Sequence record: DRR723986_585
Length of the DNA stretch: 64,000 nt
Strand: one strand, 5' to 3'
This document shows positions 1-64,000 of this stretch, one piece after another. How positions within the stretch are numbered: position 1 is the stretch's first letter; each line of letters opens with the position of its first letter. The notes under the pieces are model-generated. The model ran no database searches. It was not told the DNA's origin and saw only the letters and a list, made by a program, of their open reading frames with translations. The position numbers and the translations under genes are program-made.

Positions 1-1491
1 ATAAAAATCTCCGCTTACAACATCTTTCGGCATAAATAGTACGAATCCATTGTTTAATGATTCATTCAAAACATCTGTTGTAGGTAAAATGGCATTTTGT
101 ATTCGCTTTGCATAGTTTATTGAATCTGAAATTTCTTGATGTGTTTTAGCTAATGTAGCATGTTGTAATTCGATTTCTTTTTTTTGATTTTCAACTTGGG
201 ACTTTTGTTCGTTAATTTTTTTGTTATCCTTTTTCTTAATTAAGAAGCTTCTAACCGCAATCACTAATATGATAAAAACTAGGATTAAACCGTATTTAAA
301 AGCTGAAGCCTGTGTTTTCTCTTGTTTCAACTCAGCCTGCTGGATTTCTCGTTCTTTGGAAAATTCAATACTATCTTTCAGGGCTTCTTTTTGATATTCA
401 TATTGCATACTTTTTTTGTATGCTTTGTTAGCGTTTTGTTCATTCCTGATTTTGTCTCTCATTTCTATGTAGCTGTCAGAATAAAACAGTGCCTTTTCAA
501 AATCACCCTCATGGCGATATATTGTGACTAGGGTTTTCGCTGAATTCTCAATATCAACAGGAAAATCAAGACTTTCGGCGAGTTGATAGCTCTCAATAGC
601 GTAGGTTTTGGCTCGGTCAAATTCCCCCATTTTAATGAGCACATTAGCCAAATTGTTCTTAGCAGTAGATATGCCCGGTTTAAAGCCTATTTCAGTCCAT
701 TTTTGTAATCCACGAGAATAATAATCAAAAGCTTTTCCAAGGATGTTTTCGTGCAAATAAATGTCTCCTAAATTGTCAAGTGACATAGCAATTCCACGAC
801 TATCTGAAATAGAATTACTTATCTTCAAACTTTTCTCATAGTATTCAAGCGCTTTAAACGGTTCACTTGAGTTTTCATAGATGGCGCCTATATTGTTATA
901 GGACATGGCTACTCCTTTTTCGTCCTTCAATTCAATTTTAGTTTTTAAACTTCTGTTATGATATTCAAGGGCTTTTGCGGTGTCTCCAATTATACTGTAA
1001 ATTACACCCAAATTGTTGAAAGCGGTTGAAGTGCCTTGTTTGTTGTTGATTTTCTCATAAATCAATAAGCTCTCATGGTAATGGTTTAAGGCTTCCAGTA
1101 GATTCCCTTTTTGATCATAATAAAACCCCCTATTTGAAAGTCCGCCAGCTAAAAAATACGCGAATTTTTTTCGCTCTTCTTCTTGTCGATTTTGGGTTAA
1201 TAGCTTTTGAACTTTTTTAATCGCAAAATCATTATATCTGGGCCAAATATCTCCATTCCAGCAATTGTCAACTATGTTCTCTAACATCTCAAGCTGGATG
1301 GTGTCCTCAAGCGTATTATGATAAATTGTTAAGGAGCTATCCAGTAATAATTTATCATCTTCATGGAGCAAAGAAAGGTCAATGGAATCGAGGATGTAAA
1401 AATTCTTGTCTCCAAACTGTTGACCACGTGATATTTGTGGTACGAAACTGAAAAGAATAATCCAGCAAAAGAGCAATTTTAGATTTGACAC
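1..1491 (-). CDS. TPR-repeat sensor with TM helix and SpoIIE/PP2C-type (RsbU-like) phosphatase domain; runs off the left edge of the window
   Basis: Not in the ORF track because its stop lies outside the window. Manual minus-strand translation from GTG at 1491 gives MSNLKLLFCWIILFSFVPQISRGQ... and the same frame reads DSINYAKRIQNAIL...PKDVVSGDFY at the edge, matching the neighbouring paralog. Confidence 0.85.
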   Translation of the reverse strand, partial: MSNLKLLFCWIILFSFVPQISRGQQFGDKNFYILDSIDLSLLHEDDKLLLDSSLTIYHNTLEDTIQLEMLENIVDNCWNGDIWPRYNDFAIKKVQKLLTQNRQEEERKKFAYFLAGGLSNRGFYYDQKGNLLEALNHYHESLLIYEKINNKQGTSTAFNNLGVIYSIIGDTAKALEYHNRSLKTKIELKDEKGVAMSYNNIGAIYENSSEPFKALEYYEKSLKISNSISDSRGIAMSLDNLGDIYLHENILGKAFDYYSRGLQKWTEIGFKPGISTAKNNLANVLIKMGEFDRAKTYAIESYQLAESLDFPVDIENSAKTLVTIYRHEGDFEKALFYSDSYIEMRDKIRNEQNANKAYKKSMQYEYQKEALKDSIEFSKEREIQQAELKQEKTQASAFKYGLILVFIILVIAVRSFLIKKKDNKKINEQKSQVENQKKEIELQHATLAKTHQEISDSINYAKRIQNAILPTTDVLNESLNNGFVLFMPKDVVSGDFY

Positions 1492-1530
1492 TAGAAAATG
1501 AATTTTCTTAAATATAGTGATTTGGATTCT

Positions 1531-3495
1531 TTAAACCCCTACACCGATAATACAAACATCATCCAATTGTTCTAGGTCGCCTTTCCATCTATAAAATTCA
1601 TTAAAGATTGTTTCTCCCTGAACATCCATAGGTTGTTTGGCAATTTTTAATAATAGTTTTCTGAAGTTCGAATACTTGTATTTTTTGCCGTTTTCACCTC
1701 CAAATTGATCCATCATCCCATCTGAAAACAAATAGAATTTATCTCCTGACTCCAGCGATAGCTGATGATTGGTGAAGTTTGTTGTTTTTTCAAAACTTCC
1801 TATAGGTTGCTTATCTGGAGCTATTATTTCTACATTATTCGCATTGTTTTGACGAATAATATAGAGTGGATTATTTGCTCCTGACCATTCAACCGAGTTG
1901 TCCGATTGATTCCAAGAACACAATGTGATGTCCATTCCATCCTTCACTTCTTGGTTATTCTTAGAGAAAGTTTCTACCACTAGTTCTCTGGTTTTGTCAA
2001 GGATTGCTGCGGGAGATTTAAGTCCAAACTCCTTCACTGCTCGATTCAGTGCGTTATGGCAAACTACGGACACCATAGCGCCCGGAACCCCGTGTCCAGT
2101 GCAGTCTGCAACCGCAATTAATACACAATCCTCAACTGTTTCCATCCAATAAAAGTCACCGGCTACAATGTCTTTTGGTTGATAAATCACAAAAGATTGT
2201 TTTAAATTTTGGGCTATCATATCCGGCGAAGGAATTATGGCATTTTGAATTCTTTTTGCGTATTGAATAGAATCTAAAATTTCTCTGTTCTTAATTTCAA
2301 TAATGTTTTTTTGATCTTGTAATAATTGATTCGATTTTTTCTTTTGTATGAACGCCCAGAACGCATAGATGGCAAGTAATAAGATAAATACAGAGCAGAA
2401 AACAACAATATAAAGTATGGTTCTGTTCTTTTTGTTTTCAATGCTCTGAAGATTTTTCTCGGTGTTCAGAAGTACGATTTCCTTTTCTTTTTCGGCTGTC
2501 TCGTATTGGGTATTTAGTTCTTCAACAATTTCAAGCTTGTTTTGAGTCGTTAAACTGTCTTTCAGTTCCAAATGAGTTTTAAGAATTTCAAAAGCTTCTT
2601 TGTGCAGGTTAGCTTCGGCGTAGTAGTTTGCTAAATAGAACAGGGCATTGCTAATATTACTTTGTGCGTCAATTTCTTTCATTAGCAGTATGCCATCTTC
2701 CGCATATTTAATGGCCTTGGAGTAATTCCCTTCATCCGCCAGCCATTCCGATTCCATTAACAAAATTTCAGCTTTAAAATATTTACTGTCAATTTTTTCA
2801 GCGGCCATTTTTGCCTGATGCATTAATGAATCCCTTAATTCATTTTTACCTAAAGAATTGGCATAACTAGACGAATTAGCAAGACTGATGCAATAGGCGT
2901 CCATTCTTTTCAATGCGTCAAACATTTCGGCTGCTTTAAGTGAGTAGGTGAGTGCCTCTTTAAATTCTCCAACTTCTGAATATGCTATCCCTAGTCCAAC
3001 TAAAGGGACAGCAATATGTGCCGTATCGAGGGTTTTTACAGCGTAATCATAAGAAAGCTGATAATATTTTTTACACTTATCGATATCCTCTAGATCAAGG
3101 TAAGCGTTGCCTATTGTGTTATAAGTTGTGGAAATTTCATTTACTGAATCAACACTTTGGTAAAGTTGCACGGCTCCAAATAGAATTTCAAGAGCATCTT
3201 TTGTTTGTCCCATACCAGTCAGAATAGAGCCTTTTAATTCGTATCCGTGGGCAAGGTTAATAAGATGGTTATCAGCAGATGCTAGAGATATTGATTTATT
3301 CACGTAGCACAATGCAGAGTCATTGTCGACATTTCGGTATTTAGAGGCTATTTTCAAAGCCTCTACGGTTTTGTCTGAAAGATTTTTTGCGGTTTGGAAT
3401 TCAGTTTTAATGCTGTCTATGTTCTTTTGAGCATAGAGATTAAAACTGACTAAGTTTAAAATAATAAAAACGCAAAGCAAACTGCATTTCATCAT
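1531..3495 (-). CDS. TPR-repeat sensor with TM helix and SpoIIE/PP2C phosphatase
   Basis: Signal peptide, TPR-like helices, TM segment (ILYIVVFCSVFILLLAIYAFWAF), then SIQYAKRIQ, GDFYW, ADCTGHGVPGA, DGMD, FSDG and DDVC PP2C motifs. Confidence 0.9.
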   Translation of the reverse strand: MMKCSLLCVFIILNLVSFNLYAQKNIDSIKTEFQTAKNLSDKTVEALKIASKYRNVDNDSALCYVNKSISLASADNHLINLAHGYELKGSILTGMGQTKDALEILFGAVQLYQSVDSVNEISTTYNTIGNAYLDLEDIDKCKKYYQLSYDYAVKTLDTAHIAVPLVGLGIAYSEVGEFKEALTYSLKAAEMFDALKRMDAYCISLANSSSYANSLGKNELRDSLMHQAKMAAEKIDSKYFKAEILLMESEWLADEGNYSKAIKYAEDGILLMKEIDAQSNISNALFYLANYYAEANLHKEAFEILKTHLELKDSLTTQNKLEIVEELNTQYETAEKEKEIVLLNTEKNLQSIENKKNRTILYIVVFCSVFILLLAIYAFWAFIQKKKSNQLLQDQKNIIEIKNREILDSIQYAKRIQNAIIPSPDMIAQNLKQSFVIYQPKDIVAGDFYWMETVEDCVLIAVADCTGHGVPGAMVSVVCHNALNRAVKEFGLKSPAAILDKTRELVVETFSKNNQEVKDGMDITLCSWNQSDNSVEWSGANNPLYIIRQNNANNVEIIAPDKQPIGSFEKTTNFTNHQLSLESGDKFYLFSDGMMDQFGGENGKKYKYSNFRKLLLKIAKQPMDVQGETIFNEFYRWKGDLEQLDDVCIIGVGV

Positions 3496-4133
3496 TGGAT
3501 TTGGGCTTTTTTGGTGTAGCTAAATTTACCAAAAATCCAGTAAACAATAAAAAAGACTGAAACTCCTATGATTGAGCCGGTTACTACATCTTCGGTGAAA
3601 TGTTGTGATAGATGAACTCGAGAATAGGCCGCTAATATTCCGCCAAACGCACAAAATATTTGTACATAACGATACTTTCTAAAAACAAACGCGAGAAAAA
3701 TAAACAAGGCAAAGGAAGCTGTACTATGTCCTGAAGGAAAAGAATGAGAGCCATGCATTTTTACCCCTTCAATTAAGTTAAGTTGATCTTCACCAAAATA
3801 AGCTACTGGTCTGCGCTCTGAAGCAAAAACTAATCTTTTTAATAATTGAGTAAATAATCCTGAAAGCGCAAAGGAAATTAAGCCGAGAAGTGCTGTTGCA
3901 ATTTTTTCTTTACTGAATAAAGATGCCAAAACAATGACAATAGCTACAGTTAAACCATCACCAACATGCGTAAAGTATTTGAAAAAAGTATCGGCAGATC
4001 CACCAACCAGCTCGTTAAATGCAAGATGCAAAGGCACTTTATCAGTAATTAACACCAAGATTAATCCTGTAAAAATGAATAATAAACTGACTGCCATAAA
4101 TGGCAGGATGGCGCGGAGTAATTTCACAATCAA
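3492..4133 (-). CDS. PAP2-family membrane phosphatase
   Basis: K..RP, SFPSGH and SRVHLSQHF motifs; multiple TM segments. Confidence 0.9.
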   Translation of the reverse strand: MIVKLLRAILPFMAVSLLFIFTGLILVLITDKVPLHLAFNELVGGSADTFFKYFTHVGDGLTVAIVIVLASLFSKEKIATALLGLISFALSGLFTQLLKRLVFASERRPVAYFGEDQLNLIEGVKMHGSHSFPSGHSTASFALFIFLAFVFRKYRYVQIFCAFGGILAAYSRVHLSQHFTEDVVTGSIIGVSVFFIVYWIFGKFSYTKKAQIQ

Positions 4134-5773
4134 GTTTGTAAAGCTCCTACGTTATAACGTTCTGTAGCTTTTTTATGATTGGCCATTTCAATACCCATAG
4201 ATACTACCTTTCTAGTATCTAAAGGATCAATTATTGCATCCACCCAAATTCTTGAAGCAGCATAATAAGGTGAAATTTGCTCATCATATCTGGCTTTGAT
4301 TCTATCGTACAATTCTTTTTGTTTAGCCTCATCAACTTCCTCACCTTTTTTCTTCAGTGAACCAACTTCAATTTGAGTCAAGGTTTTCGCAGCTGAAGCA
4401 CCTGACATTACTGCTAATTCTGCAGTAGGCCAGGAAACGATTAATCTAGGATCATAAGCCTTGCCGCACATGGCATAATTACCTGCTCCGTAAGAATTAC
4501 CCATTACAATGGTGAATTTTGGAACAACCGAATTTGACATGGCATTCACCAATTTCGCTCCATCTTTTATGATTCCGGCATGTTCTGATTTAGAACCAAC
4601 CATAAATCCACTCACGTCTTGCAAAAAGACAAGCGGAATGTTTTTTTGATTACAAACCATAATGAATCGAGCAGCTTTATCTGCAGAGTCTGTATAGATG
4701 ACCCCACCAAATTGCATTTCGCCCTTCGCATTTTTGACCACCTCTCTCTGGTTAGCGATTATTCCAACGCTCCATCCGTCAATTCTGGCGTAGCCTGTGA
4801 GAATGGTCTGTCCGTAATCAGCTTTATATTCAGTGAATTCAGAATCATCTACCAAACGCTCAATAATGTCTTTCATATTATAAGGCTTGGCTCTTTCTCT
4901 TGGGAATAATCCGTAAATCTCTTTTTCATCTTTCTTAGGCGCTTTACTTTCCTTACGATCAAAACCTGCGTTTTCAGCTGCACCAATTTTATCCATTAAG
5001 TTTCGGATGGTATTGAGACAATCTTCATCATCTTTAGATTTGTAGTCACAAACGCCGCTGATGGCAGTGTGCGTAGTCGCTCCACCTAAAGTTTCGTTAT
5101 CTATTGTTTCTCCTATAGCCGCTTTAACAAGATATGATCCTGCTAAAAAGATGGTTCCTGTTTTGTCTACTATCAATGATTCATCAGACATGATTGGTAA
5201 ATAAGCACCACCTGCAACACAGCTGCCCATTACTGCTGCAATTTGCGTTATTCCTTTAGATGACATGACCGCATTGTTTCTGAAAATTCTTCCAAAATGC
5301 TCCTTGTCCGGGAAGATTTCATCTTGCATAGGTAAATATACGCCGGCACTATCTACCAAATAAATTATTGGTAAATGGTTGTCCATTGCAATTTCCTGTG
5401 CTCTTAAATTTTTCTTACCTGTAATGGGGAACCAAGCGCCCGCTTTTACTGTGGCATCATTGGCAACAATAATGCATTGTCGGCCGCTAACATATCCTAT
5501 TTTAATAACTACTCCACCTGAAGGACATCCACCATGCTCTTTGTACATTCCTTCTCCAGCAAATGCACCAATTTCTATGGTTTCTGTATCAGGATCGATT
5601 AATTTCTCAATTCTCTCTCTTGCAGTTAATTTGCCTTTAGCGTGGTGTTTTTCAATACGCTTTTTTCCACCACCTTCGTATATCTTTTCAAGCTTTTGTT
5701 CCATTGCTGAAACCAGCATTTTGATGGAGTCTTCGTTCTTATTAAATTCTAATTCGGATGCTTTTACAGCCAT
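4130..5773 (-). CDS. acyl-CoA carboxylase carboxyltransferase (beta) subunit, methylcrotonyl-CoA carboxylase-like
   Basis: GKLTARERI, ANDATVKAG, GSCVAGGAY and GNSYGAGNYAMCG motifs. Confidence 0.9.
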   Translation of the reverse strand: MAVKASELEFNKNEDSIKMLVSAMEQKLEKIYEGGGKKRIEKHHAKGKLTARERIEKLIDPDTETIEIGAFAGEGMYKEHGGCPSGGVVIKIGYVSGRQCIIVANDATVKAGAWFPITGKKNLRAQEIAMDNHLPIIYLVDSAGVYLPMQDEIFPDKEHFGRIFRNNAVMSSKGITQIAAVMGSCVAGGAYLPIMSDESLIVDKTGTIFLAGSYLVKAAIGETIDNETLGGATTHTAISGVCDYKSKDDEDCLNTIRNLMDKIGAAENAGFDRKESKAPKKDEKEIYGLFPRERAKPYNMKDIIERLVDDSEFTEYKADYGQTILTGYARIDGWSVGIIANQREVVKNAKGEMQFGGVIYTDSADKAARFIMVCNQKNIPLVFLQDVSGFMVGSKSEHAGIIKDGAKLVNAMSNSVVPKFTIVMGNSYGAGNYAMCGKAYDPRLIVSWPTAELAVMSGASAAKTLTQIEVGSLKKKGEEVDEAKQKELYDRIKARYDEQISPYYAASRIWVDAIIDPLDTRKVVSMGIEMANHKKATERYNVGALQT

Positions 5774-5859
5774 ATCTTTTTATTTATTCTAGAACATCAA
5801 ATATACTAGTTTGTTCATAGATTAATCGTCTGCTTGAGATATAATTTTTAAATTCGATT

Positions 5860-6297
5860 ATGGACATCAATCGATTCAATCTACGAGTTTATGGTTTGCT
5901 CATTCACCAGCAACGAGTATTGGTTACACATGAGAACAGAGGGGGCTTGCTGATGACGAAGTTCCCAGGAGGTGGACTTGAATTCGGGGAAGGATTAAAG
6001 GAATGTGTTGAAAGAGAGTTTAGTGAGGAACTTGCTATTAGTGCAAAGGCCACTGATCTATTTTATATAAACGATTTTTTACAGATCTCTAAATTCAAAA
6101 GGTCGGATCAACTGCTGTCGTTTTATTATTTGATAGAAACCAGTGAAATTGAGAAGATCGATATTAATAAGTTTGATCCTCAGTTAGCGTTAGAAGAGCA
6201 AATTTTTGAATGGCTAAGTATTGTAAATCTTGATCCAGAAAAATTTACTTTTCCTATAGATAGGGTAGTTGCGAGTAAATTATTGCAAAACTACTAA
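5860..6297 (+). CDS. NUDIX hydrolase
   Basis: Nudix box FPGGGLEFGEGLKECVEREFSEE. Confidence 0.9.
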   Translation: MDINRFNLRVYGLLIHQQRVLVTHENRGGLLMTKFPGGGLEFGEGLKECVEREFSEELAISAKATDLFYINDFLQISKFKRSDQLLSFYYLIETSEIEKIDINKFDPQLALEEQIFEWLSIVNLDPEKFTFPIDRVVASKLLQNY

Positions 6298-7013
6298 TCT
6301 AAAACATCATCAGACTGAGAAATTTCAAAGGTTGAGTCTGCATCCTTAGAATTCCACCTTTCTAAAAAGGCATCTTGGTCGATTTGCGACTCTTTGATTA
6401 TTTTAACTATAAACAAGATGCTGACGATTGAAAGTATATTGGCTACAATTGAGAGAATGGTAATCATTTTTAAATCGCTCATGCCTGGATTGTCTCTCAT
6501 TAACTGATAGTTCACGAACCCAAGGATGTTTGATCCCACCCAACATGCCCACCAAATACCCAAAGTCATCATAGGTCTTTGAGTAACGTTGTGATCTCCT
6601 AACTCTTCATCATTGCTTGATTGACCATATTCTCTGGTTTTTATCCAAATGTCTTGCATGATTTGAAAAGGAATAAACCAGCTAGCTATTGGGATAAACC
6701 ATCCTCCAGCGGCCCAACCTTCAGACATTTTTAAGTTTTTTACTTTGGCTTTGTGCAAATTGTGGTAGGCACGTCTGAACCATTGAATAAATGTGATGAT
6801 TACCGCAATCTGTGCCGCTATCACTATGAAAGAGGCAACGAGCTGTCTTTGGTCATTGGCTTTTGCTCCTGCTAAGATTTGAAAAAAACCTTCGTTTAAA
6901 AACTGGTATTGCATTACATTTGAAATGAGCAAAATAGCCACAGCCGCCAACATAATGTAAAAACAAATAATGGTTGTTTTGGATCGTTGAAAATTATCTA
7001 ATACCTTATTCAT
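6294..7013 (-). CDS. DUF4328-like membrane protein
   Basis: WFRRAYHNL, GWAAGGWFIP and WWACW pattern; four TM segments. Confidence 0.75.
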   Translation of the reverse strand: MNKVLDNFQRSKTTIICFYIMLAAVAILLISNVMQYQFLNEGFFQILAGAKANDQRQLVASFIVIAAQIAVIITFIQWFRRAYHNLHKAKVKNLKMSEGWAAGGWFIPIASWFIPFQIMQDIWIKTREYGQSSNDEELGDHNVTQRPMMTLGIWWACWVGSNILGFVNYQLMRDNPGMSDLKMITILSIVANILSIVSILFIVKIIKESQIDQDAFLERWNSKDADSTFEISQSDDVLD

Positions 7014-7056
7014 AAAATGGGATTTGAGTCAGGGTAAAGTTAATAAAATTAAGAGT

Positions 7057-7632
7057 TTAAATTCCTAGTCTTTTCAATACATATTTTTCAATGCTCGTAT
7101 AGAATTGAACCGGCGTCATAGTGCGCCAACCAAAGTCTGCAAGCTCTCCTCCAAGTACAAAATATTGGTCCAATCCTCCTGATTTCATTTCATCTAAAAC
7201 ATGCTCTCTTAGATTCAACATGGCTATCCAGCCACCTTCATCATCCAATTCATCAAACCATTCTTCGTAATACTCATCTCCATCTTCATGAAAGTTTAGT
7301 AAGTTCTCAGCAATTAAAATGAATTTAGTGATACCAGCTTCCATTAATACTTCGGCAATATCCCTTTTGAAAATCATGATGTCATTCTGAACGGCATCAT
7401 TCCATTCTCCTAGTAATTCTATCACACAATACTGTTCATCATAATCTGCGAACAGAATTTTTATAAATAGAGTTGGAGAGCCTATGTTATCCCATTGGGG
7501 ATGAATGAGGTAATTGTAAATAGAGTCAGTGAATTCAAACTCACTGTATATTCTTTCATAGAAAGGGCTTTGGATATCTTCAGATGCAATATAAAATCCT
7601 CTCCAGTTGTAATATGGCTCAATCATGTGCAC
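7057..7632 (-). CDS. conserved Bacteroidota hypothetical protein
   Basis: HMIEPYYNW...IYNYLIHPQWD...GEWND pattern; start moved to GTG at 7632, just downstream of a TATCTTTG promoter element. Confidence 0.7.
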   Translation of the reverse strand: MHMIEPYYNWRGFYIASEDIQSPFYERIYSEFEFTDSIYNYLIHPQWDNIGSPTLFIKILFADYDEQYCVIELLGEWNDAVQNDIMIFKRDIAEVLMEAGITKFILIAENLLNFHEDGDEYYEEWFDELDDEGGWIAMLNLREHVLDEMKSGGLDQYFVLGGELADFGWRTMTPVQFYTSIEKYVLKRLGI

Positions 7633-7715
7633 GGCGCAAAGATAATTTGCTTTTCGGTCTGCGCAAAGAAATTTAATTAACTTTGTTTCGATCAAAAAAA
7701 CAATTCAATTAAGAG

Positions 7716-9449
7716 ATGAAAAATTTCGGTAAAATACTCGTAGTAAGTGCCTTGTCAATAGTGTTGATAGGTTGTGGTTCAGGAAGAACAAGAGAGCAGA
7801 AAGTATCTGCCATGATGAATAAAATAGATTCACCATTTTTTGTAGCAAATACGAATTTGCAAAACTTGATGGATAAGTCGGAAGTGATGAAGGAAGGAAC
7901 TATTCCTTTTACTTATTATCAAGTATTGACTTTCTTTCTCGCGGTTGAATTAACCGGAATTGATTATTCAACAGATGTGCAGTTGATCGTTGGTGAAGGA
8001 GAATCTTTTGTGCCTAATTTTTACGGAATTTTTAAAGTAGAGAATGAAGAGCTGTTTAAAGAATTATTAGAAACAGAGGCAAATGCAGACATCAAAGAAA
8101 AAGATGGAATGCAATATGTGATTAAAGATAAAGAACAGTACTGTTTAGTTTGGGATAAAGAATTTGCAATAATCTCAAGTATTCCAATGGATTTTGCTGC
8201 AATGATCAGCGGAAACGGTGGTAAGCAAGGTCAAAAAATGATTGACAGAAATATCGAAGTGATAAAAGCTGCTGAAGATGGCGAAGTAGATGATGATTGG
8301 GTAGATTTTTTAACTAACGAATCAGATATTTCATTGCATTATGACGGAGAAGGATTCTATAGTTACATGGAAACTATGGCTATGGATGATAAAGAGGATA
8401 TGGAGAAAATGAAAGAGATGTATGAAGGGATGGGCTACGATATGTTTATCAATTTCGATAAAGGAGCGGTGAATATGGAGTTGGTGGCTGACTTATCTGA
8501 TGGATTGATAGAAAAATTGAACTTCATTGGGAAAGATGGAGTAGATGCTAAACTGCTGAATTATGGTAAATCAGAGAACCCTTTAATGAGCGGTACTTAT
8601 AAAGTTCAAATAGGTGGGTTGATGGATTATTTTGAAGATTTGTCGAAAGATGATTATGAAAAAATGATTGAAGAAGTTGCTGAAATTGGGCTACAAATGG
8701 AAGATATCGAAGAGGCTCTAAGCGGAGATATGGTTTATATGGTAGATGATATTAGCGAAAAGACAGAGGAAATTGATTTCGGTTATGATGCACCTATAAA
8801 AGTTGATAGATCAGAACCAAACTTTGCTTTTGTATTAGGGGTTTCTGATATGGATTATATTCAAAACACCTTCCAAGAAATGTTGGCGGGAGCAGCTGAA
8901 GGATCATCTGAAGAAATGCAAGATTTTCAAAAAGATTTAGAAAAGATAGAAATGCTACCAAATGGCTTAATGAAAATGGGAGATGCTTTAGTTTTTATGG
9001 GGGCTGACTTTATTTTTGCTTCTAATGATTCTACATGGGCGAATATGGTTGCTGCTGGTACATCAGTTAAAATTAACAACCCTGACGGTGTCCTAAACGA
9101 AAAGCCGTTTGGAATGTATGCTAATTTTGAGAGATTGTTAGGTTTAGAATCAATGAAAGATGGAGAAGATTATATTAAAATGTTAGAGTCTTTCAGTGCT
9201 TCAGCTAATCTTTCTGGTGGAAACATCAGTATTAAATTGACTGATGCGTCTCAAAATTCTTTGAAAGTTTTAACACAAACAATAGGTTCTGTATTAGCTG
9301 AGTTTGAAAAAGAATCTAACCCTTCTATGGAACAAGAGCTTGAAGAAGCTGTAATTGAAACCGAAGATGCCTTCAATAAATTAAATGACGAAGATTTAAA
9401 AGAAATTGAAGACGCAGTAAATGATGCGTTTGACGATTTGAATGAATAG
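7716..9449 (+). CDS. acidic lipoprotein (DUF4836-like)
   Basis: Lipobox LIGC at Cys19; 577-aa ORF; family assignment tentative. Confidence 0.6.
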   Translation: MKNFGKILVVSALSIVLIGCGSGRTREQKVSAMMNKIDSPFFVANTNLQNLMDKSEVMKEGTIPFTYYQVLTFFLAVELTGIDYSTDVQLIVGEGESFVPNFYGIFKVENEELFKELLETEANADIKEKDGMQYVIKDKEQYCLVWDKEFAIISSIPMDFAAMISGNGGKQGQKMIDRNIEVIKAAEDGEVDDDWVDFLTNESDISLHYDGEGFYSYMETMAMDDKEDMEKMKEMYEGMGYDMFINFDKGAVNMELVADLSDGLIEKLNFIGKDGVDAKLLNYGKSENPLMSGTYKVQIGGLMDYFEDLSKDDYEKMIEEVAEIGLQMEDIEEALSGDMVYMVDDISEKTEEIDFGYDAPIKVDRSEPNFAFVLGVSDMDYIQNTFQEMLAGAAEGSSEEMQDFQKDLEKIEMLPNGLMKMGDALVFMGADFIFASNDSTWANMVAAGTSVKINNPDGVLNEKPFGMYANFERLLGLESMKDGEDYIKMLESFSASANLSGGNISIKLTDASQNSLKVLTQTIGSVLAEFEKESNPSMEQELEEAVIETEDAFNKLNDEDLKEIEDAVNDAFDDLNE

Positions 9450-9463
9450 AGAAATTATTTAAC

Positions 9464-9503
9464 AAAAAAATCCGTCTCGGCTTAGCTGAGACGGATTTTT
9501 TTT
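9464..9503. terminator. bidirectional intrinsic terminator
   Basis: A7-TCCGTCTCGGC-TTA-GCTGAGACGGA-T8 between convergent genes. Confidence 0.85.
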
Positions 9504-9546
9504 ATGAAAAAAACACCCAAATTTTCCTACGATTTGGGCTTACCCA

Positions 9547-9999
9547 CTATGAAATTTTTATTTGTTTAATGATCTCTTTATCCATTGCCTTTTTGTTTTT
9601 AGGAATGTGAATCATTAATATGCCGTTTTGATATTTAGCGGAAATTTTGTTTTCCTCTATATCTTCTGCAAGTGTAAAAACTCTTCTGAACGATCTTTTA
9701 GAATACTCTCTGTGCGAATAGTTTGACTTGTTTTCTTCTTGTTCTTCCGTTTTTTCGGCAGAAATAGTCAGTTCAGAATTTTGAAGTTCAATTTTGAAAT
9801 CCGATTTCGTCCATCCAGGAACAGAAAGGTGGATTTCATAAGAATCTTCATTTTTTACAATGTTCGCTTTTGGTAAATGATAATTCATTTTGTTAGAGAA
9901 GGTCAATCCTTTTTCAGGGAATCCAACAATCTCGTTAAATAAGTCTTCAAATCCATTTGATAAACCAATAGGCTCTTTTTTTAATTTTTGTAGTAACAT
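9547..9999 (-). CDS. Hsp20/alpha-crystallin small heat-shock protein
   Basis: PKANI, VPG, REY...SFRRVFTL and AKYQNGILMIHIPK motifs. Confidence 0.93.
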   Translation of the reverse strand: MLLQKLKKEPIGLSNGFEDLFNEIVGFPEKGLTFSNKMNYHLPKANIVKNEDSYEIHLSVPGWTKSDFKIELQNSELTISAEKTEEQEENKSNYSHREYSKRSFRRVFTLAEDIEENKISAKYQNGILMIHIPKNKKAMDKEIIKQIKIS

Positions 10000-10060
10000 A
10001 ATTCTATTTTTTTGTGCTCATCTGAGCGGTTATTAATTTTTTATTTCTGATTTTTCTAGG

Positions 10061-10076
10061 TCAAATTGAATACCAA
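10061..10076 (-). promoter_or_regulatory. possible sigma54-type -24/-12 promoter of hsp20
   Basis: Minus strand reads TTGGTAT-tcaat-TTGA, resembling TGGCAC-N5-TTGC. Confidence 0.4.
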
Positions 10077-10276
10077 ATCGATTTTTGAGTAGAGATCATG
10101 TCAATACGACAGTTTTAAATTAAATTGAATGTCATTTTGTCGGGTGTCGAGATTTAGACCTGAAAAACAGGCAGATTTTCTATGTAATCCTAGTTTTTTT
10201 GAAAAGTGGTGTAAAAAATAGGGGGTATGTTGATAAAAAAGTATGGTTTTTATAAAACTACCCCCTAAATAATCAA

Positions 10277-10284
10277 TATCTTTG
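10277..10284 (+). promoter_or_regulatory. Bacteroidota housekeeping -7 promoter element of glnA
   Basis: TATCTTTG (TAnnTTTG) 26 nt upstream of the ATG. Confidence 0.65.
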
Positions 10285-10310
10285 CTGAAATTTTTAAAAA
10301 ACAGTACGAA

Positions 10311-12500
10311 ATGTCTAAATCTAGAACAAAAGCATTTGATGAAGTGTTGACAAGAGAGCCTCAACATATGGAAACACCAGAAAGGAGAGTTTCAGAATAT
10401 TTTGGTGAAAACACTTTTCATTTAGATAAAATGAGAGAGTGTCTAACTGATGAGGCCTACAAAATAGTGAAGTCAGCTGTTCAGAACGGAACTGCGGTAG
10501 ACAGAACTCATGCAGATCAAATTGCTACGGCAATGAAAGATTGGGCTATTTCAAAAGGTGCAACTCATTATACACACTGGTTCCAACCTTTAACAGGCGC
10601 TACTGCTGAAAAGCATGATGGTTTCTTTAAGCCAATCGGACCGGGAAAGGCAATTGAAAGGTTTGAAGGTGATTTGTTAGTGCAACAAGAGCCAGATGCA
10701 TCATCTTTTCCTAACGGTGGGATTAGAAATACATTTGAAGCAAGAGGTTATACTGCCTGGGATCCAACATCTCCAGCATTCGTTATCGGTAAGACTTTAT
10801 GTATTCCGACTGTTTTTATTGCTTACACAGGAGAGGCGCTCGATTATAAAATGCCATTGTTGAAAGCCTTAGATAGAGTAGAGTCTGTGGCGAAAGAGGT
10901 GTGTCAATATTTTGACAAGAACGTTTCTAAAGTTGGAGCGACCTTAGGTTGGGAGCAAGAGTATTTCTTAGTGGACACTGCTTTATATAATGCGCGTCCA
11001 GATTTAGTAATGACAGGTAGAGCATTGTTTGGTCATTCTCCAGCAAAAGGTCAGCAGTTAGACGATCATTATTTCGGATCTATTCCTGAAAGAGCTACAG
11101 CTTTTATGAGAGAGTTTGAATACGAATCTCATTTGTTAGGAATACCAGTTACGACAAGACATAACGAGGTTGCGCCGAATCAATTCGAGTGTGCCCCAAT
11201 GTTTGAAGAAGTGAATATCGCGAACGATCACAACTTATTGTTGATGGATTTGATGGAGAAAGTTGCTCGTAAACACAATTTTAGAGTGTTATTACACGAA
11301 AAACCTTTTGCAGGAATCAATGGTTCAGGAAAACACAATAACTGGTCTTTGGCTACCAATACAGGTGTTAACTTATTGCAACCAGGTAAAAATCCGAAAT
11401 CGAATATGCAGTTCTTGACTTTCTTCGTAAATACGATTAAAGCTATTCATGATAATGCAGATTTGTTGAGGGCATCAATCGCTTCTGCTTCTAACGATCA
11501 TAGGTTAGGTGCAAACGAGGCGCCACCGGCTATTATTTCAGTATTTATTGGTTCGCAATTATCTAAAATGCTAGATGATTTAGAAAAGAGCATTAAAGCT
11601 GGGAAAATGACTCCTGAAGCAAAAACTGAATTGAAATTGAGTATCGGAAAAATCCCTCAACTATTATTAGATAATACAGATAGAAATAGAACTTCTCCAT
11701 TCGCATTTACTGGAAATAAGTTTGAGTTCAGAGCAGTAGGGTCTACGGCAAACTGTGCGCATGCAATGACTGTATTAAATACAATTGTAGCAAATCAGTT
11801 GCAAGAATTTAAATCAAATGTAGATGCTCAAATCGCGCAAGGTGAAAAGAAAGATGAAGCGATTCTTAGAGAATTACAAGTGTTGATAAAAGAATCCAAG
11901 AAAATCCGTTTTGAAGGAAATGGTTATGGAGATGAGTGGGTAAAAGAAGCGAAGAAAAGAGGATTGTCTAATTTAAAGGATACCCCACGTGCCCTTGACG
12001 TATGGAGTAAAAAAGAGACGAAAGCATTGTTCCAAAAATTGGATATTCTTTCAGATGTTGAGTTGGAGGCGAGACATGAAATTGAGTTGGAAAATTATAT
12101 TCTTAAGATTCAAATTGAATCACGTGTAATGGGCGATTTAGCTAAAAACCATTTAATGCCAGCTGCACTTGAATACCAAAACGTTTTAATTAGAAATGTT
12201 GAAGGTTTAATGAATGTTTTAGGAGCAAAAGAAGGTAAAGAGGCGGCAAGAACTCAAATCAATTTCATCAAATCAATCTCTAAGCATGTTAATGCTATGA
12301 ATGATAAAGTAAATTTGATGATTGAAGAGCGCAAGAAAGCAAACGTTATGGAGGATTCCAGAAAGAAAGCTTATGCGTATTGTGATAATATCAAATCTAT
12401 GTTTGATGACATCAGGTATCATGCAGATAAATTAGAAATTATGGTAGATGACGAAATGTGGCCATTACCAAAATTAAGAGAGCTTTTATTTACGAAGTAA
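10311..12500 (+). CDS. glnA: glutamine synthetase type III
   Basis: 729 aa; THYTHWFQPLT, EPDASSFPNGG, HNEVAP, NGSGKHNNW and DRNRTSPFAFTGNKFEFR motifs. Confidence 0.97.
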   Translation: MSKSRTKAFDEVLTREPQHMETPERRVSEYFGENTFHLDKMRECLTDEAYKIVKSAVQNGTAVDRTHADQIATAMKDWAISKGATHYTHWFQPLTGATAEKHDGFFKPIGPGKAIERFEGDLLVQQEPDASSFPNGGIRNTFEARGYTAWDPTSPAFVIGKTLCIPTVFIAYTGEALDYKMPLLKALDRVESVAKEVCQYFDKNVSKVGATLGWEQEYFLVDTALYNARPDLVMTGRALFGHSPAKGQQLDDHYFGSIPERATAFMREFEYESHLLGIPVTTRHNEVAPNQFECAPMFEEVNIANDHNLLLMDLMEKVARKHNFRVLLHEKPFAGINGSGKHNNWSLATNTGVNLLQPGKNPKSNMQFLTFFVNTIKAIHDNADLLRASIASASNDHRLGANEAPPAIISVFIGSQLSKMLDDLEKSIKAGKMTPEAKTELKLSIGKIPQLLLDNTDRNRTSPFAFTGNKFEFRAVGSTANCAHAMTVLNTIVANQLQEFKSNVDAQIAQGEKKDEAILRELQVLIKESKKIRFEGNGYGDEWVKEAKKRGLSNLKDTPRALDVWSKKETKALFQKLDILSDVELEARHEIELENYILKIQIESRVMGDLAKNHLMPAALEYQNVLIRNVEGLMNVLGAKEGKEAARTQINFIKSISKHVNAMNDKVNLMIEERKKANVMEDSRKKAYAYCDNIKSMFDDIRYHADKLEIMVDDEMWPLPKLRELLFTK

Positions 12501-12520
12501 AATAGATTTTACTAAAACTT

Positions 12521-12555
12521 AATCCGTCTCGGTTCAGCCGTGACGGATTTTTTTT
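12521..12555 (+). terminator. intrinsic terminator after glnA
   Basis: AATCCGTCTCGGT-TCA-GCCGTGACGGATT followed by a T-run. Confidence 0.85.
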
Positions 12556-12607
12556 GTTCTGAAACTACCGTTATTATTGGTTTTTTAAAATTTGTTTCAT
12601 TTTTTTC

Positions 12608-12639
12608 TTGGAGATTAATTTTTTTTCACCTTACATTTG
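12608..12639 (+). promoter_or_regulatory. Bacteroidota promoter of the met operon
   Basis: TTG (-33, 12608-12610) and TACATTTG (-7, 12632-12639). Confidence 0.65.
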
Positions 12640-12676
12640 CAATGTCGATTACGGTTCTCGTGAACATGTGATTCGA

Positions 12677-12780
12677 TTTATAAAGAAGAGGTAAGAGACA
12701 GGCTCTATGACCCTCTGGCAACCTTAAGAAGGACTTAAACGGTGCCAATTCCTGTCCCGGTTTTATCGGGAAAATATAAA
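12677..12780 (+). ncRNA. SAM-I (S-box) riboswitch aptamer
   Basis: P1 TTTATA/TATAAA; P2 GAGG..CCTC with inner AGAG/CTCT; loop ACAGG complementary to CCTGT (pseudoknot); P3 GGCAACC...GGTGCC; P4 TCCCGG/TCGGGA; located upstream of Met biosynthesis genes. Confidence 0.9.
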
Positions 12781-12791
12781 AGAATTGCAAA

Positions 12792-12890
12792 ATGAAGACA
12801 AATTCTAAAATTAAACCAGTTGTAAGTAAAAACCTATCAGGTTTAAACCATTTTTCTTGTTGGCATTTGATGTCTAACTGTTGCTGTTAA
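12792..12890 (+). CDS. putative Cys/Met-rich leader peptide MKTNSKIKPVVSKNLSGLNHFSCWHLMSNCCC (32 aa)
   Basis: ATG in an A-rich context 11 nt after the aptamer; four Cys and one Met codon in the last 10 codons, ending TGT TGC TGT TAA. Confidence 0.6.
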   Translation: MKTNSKIKPVVSKNLSGLNHFSCWHLMSNCCC

Positions 12891-12964
12891 TCCCTTTTTT
12901 CAGCTTTCGTTAATTCGTCCTTAAAATTCTTAAGGCCTTATCAATCAATTTAAAATCAAGAAAA

Positions 12965-13990
12965 ATGAACAATTATTTTTTATATCATAATCAATTTAAT
13001 TTAGAATCCGGTCAATTGCTAGACGGATTCAAAATCGCTTATACAATTGCTGGAAATCCTTTTGCGAAAAAGACCATTTGGGTTTGTCATGCTTTGTCCG
13101 GAGACGCTAATCCACTAGAGTGGTGGGCAGGCTTGTTTTCTGATTCTAGTCTTTTCGACTTATCTGAATACAAGGTGGTTTGTGCAAATACGCTGGGTTC
13201 TTGCTATGGATCAACAGGGCCGGCAGATTTGGATGAGCCTTTGACTTTTCCCGTTTTAAGTATTCGAGATATGGTTCGAGCACATCAGTTGTTGGCCGAA
13301 TACCTGAATGTAGGTTCTGTGGAATTGTTGATCGGTCCATCCCAAGGTGGCCAACAAGCATTAGAATGGTCAATTCAAGATCCAGATTTTGCCAAACAAT
13401 TGATTTTAGTGGCGACAAATGCGGTGCATTCGCCTTATGCTATTGCCTTTAACGAATCACAAAGAATGGCTCTTCGCGCAGATTTGTCCTTTGGTTTAAA
13501 AACGGGTGGTAGAGAAGGTTTGAGGGCGGCTAGAGCCATAGCTATGCTTTCATACAGATCTTATCAAGATTTTTATTTGAAACAAAAAGATGAGGAGCGG
13601 TCTGCTCAAAATCACAGAGCTTCTTCTTATGTAGCGTATCAGGGAGAGAAATTTGCCGATCGTTTTAATCCGCATGCCTACTATTATCTTTCAAAAGCAA
13701 TGGATAGTCAAGATGTTTCGAGAGGTCGCGGGTCTTTGGAAGATGTTTTATCAAGTGTAAAATCTAAAACGCTTGTGATCGGAGTTGATTCTGATGCATT
13801 ATTTCCGATTCAAGAGCAAGAATTTTTAGCAAATCATATTCCGAATGCTTGTCTAGGTGTGATTCGGTCTGCATACGGACATGACGCTTTCTTAATAGAA
13901 TACGAACAACTGAATGATTTGATTAAGGATTTTTTATACAATGAATTTAAAAACAATAAACCGACAACTTTTAAAACTAAAACGAATTAA
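12965..13990 (+). CDS. metX: homoserine O-acyltransferase (MetX family)
   Basis: VCHALSG, GSCYGSTGP, nucleophile elbow GPSQGG, D and YGHDAFL motifs. Confidence 0.92.
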   Translation: MNNYFLYHNQFNLESGQLLDGFKIAYTIAGNPFAKKTIWVCHALSGDANPLEWWAGLFSDSSLFDLSEYKVVCANTLGSCYGSTGPADLDEPLTFPVLSIRDMVRAHQLLAEYLNVGSVELLIGPSQGGQQALEWSIQDPDFAKQLILVATNAVHSPYAIAFNESQRMALRADLSFGLKTGGREGLRAARAIAMLSYRSYQDFYLKQKDEERSAQNHRASSYVAYQGEKFADRFNPHAYYYLSKAMDSQDVSRGRGSLEDVLSSVKSKTLVIGVDSDALFPIQEQEFLANHIPNACLGVIRSAYGHDAFLIEYEQLNDLIKDFLYNEFKNNKPTTFKTKTN

Positions 13991-13992
13991 TA

Positions 13993-15225
13993 ATGAGTAA
14001 TAAATTAAAGATAGGTCTATTTGGATTTGGCTGTGTAGGGTCAGGTCTTTACGAGGTACTGAATCAAAGTAATCTACTAAATGCATCTATTGAAAAAATA
14101 GTAGTTAAGGATCGCGATAAGCACAGAAGTTTAGCAAAAGATAGGTTTTCATTTGAAAAAGAGACGGTCTTAGATGATTCGGCTATTAACCTTGTTGTAG
14201 AATTAATTGATGATGCTGAAGCTGCCTTCGAAATTGTTACAGAGGCCTTTAGAAGAGGGAAGAATGTGGTGTCTGCGAATAAAAAACTAATTGCTGAACA
14301 TTTAGATGTATTACTTGCATTAAGCGAAGAATGTGGTGTTTCGTTTTTATATGAGGCGGCTGTTTGTGGGTCGATTCCTGTAATTCGAAATTTAGAAGAG
14401 TATTACAATAACGATAGTCTTGCTTCTATCAAAGGTATCTGCAACGGAACCAGTAATTATGTCTTAACGCGATTGAATAATGAGCTAAAATCATTTGATG
14501 AAGTGTTGGCAGATGCGCAAGCAATTGGTTTTGCTGAATCTGATCCAACTTTAGACATTGATGGCTTTGACAGTAAATATAAGTTGCAAATTCTTTTACT
14601 TCATACTTTTGGCTTGAAGACTGTTCCTCAAAACGTATTAAATATCGGGGTTCGTCACGTCAAGGCTGAGGATATTCTCTTCGCAAAAGAGAAGGGATTG
14701 CGACTGAAGTTGATTTCTTATGCTAAAAAAGTAGAGGATGAAATTGTAGCATTTGCTGCTCCAATGTTTGTGAAGGATGATAGTTTCGCATTTGAAGTCA
14801 ACAATGAATTCAATGCTGTTGAAATTGAAGGTCTTTTTGCGGATAAACAAGTATTTGTTGGTAAAGGGGCGGGTAGTTTTCCTACTGCAAGCGCAGTGTT
14901 AAGTGATGTTTCGGCACTTCAATACAGCTACAAATATGAATATCGCAAATTAGGCTCTAATTCTTCAAGTTTAGCAGATGGCTTTGTGTTTAAGGTGTTT
15001 GTTTCTTCAAAAAATGCAGAGTCTCTGTCGTTAATCAATTTTATCCAAGTGGAAGAGGAGTTTAGTTCTTCAAATTACTCGTATAAAGTGGGTCTGATAA
15101 AAAGTTCTTCAATTAATCATGAGTTATATCGTAATCAACCAGACTTGTTTATTGCTGCTTTTGAAGATGCTGAAATTGAATTGATTAAAAAAGAAAAACA
15201 GCAAGTTGAATCTTTAGAAGTTTAG
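13993..15225 (+). CDS. hom: homoserine dehydrogenase
   Basis: GFGCVGSG, VVSANK, YEAAVCGSIP, NGTSNY, GFAESDP and GKGAG motifs. Confidence 0.93.
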   Translation: MSNKLKIGLFGFGCVGSGLYEVLNQSNLLNASIEKIVVKDRDKHRSLAKDRFSFEKETVLDDSAINLVVELIDDAEAAFEIVTEAFRRGKNVVSANKKLIAEHLDVLLALSEECGVSFLYEAAVCGSIPVIRNLEEYYNNDSLASIKGICNGTSNYVLTRLNNELKSFDEVLADAQAIGFAESDPTLDIDGFDSKYKLQILLLHTFGLKTVPQNVLNIGVRHVKAEDILFAKEKGLRLKLISYAKKVEDEIVAFAAPMFVKDDSFAFEVNNEFNAVEIEGLFADKQVFVGKGAGSFPTASAVLSDVSALQYSYKYEYRKLGSNSSSLADGFVFKVFVSSKNAESLSLINFIQVEEEFSSSNYSYKVGLIKSSSINHELYRNQPDLFIAAFEDAEIELIKKEKQQVESLEV

Positions 15226-15228
15226 GTT

Positions 15229-15639
15229 ATGGAATTGTTATTAAGAAGATTGAGTGGTGAATATGGATTTGAAGTTGCTAATCAAACTGGCCAACAGATA
15301 CGTTTTGATGCTGCAGAAGAAATAGGAGGGCTGGGCTTTGGAGTACGCCCTATGGAGGCCTTGGCTTCTAGTTTGGCGGCATGTGCGTCCATTGATGTTT
15401 TGCTCATTTTGAAAAAGCAGAAAGTGATTCCTGAAAATTTTGAGGTTAAAATTGATGCGATTAGAAAAGAGGAGATACCAAGTGTTTTTAAATCAATTCA
15501 TCTAGATTTTTTAGTTCAGACTAATGCCTCTTTGGAGCGGATTCAAAAAGCAGTGAATTTAAGTCTAGATAAGTATTGTTCCGTTGCTAAAATACTTAAT
15601 CCAACTTGCGATATCACTTCGAGTATAACTTTATTTTAA
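15229..15639 (+). CDS. OsmC/YhfA-family protein
   Basis: GVRPME..LAAC..ID and KYCSV two-Cys pattern. Confidence 0.88.
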   Translation: MELLLRRLSGEYGFEVANQTGQQIRFDAAEEIGGLGFGVRPMEALASSLAACASIDVLLILKKQKVIPENFEVKIDAIRKEEIPSVFKSIHLDFLVQTNASLERIQKAVNLSLDKYCSVAKILNPTCDITSSITLF

Positions 15640-15671
15640 GTTGTTTAAGCTAATATAAATCAATGATTTAA

Positions 15672-16829
15672 ATGAAAAAAGAAACACGATTAATTAGAGA
15701 TCAAATTGAAAGAAGTCAGTTCAAAGAGCATGCAGTTCCGTTGTACATGACTTCGAGTTATACTTTTGATTCTGCCGAACAAATGGCGGCGACATTTAAT
15801 GATGAAGAAGAGGGTTATATCTATAGCCGTTATTCAAATCCAAATGTCACGGAGTTTGGAGATAAGGTTGCGTATCTTGAGGGAGCGGAGGCTTCTTGGG
15901 TAACCAGTTCTGGGATGTCTGCCATCTTCTCAACTTTTGGCGCATTACTTAAATCAGGAGATCGTATTTTATCAGCACGTTCTGTTTTTGGTTCGACTCA
16001 CCGTTTATTCACTGAGATGTTACCAAAATGGGGGGTAGAAACGGATTATGTTTCTTTTGATGATGTTGATTCATGGAAGGACTCCGTTACAAGTCAAACT
16101 AAAGTGTTGTACTTGGAAACGCCTACTAATCCAGGTGTAGACATCATTGATTTGGTAAAAGCAAGCGAATTGGCAAAGGAATTTGGTTTAATTTTTATTG
16201 TAGATAATTGTTTTGCTACACCCGTAAATCAACAACCAATAAAATTTGGAGCTGATCTAGTTATCCATTCAGCCACAAAGTATTTTGATGGTCAAGGAAG
16301 GACTATGGGTGGAGTGATTTTAGGTACTGAGCAATTGATTGCAGAAATCCAAGCTTTTGCAAGACATACGGGGCCGTCAATTTCTCCTTTCAACGCATGG
16401 ATTTTATCAAAGTCTTTAGAGACATTGACTTTAAGAGTTGAGCGGCACAACCAGAATGCGCTCGAATTGGCGAAAAGGCTAGAGGCTGAGGAATCCGTTT
16501 CAATTGTGAAGTATCCGTTCCTAGAGTCTCATCCTCAGTATGAAATTGCCAAAAAGCAAATGACAGGTGGCGGAGGATTGGTGACTTTTGAAATAAAAGG
16601 AGGCGTTGAGAAAGGTAGAGAATTCCTGAATCGTTTACAGATGCTCAGTTTGACCGCGAATTTGGGTGATTCTAGATCCATTGCTACACATCCTGCGTCA
16701 ACAACCCATTCAAAGTTAACTGAAAAGGATAGGCTAGCGGTAGGCATAACACCTGGATTAATACGAATCTCTGCCGGTTTGGAGCATATTGATGATATCT
16801 GGGCGGATATACAACAGGCTTTGAGTTAG
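15672..16829 (+). CDS. metZ: O-acyl-homoserine sulfhydrylase (MetZ-like, Cys/Met metabolism PLP enzyme)
   Basis: [32 protein letters not shown] and HPASTTH motifs. Confidence 0.85.
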
Positions 16830-17059
16830 AGGGTTGCGAATTTCAAGTACAGTGCTTCAACTTTCGTTCTTGCCCAAGGTGTTTTTCTTAGAAATTTGAG
16901 ACTCGATTTGATTGTAGGATTTGATTTGAAACAGTTGATGTCAACCTCATTGGCCATGTTCTCCCATCCAATTTCATCAACTAAATAGTCTAGCATGTGT
17001 TGAAGTTTGACTCCGTGCAAAGGATTGTTGGTTTGGTCTCCTGATGGATTGTTCGTCAT
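16826..17059 (-). CDS. VF530/DUF2132-family small protein
   Basis: NPLHGVKL...GWE...[26 protein letters not shown]. Confidence 0.9.
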
Positions 17060-17104
17060 AATTAATTCTTAAAGGACTGATTAAAGAAGTTGAAAAACCT
17101 TAAT

Positions 17105-17695
17105 CTATTTATACTTGTCATTGAGTCCAACACCTGATAATATCATTGGTATGCATTTTTCTAACCTCGAGAGGCGTGTTTTTTCTTGTTTGGCGGAGCC
17201 AATATGTTCTGCATACTCTCTTTGTTTACCAGGTGTGAGTTGGTTGAATGCTGATTCTAAGGCTGAATCGGATTGAAGTTCATCAGATAATTCTGCTGGC
17301 ATTTCTACTTTCTTGGCCTTAACAGCTTTCATTTCTTTGCCAGCTTTTTGATTGGCAATAGCTTCTGCCACATAAGCTCTAACTTTCGCAACATCTATGT
17401 CTTCAAAATTCTTAAATCTCCATTGGCGTAATGCTTTGGTGGTGCCCTCTTGTGCATTGATAAGCACCTTGTCATTATCTTTTAAAAATACTCCTTGATG
17501 AAACCAGAGTCCACAGTATTCTTTGAAAGCTGCCATCCCTACTACGTTTTTTCCATTAATCGTATAGCAAGGTGCTCCCCATTTTACACATTCTTCAAGC
17601 TCGGTTTCTTTTAATAAATCCCTTAAAAGAACAAGTTCTTTTTTCCAGTTTTGATGATGTTCTAGATAGTCTTGAACAGATTTATGCAATTCCAT
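17105..17695 (-). CDS. YdeI/OmpD-associated family protein (DUF1801)
   Basis: KWGAPCY, LTPGKQREY and AKQEKTR motifs. Confidence 0.88.
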   Translation of the reverse strand: MELHKSVQDYLEHHQNWKKELVLLRDLLKETELEECVKWGAPCYTINGKNVVGMAAFKEYCGLWFHQGVFLKDNDKVLINAQEGTTKALRQWRFKNFEDIDVAKVRAYVAEAIANQKAGKEMKAVKAKKVEMPAELSDELQSDSALESAFNQLTPGKQREYAEHIGSAKQEKTRLSRLEKCIPMILSGVGLNDKYK

Positions 17696-17724
17696 ATTTT
17701 AAATATATAAAAAATAGATTTTGA

Positions 17725-17988
17725 CTAGTTGTCGATAATATCTTGATCTGTGTTTGTGGTTTCTATCTCGTCTTTATTGATCTTACTAAAAATTAAGAGA
17801 TAAATGAACAGGAATGGAACTAATGAAAAGGCGTAAATAGTAGCGTGCCAGATGTTTTGGAATACTGAAACTAAGTTAAGTCCAATAAGGCAAATCCCTA
17901 TAAATATTAAGGCTGTTTTCCATTGCTTTGATTTTCGTAAATCGAGGAATAGTCCAATTATCGGTAAACATGTTAACAGGAAGATCAA
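17725..17988 (-). CDS. small membrane protein
   Basis: 87 aa with about three hydrophobic segments; fills the gap in a co-oriented gene run. Confidence 0.55.
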   Translation of the reverse strand: MIFLLTCLPIIGLFLDLRKSKQWKTALIFIGICLIGLNLVSVFQNIWHATIYAFSLVPFLFIYLLIFSKINKDEIETTNTDQDIIDN

Positions 17989-17989
17989 T

Positions 17990-18913
17990 TTAAAGCTTTT
18001 TCATTAACTCAATGTAAAGGTCAGTCATAGACTTTAAGTCGGCTTTATTGACTTTTTCATTGGGCGAATGCACGAATTGTTCTGGAGCACCAATAAAGCA
18101 CCAATCAAAGGCTAGATCAGTGTTTTGAAGCATGGTGCCGTCTGAACCTCCCGCGCTTTCAACTTCTATCTGGTACTTAATGTTTGCTTCATTGGCAATT
18201 TTGAGGATTCTATTCACAAAAGATCTTCGCGGAATACCCTTGTCATGTAGGGATATAGCAACTCCTCCGCCATCTGTAATTCCTTCAGTAACCCAAGTGA
18301 TGTCAGAAATCAAAGCTTGATAAACTTGATGATTATCAATCAAATAATTACCAAGAAAACCAACCGATCCTCCTCCTTGTTCTTCATATGTAGAGAACAC
18401 GATAGCTCCATTCTCAAGGGTTTCAGCAACTTTTAATGCGTTCCAAACGCCAAGTCTGTTATCCATATAAGGAGATTGAATATGTGTTTCAGTTTCTCTA
18501 AAATTGGGTTTGAATGTAAGGATAGTGCCACGATCTAGAATTCTATCTGAAACACATTTTACAGTGGTGCTTTCATCTTCATTCTCTAAGATCATAAGTT
18601 CAGTTTCAATCTCTCCGTGACTGTCGCTTCCAACAAGCTCGGTTCCGTCTATGATTCTGGGTCCACCAACTTTAACCAATTCATTGTCATAGCCCACCAT
18701 AAAACCAATGGTATCTATATGAGCAAAAATAGCTGTGGTGGGTTTGCCGAAAATCAATAGGAAAGCATCTTGAAATCCTTTTCCTTCAATAATTTGAGGT
18801 TGAACCACCCAATTGGATTGATTCACCTTAACGTATTCAATGATGTAATCCTTTATTTTAGATTCGTCTCCTGATGCGCCTCGTATTGAAACTAGCTTTT
18901 CTAAATCCTTCAT
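17990..18913 (-). CDS. M42/M28-like metallo-aminopeptidase
   Basis: AHIDTIG, MDNR, EEQG, D and HSPNE metal ligands. Confidence 0.85.
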   Translation of the reverse strand: MKDLEKLVSIRGASGDESKIKDYIIEYVKVNQSNWVVQPQIIEGKGFQDAFLLIFGKPTTAIFAHIDTIGFMVGYDNELVKVGGPRIIDGTELVGSDSHGEIETELMILENEDESTTVKCVSDRILDRGTILTFKPNFRETETHIQSPYMDNRLGVWNALKVAETLENGAIVFSTYEEQGGGSVGFLGNYLIDNHQVYQALISDITWVTEGITDGGGVAISLHDKGIPRRSFVNRILKIANEANIKYQIEVESAGGSDGTMLQNTDLAFDWCFIGAPEQFVHSPNEKVNKADLKSMTDLYIELMKKL

Positions 18914-19521
18914 TATTGCTTTACGGTTTTAAACTTTCCTGACTGATTCAGGATGCCTTTTAAATTTTCAAATTTTGATAATAAGGTACTGCAACCAACA
19001 AAACTACCTTTTTCATCCATGCTGTGCTCGTTAATTACTACATTATTTCTGTTCAAAATAGCCATAATGTCACCCGTGTCAGCGGCTTCAAAGTAAATTT
19101 TAAATTGTACTTCTTTGTGTTTATTGATAACCTCACCATTTATAATAGCTTGTTCTGCTGCAGTTTTATAAGCGGTAATCAGTCCGCCAACACCAAGGTT
19201 TACACCTCCGTAATAGCGTACAACGGCAATTAGAACATTGCTCAATTCATACTTGACAATTTGACCAAAAATGGGCTTTCCGGCAGAATTTCCTGGTTCT
19301 CCGTCATCTGAGTATCTCTCTAATGGTACATCAGTGCCTATTCTCCAAGCGAAACAGACATGCACGGCTTTGGGATGATCATCTCTAAGCTGTTGCAAAT
19401 GAGATTTTGCCTGGTCTTCGTTTTGAACGTTGAATGCGAACCCTAGGAATTTCGATCCTTTTTCTTTGTAAAGTCCTTGACTCGTGGTTTTAATTGTTTG
19501 GTATGAATATACTTCTGCGAT
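18913..19521 (-). CDS. yigZ: YigZ/IMPACT family protein (start probably non-canonical ATC/ATA)
   Basis: Frame extends past the track start to include YQTI..SQGLYKEKGSKF; also HVCFAW, SDDGEP..SAGKPI and VVRYYGG..LGVGGL. Confidence 0.88.
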   Translation of the reverse strand: MAEVYSYQTIKTTSQGLYKEKGSKFLGFAFNVQNEDQAKSHLQQLRDDHPKAVHVCFAWRIGTDVPLERYSDDGEPGNSAGKPIFGQIVKYELSNVLIAVVRYYGGVNLGVGGLITAYKTAAEQAIINGEVINKHKEVQFKIYFEAADTGDIMAILNRNNVVINEHSMDEKGSFVGCSTLLSKFENLKGILNQSGKFKTVKQ

Positions 19522-21062
19522 TATTTGAGGTTTTTAGACTTTTCTTGAATGATTGTATGTATGCCTTTATTTGAAATTTTACTCTCCAGCCAACTTATAA
19601 TGTCCAAATATAAAAAAGAACGCTTTTCATAAGGGTGATTTTCCAATTCTTTCAAGTTTTTGTGTAATTCTTTAAATGCAGATGTTAGTTCATTTGGCAA
19701 GATCTTTTTAAGTTTTTTCAGAAACACAATGATTTCAGCTTGAACTTGATGAAGGTCGTCCATTTTAATTAAAAATTTAAAGGTGGACCGGATGAGTTCT
19801 TCTAAGTTGGCGTCTTGCCCATCTTCAAAGTGCGCGATTAATTTCAATAACCTTGAGTAGCAAAGTAGGTCTTGGCGCATGCCTAGTTCTTTGTTGTTGA
19901 CGATTTTATCCAAATAGTAGATGCAGGCTTTGTAATTCCCCCCACCAAAGTAAATGCTGGCTATTTTATAGTAAAATACCATGACATGATGAGAGTCAAT
20001 TTTATCTTGAAAACTCTTGAGCTCATTTTCAATTCTAGAAATATCATTGGCTCCAGTTAAAAAATCGCCGGTTAAAAAGTGTTGATTTATTTGATTGTAG
20101 CGTGTGTACAAAAATGCCAATGTTTTGGTGTTGCTGTTTGTTATGATCTTGTCATTTTTACTGATGGTTTCGAGTTGATTGAGTTGTTCTTTGAACTTTG
20201 AGTAATAGCGCAAATAAAACAAGGATTCTATCAGGTAATTCTTACCTTTTAAATAGTGAACTGGGTAAGCGTATATCATTTTAGGTTGGTCTTCAAACAG
20301 TTCTACCCATTTGGTAGCATATCGATAGCTTGATCTGAAATCCTGAATTACAAGAGCGTACCAGAGATGTGCCATGTATAAAAACAATTTTTCTCTGAAT
20401 CCTAAATACTCATTTTTGTAAGAGGGAAGGTGGTAATGGAAATAGGTTTTCGTTTTAAGGTAATCATCTTCATTTTTGGCATAGCCATTTTTTAAAAGAA
20501 AACTATAAATCTGAAGAGAGAGATTGGATAACTTGCTCGTAAGTACGTTTTGAATACTTAAGTCTTTTGCTGCAATGGCTAAGTTGTCAGCTCTACTATC
20601 TAATGAGCGGGTAATGTATTGTGATTCAATTACTTTTTCAAACTCAACTATTTCGTAAGCCATTGTTTTCTCATCCAGTTCTAAGGCGAAGACTTTAGCT
20701 TTATCGAGAATGTTAAGGCTTTGTTTATACAGGCCCTTGTTGTATAGAATAGTGGCAAAGTCGAGCTGTTCTCTAATTATGATTGGAGTAGTTTGAAGTT
20801 GTGGAGCAAGTCTTAAAGATTTTAGTAGATGATGATAAAGGTTTGCTCTGACATTGGCCAATTGTTTTGCGCTAATGGTTGTTTTTTCAAGGATGGTCGT
20901 TTTCGTAATGTTTTTATTACTCTCAATCAAATGGTATAATTCAAGATACTTTGTGTTTTGATTCGAAGGAAGTCGACCTGTGTACAATTTGAATTGACGC
21001 TTTTCAGACTTCGAAAGTGAATGGATAAGGTCTGATAAACTATTTTTTATCGAGTTAGACAT
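19521..21062 (-). CDS. conserved Bacteroidota all-helical/TPR-like protein, candidate regulator
   Basis: 513 aa; N-terminal LIHSLSKSEKRQFKLY segment followed by helical repeats; divergent from leuA. Confidence 0.7.
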   Translation of the reverse strand: MSNSIKNSLSDLIHSLSKSEKRQFKLYTGRLPSNQNTKYLELYHLIESNKNITKTTILEKTTISAKQLANVRANLYHHLLKSLRLAPQLQTTPIIIREQLDFATILYNKGLYKQSLNILDKAKVFALELDEKTMAYEIVEFEKVIESQYITRSLDSRADNLAIAAKDLSIQNVLTSKLSNLSLQIYSFLLKNGYAKNEDDYLKTKTYFHYHLPSYKNEYLGFREKLFLYMAHLWYALVIQDFRSSYRYATKWVELFEDQPKMIYAYPVHYLKGKNYLIESLFYLRYYSKFKEQLNQLETISKNDKIITNSNTKTLAFLYTRYNQINQHFLTGDFLTGANDISRIENELKSFQDKIDSHHVMVFYYKIASIYFGGGNYKACIYYLDKIVNNKELGMRQDLLCYSRLLKLIAHFEDGQDANLEELIRSTFKFLIKMDDLHQVQAEIIVFLKKLKKILPNELTSAFKELHKNLKELENHPYEKRSFLYLDIISWLESKISNKGIHTIIQEKSKNLK

Positions 21063-21173
21063 TGTATTTAAATATTTATAAAAATCTGTTATTCAAATAT
21101 TTAATAATATTATTGGTGATTTGAGCATTGGTGCTAAAAGTACTTAGAATTTTTAAGTGGTAAGTGGTGAATC

Positions 21174-21181
21174 TACTTTTG
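21174..21181 (+). promoter_or_regulatory. -7 promoter element of the leu operon
   Basis: TACTTTTG 19 nt upstream of the leuA ATG. Confidence 0.55.
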
Positions 21182-21200
21182 ATGAAAATAATTTTTGCCC

Positions 21201-22370
21201 ATGTCTATAAAACAAGTACAAATATTTGATACCACTTTGAGGGATGGAGAGCAAGTGCCAGGTTGCAAACTTGAAACGGATAAGAAATTACTTATTGCTG
21301 AGCGATTAGAGCATATGGGAGTAGACGTTATTGAAGCGGGTTTTCCAATTTCCAGCCCTGGTGATTTTCATGCCGTATCCGAGATTTCAAAACTCATTAA
21401 AAATGTAAAGGTTTGTGCATTAAGTCGTGCAGTGAATGGAGATATTGATGCAGCCTATGATGCTGTAAAACACGCTAAGTACCCTCGAATTCATACCGGT
21501 ATTGGAACTTCAGAAGTGCATATTGTAAAAAAGTTTAATTCCAATAAAGAAGAGGTGTTAAGACGTGCTTTTTCAGCGGTCAAGTATGCCAAATCTAAAG
21601 TCGAAGATGTTGAGTTTTATACCGAAGACGCTGGAAGGACAGAGAATTCCTTTCTTGCAGAAGTATGCGAACAGGCCATTTTAGCCGGGGCGACAGTGTT
21701 AAATATCCCGGATACAACCGGTTATTGCATGCCAACGGAGTATGGTGCAAAAATCAAGTATTTACTAGAAAATGTAAAAGGAATTCATAAAGTTCAGCTC
21801 TCTACTCATTGTCATAATGATTTGGGATTGGCTACTGCAAATGCCATAGCTGGGCTTGAAAATGGTGCGCAGCAAATTGAATGCACCATGAATGGAATAG
21901 GAGAAAGGGCAGGTAATACATCTTTAGAAGAAGTGGTAATGATCCTTAAACAGCCTCAGTATGAACAGTATGCAACTAGAATCAATTCAAAATTATTGGT
22001 TGAAACGAGTCAATTGGTTTCAGATTTAATGGGAATGCCTGTACAGCCAAACAAAGCAATAGTGGGCTCAAATGCTTTTGCTCATTCTTCTGGTATTCAT
22101 CAAGATGGTGTGATAAAGGCCAGGGAAACTTATGAGATTATTGATCCCAGAGATGTTGGTGTGGATGAGTCTCAAATTGTATTGACAGCAAGGTCTGGAA
22201 GGGCTGCGCTGGCCTATCGAGCAAAAGTTATTGGCTTTCACTTAACCAAGCTCGAATTGGATTCAGTTTACAAATATTTTTTAAAGGTTGCCGATAGTCT
22301 GAAAGAGGTAAACGATAAGGAGTTGAAGACAATTTTAACGGCAAATGGTTTAAAATGTAACTTAAAATGA
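21201..22370 (+). CDS. leuA: 2-isopropylmalate synthase (short form)
   Basis: [25 protein letters not shown] and [10 protein letters not shown] motifs; ATG at 21201. Confidence 0.93.
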
Positions 22371-23719
22371 AGACTTTATTCGATAAAATTTGGGACAAGC
22401 ATCTTGTTGAAGAGATTGATGATCAAACACAGGTCATTTCAATTGATCGACATTATATACATGAGGTAACTAGTCCGCAAGCGTTTAATAGCCTGAATGA
22501 AAAAGGAGTTGCTGTAATGCGCCCTGACCTGACGACTGCCACTGCAGATCATAATGTCCCAACACAGGATCAAGACAAGCCGATAAAAAACGAATTGTCG
22601 CGAATTCAATTGGAGACTTTAAAGAAGAATTGTGATCAACACGGAATTGAATTGTATGGGCTTGGTCATGAAAATAATGGAATAGTTCATGTAATAGGTC
22701 CGGAATTGGGTTTAACCCAGCCTGGCATGACTATAGTTTGCGGTGATAGTCATACGTCAACGCATGGAGCATTTGGGACGGTCGCTTTTGGAATAGGGAC
22801 TTCTCAAGTTGCACAAGTATTGGCGAGTCAATCTGTGTTAACTGCTAAGCCAAAAACTTTACTAATTCAAGTAGATGGAGAGTTAAACCAGTACATTACA
22901 TCAAAGGATTTAATATTGCATATAATCAGTCAGTTAGGCACAGGGTTTGGTGCTGGATATTTCATTGAGTTTGCCGGCTCTACGATTGCTAATATGTCAA
23001 TGGAAAGTAGAATGACGGTTTGTAATATGAGCATTGAGATGGGGGCTCGTGGTGGTTTAATTGCTGCAGATGCTGTGACCTATGAATATTTGAAAACTAA
23101 AAAATTCAGTCAGGGCGTTAGTCTTGAGCAGTGTGAAGAAATGAAATCTGATGGCATTGAGGCTTTTGATAAGGTGGTGAAATTTAATGCTAAAGACGTT
23201 AGGCCTACGGTGACATTTGGTACCAACCTGGGAATGGGAATCGGCATAGAGGATCAAATTGTCACTCAGGACAATGATACGTTTACCAAATCTCTTGAAT
23301 ATATGGGGCTTACAGATAGGTTGAAACTTGAGGGTTTGCCAATTCAACACGTATTTATAGGGTCGTGTACTAATGGTCGTTTTGAAGATTTTGAGGCAGT
23401 TGCTGCAGTAATAAAGGGAAACAAAAAAGCAGCTCATGTTAGAGCTTTATTGGTTCCTGGTTCTAATGCTGTATTGAAACAAATAAAATCAGCTGGTTTA
23501 AAGGAGGTTTTTGAATCTGCAGGATTTGAAATAAGACAACCTGGTTGCTCGGCCTGTCTAGCAATGAATGGCGACAGTATTCCTGCAGGAGAATATTGTG
23601 TGTCAACTTCGAATAGAAATTTTGAAGGAAGACAGGGTGCTGGAGCAAGAACAATATTGGCTAGCCCTATAACGGCGGCCTTTGCTGCGATAAATGGAAA
23701 AATAACCAATCCAAATTAA
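22367..23719 (+). CDS. leuC: 3-isopropylmalate dehydratase large subunit
   Basis: [31 protein letters not shown] and [12 protein letters not shown] motifs. Confidence 0.96.
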
Positions 23720-23720
23720 C

Positions 23721-24308
23721 ATGGAAAAAGTAACTATTATAAGATCTTCAGTTGTCCCAGTTTTATTGGATGACATTGATACGGATCAAATTATCCCAGC
23801 TAGATTTCTGAAGGCTACTAACCGTGAAGGTTTTGGTGAAAACCTATTCCGAGATTGGAGATTTAATGAATCTGGAGAGCCAGAAATGAAATTTCCTTTA
23901 AACGATAAAAAATGGTCAGGAGAAATTTTATTGGCAGGTGAGAATTTTGGTTGCGGATCTAGTCGTGAACACGCTGCTTGGGCCATTAAAGGCTATGGAT
24001 TCAAAGCAGTTATATCTTCTCATTTTGCTGATATATTTAAGGGAAATGCATTGAATAACGGTTTGCTTCCAATTGAATTGTCTAAAGCATTTATAGAGGA
24101 TATCAAGGAGGAGGTTTTATTAAATCCAGAAACAAAACTGGAAATCAATCTAGAACAACAGGAGGTGATACTAAGAGTTTCAGGAGAGCGAGAAAAATTT
24201 GTCATTTCGCCTTATAAGAAGGCTTGTTTATTGAATGGTCTTGATGATTTAGATTATTTAATTCAGATGAAATCGCAAATCAACGAACACATTAATACAA
24301 TATTATGA
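23721..24308 (+). CDS. leuD: 3-isopropylmalate dehydratase small subunit
   Basis: DTDQIIPARFL and NFGCGSSREHAAWA motifs. Confidence 0.96.
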   Translation: MEKVTIIRSSVVPVLLDDIDTDQIIPARFLKATNREGFGENLFRDWRFNESGEPEMKFPLNDKKWSGEILLAGENFGCGSSREHAAWAIKGYGFKAVISSHFADIFKGNALNNGLLPIELSKAFIEDIKEEVLLNPETKLEINLEQQEVILRVSGEREKFVISPYKKACLLNGLDDLDYLIQMKSQINEHINTIL

Positions 24309-25402
24309 AATACAAAATAGCAATTATTAAAGGAGATGGAATAGGGCCAGAGGTTATTGATGAGTCTGTCAAATTATTGAAAGTAATCGCAAGTAACACG
24401 GGTATTCAATTCGACTATCGATACGTTTCCATGGGCGGAGAAAGTATTGATAAATATGGTGTTCCCATTACTGATGAAGCAATAGAAACTTGCAAAAATG
24501 CGGATGCTGTGCTTTTTGGTGCCATTGGAGATCCAAGATTTGATAATAACCCAGATATCAAGATACGTCCAGAACAAGGCTTGTTAAAATTGAGAAAAGA
24601 GCTGGGCTTGTTTGCTAACGTAAGACCTGTTAAGGCCTATCAACAGCTTTTAGATAAGTCCCCATTGAAAAAGGAAAATATTGAAGGGGTTGATTTGGTA
24701 ATTTATAGAGAGTTAATTGCAGGGATTTACTTTGGAAACAAAGGAACCAATGATGATGGATCTTTTGCCTGGGATACATGTGAGTATGAGGTAACAGAAA
24801 TTTACCGGATACTGAATCTTGCTTTTAAAGCCGCTCAAAACAGATCTAAGAAGCTAACGGTTGTTGATAAAGCCAATGTAATGGAAACGTCCAGATTATG
24901 GAGGAGAATGGCTCAACAAATGCATAAGGATTATCCAGAGATTGATTTGGATTTTCTTTTCGTGGATAATGCAGCCATGCAACTGATTTTGAATCCTAAA
25001 CAGTTTGATGTAATCGTTACTTCAAATATGTTCGGTGATATCTTGTCAGATGAGGCCTCAGTAATAGCAGGGTCTTTGGGCTTGTTGCCTTCGTCTTCTA
25101 TTGGAACGAGTTCTGCTTTGTTTGAGCCTATTCACGGATCTTATCCACAAGCTGCAGGTCTTCAAATTGCTAATCCTTTAGGGAGTATCTTGTCTGTGGC
25201 AATGATGATGAACCATCTCGGGCACCCAGAAATTGAAAATGTAATTACAGAAGCCGTTGCTAAAAGCTTTGAAGATGCTGTAGTAAGTAAGGACCTTTCT
25301 TCTGAGAATTATTTTTCAACCTCTGCAATTGGAGATTTTATTGCCAAAGAAGTAAGCTTGAAAGTTTCTGTACCAATGCTTTCAGCTTGGGGTGAAATCT
25401 AG
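24305..25402 (+). CDS. leuB: 3-isopropylmalate dehydrogenase
   Basis: GDGIGPE, VDKANV, NMFGDILSD and EPIHGS motifs. Confidence 0.96.
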   Translation: MKYKIAIIKGDGIGPEVIDESVKLLKVIASNTGIQFDYRYVSMGGESIDKYGVPITDEAIETCKNADAVLFGAIGDPRFDNNPDIKIRPEQGLLKLRKELGLFANVRPVKAYQQLLDKSPLKKENIEGVDLVIYRELIAGIYFGNKGTNDDGSFAWDTCEYEVTEIYRILNLAFKAAQNRSKKLTVVDKANVMETSRLWRRMAQQMHKDYPEIDLDFLFVDNAAMQLILNPKQFDVIVTSNMFGDILSDEASVIAGSLGLLPSSSIGTSSALFEPIHGSYPQAAGLQIANPLGSILSVAMMMNHLGHPEIENVITEAVAKSFEDAVVSKDLSSENYFSTSAIGDFIAKEVSLKVSVPMLSAWGEI

Positions 25403-25459
25403 CCTTAAAGAATAAATTAGGTTTCCAATGTCTGCTTTTGATTTTATTCGAATCATTGT

Positions 25460-25467
25460 TATATTTG
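25460..25467 (+). promoter_or_regulatory. -7 promoter element of rocD
   Basis: TATATTTG about 115 nt upstream of the ATG, implying a long 5' leader. Confidence 0.6.
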
Positions 25468-25582
25468 TGTTTCTGGATGATTTCTCTCCATTATGTCCTT
25501 CGTTTTCTTGTTAGGACAAAATGAGGAAAGGATGAGCACTCTCCGTGATGAGCTTATTTATTAATTCATTAAATCTTAAAAA

Positions 25583-26824
25583 ATGGAAACAATGGAAAAA
25601 TTATCATCAGAACAACTGATGAAAATGGAGGACAAGCATGGAGCGCATAATTATCATCCATTACCAGTTGTATTAGAAAAGGGAGAAGGCGTGCACGTTT
25701 GGGACGTTGAAGGAAAAAAGTACTATGACTTTCTTTCAGCTTACTCAGCAGTGAATCAAGGGCACTGTCATCCAAAAATTGTTGGAGCAATGACTGCTCA
25801 AGCAAATAAATTAACATTAACGTCTAGAGCATTCTATAATGACTCGTTAGGGCCATACGAAAAATTCGTAACTGAGTATTTTGGATTTGAGAAAGTACTT
25901 CCAATGAATACTGGAGCAGAGGCTGTTGAGACTGCGATTAAATTGTGCCGAAAATGGGCCTATGAAGTAAAAGGAATTCAAGAACACGAAGCAAAGATTA
26001 TTGTTTGTGAGAATAACTTTCACGGAAGAACTACCACTATCATTTCCTTTTCAAATGATGAAGATGCTAGAAAAAACTTCGGACCATACACTCCTGGTTT
26101 CATTAAGATACCATATGACGATATTGAAGCCTTAGAAAAGGCCTTAAATGAAGAGAATGTTGCAGGATTCATGGCTGAGCCTATTCAAGGTGAGGCTGGT
26201 GTTTATGTTCCTGCTGACGGATACTTAGCAAAAGCTAAAGAACTGTGTCAATCGAAAAATGTATTGTTTATTGCTGATGAAGTACAAACTGGAATTGCAA
26301 GAACAGGAAAACTTTTAGCTGTTGATCACGAAAATGTGAAGCCAGATATCTTAATTCTTGGTAAAGCACTTTCTGGAGGAGCGTATCCAGTTTCAGCTGT
26401 ATTAGCGAATGACAATATCATGAACGTGATTAAACCAGGTCAACATGGTTCTACTTTTGGTGGAAATCCAGTTGCTGGAAAAGTGGCTATCGCAGCGCTT
26501 GAAGTAATTAAAGATGAGCAATTAGCTGAAAATGCTGAAAGATTAGGACAAATTTTCAGATCTGAAGTAGGGAAGTTGGTTGAAAAGTATAACGTACTAA
26601 AATTGGTAAGAGGTAAAGGCTTATTGAATGCTGTTGTTATTAATGATTCTGAAGATAGCTCTACAGCTTGGGATATTTGCGTTAGATTAAAAGAAAACGG
26701 AATGTTGGCTAAACCTACGCATGGAAATATCATCAGATTTGCACCTCCATTGGTAATGAACGAAGAGCAATTAAGAGATTGCATTTCGATTATCGATAAA
26801 ACGGTAGCGGAATTTGAGAAATAA
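25583..26824 (+). CDS. rocD: ornithine--oxo-acid aminotransferase
   Basis: [43 protein letters not shown] and HGSTFGGNP motifs. Confidence 0.96.
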
Positions 26825-26845
26825 TATTGAAAGCTAATTAAACTG

Positions 26846-26880
26846 AAGCCCTGTATCGAAAAGATATGGGGCTTTTATTT
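26846..26880 (+). terminator. intrinsic terminator after rocD
   Basis: AAGCCCTGTATC-GAAAA-GATATGGGGCTT followed by a T-rich tail. Confidence 0.75.
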
Positions 26881-27903
26881 GTACACTACTTTAATGGCTT
26901 GATTGGCCTCTATATATTTTCCATTATCAATTGCAGGAATCCAAGTAGGCATATTTTTAATTAGCATCTGTATTTCTTCTAACTGACAGGGACTTACGAT
27001 ACCGGAAACCACCTGTTCAAAGAATACATGACCTTCTTGCGTAATCGTTATCATTACCAAAAATTCGGTGTCATCCAATTGGTCGCAGTTCCCAATATTT
27101 AACTCTATGAATTTGTCTAATCCTCTAATTCCTGTTGGGAAATGGGCCTTACGATCTAAGGTTCCAAAGATGTCTTTCTTGCCGTTGTCATAAAGTTCTC
27201 CTTTGATAAAGGTTCCATTTTTAAAGGTTAAAACAGACGAGACCTTGTTTTTTTGACCCGTATATTTCACCATTTTCCCATGGGGGAATCCATTTTCATA
27301 TTCTATGCTAGTTCGTTTTTTTCCAGACAGAAAATATTCAACAAATTCTCCTGAACCGTTTTCTACCATGGGTTCCCCAGATTTAGAATAAGCTGAAATT
27401 AACTTTCTTTTCTTGTACTGATCTGCTGGGTTTTCATTAGAAAACTCCAAGTTGATTAATTCGGTTTTAAAAGCTTGACCATTCTCATGAAAGGTGTAAA
27501 TAGTGTCAATTGGTGTTCCTAAATCAAACTTTTCAATTGATTTTAAATGGCCATTTTCGTAGAAACGCTTAAGATATCCATTCACTAGCCCACCTTGATA
27601 TTCATAAGTAGCCTTTAAATTTCCGTTAGGGTAGAAATATTTGAATAAACCGAATTGATTTGAGCGCTTCATTTCACCTCTGTAGGTACCAATCATTTGA
27701 ATACTGCCATTTTCTAAGTAGTAATCATGCACTAGCAGAATAGAATCTCTCGACTCTTCAATTTCTCTGTAATATTTGGCCGTTGGTCTGTTAGTGGTAA
27801 TGTTCCATCCAGCATTTAAAAAAATCGTATCGCTTTGGGCAATACCCATGTTCATTGAGCTATTCAATAAAAATATGGGCAGTATGAATACGATTAATCT
27901 CAA
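26875..27903 (-). CDS. exported MORN-variant repeat protein with TonB-C-like C-terminus
   Basis: Signal peptide; repeated FY/YENG units; C-terminal PTWIPA..NG resembling TonB C-terminal domains. Confidence 0.65.
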   Translation of the reverse strand: MRLIVFILPIFLLNSSMNMGIAQSDTIFLNAGWNITTNRPTAKYYREIEESRDSILLVHDYYLENGSIQMIGTYRGEMKRSNQFGLFKYFYPNGNLKATYEYQGGLVNGYLKRFYENGHLKSIEKFDLGTPIDTIYTFHENGQAFKTELINLEFSNENPADQYKKRKLISAYSKSGEPMVENGSGEFVEYFLSGKKRTSIEYENGFPHGKMVKYTGQKNKVSSVLTFKNGTFIKGELYDNGKKDIFGTLDRKAHFPTGIRGLDKFIELNIGNCDQLDDTEFLVMITITQEGHVFFEQVVSGIVSPCQLEEIQMLIKNMPTWIPAIDNGKYIEANQAIKVVYK

Positions 27904-29210
27904 ATATGTGTTTCTAATAGATCTACTTTTACAATTCCGTCTCGATCAATTTCTGATAAACTCACTTCTACAATTTGATTCACCAGGCTCTTGTCGTAAG
28001 GTAGTTTGACCTTCACGTAATTATTAGTGAATCCAAAAATCGTTCCTTCATTTTCTTCTGCTTCAAAAAGAACGGGTTTTGATTTATTGATTTGAGTGGA
28101 GTAGAAGGCTCTTTTCTTTTTTTCTGATAAGATTTGTAGTTGTCTACTTCTTTCCCTTCTGATGTTCACTGGAACGGCATCTGCCATTTTCTTGGCAGTT
28201 GTGTTGGCACGTTCAGAGTAGGTGAATACGTGTAAGTATGAAATGTCTAACTCTTGCAAATAATTAACGGTTTTCATAAACTCTTCTTCGGTCTCACCAG
28301 GAAAACCAACAATAACATCAACACCAATACAGGCGTCAGGCATCAATTCTTTAATTTTTGCAACTCTTTCAGTATAAAGCTCAGTTAGATACTTTCGTCT
28401 CATGGCTTTCAATAACAGGTCAGATCCAGATTGCAAAGGGATATGGAAATGCGGAACAAAGTTTTTTGACTTTGCAACAAATTCAATGATTTCATTGCTC
28501 AACAAATTCGGTTCAATGGATGAAATTCTCCATCTATCTATTCCTTCGATTTCATCCAATTGTTGAATCAATTGGTAAAAGTTTTCCTCTCCTCCTTGTC
28601 CAAAATCTCCAATATTCACTCCTGTCAATACGACTTCTCTTACATCACTTTCTCCTAATTTTTTGGCTTCTAAAACAGTGTTGGCAATTGATGTGTTTCT
28701 ACTCTTACCTCTAGCAAGTGGTATGGTGCAGAAGGTGCAAAAATAATCACAGCCATCTTGAATCTTTAAAAATGATCTGGTTCGATCACCTAAACTGAAA
28801 GAAGGGATAAAATCAGTGGTTTCTTTGATGTTGTTTGATTTAACTTCCGCTATCTCCTTCTTCTCCAACTTTTCGATATGATCAAGAATATTGAATTTTT
28901 CATTAGCACCTAAAACGAGGTCAACTCCAGGAATTGTTGAAATTTCGCCTGGTTTTAATTGTGCATAACAACCGATCATAGTGACAAACGCCTCGGGATT
29001 AATTTTCAATGCCTTTTTTACAATATTTCGGCATTTTTTATCCGCGTTTTCAGTAACCGAACAGGTGTTGATTATAAAGATATCCGGTCGATCAGTAAAA
29101 TCAACCTTTGCAAAACCTTGATTTTCAAAGTTTCTGGCGATTGTAGAAGTTTCTGAGAAATTCAGTTTACAACCAAGTGTATAAAAGGCTACCTTCTTGT
29201 ATTGACTCAT
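27900..29210 (-). CDS. mtaB: tRNA t6A37 methylthiotransferase
   Basis: TLGCKLNFSE, INTCSVT, radical SAM KIQDGCDYFCTFC and C-terminal TRAM region; start at MSQYKK. Confidence 0.93.
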   Translation of the reverse strand: MSQYKKVAFYTLGCKLNFSETSTIARNFENQGFAKVDFTDRPDIFIINTCSVTENADKKCRNIVKKALKINPEAFVTMIGCYAQLKPGEISTIPGVDLVLGANEKFNILDHIEKLEKKEIAEVKSNNIKETTDFIPSFSLGDRTRSFLKIQDGCDYFCTFCTIPLARGKSRNTSIANTVLEAKKLGESDVREVVLTGVNIGDFGQGGEENFYQLIQQLDEIEGIDRWRISSIEPNLLSNEIIEFVAKSKNFVPHFHIPLQSGSDLLLKAMRRKYLTELYTERVAKIKELMPDACIGVDVIVGFPGETEEEFMKTVNYLQELDISYLHVFTYSERANTTAKKMADAVPVNIRRERSRQLQILSEKKKRAFYSTQINKSKPVLFEAEENEGTIFGFTNNYVKVKLPYDKSLVNQIVEVSLSEIDRDGIVKVDLLETHI

Positions 29211-29263
29211 AATGCAAAGATAGAGAAATGAGCTAATTGCACAGAGTATATCGTTCAATAGTT

Positions 29264-29300
29264 AAAAAAAATCCCGTCACGGAATAACCGAGACGGGATT
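29264..29300 (-). terminator. intrinsic terminator after the DUF3276 gene
   Basis: Minus strand AATCCCGTCTCGG-TTATT-CCGTGACGGGA followed by a T-run. Confidence 0.8.
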
Positions 29301-29321
29301 AACTATTGTTTTCAGTTGAAA

Positions 29322-29645
29322 TTACAATTCTTCGAAAGTAACTTCTTCTTTTTCTTCTTGATTTTCTTCTCTAGGCTCTGGTTTCTTGAATTCTCCAGTT
29401 CCCCATAATTCTTTAATCTTGTCTAAAGCCTCATTCATTCCTTCTCCAAACTTGTCAAAATCCTCTTTATAAAGGAAAATTTTGTGTTTTTCATACTCAG
29501 GTCTTCCATCATAGTCACCTGTTCTTTTGCTTTCTGTAATGGTTAAGTACAAATCTTTTCCTCTAGTCGTCTTAACATCAAAAAAATAGGTTCTCTTTCC
29601 AGCTTTTACACGTTTTGAAAAAACTTCATCATTTCTCTCGTTCAT
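29322..29645 (-). CDS. DUF3276 / PUR-like nucleic-acid-binding protein
   Basis: FSKRVKAGKRTYFFDV, YLTITESK and KHKIFLYKEDF motifs. Confidence 0.9.
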   Translation of the reverse strand: MNERNDEVFSKRVKAGKRTYFFDVKTTRGKDLYLTITESKRTGDYDGRPEYEKHKIFLYKEDFDKFGEGMNEALDKIKELWGTGEFKKPEPREENQEEKEEVTFEEL

Positions 29646-29703
29646 CTTTCCCTTTTTAAATTATGGTTACACAAATTTATAATTTCTGATGAAAATCAAA
29701 AAT

Positions 29704-30615
29704 TTAATTCAACTTATTTACTTCTAAAAACTTTATTATTTCTTGAATTGCTGAAGGCTCAAACCAATTGATGTCTTCGTTTTTTCTAAACCATGTCAAC
29801 TGACGTTTCGCATAATGTCTTGAATTTCTTTTGATTAATCGAACAGCTTCTTCGTAATCATGCTTGTTTTCAAAGTAGTCAAAAAACTCTGTATATCCCA
29901 CTGTTTTTAAAGCTTTCTGTTCTTTATGCTTTGTCAAGTTTTTAACTTCATCTTCCAGGCCAGCTTCTAGCATTTCATCTACTCTTGCGTTTATGCGATC
30001 GTATAAGGTTTCCATTTCTGAATGCAGGCCAATCCAAGTGGTGTGAAAGGATCTTTCCTTTTTAGTCTTTGATCTGAAAGAAGAGTAGGGTTTCCCCGTT
30101 ATTTTAAATACTTCAATTGCGCGCATTAATCGTCTTGGATTTTGAATATCTGCTGATTGAAAGTATTCTGGATCAATTTTTTTTACTTCTTCTTGTAATG
30201 ATGAAATACCGTTTTGTTCAAGCTCCTTTTTCAGTATATCCCTTATTGATTCATCTTTAGGGATGTCATCAATTCCATAAACTAAACCATTGATGTATAA
30301 ACCGCTTCCTCCAACTGCGATACAATAATCGTGAGTTTGGTAGATCTTTTCTAGACATGCTAAAGCGTCTTGCTCAAACATCCCTGCTGTGTAAAGATTT
30401 GAAATTGATCGTGAATTGATAAAATGATGCTCGGCTTGAGCTAATTCGTCCGAAGTTGGCTTTGCCGTTCCAATGGACATCTCCTTATAAAACTGTCTTG
30501 AATCGAAGGATAAAATGGGGCAATTAAAATGTTCTGCCAATCGAATGCTCAAGGCCGTTTTTCCTATGGCCGTTGGGCCAGCAATGACGATTAAGTTCTT
30601 TTTTAACTCAGCCAT
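29704..30615 (-). CDS. miaA: tRNA dimethylallyltransferase
   Basis: GPTAIGKT, DSRQ, IGTAKP, GGSGLY and YAKRQLTWF motifs. Confidence 0.96.
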   Translation of the reverse strand: MAELKKNLIVIAGPTAIGKTALSIRLAEHFNCPILSFDSRQFYKEMSIGTAKPTSDELAQAEHHFINSRSISNLYTAGMFEQDALACLEKIYQTHDYCIAVGGSGLYINGLVYGIDDIPKDESIRDILKKELEQNGISSLQEEVKKIDPEYFQSADIQNPRRLMRAIEVFKITGKPYSSFRSKTKKERSFHTTWIGLHSEMETLYDRINARVDEMLEAGLEDEVKNLTKHKEQKALKTVGYTEFFDYFENKHDYEEAVRLIKRNSRHYAKRQLTWFRKNEDINWFEPSAIQEIIKFLEVNKLN

Positions 30616-31268
30616 TCATCAACAAGCTCACGGATGCAACCGTGACCTCCATTTTTTCTAAGTACAATATCAACTTTTGATTTGATTGAAGGAGTAGCGT
30701 CAGCAGGACACGCAGATATATTTACTGCTTCTATTATATCTAAATCGTTGATGTCATCCCCAACAAAAACAGTGTTTTCTAAAGTCAGATTTAATTCATC
30801 TAACCATGCGTTTAAAATACCCAACTTTGGTTCAGAGCCCACGTAAACGTGACTTATTCCTAGTAAATCTGCCCGGTCTTGAACAACTTTTAGTTTTTTG
30901 CCATGTGAAATGATTCCAAAATGGACGCCTTTATTTACCATTGCTTTGATGGCAATTCCGTCTTTGGCATTATATCGCTTAATTTGATCGCCATTTTCAG
31001 TGAAAAACATGCCGCCATCAGTCATTGTGCCATCAACATCTAAAATGATGAATTTCACCTTTGATTTATCAACTTTGTTGAGCTGCTTTAAGTCCTTTAA
31101 CACAATGACATCTAAGGGTAAATTAAAGTATTCGGCAATCCTTACCAGCTCATTTGGAGTTGGGTCCATTATGCGAACTTTGGGAATGTAAATGATATTC
31201 TCAAATTCAGTTACCGAAATTCCTTGCTTTTCACAAAGGTGTAGTATGTTACTATTGTAAATGTTCAT
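30603..31268 (-). CDS. KdsC-family HAD phosphatase with N-terminal XRE/Cro-like helical domain
   Basis: DVDGTMTDG, KDG, GDDIND and GGHGCIRE motifs; first ~60 aa resemble an XRE HTH (..P..ELVRIAEYFNLPLD). Confidence 0.85.
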   Translation of the reverse strand: MNIYNSNILHLCEKQGISVTEFENIIYIPKVRIMDPTPNELVRIAEYFNLPLDVIVLKDLKQLNKVDKSKVKFIILDVDGTMTDGGMFFTENGDQIKRYNAKDGIAIKAMVNKGVHFGIISHGKKLKVVQDRADLLGISHVYVGSEPKLGILNAWLDELNLTLENTVFVGDDINDLDIIEAVNISACPADATPSIKSKVDIVLRKNGGHGCIRELVDEWLS

Positions 31269-31284
31269 TGTTGAATGGAATTAA

Positions 31285-32283
31285 TTATACAATATTCATC
31301 CCAACTGCAGTTGCTACAGGTTGAAGTGTTTTTACCAAAGCTTTAAATTCTTCATGATCTAGCTGTTGAGAGGCATCCGACTTCGCTAATTTTGGAGTAG
31401 GGTGTACTTCAATTAAAAGACCGTCAATCCCCATAGCAATACAAGCTCTAGTCAAATCTGGAACGCCGTAAGCATGTCCCATTGCATGAGATGGATCTAA
31501 TACAACCGGAAGGTTAGTATGTTCTTTCAAATAAGAAACGCCGCAAAGATCTAAAGTAAAACGCGTCTTCGTTTCAAACGTCCTAATTCCACGCTCACAC
31601 AGCACCACATTCTCATTCCCACCAGATAAAACGAATTCAGCACATTGAACAAATTCTTGTAAAGTTGTTCCGAATCCACGTTTAATTAAAACTGGTTTTT
31701 GTGTTTTTGCACAGGCTCTTAAAATTCCTTGATCATACATGGCTTTTGCACCGACTTGAATTACATCTGAATATTCAATGACTTCTTGTACATGCGTAGC
31801 GTCACGAACCTCAGTGATAACTGTTAAGCCGTGCTCTTCGTTCATTTTCTTTAGCAGTTTCAACCCTTCTAATCCAAGTCCTTGAAAACTGTAAGGTGAA
31901 GTTCTTGGTTTATAGCATCCACCTCTTAAAGTTGTTAAATTCAAAGATTTTAAGAGAGCTGAAGATTCCTGAATTTGAGCTTCTGACTCAACTGAACAGG
32001 GACCCGCAATCAATAAGGTGTTTTTAGAATTTCCACCAATCGTAACGTTGCCGATTTTTACGGCTCTTGTTTCATCTAAATACTGTCTTGAAGACAATTG
32101 CATGTCGTTGTCAAAAACGAAGGTTGCTAAAGTTTCATCATTGTATTTAGGATCAAGGTTTTTTTGACCAGATGAAGAAATTAACACAAACTTGTCTGTT
32201 TTCTTAATTAAAAAAGCGTTGTTCTCTTTTGCAATTTGATTCGCTCTTTCAGCTCCTATTCCTTTTTTTAATTCTATTATCAT
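31285..32283 (-). CDS. class I-beta DAH7P synthase-like aldolase
   Basis: IAGPCSVE, KPRTSPYSFQGLG, LCERGIRTF, DPSH, EVHP and SD motifs. Confidence 0.85.
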   Translation of the reverse strand: MIIELKKGIGAERANQIAKENNAFLIKKTDKFVLISSSGQKNLDPKYNDETLATFVFDNDMQLSSRQYLDETRAVKIGNVTIGGNSKNTLLIAGPCSVESEAQIQESSALLKSLNLTTLRGGCYKPRTSPYSFQGLGLEGLKLLKKMNEEHGLTVITEVRDATHVQEVIEYSDVIQVGAKAMYDQGILRACAKTQKPVLIKRGFGTTLQEFVQCAEFVLSGGNENVVLCERGIRTFETKTRFTLDLCGVSYLKEHTNLPVVLDPSHAMGHAYGVPDLTRACIAMGIDGLLIEVHPTPKLAKSDASQQLDHEEFKALVKTLQPVATAVGMNIV

Positions 32284-33293
32284 ATTTCTCCTTTGATCAA
32301 GTTCATGAAGCTAATGCTACCTAAGCCTTGTCCGTTTTCGTTTATTACTGGTAGATACACCACCGTTTTACTTTCTTTTTTAATGAATCTTAAAAGTTGA
32401 TAAACTGTGTATGTTCCTTTTACTGTCAGTGGGTTTTGATTAATGATTTCCTTGACGTCAATATTGTTTAAATTATCAATTGATTTTAGAAATCCTTGAC
32501 GCAAATCTGCGTTGCCAATAATACCTTTGAATGATTGATTTTTATCCAATACCATTACAAAACCAAGCTTGCCGGCATTCATTACTTCCAAAACATTTTT
32601 CATGTTTAACTGGTCATCATAAACCACTGGAGATTCATCCAAATCTCTCATAAAATCTTGTACCAAAAAATGCGACTCAACTTCGTTTAATTTCAAATTC
32701 AACAAAGCCGTATTGATATTAGCTGAATTGAACAGGTATGAGCCAGAAACAGAAGCATAAACTCCCATGTTTCTTAAAATAAAAGATACTTCAGCATTTA
32801 CACCTCCGTCAACATGCACCTTTTTATTAGGATATTTCGCCTGAAAAGCACGAATTTTTCTAAAGTTCGATTTGTCAAATTTTCCCCCAGACTGCCCTGG
32901 AATAGTGGCCATGAATAAAATGAAATCAAAATCTTCAGCATACTGATCAAATACATCAATACTCGTGTCTGAAGTGATCGCCAATCCAAGTTGTCCAGTG
33001 AATTCTTTCGGGATTGCCAATTCTTTATCCTCTAAATCTTCATATTGAAACGTCACATATTCAATATCAAATGTTTCTAATGCAGGATAAAACCTTTTAG
33101 GATGAGATGTGATGATATGCAAATCAATTGGAATAATAGAGTTTTGCTGAATTTTCTCTATATCTGCAAACACATTCAAGTCATCATTGCAATCAACATG
33201 AATCATGTCTACGTGACTATCATTTAAATTGGAAATGGTTGTTTCAATTCCCTGTGTTTCTTTATCTGAATATATTGATGCGGATATTTTCAT
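32280..33293 (-). CDS. ribulose-phosphate 3-epimerase-like domain fused to a CBS pair
   Basis: ISASI, HVD, DLH, MATIPGQSGGKF, VDGG and SGSYLF motifs, then VQDFM...GIIGNADLR...NPLTV...LPVIN CBS pair. Confidence 0.8.
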   Translation of the reverse strand: MKISASIYSDKETQGIETTISNLNDSHVDMIHVDCNDDLNVFADIEKIQQNSIIPIDLHIITSHPKRFYPALETFDIEYVTFQYEDLEDKELAIPKEFTGQLGLAITSDTSIDVFDQYAEDFDFILFMATIPGQSGGKFDKSNFRKIRAFQAKYPNKKVHVDGGVNAEVSFILRNMGVYASVSGSYLFNSANINTALLNLKLNEVESHFLVQDFMRDLDESPVVYDDQLNMKNVLEVMNAGKLGFVMVLDKNQSFKGIIGNADLRQGFLKSIDNLNNIDVKEIINQNPLTVKGTYTVYQLLRFIKKESKTVVYLPVINENGQGLGSISFMNLIKGEI

Positions 33294-33691
33294 GAATCTA
33301 TTGGTACGAAATTTTCATTGCAGATTTCAATTCTAAAATTCAAATCCTTATAAACTTTTGTTTTTAAATCTCTCTCTAATGAACTGATATTATATTTCTG
33401 ATCTTCAGGAATGCTTTGTTTATTGTCTGATACTATCATTTTCATGATAAATCCTGGATTTTCACTACCCATGCTTGAACTTGTAAGTTGAATAGAATGT
33501 GGTTTTTCTTGAATTAAATTATTGGTCTCAAAATAATCCGCAACCGGTTCAACATATTTTGAGCAATCTTCTGTATAGAATATTTCAAGATTCCCTTTGG
33601 TATATTTCTCACCATAAGATGCTTGACAAGAAATCAATAATCCTAAAGGCATCAAACAGAAAAAGAGATATAGTTGTGTAAATTTGCTCAC
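33290..33691 (-). CDS. hypothetical lipoprotein
   Basis: GTG start; lipobox LISC. Confidence 0.6.
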   Translation of the reverse strand: MSKFTQLYLFFCLMPLGLLISCQASYGEKYTKGNLEIFYTEDCSKYVEPVADYFETNNLIQEKPHSIQLTSSSMGSENPGFIMKMIVSDNKQSIPEDQKYNISSLERDLKTKVYKDLNFRIEICNENFVPIDS

Positions 33692-33721
33692 GTATTATTC
33701 AATAGGGTAAAGATAAAACTT

Positions 33722-34561
33722 ATGATTGACTTTAAGGATAAGATTTACATTGGAAGTAATGAACGAAAATCTCTTTATGATTGTACAATTCCTGTCGAAC
33801 CTCATGCTGTAATTGTATTTGTTCATGGTTATAAAGGATATAAAGATTGGGGAGCTTGGAATTTGATGCAAGATAATTTTGTTTCGAAAGGATATGGATT
33901 TGTGAAATTTAATATGTCGCATAATGGTGGAACAGTGGAGGAGAAAATTGATTTTCCTGATTTAAATGCATTTGGAGAGAATCGCTATTCTTATGAAATA
34001 AATGATCTCAATTCTATAATTAATGAAGTTGATCGACTAATGACCTTTGAACTAGAATTGAATTGTCCAATATATGTATTGGGTCACAGTAGAGGAGGGG
34101 GCGTGGCAATTTTAACGGCTATGCACAACGAGAAAATTAAAGGGATCGTTTCTCTTGCCGGAATATCTGATATTCCCTCTCGATTTCCAGAAGGCGATCT
34201 GTTAAAAGAATGGCAAACCGATAAAGTGATGTATGTTGAGAATGGAAGAACCAAACAACAAATGCCGCATTTTATCTCGTTTTATGAGGATTATCTAGAA
34301 TTTCAGTCTGAGTTGAATATTGAAGAAGCTTGCAGAGATTTAAAAGTTCCTTTTTTACAAATTCATGGTGATATGGATTTAGCCGTTTCTATTTCTGAAG
34401 GTCTAGCAATTGCTGATTGGACGGATACAGAAGTGAAAATAATTAAAGGAGCTGAGCACACATTTGGTACTTATCATCCATATGAAAAAAATGAGTTACC
34501 AGAAGAAATGATTGAGGTAATTGAAGCCTGTCTACAATTCTTTAGTAGACTGCCATCTTAA
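33722..34561 (+). CDS. alpha/beta hydrolase
   Basis: HGYKG, GHSRGG, HGDMD and AEHTF motifs. Confidence 0.88.
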   Translation: MIDFKDKIYIGSNERKSLYDCTIPVEPHAVIVFVHGYKGYKDWGAWNLMQDNFVSKGYGFVKFNMSHNGGTVEEKIDFPDLNAFGENRYSYEINDLNSIINEVDRLMTFELELNCPIYVLGHSRGGGVAILTAMHNEKIKGIVSLAGISDIPSRFPEGDLLKEWQTDKVMYVENGRTKQQMPHFISFYEDYLEFQSELNIEEACRDLKVPFLQIHGDMDLAVSISEGLAIADWTDTEVKIIKGAEHTFGTYHPYEKNELPEEMIEVIEACLQFFSRLPS

Positions 34562-36020
34562 CCATCAAGGTCTCAAAATATTTTTTAATTTGAGTATTTG
34601 AACAAGTGTGATTATTGATGATCATTGCGTAGGCTAACTTTTTTCCACTTTTTGAATCAACATATCCAGCATAAGATTTGATTCTAGTCATGGTTCCACT
34701 TTTACCATAAACTCTGCCTGCAGCAGCAGTACCCCTGCACATTCCTGACATAGTACCTCTTTTACCCGCCAGAGCCATACTATTCTTTAGGGCACTTCCT
34801 GTGTTTTGTTTGTGCATAAATGTGAGCATATCCACCAAAAATTTTGCACTAACTGAGTTTGAACGTGATAATCCGCTACCGTCTGTCATATTAAGGCCTG
34901 CCGCTCCAATCTTTCCCGACCAGTACTTTTCACAGGCCAGTGCACCATTATAGGTACTACCGTATCCTGCTCTTTTCACCGAAATTTGACATAAAATATG
35001 TTCAGCAAACAAATTGATACTATTTCTATTTGTGATGTTAATAATGGATAAAAGAGAAGGTGATTTATGAGTGTAAAGAAGATTAAGTTCCGGTTTTTCA
35101 AAAGGCTGTCCCTGAGTCAATTCTCGCATGGTTACTGGGGCATATAAAATGTCAATCCCGTTTTGTTCAAGGATATAATCCAGCTCAATTCCCGCAACGA
35201 GCTCTGGATCAGGAATACTCGCTCTAACCCCAAAGTCTTCCTGACCTTTAGGTATTGAGCCTCTTACAAACCAATCTGTTGACCAAGGAGCACCATATAC
35301 ATATGCATTGTCTTTTTTAGAGTCTGCTGCTTTCACATAATTTCTAATGTTAATTCCAGGGATATATGGACTTGTGCATATGATTGTAGTTGAATCTCCA
35401 GCGTTTGGTCCAGTCTTAAAATGGTAGGTACATAAGTTGTCAAAAATCGTTAGTCCCGCAGGACCAGCTCCATAATAATTACCCATATCTCCCCAGATCC
35501 AACCTGAAGGGGCGCCCTGGTAAGAGTAAATTGAACCGTCTGCAATTACTCTACCTACAACTTTCTTAATGCCTAGAGCAACCAGAGTATCTGCCCACTC
35601 TTGTAAAAAATCAGATTGATGCCCTTCCTTATTAAAATATTTTGAACCAAGTGTTGGATCACCTCCGCCAATGAGATAAATATCTCCATACAAAGTACCG
35701 TTGGTATCAATTTCACCAGAATACATAATTTCGGTTTTAAAACGATAACCTGAGCCAACCATTTGAAGAGCACTGGCTGTCGAAACTAGTTTCATTGTTG
35801 ATGCAGAAGGGATGCTCATATTAGAATTGCAATCCGCAATGACATCTCCGGTGATCATGTTTTTGACATAAAAACTGAAGGCAGAATTTTTCAAAGTCTT
35901 ATAAGTCATCATTTCATCAGCCCTCGACTGAATAGCGTTTTGGGGCTTAGTGTCTTCAGTTTGAGCAGAAACTCTAAAAATTGAAAATCCTAAAAAAATA
36001 CAAAGAAATAAATGCTTCAT
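34542..36020 (-). CDS. dacB: D-alanyl-D-alanine carboxypeptidase/endopeptidase (PBP4, S13)
   Basis: PSASTMK, GGGDP, SIN, DGSGLSR and GKSG motifs. Confidence 0.92.
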   Translation of the reverse strand: MKHLFLCIFLGFSIFRVSAQTEDTKPQNAIQSRADEMMTYKTLKNSAFSFYVKNMITGDVIADCNSNMSIPSASTMKLVSTASALQMVGSGYRFKTEIMYSGEIDTNGTLYGDIYLIGGGDPTLGSKYFNKEGHQSDFLQEWADTLVALGIKKVVGRVIADGSIYSYQGAPSGWIWGDMGNYYGAGPAGLTIFDNLCTYHFKTGPNAGDSTTIICTSPYIPGINIRNYVKAADSKKDNAYVYGAPWSTDWFVRGSIPKGQEDFGVRASIPDPELVAGIELDYILEQNGIDILYAPVTMRELTQGQPFEKPELNLLYTHKSPSLLSIINITNRNSINLFAEHILCQISVKRAGYGSTYNGALACEKYWSGKIGAAGLNMTDGSGLSRSNSVSAKFLVDMLTFMHKQNTGSALKNSMALAGKRGTMSGMCRGTAAAGRVYGKSGTMTRIKSYAGYVDSKSGKKLAYAMIINNHTCSNTQIKKYFETLMVKMAVY

Positions 36021-36074
36021 TTTACTATTAATGCCTAGTTACAAGTTATATTTGTCAATCTAAAAGTAGAAACT

Positions 36075-37931
36075 TTGTGCGGGATAATTGGTATATGGGC
36101 AAAAAATAAAGAAGGAGAAAAATCCTTCGACCAATTAGATGCTGCTGTTTTATCAATGAGACACAGAGGTCCTGATGTTCAGAACAGCAAGAGACATGCC
36201 AATGTTGCCTTGGGACATGCCCGTTTATCTATCATTGACACTACTTCCCATGGAAATCAACCCATGGTGGATGCCACGGGAAAGTATGAACTCATCTTCA
36301 ATGGTGAAATATATAATTTTCAAGAATTAAAGTTAGAGTTAATAGATAAGGGAGTTGAATTTCAGTCAAACTCGGATACTGAAGTGCTGTTATATTTGCT
36401 CATAAAAGAGGGCAAAAATGCCGTACATAGGTTAAATGGATTTTTTTCATTCGTATTTTACAATTTAGAAAGAAATGAGGTGATATTTGCCAGAGACTCA
36501 ATGGGCATCAAACCTTTGATTCTGTATGAAGATGGCGACAAAATCATTTTGTGCTCTGAGTTATCTTCTCTTTTCCAGTTTGAGATTGATAAATCCATTG
36601 ATGCGGCAGCCTTGAATCATTATTTGGGCTTAACGTATATTCCTGCAGATCACACGATTTTAGAGCAAGCGTTCAAAATTGCACCGGGCGAAGTAGGAAC
36701 TATAATTGATGGAAGTGTTTCGATAAAGAAATATGCCAAATTACAACGAAATCCCTATATAAAACTCACCTATCCTGACGCAGTTAGTGAGTTAAAAAGC
36801 TTGGTTCAAGAGTCTGTGCGGAAAAGATTAGTGTCTGATGTGTCTTTGGGCTGTTTTTTAAGCGGAGGGGTTGATTCTTCTATCATCTCAGCAGTTGCTA
36901 AGAAGTCAATAAGCGATTTAGAAACGTTTTCGATTGGATTCGATCACCCTCATTTTGATGAAACTTCCTACTCAAGAATGGTGGCTGAACATATAGGGTC
37001 AAAGCATCATGAATTTATACTTTCTAAAGCTGATTTTGAGGATGAGTTTGAGAATTTTTTGGATTGTATAGATGAGCCTTTTGCTGATTCATCAGCCTTT
37101 GCTTCTTACTTTTTAGCTAAAAAAACTCGCAATCATGTTACCGTGGCTCTGAGTGGGGATGGAGCAGATGAATTGTTTGCAGGCTATAACAAACACAGGG
37201 CCTTGTTGCGATCTACTAAAACAAGTAAACGAGATAAAGTATTGATCAATTTGGCATCAAAGGTATTGAAGCCTTCAGAAGTTAGTAGATCAAGTTCTTT
37301 TGGAGATTTTAATAGGAAGATTCAGAAAATGAACAGTGGTTTAAAATTAGATATTGAATCGCGCTATTGGCATTGGTGCCACTTTACGTCTATTGAAGAT
37401 GTAGTTAACGTTCTGAAAAGCGAACATTATAGAGAGATTAATTGGGAAGGATACGAAGTGCGAGATGTGAGTGATTCACTTATTGCCGATCAACAGTATG
37501 TGCTTCCAAATGACATGTTGAAGAAAGTGGACTTAACGAGTATGGCAAATTCTCTTGAAGTAAGAACTCCATTTTTGGATCGATCAATAGTTGATTTTGC
37601 CAATTCATTACCTCTAGATTTTAAACTCGACAAGAAAACTTCTAAAAAAATCTTGAAACATGCCTTTGAAGATGATCTGCCTGAAGAAATTTTGTATCGA
37701 AAGAAAAGAGGATTTGAAATTCCGATTCAACTTTGGTTGGGAGATAAAATTGAATCCATGTTGAATTCTGAGATTTTTTCAGAAGAATTCATAGAGGAGC
37801 AGGGCATATTTAAATATGACGGCATAGCAGATTTAATAAAAATAGGTCGTTCTAAGAAGTTTGGAGATAAAATTTATTTACTCTGGTCATTGATTGTTTT
37901 TCAATCGTGGTGGAAAAAATACATGGTCTAA
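36075..37931 (+). CDS. asnB: glutamine-dependent amidotransferase (asparagine synthase family), probably glycan-modifying
   Basis: N-terminal CGI, HRGPD, LSGGVDSS, SGDGADELFAGY and EVRTPFLD motifs; located in the EPS cluster. Confidence 0.9.
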   Translation: MCGIIGIWAKNKEGEKSFDQLDAAVLSMRHRGPDVQNSKRHANVALGHARLSIIDTTSHGNQPMVDATGKYELIFNGEIYNFQELKLELIDKGVEFQSNSDTEVLLYLLIKEGKNAVHRLNGFFSFVFYNLERNEVIFARDSMGIKPLILYEDGDKIILCSELSSLFQFEIDKSIDAAALNHYLGLTYIPADHTILEQAFKIAPGEVGTIIDGSVSIKKYAKLQRNPYIKLTYPDAVSELKSLVQESVRKRLVSDVSLGCFLSGGVDSSIISAVAKKSISDLETFSIGFDHPHFDETSYSRMVAEHIGSKHHEFILSKADFEDEFENFLDCIDEPFADSSAFASYFLAKKTRNHVTVALSGDGADELFAGYNKHRALLRSTKTSKRDKVLINLASKVLKPSEVSRSSSFGDFNRKIQKMNSGLKLDIESRYWHWCHFTSIEDVVNVLKSEHYREINWEGYEVRDVSDSLIADQQYVLPNDMLKKVDLTSMANSLEVRTPFLDRSIVDFANSLPLDFKLDKKTSKKILKHAFEDDLPEEILYRKKRGFEIPIQLWLGDKIESMLNSEIFSEEFIEEQGIFKYDGIADLIKIGRSKKFGDKIYLLWSLIVFQSWWKKYMV

Positions 37932-39116
37932 ATGAAGATTAGAGTTTTAAGAATTATCAATAGATTCAATTTAGGTGGGCCAACCTATAACGCCACTTAT
38001 CTTTCGGCTTATTTGTCTGATCAATTTGAAACTAAGTTGATTGGAGGTAAACACGAAAAACATGAAGGCGGCTCTAGTTTTATTCCAGAAAGTCATGGGG
38101 TAACGGTTGAATTTATTGATGAATTACAACGAGAAATTAGCCCTGCAAAAGACGCTAAAGCTGTAAAAAAAATTAGACAAATCATTCGGGAATTTCAGCC
38201 GCATATCGTGCATACACATGCTTCTAAATCAGGATTTATTGGTCGTTTAGCAGCTTCGAAAGAAAAGGTGCCCGTAATTGTTCATACCTTTCATGGTCAT
38301 GTGTTCCATTCATACTTCAATAAAGTTAAAACCAACTTATATAAGCAGATTGAAAAGCAGATGGCTAAAAAATCTGATGCGATAATTGTTATCTCCAAAG
38401 AACAACACAAAGAACTGGTCCATGAACTTAGTGTGGTGCCTGAAGAGAAGGCTCATATTGTCAAGTTAGGATTTGATTTAAGCCGTTTTCAAGAAAATTT
38501 GGTTTCAAAAAAAGAGTCGTTTAGACAAAAATATGAATTGGATTCGGACGAGATAGTTGTTGGAATAATCGGGCGTTTAACAGCGATTAAGAATCATGAT
38601 CTTTTCATTGAAGCTGCGAACAGGGCTTCGCAAATGACTGATAAAAAAGTGAAGTTCTTAATCATTGGAGACGGCGAAGAGCGTGCAAGACTTGAGCAAT
38701 TGGTTCAAGACAAAAAACAATTGAATCCAAAGCTTGAAATCTTGTTCACTTCTTGGATAAAAGAAATTGATTGGGCACTTGCAGGATTGGATGTTGTGGC
38801 CTTATCAAGTTTTAATGAAGGTACTCCAGTGAGTTTGATTGAGGCCCAAGCAGCAGGAGTTCCTGTGTTAACAACAAACGTTGGTGGCGTTGTTGACGTT
38901 GTAAATGATAATGAAACGGGATTTATTGTTCCCAAAAATGATCTTGATAAGTTTACGGATAAACTGAATGTTTTGATTAATTCGAAAGAAAAACGTCAAA
39001 ATATGTCACAAAATGGTTGGAATCACGTAAAGAATGAATTCAGTTATACGCGTCTGTGTTCAGATGTTGAAAGACTGTATTTGGAATTACTGAAAAAGAA
39101 GAATATAATAGAATGA
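37932..39116 (+). CDS. GT4 glycosyltransferase
   Basis: HTFHGH and EGTPVSLIEA motifs. Confidence 0.9.
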   Translation: MKIRVLRIINRFNLGGPTYNATYLSAYLSDQFETKLIGGKHEKHEGGSSFIPESHGVTVEFIDELQREISPAKDAKAVKKIRQIIREFQPHIVHTHASKSGFIGRLAASKEKVPVIVHTFHGHVFHSYFNKVKTNLYKQIEKQMAKKSDAIIVISKEQHKELVHELSVVPEEKAHIVKLGFDLSRFQENLVSKKESFRQKYELDSDEIVVGIIGRLTAIKNHDLFIEAANRASQMTDKKVKFLIIGDGEERARLEQLVQDKKQLNPKLEILFTSWIKEIDWALAGLDVVALSSFNEGTPVSLIEAQAAGVPVLTTNVGGVVDVVNDNETGFIVPKNDLDKFTDKLNVLINSKEKRQNMSQNGWNHVKNEFSYTRLCSDVERLYLELLKKKNIIE

Positions 39117-39892
39117 GAGAAAGTGTGAAAATATTACTGGGCCTAGGACTTATAATAGCGCTTCATAGTTGTGGTGTAAATAGTAATTTATTGTTGAAAA
39201 CTGACAAGGATTATGAATTTGCAGACATTGATACCCTCAATGCTACTAAAGATGATTATAAAATTGACCGTAATGATATCTTGCAATTGCGATTTTTCAC
39301 TAATGATGGGATAAAAATACTAGAGTTAACAACTTCGAATACAACACCTGGACAAGCACAAGTATTGAATCAAACCAACTCAATTACTTATGTCATTCAA
39401 AATGATTCAATGGTCAACTTACCTATCATTGGAGAAGTTAATTTGGTTGGAAAGAGTATACGTGAAGCAGAAAGTTTTCTTGAAAATCAATATGAAGGAC
39501 AATATGTGAATCCGTTTGTTCAGTTGTCGGTAACAAATAGAAGAGTTATCGTGTTTCCTGGAAATGGGGGAGAAGCAAGTGTTTTGTATTTAGCAAACAA
39601 CAATGTAACCTTATTAGAAGCTATAGCACTAGCTGGTGGAATTACTGAAAGAGGGCGCGCAAAAAAAATTAAGTTAATGAGAAAGAATGATGATGGTAAA
39701 CGAGAAGTTTACAAAATTGACCTTTCTAAAATAGAGGGACTTGAGTATACAGATATTATTGTACAAGCCAATGACTACATTTATATTGAACCTGTTCCAG
39801 AAATTGGAAGAGAAGTTTTAAAAGAAGTAACTCCAATTGTATCACTTATTTCAAGTGCGGCAATTGTAATTTCTGTGATTAGTAAACTATAA
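39113..39892 (+). CDS. wza: polysaccharide export lipoprotein (Wza/OPX)
   Basis: Lipobox LHSC; LPIIGEV and TLLEAIALAGG (SLBB) motifs. Confidence 0.88.
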   Translation: MRESVKILLGLGLIIALHSCGVNSNLLLKTDKDYEFADIDTLNATKDDYKIDRNDILQLRFFTNDGIKILELTTSNTTPGQAQVLNQTNSITYVIQNDSMVNLPIIGEVNLVGKSIREAESFLENQYEGQYVNPFVQLSVTNRRVIVFPGNGGEASVLYLANNNVTLLEAIALAGGITERGRAKKIKLMRKNDDGKREVYKIDLSKIEGLEYTDIIVQANDYIYIEPVPEIGREVLKEVTPIVSLISSAAIVISVISKL

Positions 39893-39895
39893 ATA

Positions 39896-42268
39896 TTGGA
39901 TAATAACAATCATAGTAAGTTCTCTCAGAGTCCAAAAATCAATAAGGACTTCGATTTAAATCTATTAAAAACAGTTTTAAAAAGGAATCGCTTTATCCCA
40001 GTTATTCTACTTGGAATTTCTTTATCTATAAGTTTTGTTTACTTAAGATATACAAAACCAGTATATGAATCAGCTGCTGTTATCCAAAGATCCTCTCAAG
40101 ATGAGGGTAAGAGAATTTTAGATATCGAAGGTTTTGAGAAAGAAAATGAGCTTTCTGAAGACGTTGAATTACTTAAGTCTACCTTTTTATTAGAAAAAGC
40201 TTTAAGGAATTTGAATTTAGAAGTGTCTTATTTTTCTGAAGGCGAAATACTGACAGAAGAAAAATACTTGCACTCGTCATATCACGTTACTTTATTAGAA
40301 TTGAAAGATAGTTCTTTAATAGGGAAGCCAATTTTTGTAACAAACAAGAAGGATAAAATTGAATTGTCATTTGAAATTAAGGGAAAACAGGAAATTGTGG
40401 AGATTTTACCTGACACTCCTATTAATAATGATTATTTCAGATTGATTTTTAAAATAAATGATTCAGATAAATTTAATTTAAGTTCAGTTGAAAACAACTT
40501 GTTTTTTAAGTTTAATAATTATTCAGTATTAACAAATCAGTTGCACTCAAGTCTTAGTGTATTTGCATTAAATCCAGAAGCCAATACTATTCAAGTTTCT
40601 TTTAAATCTAATAATCAACGGCTTAGTAAGGATATCGTATCATCTCTTATCAATACTTTTTTCCAGTACGATTTAGAAAAGAAAAGGCAATCTTCTGCGA
40701 GTGTACTTGATTTTATTGATTCACAGTTAGATACTGTATTTCTCCAGTTAAAAGAATCAGAAACAGCCATTCAATCCTTTAAAGACAGCAACGCAGTAAG
40801 TGATCCGCAATATGTTACATCTCAAATTTTAGAACGAAGCAGTGAGTTACAAAATCAGTTGTTGGAGATTGATTTTGAATTAGAATTGATTCAAGCTGTT
40901 GAAGAATCAGTTCAGCTAAGTGATAGAATTGAAATTTATAAGGTAATTCCTGCAGTTACGGGTACTAATTATGAAAAATTGTTAATCGGGGAGTTAGAAA
41001 AGTTGCACGAATTATTAGTGCAGAAAGAAGATTTATCTTACAGCGTTACTGAGTCAAACGAAAAACTAAAAAAAGTTGACAGACAAATTAAAACACAAAA
41101 CGATAACATTTTTAGAGTGTTGTTGACAGTGAAAAATCAGCTCAAATTCAAGAAGAAAAGTGTACAAGATCGAATTTATCAAGTTGAGAGTGAACTATAT
41201 GGTATCCCTGAAAAGGAAATGGAGCTAAGTAGGTTGAATAGAATGTTCAATTTGAACGAGAAATATTATACATTGCTAATAGAAAAGAAAACTCAGTATG
41301 CCATATCCAAGGCAGGGTTTACCATGGACAACATGGTTTTACAGGCACCTTCTGATGCCGTGAAAATTTCTCCAAACGGTAATCTTGTTTACGGTATTGC
41401 GATCATTTTTACAGTACTATTGAGTCTATTAATTCTAATGATTCGATATATTACTTTTAATGATATTCATGAACCCGAAGAATTAAAAAGACTAATTCCA
41501 AGTAGCGTAGGATTTCTGGGAATAATTCCTAAAGTAGAAACTTCAGAAAAGAACTCAACCCTAGTGGTTCATACTAGTCCAAAGTCTGCATTGGCGGAGA
41601 GTTATAGGCATATACGTTCAAATTTGCAATTTATTCTTAAGGAAGACCAATCGAATTTGATTGCGGTTTCATCATCTATTTCAGGTGAAGGTAAGACTTT
41701 TGTAGCCGTGAATTTAGCCGGTATTATCGCCATGTCTTCAAAGAAAGTTTTAGTAGTAGATTTGGATTTACGAAAACCTAAAGTTCATCTTGCCTTTAAA
41801 GCTGAAAATCGAAATGGGATGAGCTCGATTCTTGCCAATAATGATGATTGGAAAAATTGCGTTCATAAAAGTGAACTTGAAAATTTAGATTTCATCACAG
41901 CAGGTCCAATTCCTCCTAACCCGTCTGAGCTAATAATAAGCAAGGCTTTTGATTTATTTCTTGAGTCAGTGAAAAAAGATTATGATTACGTGATAATTGA
42001 TAATCCTCCAGTTGGAATAGTTTCAGATGGTATTGCTATTTTGAATAAAGCCGATTGCCCGATCTATGTGTTTAGAGCGAATTATTCTAAAAGGTACTTT
42101 GCTGAAAGATTGACAGAACTTGTAGAAACGAACAAAGTATCTAAGCTATTTGTCACGTTAAATGCACAAGAAATTAATAAGCTTGGCTACGGTTACGGTT
42201 ATGGATATGGAGGTTATTATTCTGATGAAAATCTCCAAAAGAAAAAATGGCAATTCTGGAAAAAGTAA
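39896..42268 (+). CDS. wzc: polysaccharide co-polymerase / BY tyrosine kinase
   Basis: Two TM segments, Walker A SGEGKT, DLDLRKP, GPIPPNP and C-terminal GYGYGYGYGGYY cluster. Confidence 0.93.
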   Translation: MDNNNHSKFSQSPKINKDFDLNLLKTVLKRNRFIPVILLGISLSISFVYLRYTKPVYESAAVIQRSSQDEGKRILDIEGFEKENELSEDVELLKSTFLLEKALRNLNLEVSYFSEGEILTEEKYLHSSYHVTLLELKDSSLIGKPIFVTNKKDKIELSFEIKGKQEIVEILPDTPINNDYFRLIFKINDSDKFNLSSVENNLFFKFNNYSVLTNQLHSSLSVFALNPEANTIQVSFKSNNQRLSKDIVSSLINTFFQYDLEKKRQSSASVLDFIDSQLDTVFLQLKESETAIQSFKDSNAVSDPQYVTSQILERSSELQNQLLEIDFELELIQAVEESVQLSDRIEIYKVIPAVTGTNYEKLLIGELEKLHELLVQKEDLSYSVTESNEKLKKVDRQIKTQNDNIFRVLLTVKNQLKFKKKSVQDRIYQVESELYGIPEKEMELSRLNRMFNLNEKYYTLLIEKKTQYAISKAGFTMDNMVLQAPSDAVKISPNGNLVYGIAIIFTVLLSLLILMIRYITFNDIHEPEELKRLIPSSVGFLGIIPKVETSEKNSTLVVHTSPKSALAESYRHIRSNLQFILKEDQSNLIAVSSSISGEGKTFVAVNLAGIIAMSSKKVLVVDLDLRKPKVHLAFKAENRNGMSSILANNDDWKNCVHKSELENLDFITAGPIPPNPSELIISKAFDLFLESVKKDYDYVIIDNPPVGIVSDGIAILNKADCPIYVFRANYSKRYFAERLTELVETNKVSKLFVTLNAQEINKLGYGYGYGYGGYYSDENLQKKKWQFWKK

Positions 42269-42810
42269 TGGAAGTTAAAAAGTTTCATATAAAAGGTCTT
42301 GCAGAGTTTAAACCACGAGTATTTAATGATGATCGGGGTTATTTTTTTGAATCTTTCAATCTGGCCTTTTTTAACAAAAATATTAGTGACTTAAAATTTG
42401 TCCAAGACAATCAAAGTATGTCAAAAAAAGGAGTTTTAAGGGGATTGCACTTTCAAAAACCACCTTTTGAACAAGGTAAATTGGTAAGGGTAATCACTGG
42501 CTCTGCTCTTGATGTAGCTGTGGATATAAGAAAAGCTTCACCAACCTATGGACAACATGTTTCAGTGATATTATCTTCTGAAGCGAATAATGTTTTTTGG
42601 ATTCCACCGGGTTTTGCACATGGTTTTTTGTCGCTAGAGGATCAAACAATTTTCTCTTATAAATGCACCAATTTTTATGATTTTGAATCTGAAGATGCCC
42701 TAAAATGGAACGATAAAGATTTGAAAATAGATTGGGGAGTTATAGATCCAATAGTTTCTGAAAAAGATCAAGAAGCGCAAGAGTTCGAAAATTATTCTTC
42801 TCCTTTTTAA
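42268..42810 (+). CDS. rfbC: dTDP-4-dehydrorhamnose 3,5-epimerase
   Basis: DDRGYFFE, VLRGLHFQ and GFAHGF motifs; TAATG overlap with wzc. Confidence 0.93.
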   Translation: MEVKKFHIKGLAEFKPRVFNDDRGYFFESFNLAFFNKNISDLKFVQDNQSMSKKGVLRGLHFQKPPFEQGKLVRVITGSALDVAVDIRKASPTYGQHVSVILSSEANNVFWIPPGFAHGFLSLEDQTIFSYKCTNFYDFESEDALKWNDKDLKIDWGVIDPIVSEKDQEAQEFENYSSPF

Positions 42811-42813
42811 GAC

Positions 42814-43896
42814 GTGAAAGAGAGTCTCGAATCAATATTAAATCTAATTGGATTTTTCGGAGGAGCACTGCTGCTTTCGCTAATGATTAATTCCTTTTTG
42901 TTGTCTTTTGCGAAAAACCTTGGAACTCGAAATTCAGCAAAAATGACTATTCGTTGGAGTCAAGAAGCAAAACCGTCATTAGGTGGAATTAGTTTTTATA
43001 TCTGTTTTCTAATTGGATTTATGTTATATGCCATAATTTTTGGCGAAGCTGATGTTTTTAGAAATAAAAATCTCCTTGGATTATTTTTCAGCATAAATGT
43101 TGCTTTTTTACTGGGTCTTTCAGATGATGCTTATGACACTAAACCAATGATTAAGCTTGGAAGCCAAATTCTTTGCGGAGTAATTTTAATTGCTTCTGAG
43201 AGTCACATCCTATTGTTTGATCAAGATTGGTTAAACTATTCTTTTACGATTCTTTGGGTTGTTGGTATCATGAATTCAATTAACATGCTAGACAACATGG
43301 ACTCTATTACGTCTACCACCTCTATATTCATTATTCTAACCATTCTCGGAATATCATTGCCTTTTACATTGGTAAATAATGTAGACTTGTTTTTGTTAAT
43401 CACGATTCTTGGCGCACTTTTCGGATTTCTTAGATTTAACTGGAATCCAGCAAAGATGTTCATGGGAGATACTGGTTCACAGTTCTTAGGGATGTTTTTA
43501 GCTTATTTTTCGATTAAGTTTTTATGGAATTCAGGAGTAGATTCTGGTGAATACTCAATTTTTTCAAATTTGTCTTTAGTATTAATAGCTTTCTCAACTC
43601 CGATCATAGATACGACTTTTGTTACGATCAGACGAATTAAAAAAGGGCAATCTCCTATGATTGGCGGAAGAGATCATACGACACATACTTTGTCTTATAG
43701 AGGACTTTCAGACAAACAAATAGGACTTGTATTTATAGTGTTGGGAATTATCTCTTCTTTGCTTGCCTATAATATCGCCAACTTCATTCCTCATGGATCA
43801 TTTGCACTTATTTTAATTTGGTTTTATGTGATTCTCATGCTGTTAATATTTTTCAGTCTAGCTAAAAAATCAAATAAGTCTGAAAAGCTGAAATAA
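42814..43896 (+). CDS. undecaprenyl-phosphate HexNAc-1-phosphate transferase (WecA/MraY family)
   Basis: GLSDD, NSINMLDNMD, FMGDTGS and DHTTH motifs. Confidence 0.88.
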   Translation: MKESLESILNLIGFFGGALLLSLMINSFLLSFAKNLGTRNSAKMTIRWSQEAKPSLGGISFYICFLIGFMLYAIIFGEADVFRNKNLLGLFFSINVAFLLGLSDDAYDTKPMIKLGSQILCGVILIASESHILLFDQDWLNYSFTILWVVGIMNSINMLDNMDSITSTTSIFIILTILGISLPFTLVNNVDLFLLITILGALFGFLRFNWNPAKMFMGDTGSQFLGMFLAYFSIKFLWNSGVDSGEYSIFSNLSLVLIAFSTPIIDTTFVTIRRIKKGQSPMIGGRDHTTHTLSYRGLSDKQIGLVFIVLGIISSLLAYNIANFIPHGSFALILIWFYVILMLLIFFSLAKKSNKSEKLK

Positions 43897-43935
43897 ATCC
43901 TTCAATAATTGCTAATTTCATATTCGAAATTAAGC

Positions 43936-46749
43936 ATGGAAAAACAAAGTTCACAGGAAGAGTTTATTGAGATTTATGGGGCTAAAGAGCATAACCTCAA
44001 AGGCTTTGATCTAAAAATACCTAGAAATAAATTGGTTGTCTTTACAGGTCTATCTGGCTCTGGTAAATCATCATTAGCATTTGATACGATTTTTGCAGAA
44101 GGGCAAAGACGGTATTTAGAAACTTTTTCTGCTTATGCGCGGCAATTTCTTGGTGGATTAGAGCGTCCGCGTGTTGATGAAATTTTAGGGTTAAGTCCAG
44201 TGATTTCAATTGAACAAAAAACGGTTAATAGATCACCAAGATCAACTGTAGGAACCGTTACGGAAGTTTATGACTTTATGCGGCTCCTGTTTGCAAGAGC
44301 TGGTGAAGCATATTCTTACAACACTGGCGAGAAGATGGTTAAATACTCTGATCAGCAGATCATTGATTTAATTATTGAAAAATTTGATGGCAAAAAAATT
44401 ATCGTCCTGTCCCCAAAAGTAAAAGGACGTAAAGGTCATTACCGCGAATTGTTTGAACAAACCATGAAACTAGGTTATTCAAAAGTTCGAGTGGACGGTG
44501 AAATTAAAGATATCACCAGTGGGATGCGACTTGATCGTTACAAAATTCACGATATTGAAATTGTCATTGACAGAATTCAAGTATCTGAAGAACATAGAAA
44601 TAGAGTAACCCAAGCCGTTCAAGCTGCTCTTAAATATGGTTCGGATGTCATGATGGTCATGGACTTCAATACCAATGAAATAAGACAGTTTAGCAGATTC
44701 TTAATGTGTCCAACTACCGGCATATCTTATGCAGAACCCGAACCTAACTTATTTTCATTTAATTCACCTTACGGTGCGTGTAAAAAGTGTAGTGGACTGG
44801 GAATCATCTCAGAAATTGATATTGACAAAGTTATTCCAGATCCTAAATTAAGCATTAAAGAGGGCGGAATAGAGCCTCTGGGTAAATTGAAAAACAATTG
44901 GTTCACCAATAAAATAGAATTCATTCTCCAAGCCTACGGTCATGAGTTAAAAGATCCGATCAATAAAATTCCTGAAGAAATCATTCATAAAATTATGTTC
45001 GGCTTTGAAGAGGTGATGGAGATTGACGGATTGAACAAGAATTTTTCGTTTGAAGGCGTCACCAACTATTTGGTCAAGCAATTTCAAGAAACTCCGTCAC
45101 CAGCTGTGAGAAGATGGGTGGAGAATTTCATGAATAAGCAAGCCTGTGACGTATGTAAAGGCTCACGACTGCGAAAAGAAGCCGACTATTTCAAAATTGC
45201 CGAGAAAAATATTGGGGATTTAGCCCAGGAAGATCTGGCCACTTTACAAGCTTGGTTTGATCAGTTACCAGATAAATTATCCGATAAACAAAAATCAATT
45301 GGGTCCGAAATTTTAAAGGAAATCAACAACCGACTTCGTTTTTTAATGGATGTTGGTTTGCATTACTTGAATCTGAATCGTTCATCAAAAACCCTTTCTG
45401 GTGGAGAAGCACAAAGAATAAGGCTTGCTACACAAATTGGATCTGAATTAGTAAATGTTCTTTACATCTTAGACGAGCCGAGTATCGGTTTACATCAACG
45501 TGATAATGAGCGACTGATTAAGTCATTGAAAAGATTAAGGGACGGAGGTAATTCTGTAATTGTTGTTGAACATGATAAGGAGATGATGGAGGAATCTGAC
45601 TTTATCGTTGATATAGGTCCAAAGGCTGGGATTCATGGCGGGCAAATCGTGCAAGCGTGTACGTTGAAAGAATTAATTGCTGGGGACAGCACAACAGCTG
45701 GTTATTTAAAGGGATTGCTAAAAATTGAGGTGCCAAAAACACGCAGAAAAGGCACTGGTGAATTTTTAGAGTTAAAAGGAGCGTCTGGACATAATTTAAA
45801 AGATGTTACCGTAAAATTTCCTTTGGGATGTTTCATTTCGGTAACCGGAGTTTCAGGAAGTGGTAAATCTTCATTAATTAATCAGACCCTGTATCCAATA
45901 TTGAATCAGCACATATACAACGGTGTAAAAAGACCTTTAGATTATAAATCTATTAAAGGACTTGAGCATATTGATAAAGTGATAGATATTGATCAATCTC
46001 CTATTGGAAGAACTCCAAGATCAAATCCAGCAACCTATACCGGATTATTCTCAGATGTTCGGAATTTATTTGCCAATATCAATGAATCCAAAATTAGAGG
46101 ATATAAAGCGGGTAGATTTAGTTTCAATGTGAAGGGTGGACGTTGCGAAACCTGCAGAGGAGGAGGGTTGAGAGTGATTGAAATGAACTTTTTACCAGAT
46201 GTGTACGTGGAGTGTGAAGAATGTCAGGGAAAACGATACAATCGTGAGACTCTAGAAGTGCGCTTTAAAGGTAAAAACATCAATGATGTCTTAGAAATGA
46301 CCATTGAAGATGCTGCGGTGTTTTTTGAATCAATTCCTAAAATTAAACGGAAGCTGGATACGCTAAATTCTGTTGGTTTAGGATACATTAAGTTAGGGCA
46401 GCCATCTACAACCGTCTCCGGCGGTGAAGCGCAACGAATTAAATTGGCCTCTGAACTTTCGAAAAAGAGTACAGGAAAAACTTTTTATATTTTGGATGAA
46501 CCATCAACCGGTTTGCATTTTGAAGATATTAAGATGTTATTAGACGTCTTGCAAAGATTGGTAGAAGAAGGGAATACGGTGCTTGTGATTGAACACAATC
46601 TGGATATTGTTAAAGTGGCAGACTATATTATCGATATAGGTCCTGACGGCGGAGTTAATGGAGGAGAGGTTGTTGGATACGGGACTCCGGAGCAATTCGT
46701 AAAGAAGTACAAGTCTGAAACCCAACGTTTTCTTAAGCAAGAGCTTTAA
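43936..46749 (+). CDS. uvrA: excinuclease ABC subunit A
   Basis: Two ABC modules (GLSGSGKS, GVSGSGKS, LSGGEAQR) and Zn fingers. Confidence 0.97.
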   Translation: MEKQSSQEEFIEIYGAKEHNLKGFDLKIPRNKLVVFTGLSGSGKSSLAFDTIFAEGQRRYLETFSAYARQFLGGLERPRVDEILGLSPVISIEQKTVNRSPRSTVGTVTEVYDFMRLLFARAGEAYSYNTGEKMVKYSDQQIIDLIIEKFDGKKIIVLSPKVKGRKGHYRELFEQTMKLGYSKVRVDGEIKDITSGMRLDRYKIHDIEIVIDRIQVSEEHRNRVTQAVQAALKYGSDVMMVMDFNTNEIRQFSRFLMCPTTGISYAEPEPNLFSFNSPYGACKKCSGLGIISEIDIDKVIPDPKLSIKEGGIEPLGKLKNNWFTNKIEFILQAYGHELKDPINKIPEEIIHKIMFGFEEVMEIDGLNKNFSFEGVTNYLVKQFQETPSPAVRRWVENFMNKQACDVCKGSRLRKEADYFKIAEKNIGDLAQEDLATLQAWFDQLPDKLSDKQKSIGSEILKEINNRLRFLMDVGLHYLNLNRSSKTLSGGEAQRIRLATQIGSELVNVLYILDEPSIGLHQRDNERLIKSLKRLRDGGNSVIVVEHDKEMMEESDFIVDIGPKAGIHGGQIVQACTLKELIAGDSTTAGYLKGLLKIEVPKTRRKGTGEFLELKGASGHNLKDVTVKFPLGCFISVTGVSGSGKSSLINQTLYPILNQHIYNGVKRPLDYKSIKGLEHIDKVIDIDQSPIGRTPRSNPATYTGLFSDVRNLFANINESKIRGYKAGRFSFNVKGGRCETCRGGGLRVIEMNFLPDVYVECEECQGKRYNRETLEVRFKGKNINDVLEMTIEDAAVFFESIPKIKRKLDTLNSVGLGYIKLGQPSTTVSGGEAQRIKLASELSKKSTGKTFYILDEPSTGLHFEDIKMLLDVLQRLVEEGNTVLVIEHNLDIVKVADYIIDIGPDGGVNGGEVVGYGTPEQFVKKYKSETQRFLKQEL

Positions 46750-47647
46750 TTTTTTTATCAATTTCTTGAGCCAATTGATCTGCCGCAGAGGGGTGATTTC
46801 GGAACCAAAGCTCCGGTTCTATCAATTCAACTTCACCAATCAATAATTCATTTTGATTGCCCCAAACCACATCAACTCTTGCATAACTTGGCAGCGGGTC
46901 ACATGCTTTAGCTGCATGCTCTGCAAATTCTTTTTCTGATGGATTGGCTTCGTAGGGATGAACTGAACCGCCAAAATCGTCTTGAACTCTATAATCGCCT
47001 TCTTTAGCTTTTTTTAATACAGAGTGAGAATACTTTCCTCCAATAACAACATGACTGACTTCACCTTTTGAGGTAATACTTTCGATAAACGGTTGGAGCA
47101 TCATAGCTTCGGAATTAATCAATTCTTTGAAGATAGTTTCGTGTTCTTCTACATTTTCTGAATTGATCTTATAAGTATGACGCGCAGCTCCTGAAATACA
47201 AGGTTTTAAAACGGCTTTTGACCATTCCATTTCATGAAGTATTGCACCTAAATCTCGTTGATCATTACGTTCAATGAAGTAAGTTTTCACGGTGGGTATT
47301 CCTTTGGCAGCTAAATCTCCCAGATAATGTTTATCGACATTCCAAAGGATTTGGTCAATCGAATTTACAAAAGTGGTTTGTGGTTTTACTCTTTCAATCC
47401 ACGCCATGAATTCATCAAAGCGGTGAAAGTAATCCCAGATTGTTCTGAACACACAAACTTTAAATTGGCTCCAATCAACTGTTATATCCGCCCAATCCAA
47501 AATTTCTACTGAATATCCCAATTTTTCAAGTGCCGACTTGACCAAGCCATCCTCTTGCAATACTTGATCTATATACCAATCTGTAGTTGTTGGATTGACA
47601 TATTTATTCTCAGTGAGTAAAGCTATATCAATTGTTTTCGAACTCAT
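46733..47647 (-). CDS. RimK-like ATP-grasp protein
   Basis: RTIWDY, WNVDKHYL, YARVD and EVELIEP motifs. Confidence 0.8.
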   Translation of the reverse strand: MSSKTIDIALLTENKYVNPTTTDWYIDQVLQEDGLVKSALEKLGYSVEILDWADITVDWSQFKVCVFRTIWDYFHRFDEFMAWIERVKPQTTFVNSIDQILWNVDKHYLGDLAAKGIPTVKTYFIERNDQRDLGAILHEMEWSKAVLKPCISGAARHTYKINSENVEEHETIFKELINSEAMMLQPFIESITSKGEVSHVVIGGKYSHSVLKKAKEGDYRVQDDFGGSVHPYEANPSEKEFAEHAAKACDPLPSYARVDVVWGNQNELLIGEVELIEPELWFRNHPSAADQLAQEIDKKIKALA

Positions 47648-48146
47648 CCTTTGTAATTTTATAATAGACTGAATTTTCAATACCTTCGCAAGGAGCGTGC
47701 TTCCAAAATTTCATACCTATTTTTTCTAATATTTTTATTGATCCAAGGTTATCCTTAGCAGTTCTTCCAATGATTTCATTGATACCTAAGGTCTTGAAAC
47801 CATATTCTATACAAACTTTAGCGGCTTCTGTTCCATATCCCTTATTCCAATATCGTTGATGATAGCGATAACCTAAATCTATTGATTGATCTTCATGTTC
47901 TTTTAGACCACACCAACCTATAATTTCACCCGAGGCTCTATCAATTACAGTCCATCTTCCAAAGCCTGACTTTTCGTAAGAGGAGTAATTTAGAATCAAG
48001 TCTTCTGCTTCTTTAATGTCCTTAAAAGCTTTGTCTCCAGTATATTTCATTACTTCTTGATCATTATTCAAAGCATAAAAATTTGAAGCATCCGAAAGTT
48101 CAAACGGTCTAAAATCTAGTCTTTTACTTTGAAATAAAATCTTCAT
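47628..48146 (-). CDS. GNAT N-acetyltransferase (RimJ/RimL-like)
   Basis: IGWCGL, YWNKGYGTE and N.GS.KILEKIG motifs. Confidence 0.9.
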   Translation of the reverse strand: MKILFQSKRLDFRPFELSDASNFYALNNDQEVMKYTGDKAFKDIKEAEDLILNYSSYEKSGFGRWTVIDRASGEIIGWCGLKEHEDQSIDLGYRYHQRYWNKGYGTEAAKVCIEYGFKTLGINEIIGRTAKDNLGSIKILEKIGMKFWKHAPCEGIENSVYYKITKDEFENN

Positions 48147-48895
48147 TAGAAGTGAATGGTCAAGGCGTTTTTTAAAAAATAGTTCGTTTTTCGGACATCA
48201 GTGATATCTCTATTATCATGAGTGATTGAATAAATTAATCTAAAACTAAGATACTTATTGATTTTAAATCTAATGTGCGTTTCATTCGCGAATCGATAAC
48301 TTCCAAAATCAATCATTTTTGGTTGAAAATAGGAGATGGTGTTCATTCCAACCGATTCGCTAAACTGTCCATCAAAAGATAAATAGGATGTGGAGAGGAT
48401 GTCCCTTGAATTCCCGTTATCAATAAGTTCTTCATATTCACCCATAAAACCTGTTCCAAAGCTTAATTGATAATTTTTTTGATCAATAATGTTGAACCGG
48501 AATCCCGTCCCAAACAACAGTCGGAGATTTATTTTTTGAATTTTATTGAATTGACCTTGCTGAAAAACTTCATAAACAACACGTCCAGAATCTTTTAATG
48601 TGTAATTGTATCGAAGGTGTTCATATCCTTTATTGATGAAATCGGCAGCATCAGACTTAACAAATGAATGATCGGTAATCAGTAACCCTTGATGCTTGTT
48701 TTTAACATAACCAATTCTAATCTTGTCACCAATTTGAAGCAGTTGTTTGGTGTTCATGGTCAAGTTTAAATTCAATTCGGCGCTACCGTTAAACCCTTGT
48801 TTGTTGCCATCAAGTCGTTTGTTTTCAATATTTACAATTTGCGAAGATGCGCTGAATTGAAAACCAATAAAAAGAAGAAAAAGAAGAAGTTTCAT
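48146..48895 (-). CDS. DUF481-like outer-membrane beta-barrel
   Basis: Signal peptide, QIVNIE, alternating beta-strands, terminal Phe. Confidence 0.75.
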   Translation of the reverse strand: MKLLLFLLFIGFQFSASSQIVNIENKRLDGNKQGFNGSAELNLNLTMNTKQLLQIGDKIRIGYVKNKHQGLLITDHSFVKSDAADFINKGYEHLRYNYTLKDSGRVVYEVFQQGQFNKIQKINLRLLFGTGFRFNIIDQKNYQLSFGTGFMGEYEELIDNGNSRDILSTSYLSFDGQFSESVGMNTISYFQPKMIDFGSYRFANETHIRFKINKYLSFRLIYSITHDNRDITDVRKTNYFLKNALTIHF

Positions 48896-48947
48896 TTGCT
48901 CAAAATTTTGTGCAAAAATAAAACTCTTGATAAGGTTTTAGAAAATT

Positions 48948-49325
48948 CTAGAGATCATTTAACCAAGAAAGTGCCTCGGCCTCAGTTTCAAACACTAATA
49001 CTGGGTGAGAACTTTGCATGACTGCAGACGCCGCTTTTAAATACTCACGTGTCTTTTCATTGGATGAAACAAGGGCTTCTCCTGTTTTTTGTCTCACACG
49101 GCCAGTAATATATCGTTCACCAATATCTCTACTGATTTCAATACTTCCTTCAAAAAACACCAATAGTTTTAAATTAGAAAGGTCCTCATCATTATTCAAT
49201 TCTGTATAAGCTAAACGAATCTTTTCTAAATGATGTGAATTAATTAAGCAGCCATCACAATAAGAGGTACGCATTAAATCCTTAGACACAACTTCGATAG
49301 TTGCACAATCAACTTTTTTGGGCAT
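48948..49325 (-). CDS. hypothetical protein (STAS/SpoIIAA-like fold suspected)
   Basis: C-terminal VFETEAEALSWL pattern typical of SpoIIAA-like proteins. Confidence 0.55.
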   Translation of the reverse strand: MPKKVDCATIEVVSKDLMRTSYCDGCLINSHHLEKIRLAYTELNNDEDLSNLKLLVFFEGSIEISRDIGERYITGRVRQKTGEALVSSNEKTREYLKAASAVMQSSHPVLVFETEAEALSWLNDL

Positions 49326-49358
49326 GAATTGAGTTTTCAGTAAAGTGTAATTATTTTT

Positions 49359-50240
49359 TTAGGCGTTAACTCCTAAAACTTCTGCCATTTTCTTTCCAAT
49401 TTCAGCTGGAGAATCAACAACATGAATTCCGTTTTCACGTAAAATTCTCTTTTTAGCTTCTGCCGTATCGTCTTCACCACCAACAATTGCCCCAGCGTGA
49501 CCCATTGTTCTTCCTACAGGAGCAGTAACTCCAGCAATAAATCCAACAACTGGTTTTTGATTACCGTTTTCTTTGATCCAAGCAGCTGCTTGAGCTTCTA
49601 GATTTCCACCAATCTCACCAATCATTACGATTCCGTGAGTATCTGGGTCGTTCATTAATAATTGAACAGCTTCTTTCGTTGTAGTTCCAATAATTGGGTC
49701 TCCACCAATTCCAATTGCAGTTGTAATTCCTAAACCTGCTTTTACTACTTGATCAGCAGCTTCATAGGTCAATGTACCTGATTTAGAAACGATACCAATG
49801 TTACCTTTTTTGAAGATGAATCCAGGCATAATTCCAACCTTTGCTTCGTCTGCAGTGATAACACCAGGACAGTTAGGTCCAACTAATCTACAATCAAATC
49901 CGCTAATGTATTCTTTAGCTTTGATCATGTCTTTTACAGGAATTCCTTCTGTAATGGCAATGATAACTTTGATTCCACCATCTGCTGCTTCCATAATCGC
50001 GTCAGCTGCAAATGCAGGCGGTACAAAAATGATTGAAACATCAGCTCCAGTTGCTTTAACTGCTTCTTCTACCGTATTATAAACAGGTTTATCTAAATGC
50101 GTTTGTCCACCTTTTCCTGGAGTCACACCTCCAACAACATTTGAACCATACTCAATCATTTGGCCGGCGTGAAATGTTCCTTCACCTCCTGTAAAACCTT
50201 GAACAATTATCTTAGAATCTTTATTTACTAATACTGACAT
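49359..50240 (-). CDS. sucD: succinyl-CoA synthetase alpha subunit
   Basis: VQGFTG, GPNCPG, GIGGDP and MGHAGA motifs. Confidence 0.97.
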   Translation of the reverse strand: MSVLVNKDSKIIVQGFTGGEGTFHAGQMIEYGSNVVGGVTPGKGGQTHLDKPVYNTVEEAVKATGADVSIIFVPPAFAADAIMEAADGGIKVIIAITEGIPVKDMIKAKEYISGFDCRLVGPNCPGVITADEAKVGIMPGFIFKKGNIGIVSKSGTLTYEAADQVVKAGLGITTAIGIGGDPIIGTTTKEAVQLLMNDPDTHGIVMIGEIGGNLEAQAAAWIKENGNQKPVVGFIAGVTAPVGRTMGHAGAIVGGEDDTAEAKKRILRENGIHVVDSPAEIGKKMAEVLGVNA

Positions 50241-50359
50241 AGAATATTTTTTGCAATTGTGAGCTCAAAAATATGTTTTTGAATCGGTAAAACAAAGTCA
50301 AATTGAAATAACATTTCATTATTTCAAATTATCTTAACATAAGTCCTTAATTTTGAGCC

Positions 50360-51733
50360 ATGAACTTTCAGAATCCAGATGATACTATTTGTGCGCTGTC
50401 AACGGCTCAAGGGGTTGGAGCAATATCACTTATAAGGGTTTCAGGTAAAGAAGCTTTCAATATTGTTAGTTCAATGTTCAGTAAAAATTTGAACGAATTA
50501 AAGTCACACACCGCACATTTTGGAGCGATTAAAAATGGGGAAGATATTGTTGATGAAGTTTTAATTAACGTTTTTAAAAATCCGAACAGTTTTACAGGTG
50601 AAGATTTAGTAGAGATAGGATGTCACGGCTCGCCTTTCATACAAAGTGAAATTTTAAAATTGTTATTGGCGAGAGGATCAAGATTAGCAGGACCAGGTGA
50701 GTTTTCTTTGAGAGCGTTTCTGAATGGTAAAATGGATCTTTCTCAAACGGAGGCGATTGCAGATTTAATTGCTTCTAATTCAGCCGCATCCCACAAAATT
50801 GCCATGAATCAAATGCGTGGTGGTTTTTCTAGTGAAATAGGGGAGTTAAGACAAGAGTTATTGAATTTTGCTTCTTTAATTGAATTAGAATTAGATTTTT
50901 CTGAGGAGGATGTTGAATTTGCCGATCGAAAACAACTCAGTGATTTACTCACAGTTATCAAAACTAAAGTCAATTCTTTGGTAGGATCTTTTACTTTGGG
51001 TAACGCAATAAAAAATGGTGTTCCTGTAGCGATAGTGGGTGCGCCTAATGCTGGTAAATCAACCTTATTGAATTCCTTTCTAAAAGAAGAAAAAGCCATA
51101 GTATCGGATATCGCCGGAACAACGCGTGATGTAATTGAAGACACCATTGTATTGGAGGGCATTGAATTCCGATTCATTGATACTGCAGGAATCAGAGAAA
51201 CAACTGATCAAATTGAGAGCTTAGGAATTGAGCGGGCTTATCAGAAAATAAAATCTGCTCGGATAGTGCTGTTGATTTTTGATTTGGTGAATACGAATCA
51301 AAGGGACATCATCCAGCAAATTGAGAATTTCAGTGCTAAACAAATTCAAGATGACCAAAAGTTGATTTGTTTGTTCAATAAGGTCGATTCTGTTGAAAAA
51401 TCTGACTTTTCTGAATTGAATCAATACGGGATATTCATTTCAGCCAAAACCGGAGATGCAATCGATCAACTATCAACATTGTTGATTGATGAAATTCGTT
51501 CAGGAGAGCAAGAAACCAGTACAATTGTCACCAATGTGCGGCATTATGAAGTATTGAAAAAATGCAACGATTCAATCCTCAAAATAGAACAGGGACTTGA
51601 AAGCCAAATTCCAGGTGATTTATTAGCAATGGATATCCGTGAAACCCTTGATTTATTAGGTTCTATCACAGGTCAAGTGACTAATGATGAGCTACTTGGG
51701 AATATTTTTGCAAATTTTTGTATTGGTAAATAA
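50360..51733 (+). CDS. mnmE: tRNA modification GTPase
   Basis: GAPNAGKS, GTTRD, DTAG, NKVD and terminal FCIGK motifs. Confidence 0.97.
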   Translation: MNFQNPDDTICALSTAQGVGAISLIRVSGKEAFNIVSSMFSKNLNELKSHTAHFGAIKNGEDIVDEVLINVFKNPNSFTGEDLVEIGCHGSPFIQSEILKLLLARGSRLAGPGEFSLRAFLNGKMDLSQTEAIADLIASNSAASHKIAMNQMRGGFSSEIGELRQELLNFASLIELELDFSEEDVEFADRKQLSDLLTVIKTKVNSLVGSFTLGNAIKNGVPVAIVGAPNAGKSTLLNSFLKEEKAIVSDIAGTTRDVIEDTIVLEGIEFRFIDTAGIRETTDQIESLGIERAYQKIKSARIVLLIFDLVNTNQRDIIQQIENFSAKQIQDDQKLICLFNKVDSVEKSDFSELNQYGIFISAKTGDAIDQLSTLLIDEIRSGEQETSTIVTNVRHYEVLKKCNDSILKIEQGLESQIPGDLLAMDIRETLDLLGSITGQVTNDELLGNIFANFCIGK

Positions 51734-51779
51734 TCCCCATTTTTTTCTTGTAAAGCAAAGTAGGCAATTGATTTAAATC

Positions 51780-51808
51780 GTTCCGCAGTAGCTGAGCTGC
51801 TGCGGAAC
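51780..51808. repeat. GC-rich intergenic hairpin
   Basis: GTTCCGCAGTAGC-TGA-GCTGCTGCGGAAC; 13-bp stem including one G-U pair on the + strand. Confidence 0.75.
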
Positions 51809-51840
51809 CAAACCATTCCACATCAAACATTAATCTAAAC

Positions 51841-51873
51841 AAAAAAAGGCCCTCTTAAAAAAAGAGAGCCTTT
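51841..51873 (-). terminator. intrinsic terminator of the fadL-SGNH-esterase unit
   Basis: Minus strand AAAGGCTCTCTT-T5-AAGAGGGCC followed by a T-run. Confidence 0.75.
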
Positions 51874-51892
51874 AAAATAGGTTTAACCTTAT

Positions 51893-53173
51893 CTATTTAA
51901 AGATAATTTTCGAAGTGCTTACAACACCTTCAGCTGTAGTTGATTTCAATAAGTAAACGCCTGCATTCAGGTCATTTTTATTAATGATTAAACTAGAACC
52001 ATTTACATCATATGACTCAACAATACGTCCTGAAAGGTCTACTAACACAACTTCAGACAAAGTGATGTCGTTTCCGTATACAACTGTCATTTGATCACTT
52101 GAAGGGTTAGGGAAAATCTCTGAAATTAACGTGTTATTGATGTTCTCAAATCCAAGTCCACAATGAGTTTGTTGATACATTACTGCGCTACCACCCGGAG
52201 CATTGGCTGCTTGCAATGGAGCATCCGTACATCCGAACTGATCTATTAAGAAATCTCTAATAAAGTTGACTGTGGTATCCATATAAGCTGTATTTCCGAA
52301 ATAAACAACGTGGCCACCACCATAATGCGTGTAGAATTTGCTTTCAACTCCAATGTCATTTGCATGTGCATCAATCATTCTACTGCCATCTAAATACATA
52401 ATAGGGAATCCAGAAACACTAGCTTGTCCTCTGCCATAAGGCACTGTTCCGTCATCATCACCGTGTAAAGAAACCATGGGAACATCTCCAGTTTCTATCC
52501 ATCCATATCTCGCTACTGCTCCACACAAATTAATCACACCGGCTACATCTGTTGAATATCCAGGATTACCACTTGTACCTTCCAATCCACCAAGGGAATT
52601 CAAATCTGAAATTGACATAAATTCTTCAATTTCACATTCTTTATCTAAATAAGCGTACTGTAGGGCTGTAATAGCTCCTGCAGAACTTCCTCCAATATAA
52701 ATTCGAGTTGTATCAATTTTATAAGCGTCTGCATTTGAAGCATCTTCATAAAAGAAACGTACGGATGCTTTCATATCTTGAACCGCTCTCAATAAAGCTT
52801 TAATCGCATTCACTGAATCAATTGGCCACATTCCCGTTCTATAATCTATTGACGCACAAACAAATCCTTTTTTTGCGAATCTGTTTGATAATTCCACTAC
52901 ATCTTGCTCAGTTTTTGTTCCACCAATAAAAGATCCACCATGCGCCCAAATGATAAGTGGTCTAGATGTTTCAGTATCTCCAGTTGGTTCATAAATGTCC
53001 ATGTCTAATTGAGTGGTGCTGCCCGTAAAACTGGCATTTGACCCAAAATTGACATCATTTGTTACAGTTACATTGGTAAAGATGTCAGACGCATATCTGC
53101 CACCTGTACACTGCGCGTTAACTTCTGGGGTAAAAGCCAGAATAGTTAAGGCTAAAAGGTAAATTTTCTTCAT
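51893..53173 (-). CDS. T9SS-secreted carboxylesterase/lipase (alpha/beta hydrolase)
   Basis: HGGSF, GSSAG, HGDDD and GGH motifs; C-terminal type A sorting domain (IFPNPS...GVYLLK...KIIFK). Confidence 0.88.
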   Translation of the reverse strand: MKKIYLLALTILAFTPEVNAQCTGGRYASDIFTNVTVTNDVNFGSNASFTGSTTQLDMDIYEPTGDTETSRPLIIWAHGGSFIGGTKTEQDVVELSNRFAKKGFVCASIDYRTGMWPIDSVNAIKALLRAVQDMKASVRFFYEDASNADAYKIDTTRIYIGGSSAGAITALQYAYLDKECEIEEFMSISDLNSLGGLEGTSGNPGYSTDVAGVINLCGAVARYGWIETGDVPMVSLHGDDDGTVPYGRGQASVSGFPIMYLDGSRMIDAHANDIGVESKFYTHYGGGHVVYFGNTAYMDTTVNFIRDFLIDQFGCTDAPLQAANAPGGSAVMYQQTHCGLGFENINNTLISEIFPNPSSDQMTVVYGNDITLSEVVLVDLSGRIVESYDVNGSSLIINKNDLNAGVYLLKSTTAEGVVSTSKIIFK

Positions 53174-53201
53174 AATTTATTTTTTGTGTTAGTAGTTGAT
53201 T

Positions 53202-54536
53202 TTATGGGAACAAAGTTCCGCTATATTGTGTGACACTTGCTAATGGAATGTCAGCATTAAATTGCTCGTTAATTGCTTCTATAAATTTGTTAGCCAGTAG
53301 CGCTTGTCCAATTGGATTTAAATTACGGCCATCCAATGAAAATGCACCACCGGTAACAAAATCTATATTGATATTGACTCCATTGTATAACATGCCAGTT
53401 TTTAATTCATCTAACAGTTCATCAAATCTTGCGATAGCTAGATTATTGTTTGCAGCAACGTTTTCTATAACCGAGTTATATTCATTCAATTTAGTCGTTA
53501 TCTCATCTATTTCCGCTAAAGTCAAAATATATCTATCTGGAATTGGGTTGATAGACCCCATACCGTTACACTTTACAGAATCTAAAGGAATACTCAACAA
53601 TACGATTTCTCCGGGTACCATTTTTCTAACCCCATAAGGCATGTTGCAGTCACATTCTATCGTAAAAGGATTGTCCCCTTCTTCAAAGAAAAGTCCAATC
53701 GGATTAAAAACGCTATTCATGGTCTCTGCCTTTTCAGCATCTAAAGTCAATCCGTTATAAGGTATTAAAGTGAAGTAGGGGTAATCTAGAACATTAGGAA
53801 TGGTTGATATTGCACCTTTTGCACCAGCACCACTAAATGAACTCACAATTTCCTCTAAGGTTCCTTGAAAACCAACTCCAGCAGCTCCTTGACTAGGTGG
53901 AATGGCATTTGTCGTACCACCACTGGTGGCATAAGCCATGATATCCGCATCACCTAATAAGATAGAGTAAAAAGTGGGGTTTCTTGCTAGTGCATCTGAT
54001 AGTATTGAAGCATTTACTTCATCACTGCAAAATCTTGAAAAGAAAGGATTATAGTTTCCTGATCCAGCTGCTGAATTTCCATAACCTTGATTTAACACAT
54101 CTAATGTGCTCATACCAGGTATACCCAAATTATCAAATGGTCCTGCGGCATATACATTTTGTGATAGGATAGAGGGGTTCCCTTGTTCAGCTTTTCTTAC
54201 CGGTGATAAGGAGGTTGTATCTTTGCAATCAGTTTTGTATCCTAAAATAAGTTGAGCATCCCCGTTTAAATTTATTCCACCAGATGATTCTGCGATTAGT
54301 GGCTGCGCAAATGGTGATTCTTGACCAAAATTCAATTGTTGAGCAATGATTGCTGGATAACTGTTCAATTGACCATTATAAAATAAGGCATCATCCATAT
54401 ATCCCGCAGTTGCATCTGTGCCAATTGCAACATATCTACTAGCATCAATATCACCAGTGCTGAATGAAGTATCATCCTTTTTACAGCTCAATGCTATAAA
54501 GCCGATAAGCGAAATGTATAAATAACTCGTTTTCAT
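53202..54536 (-). CDS. SGNH/GDSL-fold lipoprotein, apparently catalytically inactive
   Basis: Lipobox ALSC; YVAIG-TDA-TAG, NLGIPG, LG-DAD and FSLDG-RN-L blocks align with GDSL blocks I, II, III and V. Confidence 0.8.
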   Translation of the reverse strand: MKTSYLYISLIGFIALSCKKDDTSFSTGDIDASRYVAIGTDATAGYMDDALFYNGQLNSYPAIIAQQLNFGQESPFAQPLIAESSGGINLNGDAQLILGYKTDCKDTTSLSPVRKAEQGNPSILSQNVYAAGPFDNLGIPGMSTLDVLNQGYGNSAAGSGNYNPFFSRFCSDEVNASILSDALARNPTFYSILLGDADIMAYATSGGTTNAIPPSQGAAGVGFQGTLEEIVSSFSGAGAKGAISTIPNVLDYPYFTLIPYNGLTLDAEKAETMNSVFNPIGLFFEEGDNPFTIECDCNMPYGVRKMVPGEIVLLSIPLDSVKCNGMGSINPIPDRYILTLAEIDEITTKLNEYNSVIENVAANNNLAIARFDELLDELKTGMLYNGVNINIDFVTGGAFSLDGRNLNPIGQALLANKFIEAINEQFNADIPLASVTQYSGTLFP

Positions 54537-54537
54537 T

Positions 54538-55758
54538 TTAGTAGATGTTGTAAGATACGGAAATTCCTGGTGCTAATACCCTTGTTTTAAAAATTCCGTT
54601 TAATCCAGTTTCTAAATTTTCGCCCTCCCTTTTGACGTGAGTATATAAGAATGAAAAGTCAAATTTTAGCTTATCATTCCAATTGTAACCAAACCCGACA
54701 GTATAGTTAAATCTGTTCGCGTCAGGAGTTTCTGGTGTAATGTAACCATCCTGAACAGGAGTCATAGCATATGCTAATCCCAATCTTATAGCGAGATAAT
54801 CAGTTACTTTATATTCTCCCCCCATTCGAATGGCTAACGCATTTTCATATTTACGTGCTGATTTGGTGTCTTCCAGTGATTCTGTATTCGTTTCATAGTC
54901 AAAAGCCAAGGTGTCATAAGCATTCCATCCCACGTAGTTTGCGTCTATCGCAATTGATAATTGATCATTTGGTTTGATTCCAAACCCAAGTGTTAATACT
55001 TGTGGTAATGGGAGAGAGGAAGTGAAAGATCCTGATGGGAATTTATCTTCTACTGATGAAGGCACCGTAAAAGTGGCCGTACCACTAGTGATATTCATAT
55101 TGATCTGAGAACGATAGGTAAGTCCTATACTCAAATAATTCGTTGGCTGAAAATACAAGCCCACGTTATATCCGAAACCTTGCCCTGATCCATCCAACTC
55201 TGCACTCGCATATTCCCCATCCTGACCTTGTAAGGGGATGTCTTTTTGTAAATTAACTTTACCATAACTGTAGATAAAACCTGCGCCTATTCCTATTTTA
55301 TCCGTAATTCTATAGCTTACTGTTGGTTGAACAAAAATTGATTTTAAAGCCAATCGTGTTAATGCAAATCTACCAACCCAACCGTGTTCCCATTCAACGG
55401 TACTGCCAAATGGTGTGTAAACACCTAAGCCTAGTTTTAGTTTACTGCTGTCTTTGAGTTGAAATAAACCATACGCTGAAAAAGGAGTACCTATCGGTGA
55501 GTCAGTTGAGGCTTTAACTTTGGTGGCATTTTCCGTGAATTCACCTTTGGCAAATGTTGGAGTTATCCCTAATTGAATATCACTTCGGTTAATGAATGAA
55601 GCACCTCCAGGATTAAAGAAAATGGCAGATGCATCTGTCATGAGACCTGTGCCGGCACCACCCATTCCCTGTTGAGTTTGTCCTTGAAGGTTCACCTGAT
55701 ACCCTTGCCCGATTGCAAGGAAAGGTACAAATAAGGCGAAGAAGACAATTTTATTCAT
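54538..55758 (-). CDS. fadL: FadL/OmpP1-family long-chain fatty acid outer-membrane transporter
   Basis: GYQV..QG...GMGGA, FFNPG, TPFG and PETPD motifs; beta-barrel C-terminus. Confidence 0.85.
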   Translation of the reverse strand: MNKIVFFALFVPFLAIGQGYQVNLQGQTQQGMGGAGTGLMTDASAIFFNPGGASFINRSDIQLGITPTFAKGEFTENATKVKASTDSPIGTPFSAYGLFQLKDSSKLKLGLGVYTPFGSTVEWEHGWVGRFALTRLALKSIFVQPTVSYRITDKIGIGAGFIYSYGKVNLQKDIPLQGQDGEYASAELDGSGQGFGYNVGLYFQPTNYLSIGLTYRSQINMNITSGTATFTVPSSVEDKFPSGSFTSSLPLPQVLTLGFGIKPNDQLSIAIDANYVGWNAYDTLAFDYETNTESLEDTKSARKYENALAIRMGGEYKVTDYLAIRLGLAYAMTPVQDGYITPETPDANRFNYTVGFGYNWNDKLKFDFSFLYTHVKREGENLETGLNGIFKTRVLAPGISVSYNIY

Positions 55759-55879
55759 GACGTGGAAAGTCTTTTGTGTGAATATAAAATTTTATATGCA
55801 AACATAGGAAATTAATATTTGAACGGTTAATATGTTATGTATAATGAGATTACAACCAGAATGTATTATTTTTGGATGT

Positions 55880-57349
55880 ATGTTAAAAGGTACAAATTTT
55901 ATCGGTTTTAAAAGATCTAGCAAAGGATTAAAGAAATTTAAAACGGTTAACCCAAAAACATTAGCTCAAAATCCTCAGGAATTTTCAGAAGCTAATCAAG
56001 AAGAGATTTTGGAGGCTTGTGACTTAGCGAGCCGTGCATTTAAAGTATATCGCAATGCCTCTCTAGAAAAGAGGATAATTTTTATTGATGAAATTTGCAA
56101 GAATTTAAATTCAGCAAGAGAGGATCTAGTAGAGATATTCTGTTCTGAAACTGGGTTTGGTTCAGATAGAGCAAATCTCGAATTAGATCGGATGATTTTT
56201 CAATTAAAAAATTATACCGGTAGAACAGAATCACTTTTAATTTCACACGAAAAAGTTGACCTAGTTGATGATAAAAAACTGACGAAGTCATTAATTCCAA
56301 TTGGTCCTGTTGTCGTGTTTGGCGCCAGTAATTTTCCTTTCGCCTATTCAACAGTTGGAGGCGATACAGCAAGTGCCTTAGCAGCAGGATGTCCTGTGAT
56401 TGTTAAATCGCACCCTTGGCATGCCGGGACAGGGGAGATGGTAGCTAGTCTTGTGATTGATGCCGCGCAAAAAACAGGTATGCCTAATGGTGTTTTCTCT
56501 AATTTGAACAGTTCAGGAATTGAGGTTGGTCGAGAATTAGTGTTGAATGAGCATGTGAAGGCTGTTGGATTTACCGGTTCAATCAAAGGTGGTAGAGCCA
56601 TAATGGATTTAGCCAGCTCAAGACCAGAACCAATTCCGGTTTATGCCGAAATGGGAAGCACAAACCCAATCTTCGTTTCAACTCAGGTTTTGAGTCAAAA
56701 CAAAAAGCATTGGGCATATTTAATTGCAGGGTCTATGGTGCAAGGGAATGGGCAGTTTTGCACCAGTCCAGGAATGATAATTGCTAAAAAATCTGAAGAA
56801 TTCAGCCTATTTAAAGATGCCATAGCTGCAGAATTGAGCCAAAAAGTGAGTCAGGTGATGCTGCATCCACAAATTGCCGCTAACTTTTCTGAAGGAATCA
56901 AATCCATGACCTATAAAAAGGATGGTGAAGTTATCAAGCAAGGTGAATCCAATGATAAACTTTTGGCGTCAGCAGGATTGATAAGTGTAAGCGCTAAGCA
57001 TTTCGTTAATGATTTTGACTTTCATCAAGAGGTATTTGGGCCATTTGCCATTTTCATTGAATGGACGAGTGAAGCTGAACTTGATCAAGTAATTGAGGCG
57101 CTGCACGGTCAATTGACTGCAACCATTCTATTCGAACCTGAAGAAGAAATCTCCGATCTCATTGAGAAAGTGAAATATAAAGTTGGAAGATTGGTTTTAA
57201 ATGGAGTTCCTACCGGAGTCAGTGTTTCTAAGTCAATGCATCACGGTGGTCCATACCCAGCTTCATCTGATGCACGTTTTACTGCAGTTGGCGAAGATGC
57301 TGTTTTAAGATGGTTGAGGCCTGTAACGGTACAAGAGCAGAAATCCTAA
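55880..57349 (+). CDS. NADP-dependent aldehyde dehydrogenase (alpha-ketoglutaric semialdehyde dehydrogenase-like)
   Basis: FGASNFP, GGDTASALAAG, GFTGS, EMGSTNP, GQFCT and HGGPYPA motifs. Confidence 0.88.
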   Translation: MLKGTNFIGFKRSSKGLKKFKTVNPKTLAQNPQEFSEANQEEILEACDLASRAFKVYRNASLEKRIIFIDEICKNLNSAREDLVEIFCSETGFGSDRANLELDRMIFQLKNYTGRTESLLISHEKVDLVDDKKLTKSLIPIGPVVVFGASNFPFAYSTVGGDTASALAAGCPVIVKSHPWHAGTGEMVASLVIDAAQKTGMPNGVFSNLNSSGIEVGRELVLNEHVKAVGFTGSIKGGRAIMDLASSRPEPIPVYAEMGSTNPIFVSTQVLSQNKKHWAYLIAGSMVQGNGQFCTSPGMIIAKKSEEFSLFKDAIAAELSQKVSQVMLHPQIAANFSEGIKSMTYKKDGEVIKQGESNDKLLASAGLISVSAKHFVNDFDFHQEVFGPFAIFIEWTSEAELDQVIEALHGQLTATILFEPEEEISDLIEKVKYKVGRLVLNGVPTGVSVSKSMHHGGPYPASSDARFTAVGEDAVLRWLRPVTVQEQKS

Positions 57350-57350
57350 T

Positions 57351-60038
57351 TTAGAACTTAACAATCAATCTTAAGTTGACTCTTCTTCCAGTTAAGTGGT
57401 TCGGAATGGCATAATACCTGCCCTCAATATCCTGTAACCACTGATAAGAGATAATATTATTAATTCCCAATAGGTTGAAGGCATCAAGACTCAAGGTCAC
57501 TTGCTCAAATTTATTCCAAACTTTTTTATTCTTGTACTTACTCTTCTTTTCAGGGTTGATAAAGTCATACATAAACCCTAAATCTACTCTAATATAAGCG
57601 TTGGTTCTCAGAACATCTTTGTAGCGTTCGTAAGTCGGAGGGCCATATGGTAAAGGTGTTCCAAGCGTCATATTAACGGATACTTTGAGGTCTTCCAACT
57701 TCGGCATCTTATCTTGGAAAAACAATGAGAATGTAAACATTTGATCTGTTGGCCTTGGGATAAAACCAGGGCTTTGAAGGATTGAATCTGTAGCAACGTC
57801 ATTAAACGTGAATCCCGGATTAATGGTGTCTCCATCTGAATTTAAATAGAGGTAATAATCGTCATTCAAGATATCCTCTTGAGTTCTTAAAAACCCAACT
57901 CTAAAGAATGATTCAACGCCTTTTATAAATTCACCATGTAGTTTGGCGTCAATTCCATAGGCATAAGCCACTGCAGAATTTTCAGCATAGTATCTAATTC
58001 TCACGTTATCAATTTCGTAAGGAACAACATCCCACATATGCTTGTAATAAGCTTCTGTTACAAATTTGAAGGGCCTGTTCCACATGTTGAAATATACATC
58101 CGCTCCAATAACGTTGTGCCATGATTTTTGAGATACGACATCTGGATTTAAACTTCCCAGAATTCCACGCATTGAACGATAGAGTGGTGGTTGGTAGTAA
58201 AGTCCTGAAGCTATTCTAAATTTTACGTTCCGTCTTGCAATAGTAGAGTCTTCACGTAAAATATACGATCTAGGAGTTATTGTAAAACTCATCCGAGGCG
58301 TTATCCAATATTCATCATTAAAGGTTCTATATCCTCCTCGTGTTCCTAAAGTAAATGCAACCTTAGCTGGACTGTTTTTGATTTCCTCTGTTATTCTATA
58401 TACTGATTTTGTGCTGTCGGTTTTAAACTTTTTCTTTAAATCAACAGTGATGTTTTTTCTTTTGATCCAATTCTGAGATAGTTGGATATGACCAGTGAAT
58501 CGATAACTTTCTACTCGGTTGTTCTGTTTAATTACTTCTTGTAAATCAATCTGATCACCAGAGCCAAGTGGAATCGAATATCCAGAAGAATCTATTAAAT
58601 GCCATTCACTCAATTCATCATTAAACAGCTCGTATTGGGCCTTGGTACCAAAACGCATTTCTGCAAAACTGCTAGAATTTGAACCGTTCTCTGCAATTTT
58701 TTGCTTGGTTTTGAAGTCGTATTTACCAGTCATATAAACGTTTCCAATCCAGACATCCAAATTGTTTCTGGCATGATCTAAAAATCCGCCTACACCCACA
58801 TTACTTGTTGAGTCCCCAAATTCTTCTTTTGCAGGATCAGTTTCTAATTGATTGATTAAATACTCTCCCAAAATGTCAAAATGCTCACTTTCAATCGAAT
58901 GAAATACAGAGCTCACGAAATTCATTTTCAATTGCTTGCTCTTTTTCCATTCTATTCCAGTAGCCGCAGTAAAGGTTTTAAATTTAGTTTCTTCTTGACC
59001 TTCGAAAAACACCTTTAATTGATAAGCTTCATTCACTGTTCCCCATGAAGTATTTCTAGTAGTAGGCACAAACTTGTAATTATTGGTGGAGTAGTGTCCG
59101 AGGACAAAAAGTTTGGTATAACGATCGTTGTTGTCGTAATTCAGGTAAAAATTGGAGAGTAATTGGTAATCAAAAAAGGTAGGGTTATAATCTCCTTTTG
59201 TTGGCAGTGATCCTATCAAATAGGCATTATTTCGATATCTAGCGCCTGTAATATAATTCCCACGTCTTCCGGCAAAAATTCCTTCAACATGTGCTTGAAC
59301 GCCCATCAAACTTGCTTGACCAGATCCACCAAAACTCAATGGTTCTCTGTACTGGATGTCCAATACGGACGAAAGCTTGTCACCGTAATAAGCGTCAAAT
59401 CCACCTGCTGAAAACGAAATGTTTTCTACAAAAGCTGAGTTGATAAAACTGAGTCCTTCTTGTTGACCAGATCTTACTAAAAAAGGTCGGTAGATTTCAA
59501 TTCCATTGACATAAATTAGATTTTCATCATAGTTTCCCCCTCGCACATTATAATTAGCCGTCAGCTCATTGTTAGATGCTACTCCAAGTCCAGCAATTTT
59601 AATCATGTCTTCAAAATTCCCCGAAGGACTAGGAAGTCGGGCAAGATCTACCTTAGGAAAACGATCCACAAACTCTCCTGGCCTGATGTAATCTACTCGG
59701 ACAGGCCCAAATTCATTTTGAGTCAAACGGAATGTTCCAAGGTCTTTATCCGTGTCATCAACATTGATAGATTCAACTAAAGGCTGTTTACCTGCATAAA
59801 CTATTCGTAAAGTGTAAATTTTATTGGGAGCCAATTGAATGCTGAATTTCCCTTGCTCATTCGTATAAGCTGCAACTCCTTGAATGCCATCAATTCGAAT
59901 GGATACGTCTTTGATTCCTCTGTTTTTTTCATCCACAATTTTACCTTTCAAATTAACTTCTTGACAGAAACTTAAACCTGAAATGAGGACAATTAATATG
60001 GATAAAAAGCTTTTCAAAATCTGCCCAAAAGTAAACAT
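57351..60038 (-). CDS. TonB-dependent-receptor-like outer-membrane protein with N-terminal CarboxypepD_reg-like domain
   Basis: GKIVDE, YNVRGG..DEN, GGFDAYYGDKLSSVLDI plug region; terminal Phe. Confidence 0.82.
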   Translation of the reverse strand: MFTFGQILKSFLSILIVLISGLSFCQEVNLKGKIVDEKNRGIKDVSIRIDGIQGVAAYTNEQGKFSIQLAPNKIYTLRIVYAGKQPLVESINVDDTDKDLGTFRLTQNEFGPVRVDYIRPGEFVDRFPKVDLARLPSPSGNFEDMIKIAGLGVASNNELTANYNVRGGNYDENLIYVNGIEIYRPFLVRSGQQEGLSFINSAFVENISFSAGGFDAYYGDKLSSVLDIQYREPLSFGGSGQASLMGVQAHVEGIFAGRRGNYITGARYRNNAYLIGSLPTKGDYNPTFFDYQLLSNFYLNYDNNDRYTKLFVLGHYSTNNYKFVPTTRNTSWGTVNEAYQLKVFFEGQEETKFKTFTAATGIEWKKSKQLKMNFVSSVFHSIESEHFDILGEYLINQLETDPAKEEFGDSTSNVGVGGFLDHARNNLDVWIGNVYMTGKYDFKTKQKIAENGSNSSSFAEMRFGTKAQYELFNDELSEWHLIDSSGYSIPLGSGDQIDLQEVIKQNNRVESYRFTGHIQLSQNWIKRKNITVDLKKKFKTDSTKSVYRITEEIKNSPAKVAFTLGTRGGYRTFNDEYWITPRMSFTITPRSYILREDSTIARRNVKFRIASGLYYQPPLYRSMRGILGSLNPDVVSQKSWHNVIGADVYFNMWNRPFKFVTEAYYKHMWDVVPYEIDNVRIRYYAENSAVAYAYGIDAKLHGEFIKGVESFFRVGFLRTQEDILNDDYYLYLNSDGDTINPGFTFNDVATDSILQSPGFIPRPTDQMFTFSLFFQDKMPKLEDLKVSVNMTLGTPLPYGPPTYERYKDVLRTNAYIRVDLGFMYDFINPEKKSKYKNKKVWNKFEQVTLSLDAFNLLGINNIISYQWLQDIEGRYYAIPNHLTGRRVNLRLIVKF

Positions 60039-60192
60039 TCGAACGTAAAGCAAAACGAATCCTTGCAATGATTATTTTAAGCAGGGAGATATTCTTTTAA
60101 ATTCGAATTGTTAATATTCTATTGCTGCCTTTTGCAAAATGAATGCTATCTACCCTTATTTTTGTGTAAATCAGAATTGTAATAGAACGAAG

Positions 60193-62043
60193 ATGGCGGA
60201 GAATCAATCAAATTATACAGAAGATAACATTAGATCCTTAGACTGGAAAGAGCATATTCGTATGCGACCAGGTATGTACATTGGTAAATTAGGGGATGGT
60301 GCTGCTGCTGATGATGGTATCTATGTACTTGTTAAAGAGATTGTAGATAATTCTATTGATGAATTTGTGATGGGGAATGGTAGACGAATTAATATCAAAA
60401 TTAAGGATGGAGTAGCCTCTGTGCGTGATTTTGGCCGTGGAATTCCACTAGGTAAAGTGATTGATTGTGTATCTAAAATAAACACGGGAGGTAAATACGA
60501 TTCTAAAGCCTTTAAAAAATCGGTAGGATTAAATGGGGTTGGTACAAAAGCAGTAAATGCACTGTCAGATAACTTTATAGTTGAATCAATACGTGAAGGA
60601 GAAAAGAAAAGAGCAGTCTTTTCAAAAGGTGAGATGATTGAGGATAATGAGGTGGTGAAAACGGATGAGCGGAACGGAACTTATTTTGAATTTATCCCTG
60701 ATCAATCGATTTTTAAGAATTATAAATACAGAATGCCTTATTTGGAGAAGCTATTCTGGAATTATTGTTATCTCAATCGTGGCTTAGCCATTTATTTCAA
60801 TAACGAAAAATTTATATCTGAAAACGGATTGAAGGATCTGCTCGAAGATAACATGGAGTCTGATCCATTATATCCAATTATTCATTTAGAAGGAGAAGAT
60901 ATTGAAGTAGCCTTTACACATGTGAGAAGTTACGGTGAGAATTACTATTCTTTCGTTAATGGACAACATACCACCCAAGGGGGGACACATCTTTCAGAAT
61001 TCAGAGGTGCTGTGGCTAAAGTGATCAAGGATTTTTTTGGTAAAAACTATGATGCTGTTGATATTAGACAATCAATAGTTGCTGCTGTTTCTGTAAAAGT
61101 GATAGAGCCAGTCTTTGAGTCACAAACTAAAACCAAATTAGGATCTCAAGAAATTGAGCCAGGAGGTAAAAGTATGCGTGCTTTTATCAATGATTTTTTG
61201 AAAGTTGAATTGGATAACTTTTTACATAAGAATCCAGAAACAGCTGATATTATCGAAAAGAAAATCAAGCAATCTGAGAAAGAAAGAAAAGAGTTATCTG
61301 GGATTAGAAAACTGGCTAGAGATCGCGCGAAGAAAGCAAACCTGCACAACAAAAAGTTAAGAGATTGTCGTGTGCATCTGAATGATGAAAAATCAGATAA
61401 AAAGGAAGCTTCAACAATCTTTATTACTGAGGGTGACTCGGCAAGTGGGTCAATAACCAAATCAAGAGATGTTTCAACTCAAGCTGTATTCAGTTTAAGA
61501 GGTAAGCCTTTGAATTGTTATGGATTAACCAAAAAAGTGGTGTATGAAAATGAGGAGTTTAATTTGTTGCAAGCGGCGTTAAACATAGAAGACGGGATTG
61601 AAGGTTTAAGGTATAACAATGTTGTAATCGCTACAGATGCAGATGTGGATGGAATGCATATCAGGCTGTTGATATTAACTTTCTTCCTTCAATTCTTTCC
61701 TGAGTTAGTACGAGGTGGACATGTTTATATTTTACAAACACCCTTGTTTAGGGTAAGAAACAAAAAAGAGACCCGTTATTGCTATTCAGAAGAGGAGCGG
61801 TTAGATGCACTTGCTAATTTAGGTAAAAACCCGGAGATAACAAGGTTTAAAGGGTTGGGAGAAATTTCTCCTGATGAATTCAAAAATTTTATCGGAGATG
61901 ATATCAGATTAGATCCGGTGTTAATAGGTAAAGATGCTAAAATAGAAGATGTTTTGAGCTATTACATGGGTAAAAATACGCAAGAACGACAAGAATTTAT
62001 TATTGACAATTTGAAGGTTGAAGAAGCGGTAGAGCCCATTTAA
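60193..62043 (+). CDS. parE: DNA topoisomerase IV subunit B
   Basis: [32 protein letters not shown] and RFKGLGE motifs. Confidence 0.92.
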
Positions 62044-62109
62044 TTAATAATTACTACGCTTTAAACATTTTGACCTTAATTTTAGATTAAGAATGAATAA
62101 ATTGAATCA

Positions 62110-62814
62110 ATGAAAAACGTATTTTCCTTTTTTATCTTGATTCTGTTTGCCCAGTTTACATTTGCTCAAAGTGAAAAAGGTCAGGTTAATTTCTTGGTAG
62201 AGGTTGATAATGGTTATTTTGAAATTTTGGTAGATGATTCTATCTTTTTGAAAATCTATAAAGCTGATTTGGAACCAGGGAAACATTCGGCTAAAATCTG
62301 GTCTCCAGGCTATATCACGGCAGAAGTTGATTTTGAGGTGAAGACAAACGAAAAAACCAATGTCAATGTGCCAATGGTCGTTTCAAACGAAAGGCAAAAT
62401 TTTGAGCGAGAATACAAAGACTATCGCATGCAGTTTCATAAGCATCTCACCGTTCCACTCACATTTACTTTGGCGGCTTCATTGACTACTACTACTTTCA
62501 TGATTTATTCATACATCAATAAAAATAAAGTACAAGAAAATATTGAACTGTATCATTATTCACCCAATTACAATGACGTTCAAAAATATAAAGGCCTCGC
62601 TGAAACCCATAATCTCAAGTACAACCGATTAAGGGCTGGTTTTTACACCTCTTTGACGATTACAGGATTATCACTAGCTACAACCATCTATACATATAGA
62701 AGATTTAAGAAAAACTATACAGAACCAAAATTAAACTCTACTAGTCCTTTTAAAGATAGGTTTTCGTTCATGCCTTCACCATTTGGATTTCATTTAACAT
62801 ATAAAATAGGATGA
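62110..62814 (+). CDS. exported/membrane protein with PEGA-like N-terminal domain
   Basis: Signal peptide; L.PGKH..KI..PGY pattern; two C-terminal hydrophobic segments. Confidence 0.55.
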   Translation: MKNVFSFFILILFAQFTFAQSEKGQVNFLVEVDNGYFEILVDDSIFLKIYKADLEPGKHSAKIWSPGYITAEVDFEVKTNEKTNVNVPMVVSNERQNFEREYKDYRMQFHKHLTVPLTFTLAASLTTTTFMIYSYINKNKVQENIELYHYSPNYNDVQKYKGLAETHNLKYNRLRAGFYTSLTITGLSLATTIYTYRRFKKNYTEPKLNSTSPFKDRFSFMPSPFGFHLTYKIG

Positions 62815-63233
62815 TTAGGCTATTAATCTGTATATCGATTGGAATGACTTTGAGCTCTTGTTTAAAGAAGATAGACGAAATGGATAATTTGAATTCGAAT
62901 ATATTTGATCCAGAATATGCAGGGGATAAATGGTATTCAATTGATGATGCCTATTTATATACCAACTCATTTAATGATCAATACGTAAGAATTGAATATT
63001 CGATTCCAGAATCTGCTGTTCCTACCATTCAACCTACCGGAATTTCTATTATGTCTCAATGTAATAGTTATCCCGCTCAAACTGATTCGGCAGTTTTATC
63101 TTATAAAGGACACTATGAAGGTGTGCTTGAATATGTACCTGACGGAAGCACAGACTATTGCATAGATTTGGGCATTTATATCTGGAAGGAAGACACGACT
63201 ATAAATAGATTTTCAGAATGTGTTTCGTTGTAA
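62811..63233 (+). CDS. hypothetical lipoprotein
   Basis: Lipobox LSSC; ATGA overlap with the upstream gene. Confidence 0.65.
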   Translation: MIRLLICISIGMTLSSCLKKIDEMDNLNSNIFDPEYAGDKWYSIDDAYLYTNSFNDQYVRIEYSIPESAVPTIQPTGISIMSQCNSYPAQTDSAVLSYKGHYEGVLEYVPDGSTDYCIDLGIYIWKEDTTINRFSECVSL

Positions 63234-63258
63234 CAAAAAAAAGCTCTAAATTAGAGCT

Positions 63259-64000
63259 GTGAAGCTACAAATTACTCTAATATCACTGCTTTTTATATTT
63301 TCTTACAAAGTTCACGGTCAATATGACTGGATGAACGTTAATTTAGGAATGGCCGATCATTTAAGTGAAGTTGAAATGGTTAATGATACCATTTCATTTA
63401 TTGGAGGTCAAAACGGAACTATTTTAAAAACTGAGGATGCTGGTGCCAATTGGTCACTTCAAGTCAATTTAAATCCGACAAACACCGGAGGTAATAATGA
63501 TTGGGTAGAAGGGATTTATTTTTCTGATATTTCAAACGGATATGCTTTATTGCAAAGTTCTGAAGTTTTTAAAACGATTGATGGTGGAACAACTTGGTTT
63601 AGTTCATACTATACCTCTTCAAACCTTTCTTATGGTGAGGCCATGGATGCAGCTGACAGTCGTATCATTTTTGTGAGGTATGATCAGGTCATTTATACCG
63701 ATAATCAAGGTGTAATGTGGGATTCAACATCCTTACCTATTATTGGCGCATATGATATTGATATGGTTTCTGGTGGAATTGGTTATGTCTGCGGTCAAGG
63801 AGGAGCCTTGGCAATAACAACTGATTATGGTGATAGTTGGACTCAAGTATCTACAGGTTATTCTTACGATTTTCAAGCCGTTGAAGTGATTTCGAGCTCA
63901 AAATTAATTTTAGTAGCTGATGGAGGACATGTAATAATGACAACTGATGGTGGGTCAACATTCTTTGAAATCAGTCTTGGAACATCTGACGATTTAAGAA
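63259..64000 (+). CDS. YCF48/BNR (Asp-box) repeat beta-propeller protein; runs off the right edge of the window
   Basis: Manual translation from GTG: signal peptide, then repeated KTEDAGANW, KTIDGGTTW, TDNQGVMW, TTDYGDSW and TTDGGSTF. Confidence 0.8.
   Translation, partial: MKLQITLISLLFIFSYKVHGQYDWMNVNLGMADHLSEVEMVNDTISFIGGQNGTILKTEDAGANWSLQVNLNPTNTGGNNDWVEGIYFSDISNGYALLQSSEVFKTIDGGTTWFSSYYTSSNLSYGEAMDAADSRIIFVRYDQVIYTDNQGVMWDSTSLPIIGAYDIDMVSGGIGYVCGQGGALAITTDYGDSWTQVSTGYSYDFQAVEVISSSKLILVADGGHVIMTTDGGSTFFEISLGTSDDLR

Follow-up and report, generated by a model that had tools for sequence, protein, structure and literature searches.

The locus described here raises the question of how a SAM-I riboswitch can control an operon when no terminator follows it and a small open reading frame lies between the aptamer and the first gene. 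The window, that is, the whole stretch of 64,000 nucleotides from sequence record DRR723986_585 that was analyzed, contains one above-threshold Rfam match, a SAM-I (S-box) aptamer at 12675-12782. It covers the full RF00162 model (positions 1-108 of 108) with a score of 87.4 bits against a gathering cut-off of 44.4 (E = 2.3e-19), and a permissive Rfam scan of 12500-13000 gave nothing credible beyond SAM-I. Its P1 helix joins TTTATA (12677-12682) with TATAAA (12775-12780); this and all other features given below lie on the plus strand. According to the ORF list and NCBIfam models, the regulated operon (12965-16829) consists of four genes: a MetX-like homoserine O-acyltransferase (12965-13990; 281.5 bits with NCBIfam MetX models, below their equivalog cut-offs), a homoserine dehydrogenase (13993-15225; Hom subfamily, 311.9 against a cut-off of 205), an OsmC-family protein (15229-15639; 66.1, below cut-off), and an O-succinyl/acetyl-homoserine sulfhydrylase-like PLP enzyme (15672-16829; 504.8 with the O-succinylhomoserine sulfhydrylase model, against a cut-off of 522).

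Between the aptamer and metX, the ORF list contains a leader ORF (uORF) of 32 codons at 12792-12890, with its stop codon at 12888-12890 and the translation MKTNSKIKPVVSKNLSGLNHFSCWHLMSNCCC. The original prediction, which took this tandem for a candidate two-input sulfur sensor, had placed the uORF 11 nt after P1 and all of its Cys and its sole internal Met in the last 10 codons, and both statements agree with the coordinates. The 3' strand of P1 ends at 12780 and the ATG begins at 12792, 9 nt past the end of the Rfam match, and the peptide ends in CWHLMSNCCC, so that the last 10 codons hold all four Cys, namely Cys23 (12858-12860) and Cys30-32 (12879-12887), together with Met27 (12870-12872).

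We also looked for the beginning of the transcript. The sequence TACATTTG at 12632-12639 has the form TAnnTTTG, which we take to be the Bacteroidia -7 consensus, and 12 of 15 family loci have the same motif 35-44 nt before the aptamer. A -7 element is also mentioned in the accessible part of PMC6847099. Placed from this element, transcription is predicted to start at about 12644-12648. Among RNA reads, two runs contained 7% of the sampled words, and each yielded one relative-derived contig, corresponding to 12599-12810 and 12654-12810, respectively.

Could such a uORF be a matter of chance? Taken alone, the uORF of the window is not beyond chance, as 3 of the 337 ATG-initiated ORFs of 20-75 codons in the window have at least three Cys in their last 12 codons. 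In dinucleotide-shuffled leaders, a Cys-tailed uORF within 20 nt of the aptamer appeared in 15 of 9300 cases, and any uORF in 1008 of 9300. The uORF rises above chance because its position is fixed and because it is conserved in relatives, which we examined at two levels. A search for related loci with MetX itself returned one near-identical MAG, the other matches being distant ones from Proteobacteria and Archaea, and was useless for leader comparison.

First, we compiled a family set of 41 relatives of the nearest genome. Twenty-four of them have metX, and RF00162 lies upstream of it in 15 of the 24; the family counts cover these 15 aptamer-bearing leaders. In 14 of the 15 leaders, an ATG follows 7-14 nt past the aptamer and opens a frame of 30-46 codons with a Cys/Met tail, and 13 of these 14 uORFs have at least three Cys in their last 12 codons (the tail of L083 is weak). 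Examples of family tails are ...CCCCCCMHSCCC, ...CCCCSTCMCCC, ...CCCMTCCCMH and ...RMCCCC. The N-terminal sequence varies freely among the members, while position, frame and Cys/Met tail are constant. Locus L074, from the same genus as the window, is without a uORF, and its aptamer lies 9 nt before the metX ATG. Five of the family genomes have second SAM-I aptamers, in five metH leaders and one hom leader, and none of these six carries such a uORF.

Second, we took a census of 151 Bacteroidia genomes, 107 of which have an RF00162 match above the cut-off. From these, 137 aptamers were taken (two rows of genome G001 that were already included and two rows under the cut-off were left out), and their leaders were sorted by downstream gene via Pfam. 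Here a uORF was counted strictly: its ATG had to lie no more than 20 nt from the aptamer end, and its last 12 codons had to include at least three Cys. Such uORFs were found in 13 of 17 metY leaders and one of two metX leaders, and in none of the 83 metH leaders, none of the 10 metB-like leaders and one of the 24 other leaders (that of a TonB receptor); the one aptamer without a downstream gene had none. That is, 14 of the 19 metY/metX leaders carry it, versus 1 of the 118 remaining leaders. The four metY exceptions differ from one another: L144 has a uORF whose ATG overlaps the called aptamer end, L154 has one with a weak Cys tail, and in L109 and L169 an ordinary terminator takes its place. 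The uORF is thus dispensable, since L109 and L169 use a plain terminator and L074 does without it.

Across the census and the family set, uORF carriers belong to at least 12 GTDB families, and conservation in relatives, on which the original prediction had itself proposed to stand or fall, is borne out by this spread and by the 14 of 15 family leaders. The last 12 codons of 31 uORFs consist of Cys to 39%, versus 1.2% elsewhere, and of Met to 10%, versus 1.6%. At least one Met is present in 25 of the 31 tails, and in 27 the distance from the last Cys to the stop is 0-2 codons. The Cys codons comprise 97 TGT and 56 TGC, and the overall uORF length ranges from 30 to 52 codons. A codon class and a position that are conserved while the peptide drifts, limited to genes that fix sulfur, bear the signature of a sensor leader peptide.

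We then asked by which platform the aptamer might act. The absence of a strong intrinsic terminator between aptamer and metX, as originally stated, held in a consensus scan, which gave 0 sites in 12400-13100. A separate scan of the 14 family leaders also gave 0 sites, which rules out an intrinsic terminator after the uORF as a family-wide element. A few weak terminator candidates were seen in class-level leaders. Instead of a terminator, P1 appears to be continued, over a small internal loop, by a further helix, here called P0. The 5' strand of P0 (12658-12674) comprises the outer TCGT (12658-12661) and the inner TGTGATTC (12667-12674), and it falls within the transcript, given the position of the -7 box. 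The 3' strand (12782-12795) comprises GAATTGCA (12782-12789) and ATGA (12792-12795), the latter including the uORF start codon; 12667-12674 pairs with 12782-12789, and 12658-12661 pairs with 12792-12795. It would be the 5' leader, rather than a 3' expression platform, that does the pairing, because the linker between aptamer and uORF is too short.

Besides the position of the -7 box, two kinds of comparison support P0. They were used because the P0 strands are out of register in MAFFT alignments, on which RNAalifold missed even the AU-only P1. In an alignment-free cognate test, 5' flanks and linkers of the same leader pair with a mean of -5.87 kcal/mol, versus -4.14 kcal/mol for non-cognate combinations (permutation p = 5e-5, n = 32, and the same p in a 28-leader subset without close kin, although the relatives are kin and p values are therefore overstated). 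The class-level loci carried only 20 nt of 5' flank. In a covariance-model alignment of the 32 leaders, which is fitted to the model, pairing amounts to 88.6% for inner P0 and P1, where 8 of 11 pairs show double changes, and to 74% for outer P0, where 4 of 5 pairs do; slid controls reach 27-44%. For outer P0, 20-35% of the alignment cells are unpaired, and the alignment is biased in favor of the model.

The 5' strand of P0 has a second possible partner. It forms the 3' arm of a 5' leader hairpin at 12644-12676 that is present in the MFE fold of the window and that we propose as an anti-sequestrator. In the twin locus L068, RNAfold gives this hairpin -10.4 kcal/mol, with 11 of 200 shuffles equal or better. 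A hairpin is predicted at the equivalent place in 14 of 15 family leaders (in 9 of the 15, at most 10 of 200 shuffles were as good), with stems that differ in sequence in L081, L083, L087 and L088. We thus predict a two-state switch, either with the 5' hairpin formed and the start open, or with P1 and P0 formed and the start buried.

Locus L074 has the 5' hairpin, P0 and aptamer, all 9 nt before the metX ATG. Its arrangement shows what would be a self-sufficient translational switch, so that in the other loci the uORF could be regarded as an insert between switch and gene. A P0-type platform that simply closes the start region would fit these bacteria, since their initiation works without Shine-Dalgarno sequences and is tuned by structure; the accessible part of PMC6847099 describes Bacteroidetes as lacking Shine-Dalgarno sequences and initiation as tuned by structure and by an A at -3. 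The claim that SAM gates translation of the uORF thus finds support in a predicted, covarying P0 over the uORF start and in the apparent use of the same switch on metX in L074, and SAM probably blocks uORF initiation via P0. Forcing P1 in the thermodynamic model lowered the accessibility of the uORF start only from 0.47 to 0.37.

How might translation of the uORF then reach metX? Within the uORF, CATTTTTCTTG (12849-12859, codons His20-Cys23) forms an anti-start arm that is complementary to CAAGAAAAATG (12957-12967) in the metX start region, which includes the metX ATG at 12965-12967. In fact, 12843-12972 folds as one long irregular hairpin of -24.7 kcal/mol (z = -3.67; none of 200 shuffles was as good). 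At the base of its MFE fold, 12849-12859 pairs with 12957-12967, and the terminal Cys codons lie in inner helices. All 6 genus loci show the start-region duplex, built from arms of three different sequences (z = -2.3 to -3.3, p ≤ 0.03). Moreover, uORF tails and start regions of the same leader pair with a mean of -9.8 kcal/mol, versus -7.2 kcal/mol for non-cognate combinations (p = 6e-4, n = 14, again overstated by kinship). Among the 31 uORF leaders, start-region pairing is significant in only 7, so we rejected it as a class-wide mechanism and treat it as a genus-level feature; pairing between uORF tail and spacer is significant (p ≤ 0.05) in 11 of 31. In this genus, the likely output, on these fold predictions, is sequestration of the metX start by the 3' part of the uORF itself.

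We modelled stalling with one ribosome whose 27-nt footprint was forced to be single-stranded. When Cys23 or Met27 occupied the A site, the probability that the metX start is unpaired rose from 0.28 to 0.49, and stalling at the first Cys in five relatives from the genus raised it from 0.22-0.32 to 0.54-0.74. A ribosome placed early in the uORF did not raise this probability. A single ribosome stalled at Cys30, Cys32 or the stop also failed to open the metX start (0.28-0.31 versus 0.28), which gives no support to the idea that the terminal CCC opens it in this way. We conjecture that the arm would be covered by a second ribosome queued behind the first, which would account for the terminal CCC. 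The positional logic would be that of an attenuator with translational output, comparable to ermC.

These results can be combined into one model of a leader without a terminator, in which P0, formed by the 5' leader with the linker and the uORF start codon, would continue P1. When SAM is bound, P1 and P0 would bury the region from about -10 to +4 around the uORF start, leaving the uORF untranslated. Ribosomes of Bacteroidia make no use of Shine-Dalgarno sequences and need an open, A-rich start region. When SAM is absent, the 5' hairpin would hold the P0 strand and the uORF would be translated. The spacer would fold with the 3' third of the uORF into a hairpin in which codons 20-23 pair with the metX start region. 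On a ribosome-free uORF, this would keep the metX start closed, the naked C-rich spacer might also admit Rho, and the operon would be off. A translating ribosome would unwind the uORF-spacer hairpin, and one that awaits Cys-tRNA or Met-tRNA at Cys23 or Met27 would keep it open, so that metX would be translated. Expression would thus need low SAM and would be boosted by scarce charged tRNA-Cys or tRNA-Met. We consider it fairly probable that the leader is such a composite, two-input device for a direct-sulfhydrylation operon, in which SAM acts through P0 on the uORF start and the uORF tail acts on the metX start and/or Rho. The two-input reading (SAM and Cys/Met-tRNA) of the original prediction is supported, as far as comparative and thermodynamic evidence can indicate.

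The strongest rival places the main output in Rho. It holds that when the uORF is untranslated or its ribosomes are released fast, Rho loads on the spacer and stops transcription before metX, that a translating or stalled ribosome blocks Rho, and that pairing at the metX start is secondary. The 74-nt spacer (12891-12964) is pyrimidine-rich and G-poor, just as had been claimed (C 15, G 6, T 29, A 24). C exceeds G in all 31 spacers between uORF and gene (787 C versus 511 G), versus 29 of 83 metH leaders (1575 C versus 1689 G); this composition is, however, only suggestive of Rho. The lack of an intrinsic terminator and the presence of rho above the cut-off in 3 of 3 genus genomes are compatible with this rival, to which the original prediction had pointed as a possibility and which would also fit the many class-level leaders without start-region pairing, and precedents exist in the mgtA-mgtL leader and in an Mbox-uORF leader of Mycobacterium tuberculosis (accessible part of PMC12810186). 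However, the spacer is short and, within the 12843-12972 fold, partly structured, which speaks against Rho, and the covariation between uORF tail and metX start would be superfluous. A small spacer hairpin at 12919-12935 was rejected as a strong element of the window, as it is weak (-3.3 kcal/mol; z = -1.0 in L068); in relatives, stronger hairpins of different sequence replace it. We regard Rho as the main output as unlikely, though well worth keeping in view, and it overlaps with the composite leader, with which it could act jointly. A Rho component when the uORF is untranslated is plausible, and Rho may be the main output in lineages whose leaders lack start-region pairing.

It is also conceivable that the uORF is a mere relay, whose SAM-controlled translation is coupled to metX by helix unwinding or re-initiation. 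Its Cys codons would then serve pairing and not tRNA sensing, with UGU/UGC repeats providing the strand that pairs with an AACAA-type start region. UUGUU within Cys codons is indeed complementary to AACAA motifs just 5' of many metX/metY starts, and in the M. tuberculosis ppe2 leader a riboswitch-controlled uORF is required for downstream translation (accessible part of PMC11260477). However, Cys runs remain in leaders where start-region pairing is missing, pairing leaves the co-enrichment of Met (10% versus 1.6%; 25 of 31 tails) unexplained, and the feature is limited to genes that fix sulfur into homocysteine (14 of 19 versus 1 of 118). Elsewhere, Cys-codon uORFs are described as sensing Cys in the accessible parts of bioRxiv 10.1101/834739 and PMC8632094. 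A mere relay is therefore, in our view, improbable. A functional Cys-rich micropeptide co-expressed with the operon (e.g. for metal or sulfur binding), or a chance ORF, is very improbable, for although the C-terminal Cys cluster is conserved and Cys-tailed ORFs do occur in the window (3 of 337), conservation extends to codon class and position alone while the rest of the peptide and its length (30-52 codons) vary, the uORF peptides matched no Pfam or NCBIfam family at E values up to 10, and 15 of 9300 shuffles versus 14 of 15 and 14 of 19 leaders exclude chance.

Taking the composite two-input leader as the preferred reading, we compared it with known systems. The Salmonella mgtA leader combines an Mg2+ riboswitch and the proline-codon uORF mgtL, with a Rho-dependent output. 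Like it, the window leader would unite a ligand-sensing RNA and a short amino-acid-sensing ORF and has no intrinsic terminator. However, the inputs would be SAM and Cys/Met instead of Mg2+ and Pro, and the uORF lies past the aptamer, which would gate its start, rather than inside the sensing RNA. In comparison with canonical SAM-I riboswitches (RF00162), the full, high-scoring aptamer before methionine-pathway genes is shared, whereas a terminator/antiterminator platform is absent and P1 is extended to the uORF start codon. P1-coupled start sequestration, as known from SAM-I platforms, would thus be found structurally in the form of P0, with the difference that the start codon belongs to the uORF.

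The following published systems are compared as described in the accessible parts of the respective papers. In M. tuberculosis, a B12 switch acts together with the ppe2 uORF, whose translation is essential (PMC11260477), and the pe20 Mbox acts with the uORF rv1805A and Rho (PMC12810186). In both, the aptamer targets the start region of a small uORF and not that of the main gene, as structural modelling suggests here too. In both, translation of the uORF sets downstream expression, for which the support here is the predicted pairing between uORF and metX start. Rho termination takes part in one of the two systems and is a proposed component here. Unlike the M. tuberculosis leaders, the present one has a SAM-I aptamer, belongs to another phylum without Shine-Dalgarno sequences and has a proposed switching hairpin 5' of the aptamer. 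Furthermore, its uORF carries codons for pathway end products and would therefore add a second metabolic input. A SAM-II switch of Sinorhizobium is likewise described as acting on translation at a distance.

Cys attenuation has been proposed for the mycobacterial polycysteine leaderless sORFs of Canestrari et al. (bioRxiv 10.1101/834739). These share with the window uORF a Cys tract and a stable fold of the uORF with its 3' region (here 12843-12972, z = -3.67), and a ribosome that awaits Cys-tRNA is proposed to prevent the fold, a logic that would also apply here. However, they are leaderless, and no riboswitch is mentioned in the accessible text, whereas the window uORF is located some 145 nt past the predicted promoter and is thus leadered, stands behind a SAM-I aptamer and has Met codons mixed in. 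Like trpL, hisL and the Cys-codon uORFC-8-2 before cysS in Rhodobacterales (PMC8632094), it is a short leader ORF in which codons for the amino acid under regulation are clustered. In attenuators of the trpL/hisL type, the position of the stalled ribosome chooses between RNA folds, and the same logic is proposed here; those attenuators end in an intrinsic terminator and a U run, however, and the window leader, having none, is not a classical attenuator in this sense. Unlike theirs, its output looks translational and/or Rho-dependent. In its working, it would join a uORF gated by a riboswitch to a Cys/Met attenuator. Both components, uORFs under riboswitch control and Cys leader peptides, are already known by themselves. 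As for their combination, our search, outside supplements and subscription journals, met no published description of a SAM-I riboswitch with a Cys/Met leader peptide, nor of a platform 5' of the aptamer in Bacteroidia.

Whether the metY/metX leaders of Bacteroidia form an undescribed class of composite leaders, in which a SAM-I switch between 5' hairpin and P0 gates a uORF that senses tRNA-Cys/tRNA-Met and acts via translation and/or Rho without a terminator, is a matter on which we see the case for and the case against as about equally weighty. The finding would account for the long, terminator-free leaders at many Bacteroidia metY/metX SAM-I riboswitches, and it flags a conserved class of unannotated small ORFs. 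If true, it would reveal how riboswitch expression platforms are made in bacteria that lack Shine-Dalgarno sequences, and how a single mRNA can connect in series a riboswitch that measures an end-product cofactor and a leader peptide that measures charged tRNA. Since the design is specific to the sulfur-fixing step, it suggests that this step feeds both Met/SAM and Cys in these organisms.

The leader of metX in the window is preceded by a hairpin (ATCCGTC...GACGGAT, 12521-12556) followed by T8, which lies just 3' of a 729-codon ORF (10311-12500). The hairpin and its T8 tract look like the terminator of this upstream ORF, and on that reading the metX leader would therefore form a separate transcription unit. 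The consensus terminator scan did not call the hairpin, probably because of its 13-nt loop. No NCBIfam model matched the 729-aa protein at E 1e-10.

Among the 31 leaders that carry a small Cys/Met-tailed ORF (uORF), 10 uORFs begin with Met-Lys-Thr (ATGAAGACA or similar). Such starts may have been selected because they initiate efficiently or because the start pairs with P0, the helix that extends aptamer P1. In L080 (genome G035), the Cys/Met uORF and metX are separated by an additional 79-codon ORF (MSKFRNRISSIL...).

The window's genus includes a natural variant that lacks the uORF (L074 of G004, locus 1342-1497), in which the 5' hairpin, P0 and the SAM-I aptamer are placed 9 nt upstream of the metX ATG itself. 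In nine related loci (L077, L079, L082, L084-L086 and L089-L091), RF00162 is absent within 1500 nt upstream of metX.

SAM-I aptamers also precede genes for TonB-dependent receptors, at L139 (G123), L106 (G190), and L214 and L192 (G135). At L139 and L106 a terminator comes after the aptamer, and further downstream lies a small ORF with Cys and Met (e.g. ...RMCMELCCSS). L214 has a uORF near the aptamer, ending ...HGCCCMSSAAACMR, and at L192 MRRAGMGCCCCCWLA is found 69 nt downstream of the aptamer, the next gene having no Pfam match.

The metY leaders L109 (G072) and L169 (G184) lack a uORF, and downstream of their SAM-I aptamer stands an ordinary GC-rich hairpin with a U run. Within the class, the same gene can therefore be preceded by either of two platform types.

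Follow-up and report, generated by a model that had tools for sequence, protein, structure and literature searches.

A three-gene operon that seems to have taken over Kdo synthesis in bacteria without two of the standard enzymes

Results

A compact three-gene locus

The window, a 64,000-nucleotide stretch of sequence record DRR723986_585, carries three co-directional open reading frames on its minus strand, encoding an Rpe-type barrel fused to a CBS pair, a PEP-dependent aldolase and a KdsC-type phosphatase (Table 1). Their limits are exactly those given in an earlier sequence-only reading of this DNA, and the tight linkage that it described agrees with the list of open reading frames: the stop of gene 1 and the start of gene 2 overlap in ATGA (...GAAATATGATAATA...), and 16 nt separate the aldolase stop from the phosphatase ATG. 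As also stated there, no aro gene lies nearby, none being found among the window's ORFs of at least 100 aa. A metatranscriptome-library contig (2141 nt, 58 differences) covers positions 30619-32759 including both gene junctions; it proves neither transcription nor a single transcript and is only a weak hint in favour of a module. It is doubtful that the 133-aa ORF upstream is a member: it has no family match in Pfam or NCBIfam, the one resemblance, to the lipoprotein-like start of PF02402, staying below threshold, and the 23 of 80 related loci that have it upstream all belong to close relatives.

Table 1. Features of the locus, in window coordinates
Feature	Position	Strand	Basis or remark
Gene 1: Rpe-type (beta/alpha)8 barrel + KdsD-type CBS pair, 337 aa	32280..33293	-	
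Gene 1, barrel part, ~residues 1-200	32694..33293	-	Alignments to human RPE 3ovp and relatives' canonical Rpe
Gene 1, CBS pair, ~residues 208-337	32283..32672	-	TIGR00393, 4o9k, Foldseek
Gene 2: PEP-dependent aldolase, type I-beta DAH7PS lineage, 332 aa	31285..32283	-	NF006421, 1vs1, tree
Gene 2, N-terminal extension, ~65 residues	32089..32283	-	N-terminal part of full-length DAH7PS model
Gene 3: KdsC/YrbI-family HAD phosphatase, 221 aa	30603..31268	-	TIGR01670
133-aa ORF upstream of gene 1	33290..33691	-	No family; 4-nt overlap with gene 1
miaA	29704-30615		Overlaps gene 3 (last module gene) by 13 nt

Conservation of the triplet, which the sequence-only reading had proposed to check, goes far beyond chance: of 80 related loci, 77 have the aldolase gene behind the Rpe-CBS gene, the other three stopping at a contig end, and in 66 of these 77 the phosphatase gene comes next. 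There is also a natural aldolase-HAD fusion protein (P0125), and a deep-branching variant of the module has a fused cytidylyltransferase-phosphatase, of which the cytidylyltransferase is divergent.

An Rpe-type barrel with a KdsD-type CBS pair

Gene 1 covers the whole Ribul_P_3_epim profile (PF00834, 81.8 bits) and matches CBS in Pfam, and its CBS part aligns with the C-terminal half of the KpsF/GutQ/KdsD models in NCBIfam (TIGR00393, positions 157-267, E 4.3e-10), in line with the CBS pair on an Rpe barrel originally described. The best solved relative of this pair is that of an arabinose-5-phosphate isomerase (4o9k, E 7.2e-10), followed by 3fna; a Foldseek search with a structure model of gene 1 (pLDDT 85.3) ranks RPEs highest among folds and, for the CBS pair, finds 4o9k, the best match, and 3k2v. 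The pair is probably a regulatory domain. The barrel has the fold of ribulose-phosphate 3-epimerases (2fli, 3ovq and 1rpx; target-normalised TM 0.71-0.77) and retains their metal and acid-base residues (His32, Asp34, His59 and Asp162) and their phosphate-binding DGG and SGS motifs, but identity is 18-23% and the score against the rpe equivalog TIGR01163 is 80.5, far under the cut-off of 212.6. The substrate-lining motifs differ from those of Rpe: compared with the canonical Rpe of the family, the loop behind Asp34 has lost 6 residues, Met gives way to Asn/Lys in one place and to Ile in another, the phosphate loop is altered, and PGFGGQ reads PGxSGG.

We suggest that gene 1 forms arabinose-5-phosphate and would thus stand in for KdsD. 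It counts against this role that the barrel retains the two Asp residues with which epimerases act on opposite faces, and we know of no precedent for arabinose-5-phosphate formation by an Rpe-type fold. Alternatively, the aldolase might make Kdo-8-phosphate while Rpe-CBS is not the source of its substrate, being instead a regulated ribulose-5-phosphate/xylulose-5-phosphate epimerase that feeds the pathway, or a sensor; arabinose-5-phosphate would then be made by another isomerase as a side activity. The intact RPE catalytic tetrad fits such a role, and in one family of Flavobacteriales about ten genomes carry KdsA but neither KdsD nor Rpe-CBS, so another source of arabinose-5-phosphate exists in this order, which weakens a one-to-one equation of Rpe-CBS with KdsD. 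We nevertheless find this alternative unlikely: relatives already possess a canonical rpe (59 of 61 genomes, at ~260 bits), Rpe-CBS and KdsD never occur in one genome, the substrate-lining motifs differ from Rpe throughout and the CBS pair is of the KdsD type.

An aldolase derived from type I-beta DAH7PS

Gene 2 matches DAHP_synth_1 in Pfam (232.6 bits) and exceeds two DAH7PS cut-offs (NF006421, 363.9 versus 335; TIGR01361, 322.6 versus 267.75), whereas it falls far below that of the KdsA model (TIGR01362, 127.9 versus 314). Type I-beta enzymes (A. pernix 1vs1, T. maritima 1rzm/1vr6 and P. furiosus 1zco) match at E values from 5.5e-80, for 1vs1, to 1.9e-72, and the alignment to the A. pernix enzyme is gap-free except for a 2-residue difference near the barrel N-terminus. 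The DAH7PS-type KPRT motif reported earlier is present at residues 125-128, together with the metal ligands Cys96, His266, Glu292 and Asp303 and the PEP-binding Arg120, Lys125, Lys201 and Arg231, roles that are described for DAH7PS in PMC6362186. The same source calls the Arg that binds PEP in the G(A/S)R motif completely conserved, whereas gene 2 has Lys180 there. In the module aldolases, GAKxMYD stands where the near-invariant GARNxQN is expected, and the loop behind the metal-binding His reads HAMG(H/Y)AY, not HxxG(R/K)R or its variants. All 19 module-linked aldolases and 7 library representatives bearing this signature (GAK(A/S)MYD plus HAMG(H/Y)AY) form one clade inside I-beta DAH7PS (SH-aLRT 99); the remaining representatives carry G(A/S/T)R, most often GARNMQN.

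Residues 1-330 align with positions 1-336 of the 338 in the NF006421 profile, the extra N-terminal region resembling the full-length model of the T. maritima type. This extension, kept in 11 of 11 cluster aldolases, lies in the region that forms a ferredoxin-like regulatory domain in the T. maritima enzyme; PF18152 was seen only on another protein, P0127.

Because the nearest genome (G001, 93% complete) has a separate DAH7PS-chorismate mutase encoded between the prephenate dehydratase and EPSP synthase genes, and the module aldolases form a distinct clade with GAKxMYD, the module aldolase is not the shikimate enzyme; its genome context is of the Kdo type, not aromatic. We propose that it makes Kdo-8-phosphate and would thus stand in for KdsA. 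Against this, with two DAH7PS cut-offs exceeded, KPRT kept and the A. pernix enzyme aligned almost gap-free, it looks by sequence like an enzyme for erythrose-4-phosphate, and it has neither the KANRS motif nor the longer loop with which KdsA handles arabinose-5-phosphate. The DAH7PS of P. furiosus reportedly accepts five-carbon sugars.

A KdsC-family phosphatase

Gene 3 exceeds the cut-off of the KdsC/YrbI subfamily (TIGR01670, 141 versus 106.95) and would dephosphorylate the aldolase product. It differs from canonical KdsC in scoring under the equivalog cut-off (NF007019, 133.7 versus 208) and, in the window's family, in a 70-residue N-terminal extension, for which there is only a sub-threshold match to HTH_3 (E 0.019). 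Scores on the Bacteroides KDN-9-phosphate phosphatase family NF058599 (128.8 for gene 3, 147.7-152.7 for gamma copies) are roughly those on KdsC models, but all are under the cut-off of 180, and the KDN pathway relies on a synthase of the NeuB type rather than on a DAHP_synth_1 aldolase.

The module and canonical kdsA or kdsD exclude each other

In 151 Flavobacteriales genomes (KdsA called at TIGR01362 E<=1e-50, KdsD/SIS at TIGR00393 E<=1e-30), Rpe-CBS is present in 35, KdsA in 112 and KdsD/SIS in 102, and comparison of the genome lists gives no genome with both the module and canonical kdsA or kdsD. In the window's family, all 28 genomes, most of them 99-100% complete, have Rpe-CBS and none has KdsA or KdsD; KdsA and SIS-KdsD are also absent from two 100%-complete module-bearing genomes of another Bacteroidia family. 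The same complementarity holds in a gammaproteobacterial order (61 genomes: module in 20, KdsA in 38, both in none, neither in three), so that neither kdsA nor kdsD, the genes which the sequence-only reading wished to see checked, coexists with the module in two phyla, all these counts being of related genomes and not of independent samples. In five module-bearing gamma genomes, PF00793 occurs only in a copy of ~325-333 bits (355-368-aa frame) and in the module's aldolase, and SIS KdsD in none. Both states are found within genus g52, where G089 has kdsB-kdsD-kdsA; in G113 and G155 the syntenic site contains only kdsB, and the module lies elsewhere.

The three genes could in principle be chance neighbours, a second shikimate DAH7PS, an rpe paralogue and a stray phosphatase, Kdo being made by undetected canonical genes; the aldolase does pass the NCBIfam DAH7PS cut-offs and G001 is incomplete. 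This explanation, highly improbable in our view, is already contradicted by the absence of KdsA from the 28 family genomes and from the two complete genomes elsewhere, by perfect complementarity in two phyla with a conserved triplet, by the altered GARNxQN and by the separate DAH7PS-chorismate mutase among aro genes. Nor are these the only rpe and DAH7PS in an unconserved cluster, a possibility raised at the outset: clustering is kept, the nearest genome has its other DAH7PS and relatives have a canonical rpe.

Genes for Kdo use are retained

kdsB scores above cut-off in 147 of the 151 Flavobacteriales, including 34 of 35 module holders, with equal model scores between groups; a waaA gene was detected in G001, as it was in 4 of 5 module holders and 3 of 4 gamma module holders. 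Among 19 KdsB sequences of the canonical group, 59 columns reach at least 90% conservation; 51 of them are identical in 16 module-group sequences and a single column discriminates, V to I, the V being kept in gamma module holders. To judge from these columns, KdsB of module holders shows no re-specialisation.

Two gamma loci (L077 and L086) read rpoN-lptB-lptA-lptC-kdsC-kdsB, with a heptosyltransferase gene between kdsC and kdsB in L077, followed by divergent Rpe-CBS-aldolase-phosphatase and then a calcium/sodium antiporter and mlaA. The module in Gammaproteobacteria is found between yrbG and kdsB-kdsC-lptCAB-rpoN, the place that kdsD occupies in E. coli. The linkage to kdsB/waaA looked for by the sequence-only reading therefore stands for kdsB in gamma loci; the Flavobacteriales loci examined have no LPS neighbours, which speaks against the Kdo reading. 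So does the fact that gamma loci keep a canonical KdsC (227 and 216 bits, cut-off 208) in addition to the phosphatase of the module, meaning that one of them is redundant or that their substrates differ.

Discussion

We consider it likely, from genome comparison and sequence, that the module makes Kdo and is a non-orthologous substitute for KdsD and KdsA (and for KdsC). Of the two options first put forward, that of a non-orthologous route to Kdo is strongly supported: module and canonical kdsA or kdsD exclude each other in two phyla, kdsB and waaA are retained, and in Gammaproteobacteria the module has its place in an LPS locus; literature searches found no published description of this module. 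Its logic and gene order are those of the canonical E. coli-type KdsD-KdsA-KdsC(-KdsB) pathway, namely a CBS-tailed sugar-phosphate enzyme, a DAHP_synth_1 aldolase and a KdsC-family phosphatase, and the CBS pair itself is KdsD-like; in contrast, an Rpe-type barrel takes the place of the catalytic SIS domain, and KdsA gives way to an offshoot of I-beta DAH7PS that has KPRT and is extended at its N-terminus. The KdsD step is already variable in Flavobacteriales, many of which have single-domain SIS arabinose-5-phosphate isomerases (~200 aa, without the CBS pair, adjoining kdsA) of a kind reportedly characterised in Bacteroides fragilis; unlike gene 1, these remain SIS enzymes, and canonical KdsA accompanies them in every case.

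The second option was another 3-deoxy-2-ulosonic acid, 7-carbon or epimeric. To arrive at a 7-carbon Kdo homologue, the Rpe-like enzyme would convert erythrose-4-phosphate to D-threose-4-phosphate by epimerisation at C2, the KPRT aldolase would join this with PEP to 3-deoxy-D-lyxo-heptulosonate-7-phosphate, and the sugar set free by the phosphatase would serve KdsB and WaaA in place of Kdo. Several features fit: RPE geometry, the carbon next to the carbonyl being two carbons from the phosphorylated carbon; the two epimerase-type Asp residues; KPRT and the near gap-free alignment with a four-carbon-specific DAH7PS, DAH7PS enzymes being known to accept threose-4-phosphate; and the divergent cytidylyltransferase of the deep-branching variant. 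Moreover, the module comes with an aldolase of its own in every case and with a phosphatase of its own in most, even with canonical KdsC next door, as would suit an intermediate unacceptable to canonical KdsA and KdsC. However, a new core sugar would require acceptance by many enzymes at once, while KdsB differs by one conservative column of 59 and scores equally on its model, recipient genomes have ordinary waaA, heptosyltransferase and lpt genes and canonical KdsC, and the switch is seen within a genus and by transfer between phyla. The unchanged KdsB and the ordinary LPS genes around the module disfavour any such sugar, and we hold the 7-carbon product to be improbable.

For Kdo as the end product, we infer the substrates and products of each step, the choice between isomerase and epimerase, and CBS regulation as follows. 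The Rpe-type barrel would form D-arabinose-5-phosphate from a sugar of the pentose phosphate pathway, either ribulose-5-phosphate by isomerisation or ribose-5-phosphate by 2-epimerisation, through the metal-stabilised enediolate chemistry of its family, and the KdsD-type CBS pair may place it under feedback control. The DAH7PS-derived aldolase would condense arabinose-5-phosphate and PEP to Kdo-8-phosphate, the phosphatase would free Kdo, and ordinary KdsB and WaaA would then activate and transfer it. Kdo is the sugar that anchors lipopolysaccharide; a self-contained triplet, bringing its own KdsC-type phosphatase, would thus supply it for lipopolysaccharide, and seems to have taken over its synthesis in bacteria that lack two of the standard enzymes.

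A linked and conserved gene triplet

The sequence-only reading had described three tightly linked genes, and an ORF search returns minus-strand frames with exactly the limits that it gave, the first two overlapping through ATGA and the last two separated by a 16-nt gap. Its remark that no aro gene lies nearby also holds, none being seen among the window ORFs of at least 100 aa.

Position of the module genes and of the adjoining frames in the window
Feature	Product	Coordinates	Strand	Basis or remark
gene 1	Rpe-CBS, 337 aa	32280-33293	-	ORF search
gene 2	aldolase, 332 aa	31285-32283	-	ORF search
gene 3	phosphatase, 221 aa	30603-31268	-	ORF search
133-aa ORF		33290-33691	-	no family match; 4-nt overlap with gene 1
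miaA		29704-30615		13-nt overlap with gene 3

At least 566 such loci exist, and conservation, which the sequence-only reading had left to be checked, was counted over 80 loci related to this one, all of them in named genome records. Cultured holders of the module include Crocinitomix catalasitica ATCC 23190, Putridiphycobacter roseus SM1701 and Wandonia haliotis JCM 16083. The aldolase directly follows Rpe-CBS in 77 of these (the remaining 3 end at a contig edge), and the phosphatase follows the aldolase in 66/77. Five more are cut at the contig end, and six, including those of Putridiphycobacter, Crocinitomix and other Crocinitomicaceae, continue for at least 736 bases after the aldolase without a phosphatase. 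The 133-aa ORF, which has a weak lipoprotein-signal-like match, is conserved upstream of the module in 23/80 loci, all from close relatives.

A contig of 2141 nt from a metatranscriptome library (58 differences) covers 30619-32759 and both gene junctions, a weak hint that is no proof of transcription or of a single transcript. Scans of 29000-34800 were uninformative. With a sigma-70 consensus, which differs from the one used by Bacteroidota, 21 promoter-like sites were counted where 21.3 were expected; terminator-like sites numbered 5, with 2.6 expected. Genes for polysaccharide synthesis and export are clustered on the plus strand at 36075-43896, 3 kb from the module, and encode an asparagine-synthase-type amidotransferase, a GT4 glycosyltransferase, a Wza-like exporter, a 790-aa Wzc-like protein, RmlC and a WecA-like GT family 4 enzyme; related loci gave no sign of a link between this cluster and the module.

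An Rpe-type barrel with a KdsD-type CBS pair

Gene 1, annotated in source records as 'ribulose-phosphate 3-epimerase', 'CBS domain-containing protein' or 'hypothetical protein', matches the whole PF00834 profile, weakly (81.8 bits), and falls below the level of the rpe equivalog (80.5 on TIGR01163, whose cut-off is 212.6). In an AlphaFold model built from 11 sequences (pLDDT 85.3, pTM 0.83) an eight-stranded barrel is joined to a CBS pair, and the top Foldseek matches are RPEs (2fli, 7sbj, 1rpx and 3ovq; TM 0.71-0.77 on the target for 2fli and 3ovq), which places the predicted fold with the (beta/alpha)8 ribulose-phosphate-binding barrels. His32, Asp34, His59 and Asp162 are invariant in the 11 sequences and align with human RPE and with the canonical Rpe of related genomes; we take them to be the metal ligands and acid-base pair, by the roles of their counterparts in the human and S. 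pyogenes enzymes. The surroundings of these residues differ from canonical Rpe: the loop after Asp34 (MDGxFVPNISFG in Rpe) is 6 residues shorter, two of three Met positions are altered, and so are the 'LNP' motif and the PGFGGQ phosphate loop.

No SIS catalytic domain was matched in gene 1, the KdsD-type model TIGR00393 being covered only at positions 157-267, its CBS part. The CBS pair itself finds its best family matches in the C-terminal halves of the KpsF/GutQ/KdsD models. A sequence search with residues 196-337 ranks 4o9k first among solved relatives (E 7.2e-10, the match spanning the whole pair) and 3fna second, and Foldseek returns 4o9k and 3k2v, CBS pairs of arabinose-5-phosphate isomerases; the C-terminus is a KdsD-type CBS pair. 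Structures of such KdsD pairs have reportedly been solved with CMP-Kdo.

A role as the housekeeping rpe was considered for Rpe-CBS and dropped, since 59/61 family genomes also carry a canonical rpe (about 240-270 bits). In the genome nearest to the window (G001, with 58% of sampled words in common) Rpe-CBS is the one rpe-family gene seen; this genome is 93% complete, and the missing second rpe is explained by its incompleteness. Its Rpe-CBS is identical to a database copy (P0001), which differs from the window translation at 1/337 residues.

A separate clade within the type I-beta DAH7PS family

Gene 2 passes the cut-offs for type I-beta DAH7PS (NF006421, 363.9 against 335; TIGR01361, 322.6 against 267.75), matches the A. 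pernix DAH7PS at E 5.5e-80, its N-terminal extension of ~65 residues being covered by the full-length DAH7PS model, and lies far below the cut-off of the KdsA model TIGR01362 (127.9 against 314). The module aldolase is nevertheless the top-scoring match to the KdsA model in 5/5 module genomes tested. Residues 125-128 read KPRT, and KANRS, the motif of KdsA, does not occur at this place. The metal ligands are kept (Cys96, His266, Glu292, Asp303), as are Arg120, Lys125, Lys201 and Arg231.

Other motifs set the module aldolases apart. All 11 cluster aldolases have GAK(A/S)MYD(Q/H)G at the place where G(A/S/T)R, usually as GARNMQN, stands in library representatives outside the module clade, and after the metal-binding His the clade reads HAMG(H/Y)AY (HAIGFAY in one copy) against HxxG(R/K)R and variants elsewhere. 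Unlike type I-beta DAH7PS, the module aldolase thus lacks the conserved Arg of G(A/S)R, its place being taken by Lys180, and the NxQN that follows, in a stretch that holds Tyr183 and Asp184. This Arg is described as a completely conserved PEP-binding residue, and the Arg and Thr of KPRT are assigned to erythrose-4-P (PMC6362186).

In a maximum-likelihood tree of 83 rows (quick search, SH-aLRT support only, KdsA x3 as outgroup, 50 of the 94 eligible single-domain library representatives sampled), all 19 module-linked aldolases and 7 representatives with the GAKxMYD signature form one clade inside I-beta DAH7PS (support 99, stem 0.6). The copies from Gammaproteobacteria form a tight subclade (99), and because it is nested among Flavobacteriales copies, the tree indicates that the module was transferred to Gammaproteobacteria from Bacteroidota. 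A contig from a record titled Henriciella pelagia MAG (L073) also has an aldolase that nests inside Crocinitomicaceae copies; the contig may have been mis-binned, in which case it would be no alphaproteobacterial occurrence.

PF00793 matches in 61 family genomes fall into only two score classes, ~211-250 bits (the module type) and ~111-141 bits. To the latter belongs the DAH7PS-chorismate mutase of G001, the sole other DAHP_synth_1 gene of that genome; it is split over two contig ends, with prephenate dehydratase before it and EPSP synthase after it. Given this position among aro genes, the shikimate pathway has its own enzyme in G001. The module aldolase was also considered for that role and rejected: the role is covered by DAH7PS-chorismate mutase, and the aldolase tracks the absence of kdsA instead. 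Four genomes of the window's family (G022, G026, G049 and G025, loci L021-L024) have a third, unlinked T. maritima-like DAH7PS paralogue, with GARN and the N-terminal domain kept, in addition to the module aldolase and the lower-scoring class. The DAH7PS of P. furiosus reportedly accepts five-carbon sugars, and by analogy it is plausible that the module aldolase would take one.

Phosphatase variants and fusions

Gene 3 exceeds the cut-off of the KdsC/YrbI subfamily (TIGR01670, 141 against 106.95) and falls below that of the Kdo-8-P phosphatase equivalog (NF007019, 133.7 against 208), which the canonical KdsC of the gammaproteobacterial loci pass with 227.4 and 215.9. It carries a 70-residue N-terminal extension (31059-31268) with a sub-threshold HTH_3/HTH_19 hint (E 0.019-0.042). 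This extension, missing from the 158-189-aa phosphatases of the Flavobacteriales family f3 and of the Gammaproteobacteria, may be a DNA-binding or regulatory add-on. In two gammaproteobacterial loci, KdsC paralogues lie 2-4 kb apart (L077:3355-3906 and 8162-8644; L086:4544-5077 and 8028-8597). The canonical KdsC of such a pair is over the equivalog cut-off, and the module's own phosphatase has its highest score with the KDN-9-P phosphatase model.

The association of aldolase and phosphatase is also found as a natural fusion, the 521-aa library protein P0125 joining a signature-bearing aldolase to a HAD/KdsC-like phosphatase. A deep-branching variant of the module on metagenome contigs (L144:594-3964 and L145) has, in L144, the gene order Rpe-like+CBS, signature-bearing aldolase (P0132), a PF02348 cytidylyltransferase fused to a KdsC-like phosphatase, and an RraA-like protein. 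At the level of gene content the variant shows that the module family feeds a CMP-activated ulosonic acid; the variant itself may make a different one.

Mutual exclusion of the module and kdsA/kdsD

Genomes were sampled as species representatives; related genomes are not independent, so the counts are to be taken as a pattern that recurs in four or more lineages rather than as a statistic. Full-length Rpe-CBS is present in 35/151 Flavobacteriales genomes: in 28/28 of the window's family, whose named relatives are Crocinitomicaceae, and in 4/9, 2/27 and 1/6 of three others. Canonical KdsA is found in 112/151 and KdsD, either as SIS+CBS or as an SIS-only protein of ~200 aa adjoining kdsA, in 102/151, each in 0/28 of the window's family. 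No case of the module together with KdsA or KdsD was seen among the 151, and four have neither KdsA nor the module. This bears on what the sequence-only reading had asked about canonical genes: the window's family (28 genomes) lacks kdsA and kdsD, it has an rpe besides Rpe-CBS (59/61 genomes), and G001 has a second DAH7PS. In G001 the only matches to the KdsD model were CBS fragments and the SIS domain of an ORF (618 aa) of the size of glucosamine-6-P synthase.

Both states occur within one genus (g52), where G089 has kdsB-kdsD-kdsA and, at the syntenic site, G113 and G155 have kdsB alone, with the module elsewhere (neighbouring proteins 58-85% identical, KdsB 63-67%). The module is rare in Bacteroidota at large, with 4/301 genomes, two of them from another family; in these two (100% complete) neither KdsA nor SIS-KdsD was found. 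A gammaproteobacterial order (61 genomes) has the module in 20, KdsA in 38, both in 0 and neither in 3. In five of its module holders, of unstated genome quality, no SIS-KdsD was found, and the only DAHP_synth_1 genes are the module aldolase and a ~325-333-bit copy (355-368-aa frame) that we take for the usual gammaproteobacterial DAH7PS. Rpe-CBS and KdsD never occur together in any of these sets (151 + 5 + 2 genomes).

About ten Flavobacteriales genomes, in particular of family f3 (e.g. genus g43: G077, G106, G146, G166, G174), have KdsA without KdsD (E<=1e-30) or Rpe-CBS. A third source of arabinose-5-phosphate thus seems to exist in Flavobacteriales, and Rpe-CBS can be assigned this step with correspondingly less certainty.

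LPS context and the identity of the sugar

No LPS genes adjoin the module in five Flavobacteriales loci from four families, where the neighbours are varied, unrelated housekeeping genes. In the gammaproteobacterial loci L077 and L086 one side reads rpoN-lptB-lptA-lptC-kdsC-(heptosyltransferase, in L077)-kdsB, and divergent from kdsB lie Rpe-CBS, aldolase and phosphatase, then a calcium/sodium antiporter and mlaA. Compared with the E. coli order, yrbG-kdsD-kdsC-lptC-lptA-lptB-rpoN, the module occupies the place of kdsD. The linkage to kdsB that the sequence-only reading had proposed to test is seen, together with the lpt genes, in Gammaproteobacteria and not in the Flavobacteriales loci examined. 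The downstream genes are retained: kdsB is over the cut-off in 147/151 Flavobacteriales genomes, including 34/35 module holders, G001 has kdsB (224.4 bits against 155.2) and also waaA, and waaA was found in 4/5 and then 3/4 module holders tested, the misses being gammaproteobacterial genomes of unstated quality.

The sequence-only reading had left the choice between a route to Kdo and a pathway to another ulosonic acid. We consider the former likely and the latter improbable, in the form of an LPS built on a 7-carbon homologue instead of Kdo. The Rpe-like enzyme would then be an aldotetrose-4-phosphate 2-epimerase converting erythrose-4-P to D-threose-4-P, the KPRT aldolase would form 3-deoxy-D-lyxo-heptulosonate-7-P, and ordinary KdsB and WaaA would install the sugar on lipid A; taken as a whole, we give this chain only a small chance. 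It agrees with the DAH7PS-like active-site architecture of the aldolase, with the presence of both epimerase-type Asp residues in a barrel whose reactive carbon, being two carbons from the phosphorylated one, suits 2-epimerisation of erythrose-4-P, and with a module phosphatase that is retained even next to canonical KdsC. KdsB, however, shows no re-specialisation: between 16 module holders and 19 canonical genomes 1/59 conserved columns differs (V to I), three gammaproteobacterial holders keep V there, and the model scores of the two groups overlap fully. Moreover, the swap has taken place within a genus and across phyla, in genomes with ordinary waaA, lpt genes, a heptosyltransferase and canonical KdsC. 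If it were true nevertheless, it would be the first case in nature of a sugar shorter than Kdo taking its place, and it would offer a candidate synthesis for Dha-type sugars, for which we know of none.

Discussion

In our view the module probably makes Kdo. A conserved gene set complements kdsA and kdsD across genomes that retain kdsB and waaA and, in Gammaproteobacteria, sits at an LPS locus; its aldolase belongs to a separate clade with altered motifs, and its Rpe barrel carries a KdsD-type CBS pair. The Rpe-type barrel would form arabinose-5-P, either as a ribulose-5-P isomerase or as a ribose-5-P 2-epimerase. The aldolase, to judge by its complementarity with kdsA, would make Kdo-8-P, from which the phosphatase would free Kdo, and the CBS pair could give end-product control. 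Like the module, the canonical pair is made of adjacent genes, kdsD often adjoining kdsA, so that either set would be gained or lost whole, and no special intermediate has to be invoked to explain why Rpe-CBS is strictly paired with its own aldolase.

In Gram-negative envelope biogenesis Kdo synthesis counts as near-universal and essential, KdsA and KdsD have been studied as antibiotic targets, and KPRT is the textbook criterion that separates DAH7PS from KdsA. A full-text literature search (covering few subscription journals) found no account of the module or of Flavobacteriales lacking kdsA and kdsD, and none of a Kdo-8-P synthase of the DAH7PS type or an enzyme of the Rpe type that forms arabinose-5-P. 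We rate the module as a case of Kdo-pathway logic apparently carried out with two non-orthologous enzymes.

If this is true, several consequences follow: (i), there would be a new class of arabinose-5-phosphate-forming enzyme, in which a KdsD-type regulatory domain is attached to an Rpe barrel, and a natural Kdo-8-P synthase that retains KPRT; (ii), the present names of gene 1 and the annotation of the aldolase, which NCBIfam models would call '3-deoxy-7-phosphoheptulonate synthase', would be corrected, and the apparent Kdo-pathway gap in module genomes closed; (iii), both KdsA and KdsD would have been replaced by unrelated or re-purposed enzymes across one whole bacterial family, and likewise in scattered Flavobacteriales, in another Bacteroidia lineage and in one third of the genomes sampled from a gammaproteobacterial order. 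The module would then represent a dated and repeated operon-for-operon displacement of an essential pathway through horizontal transfer.
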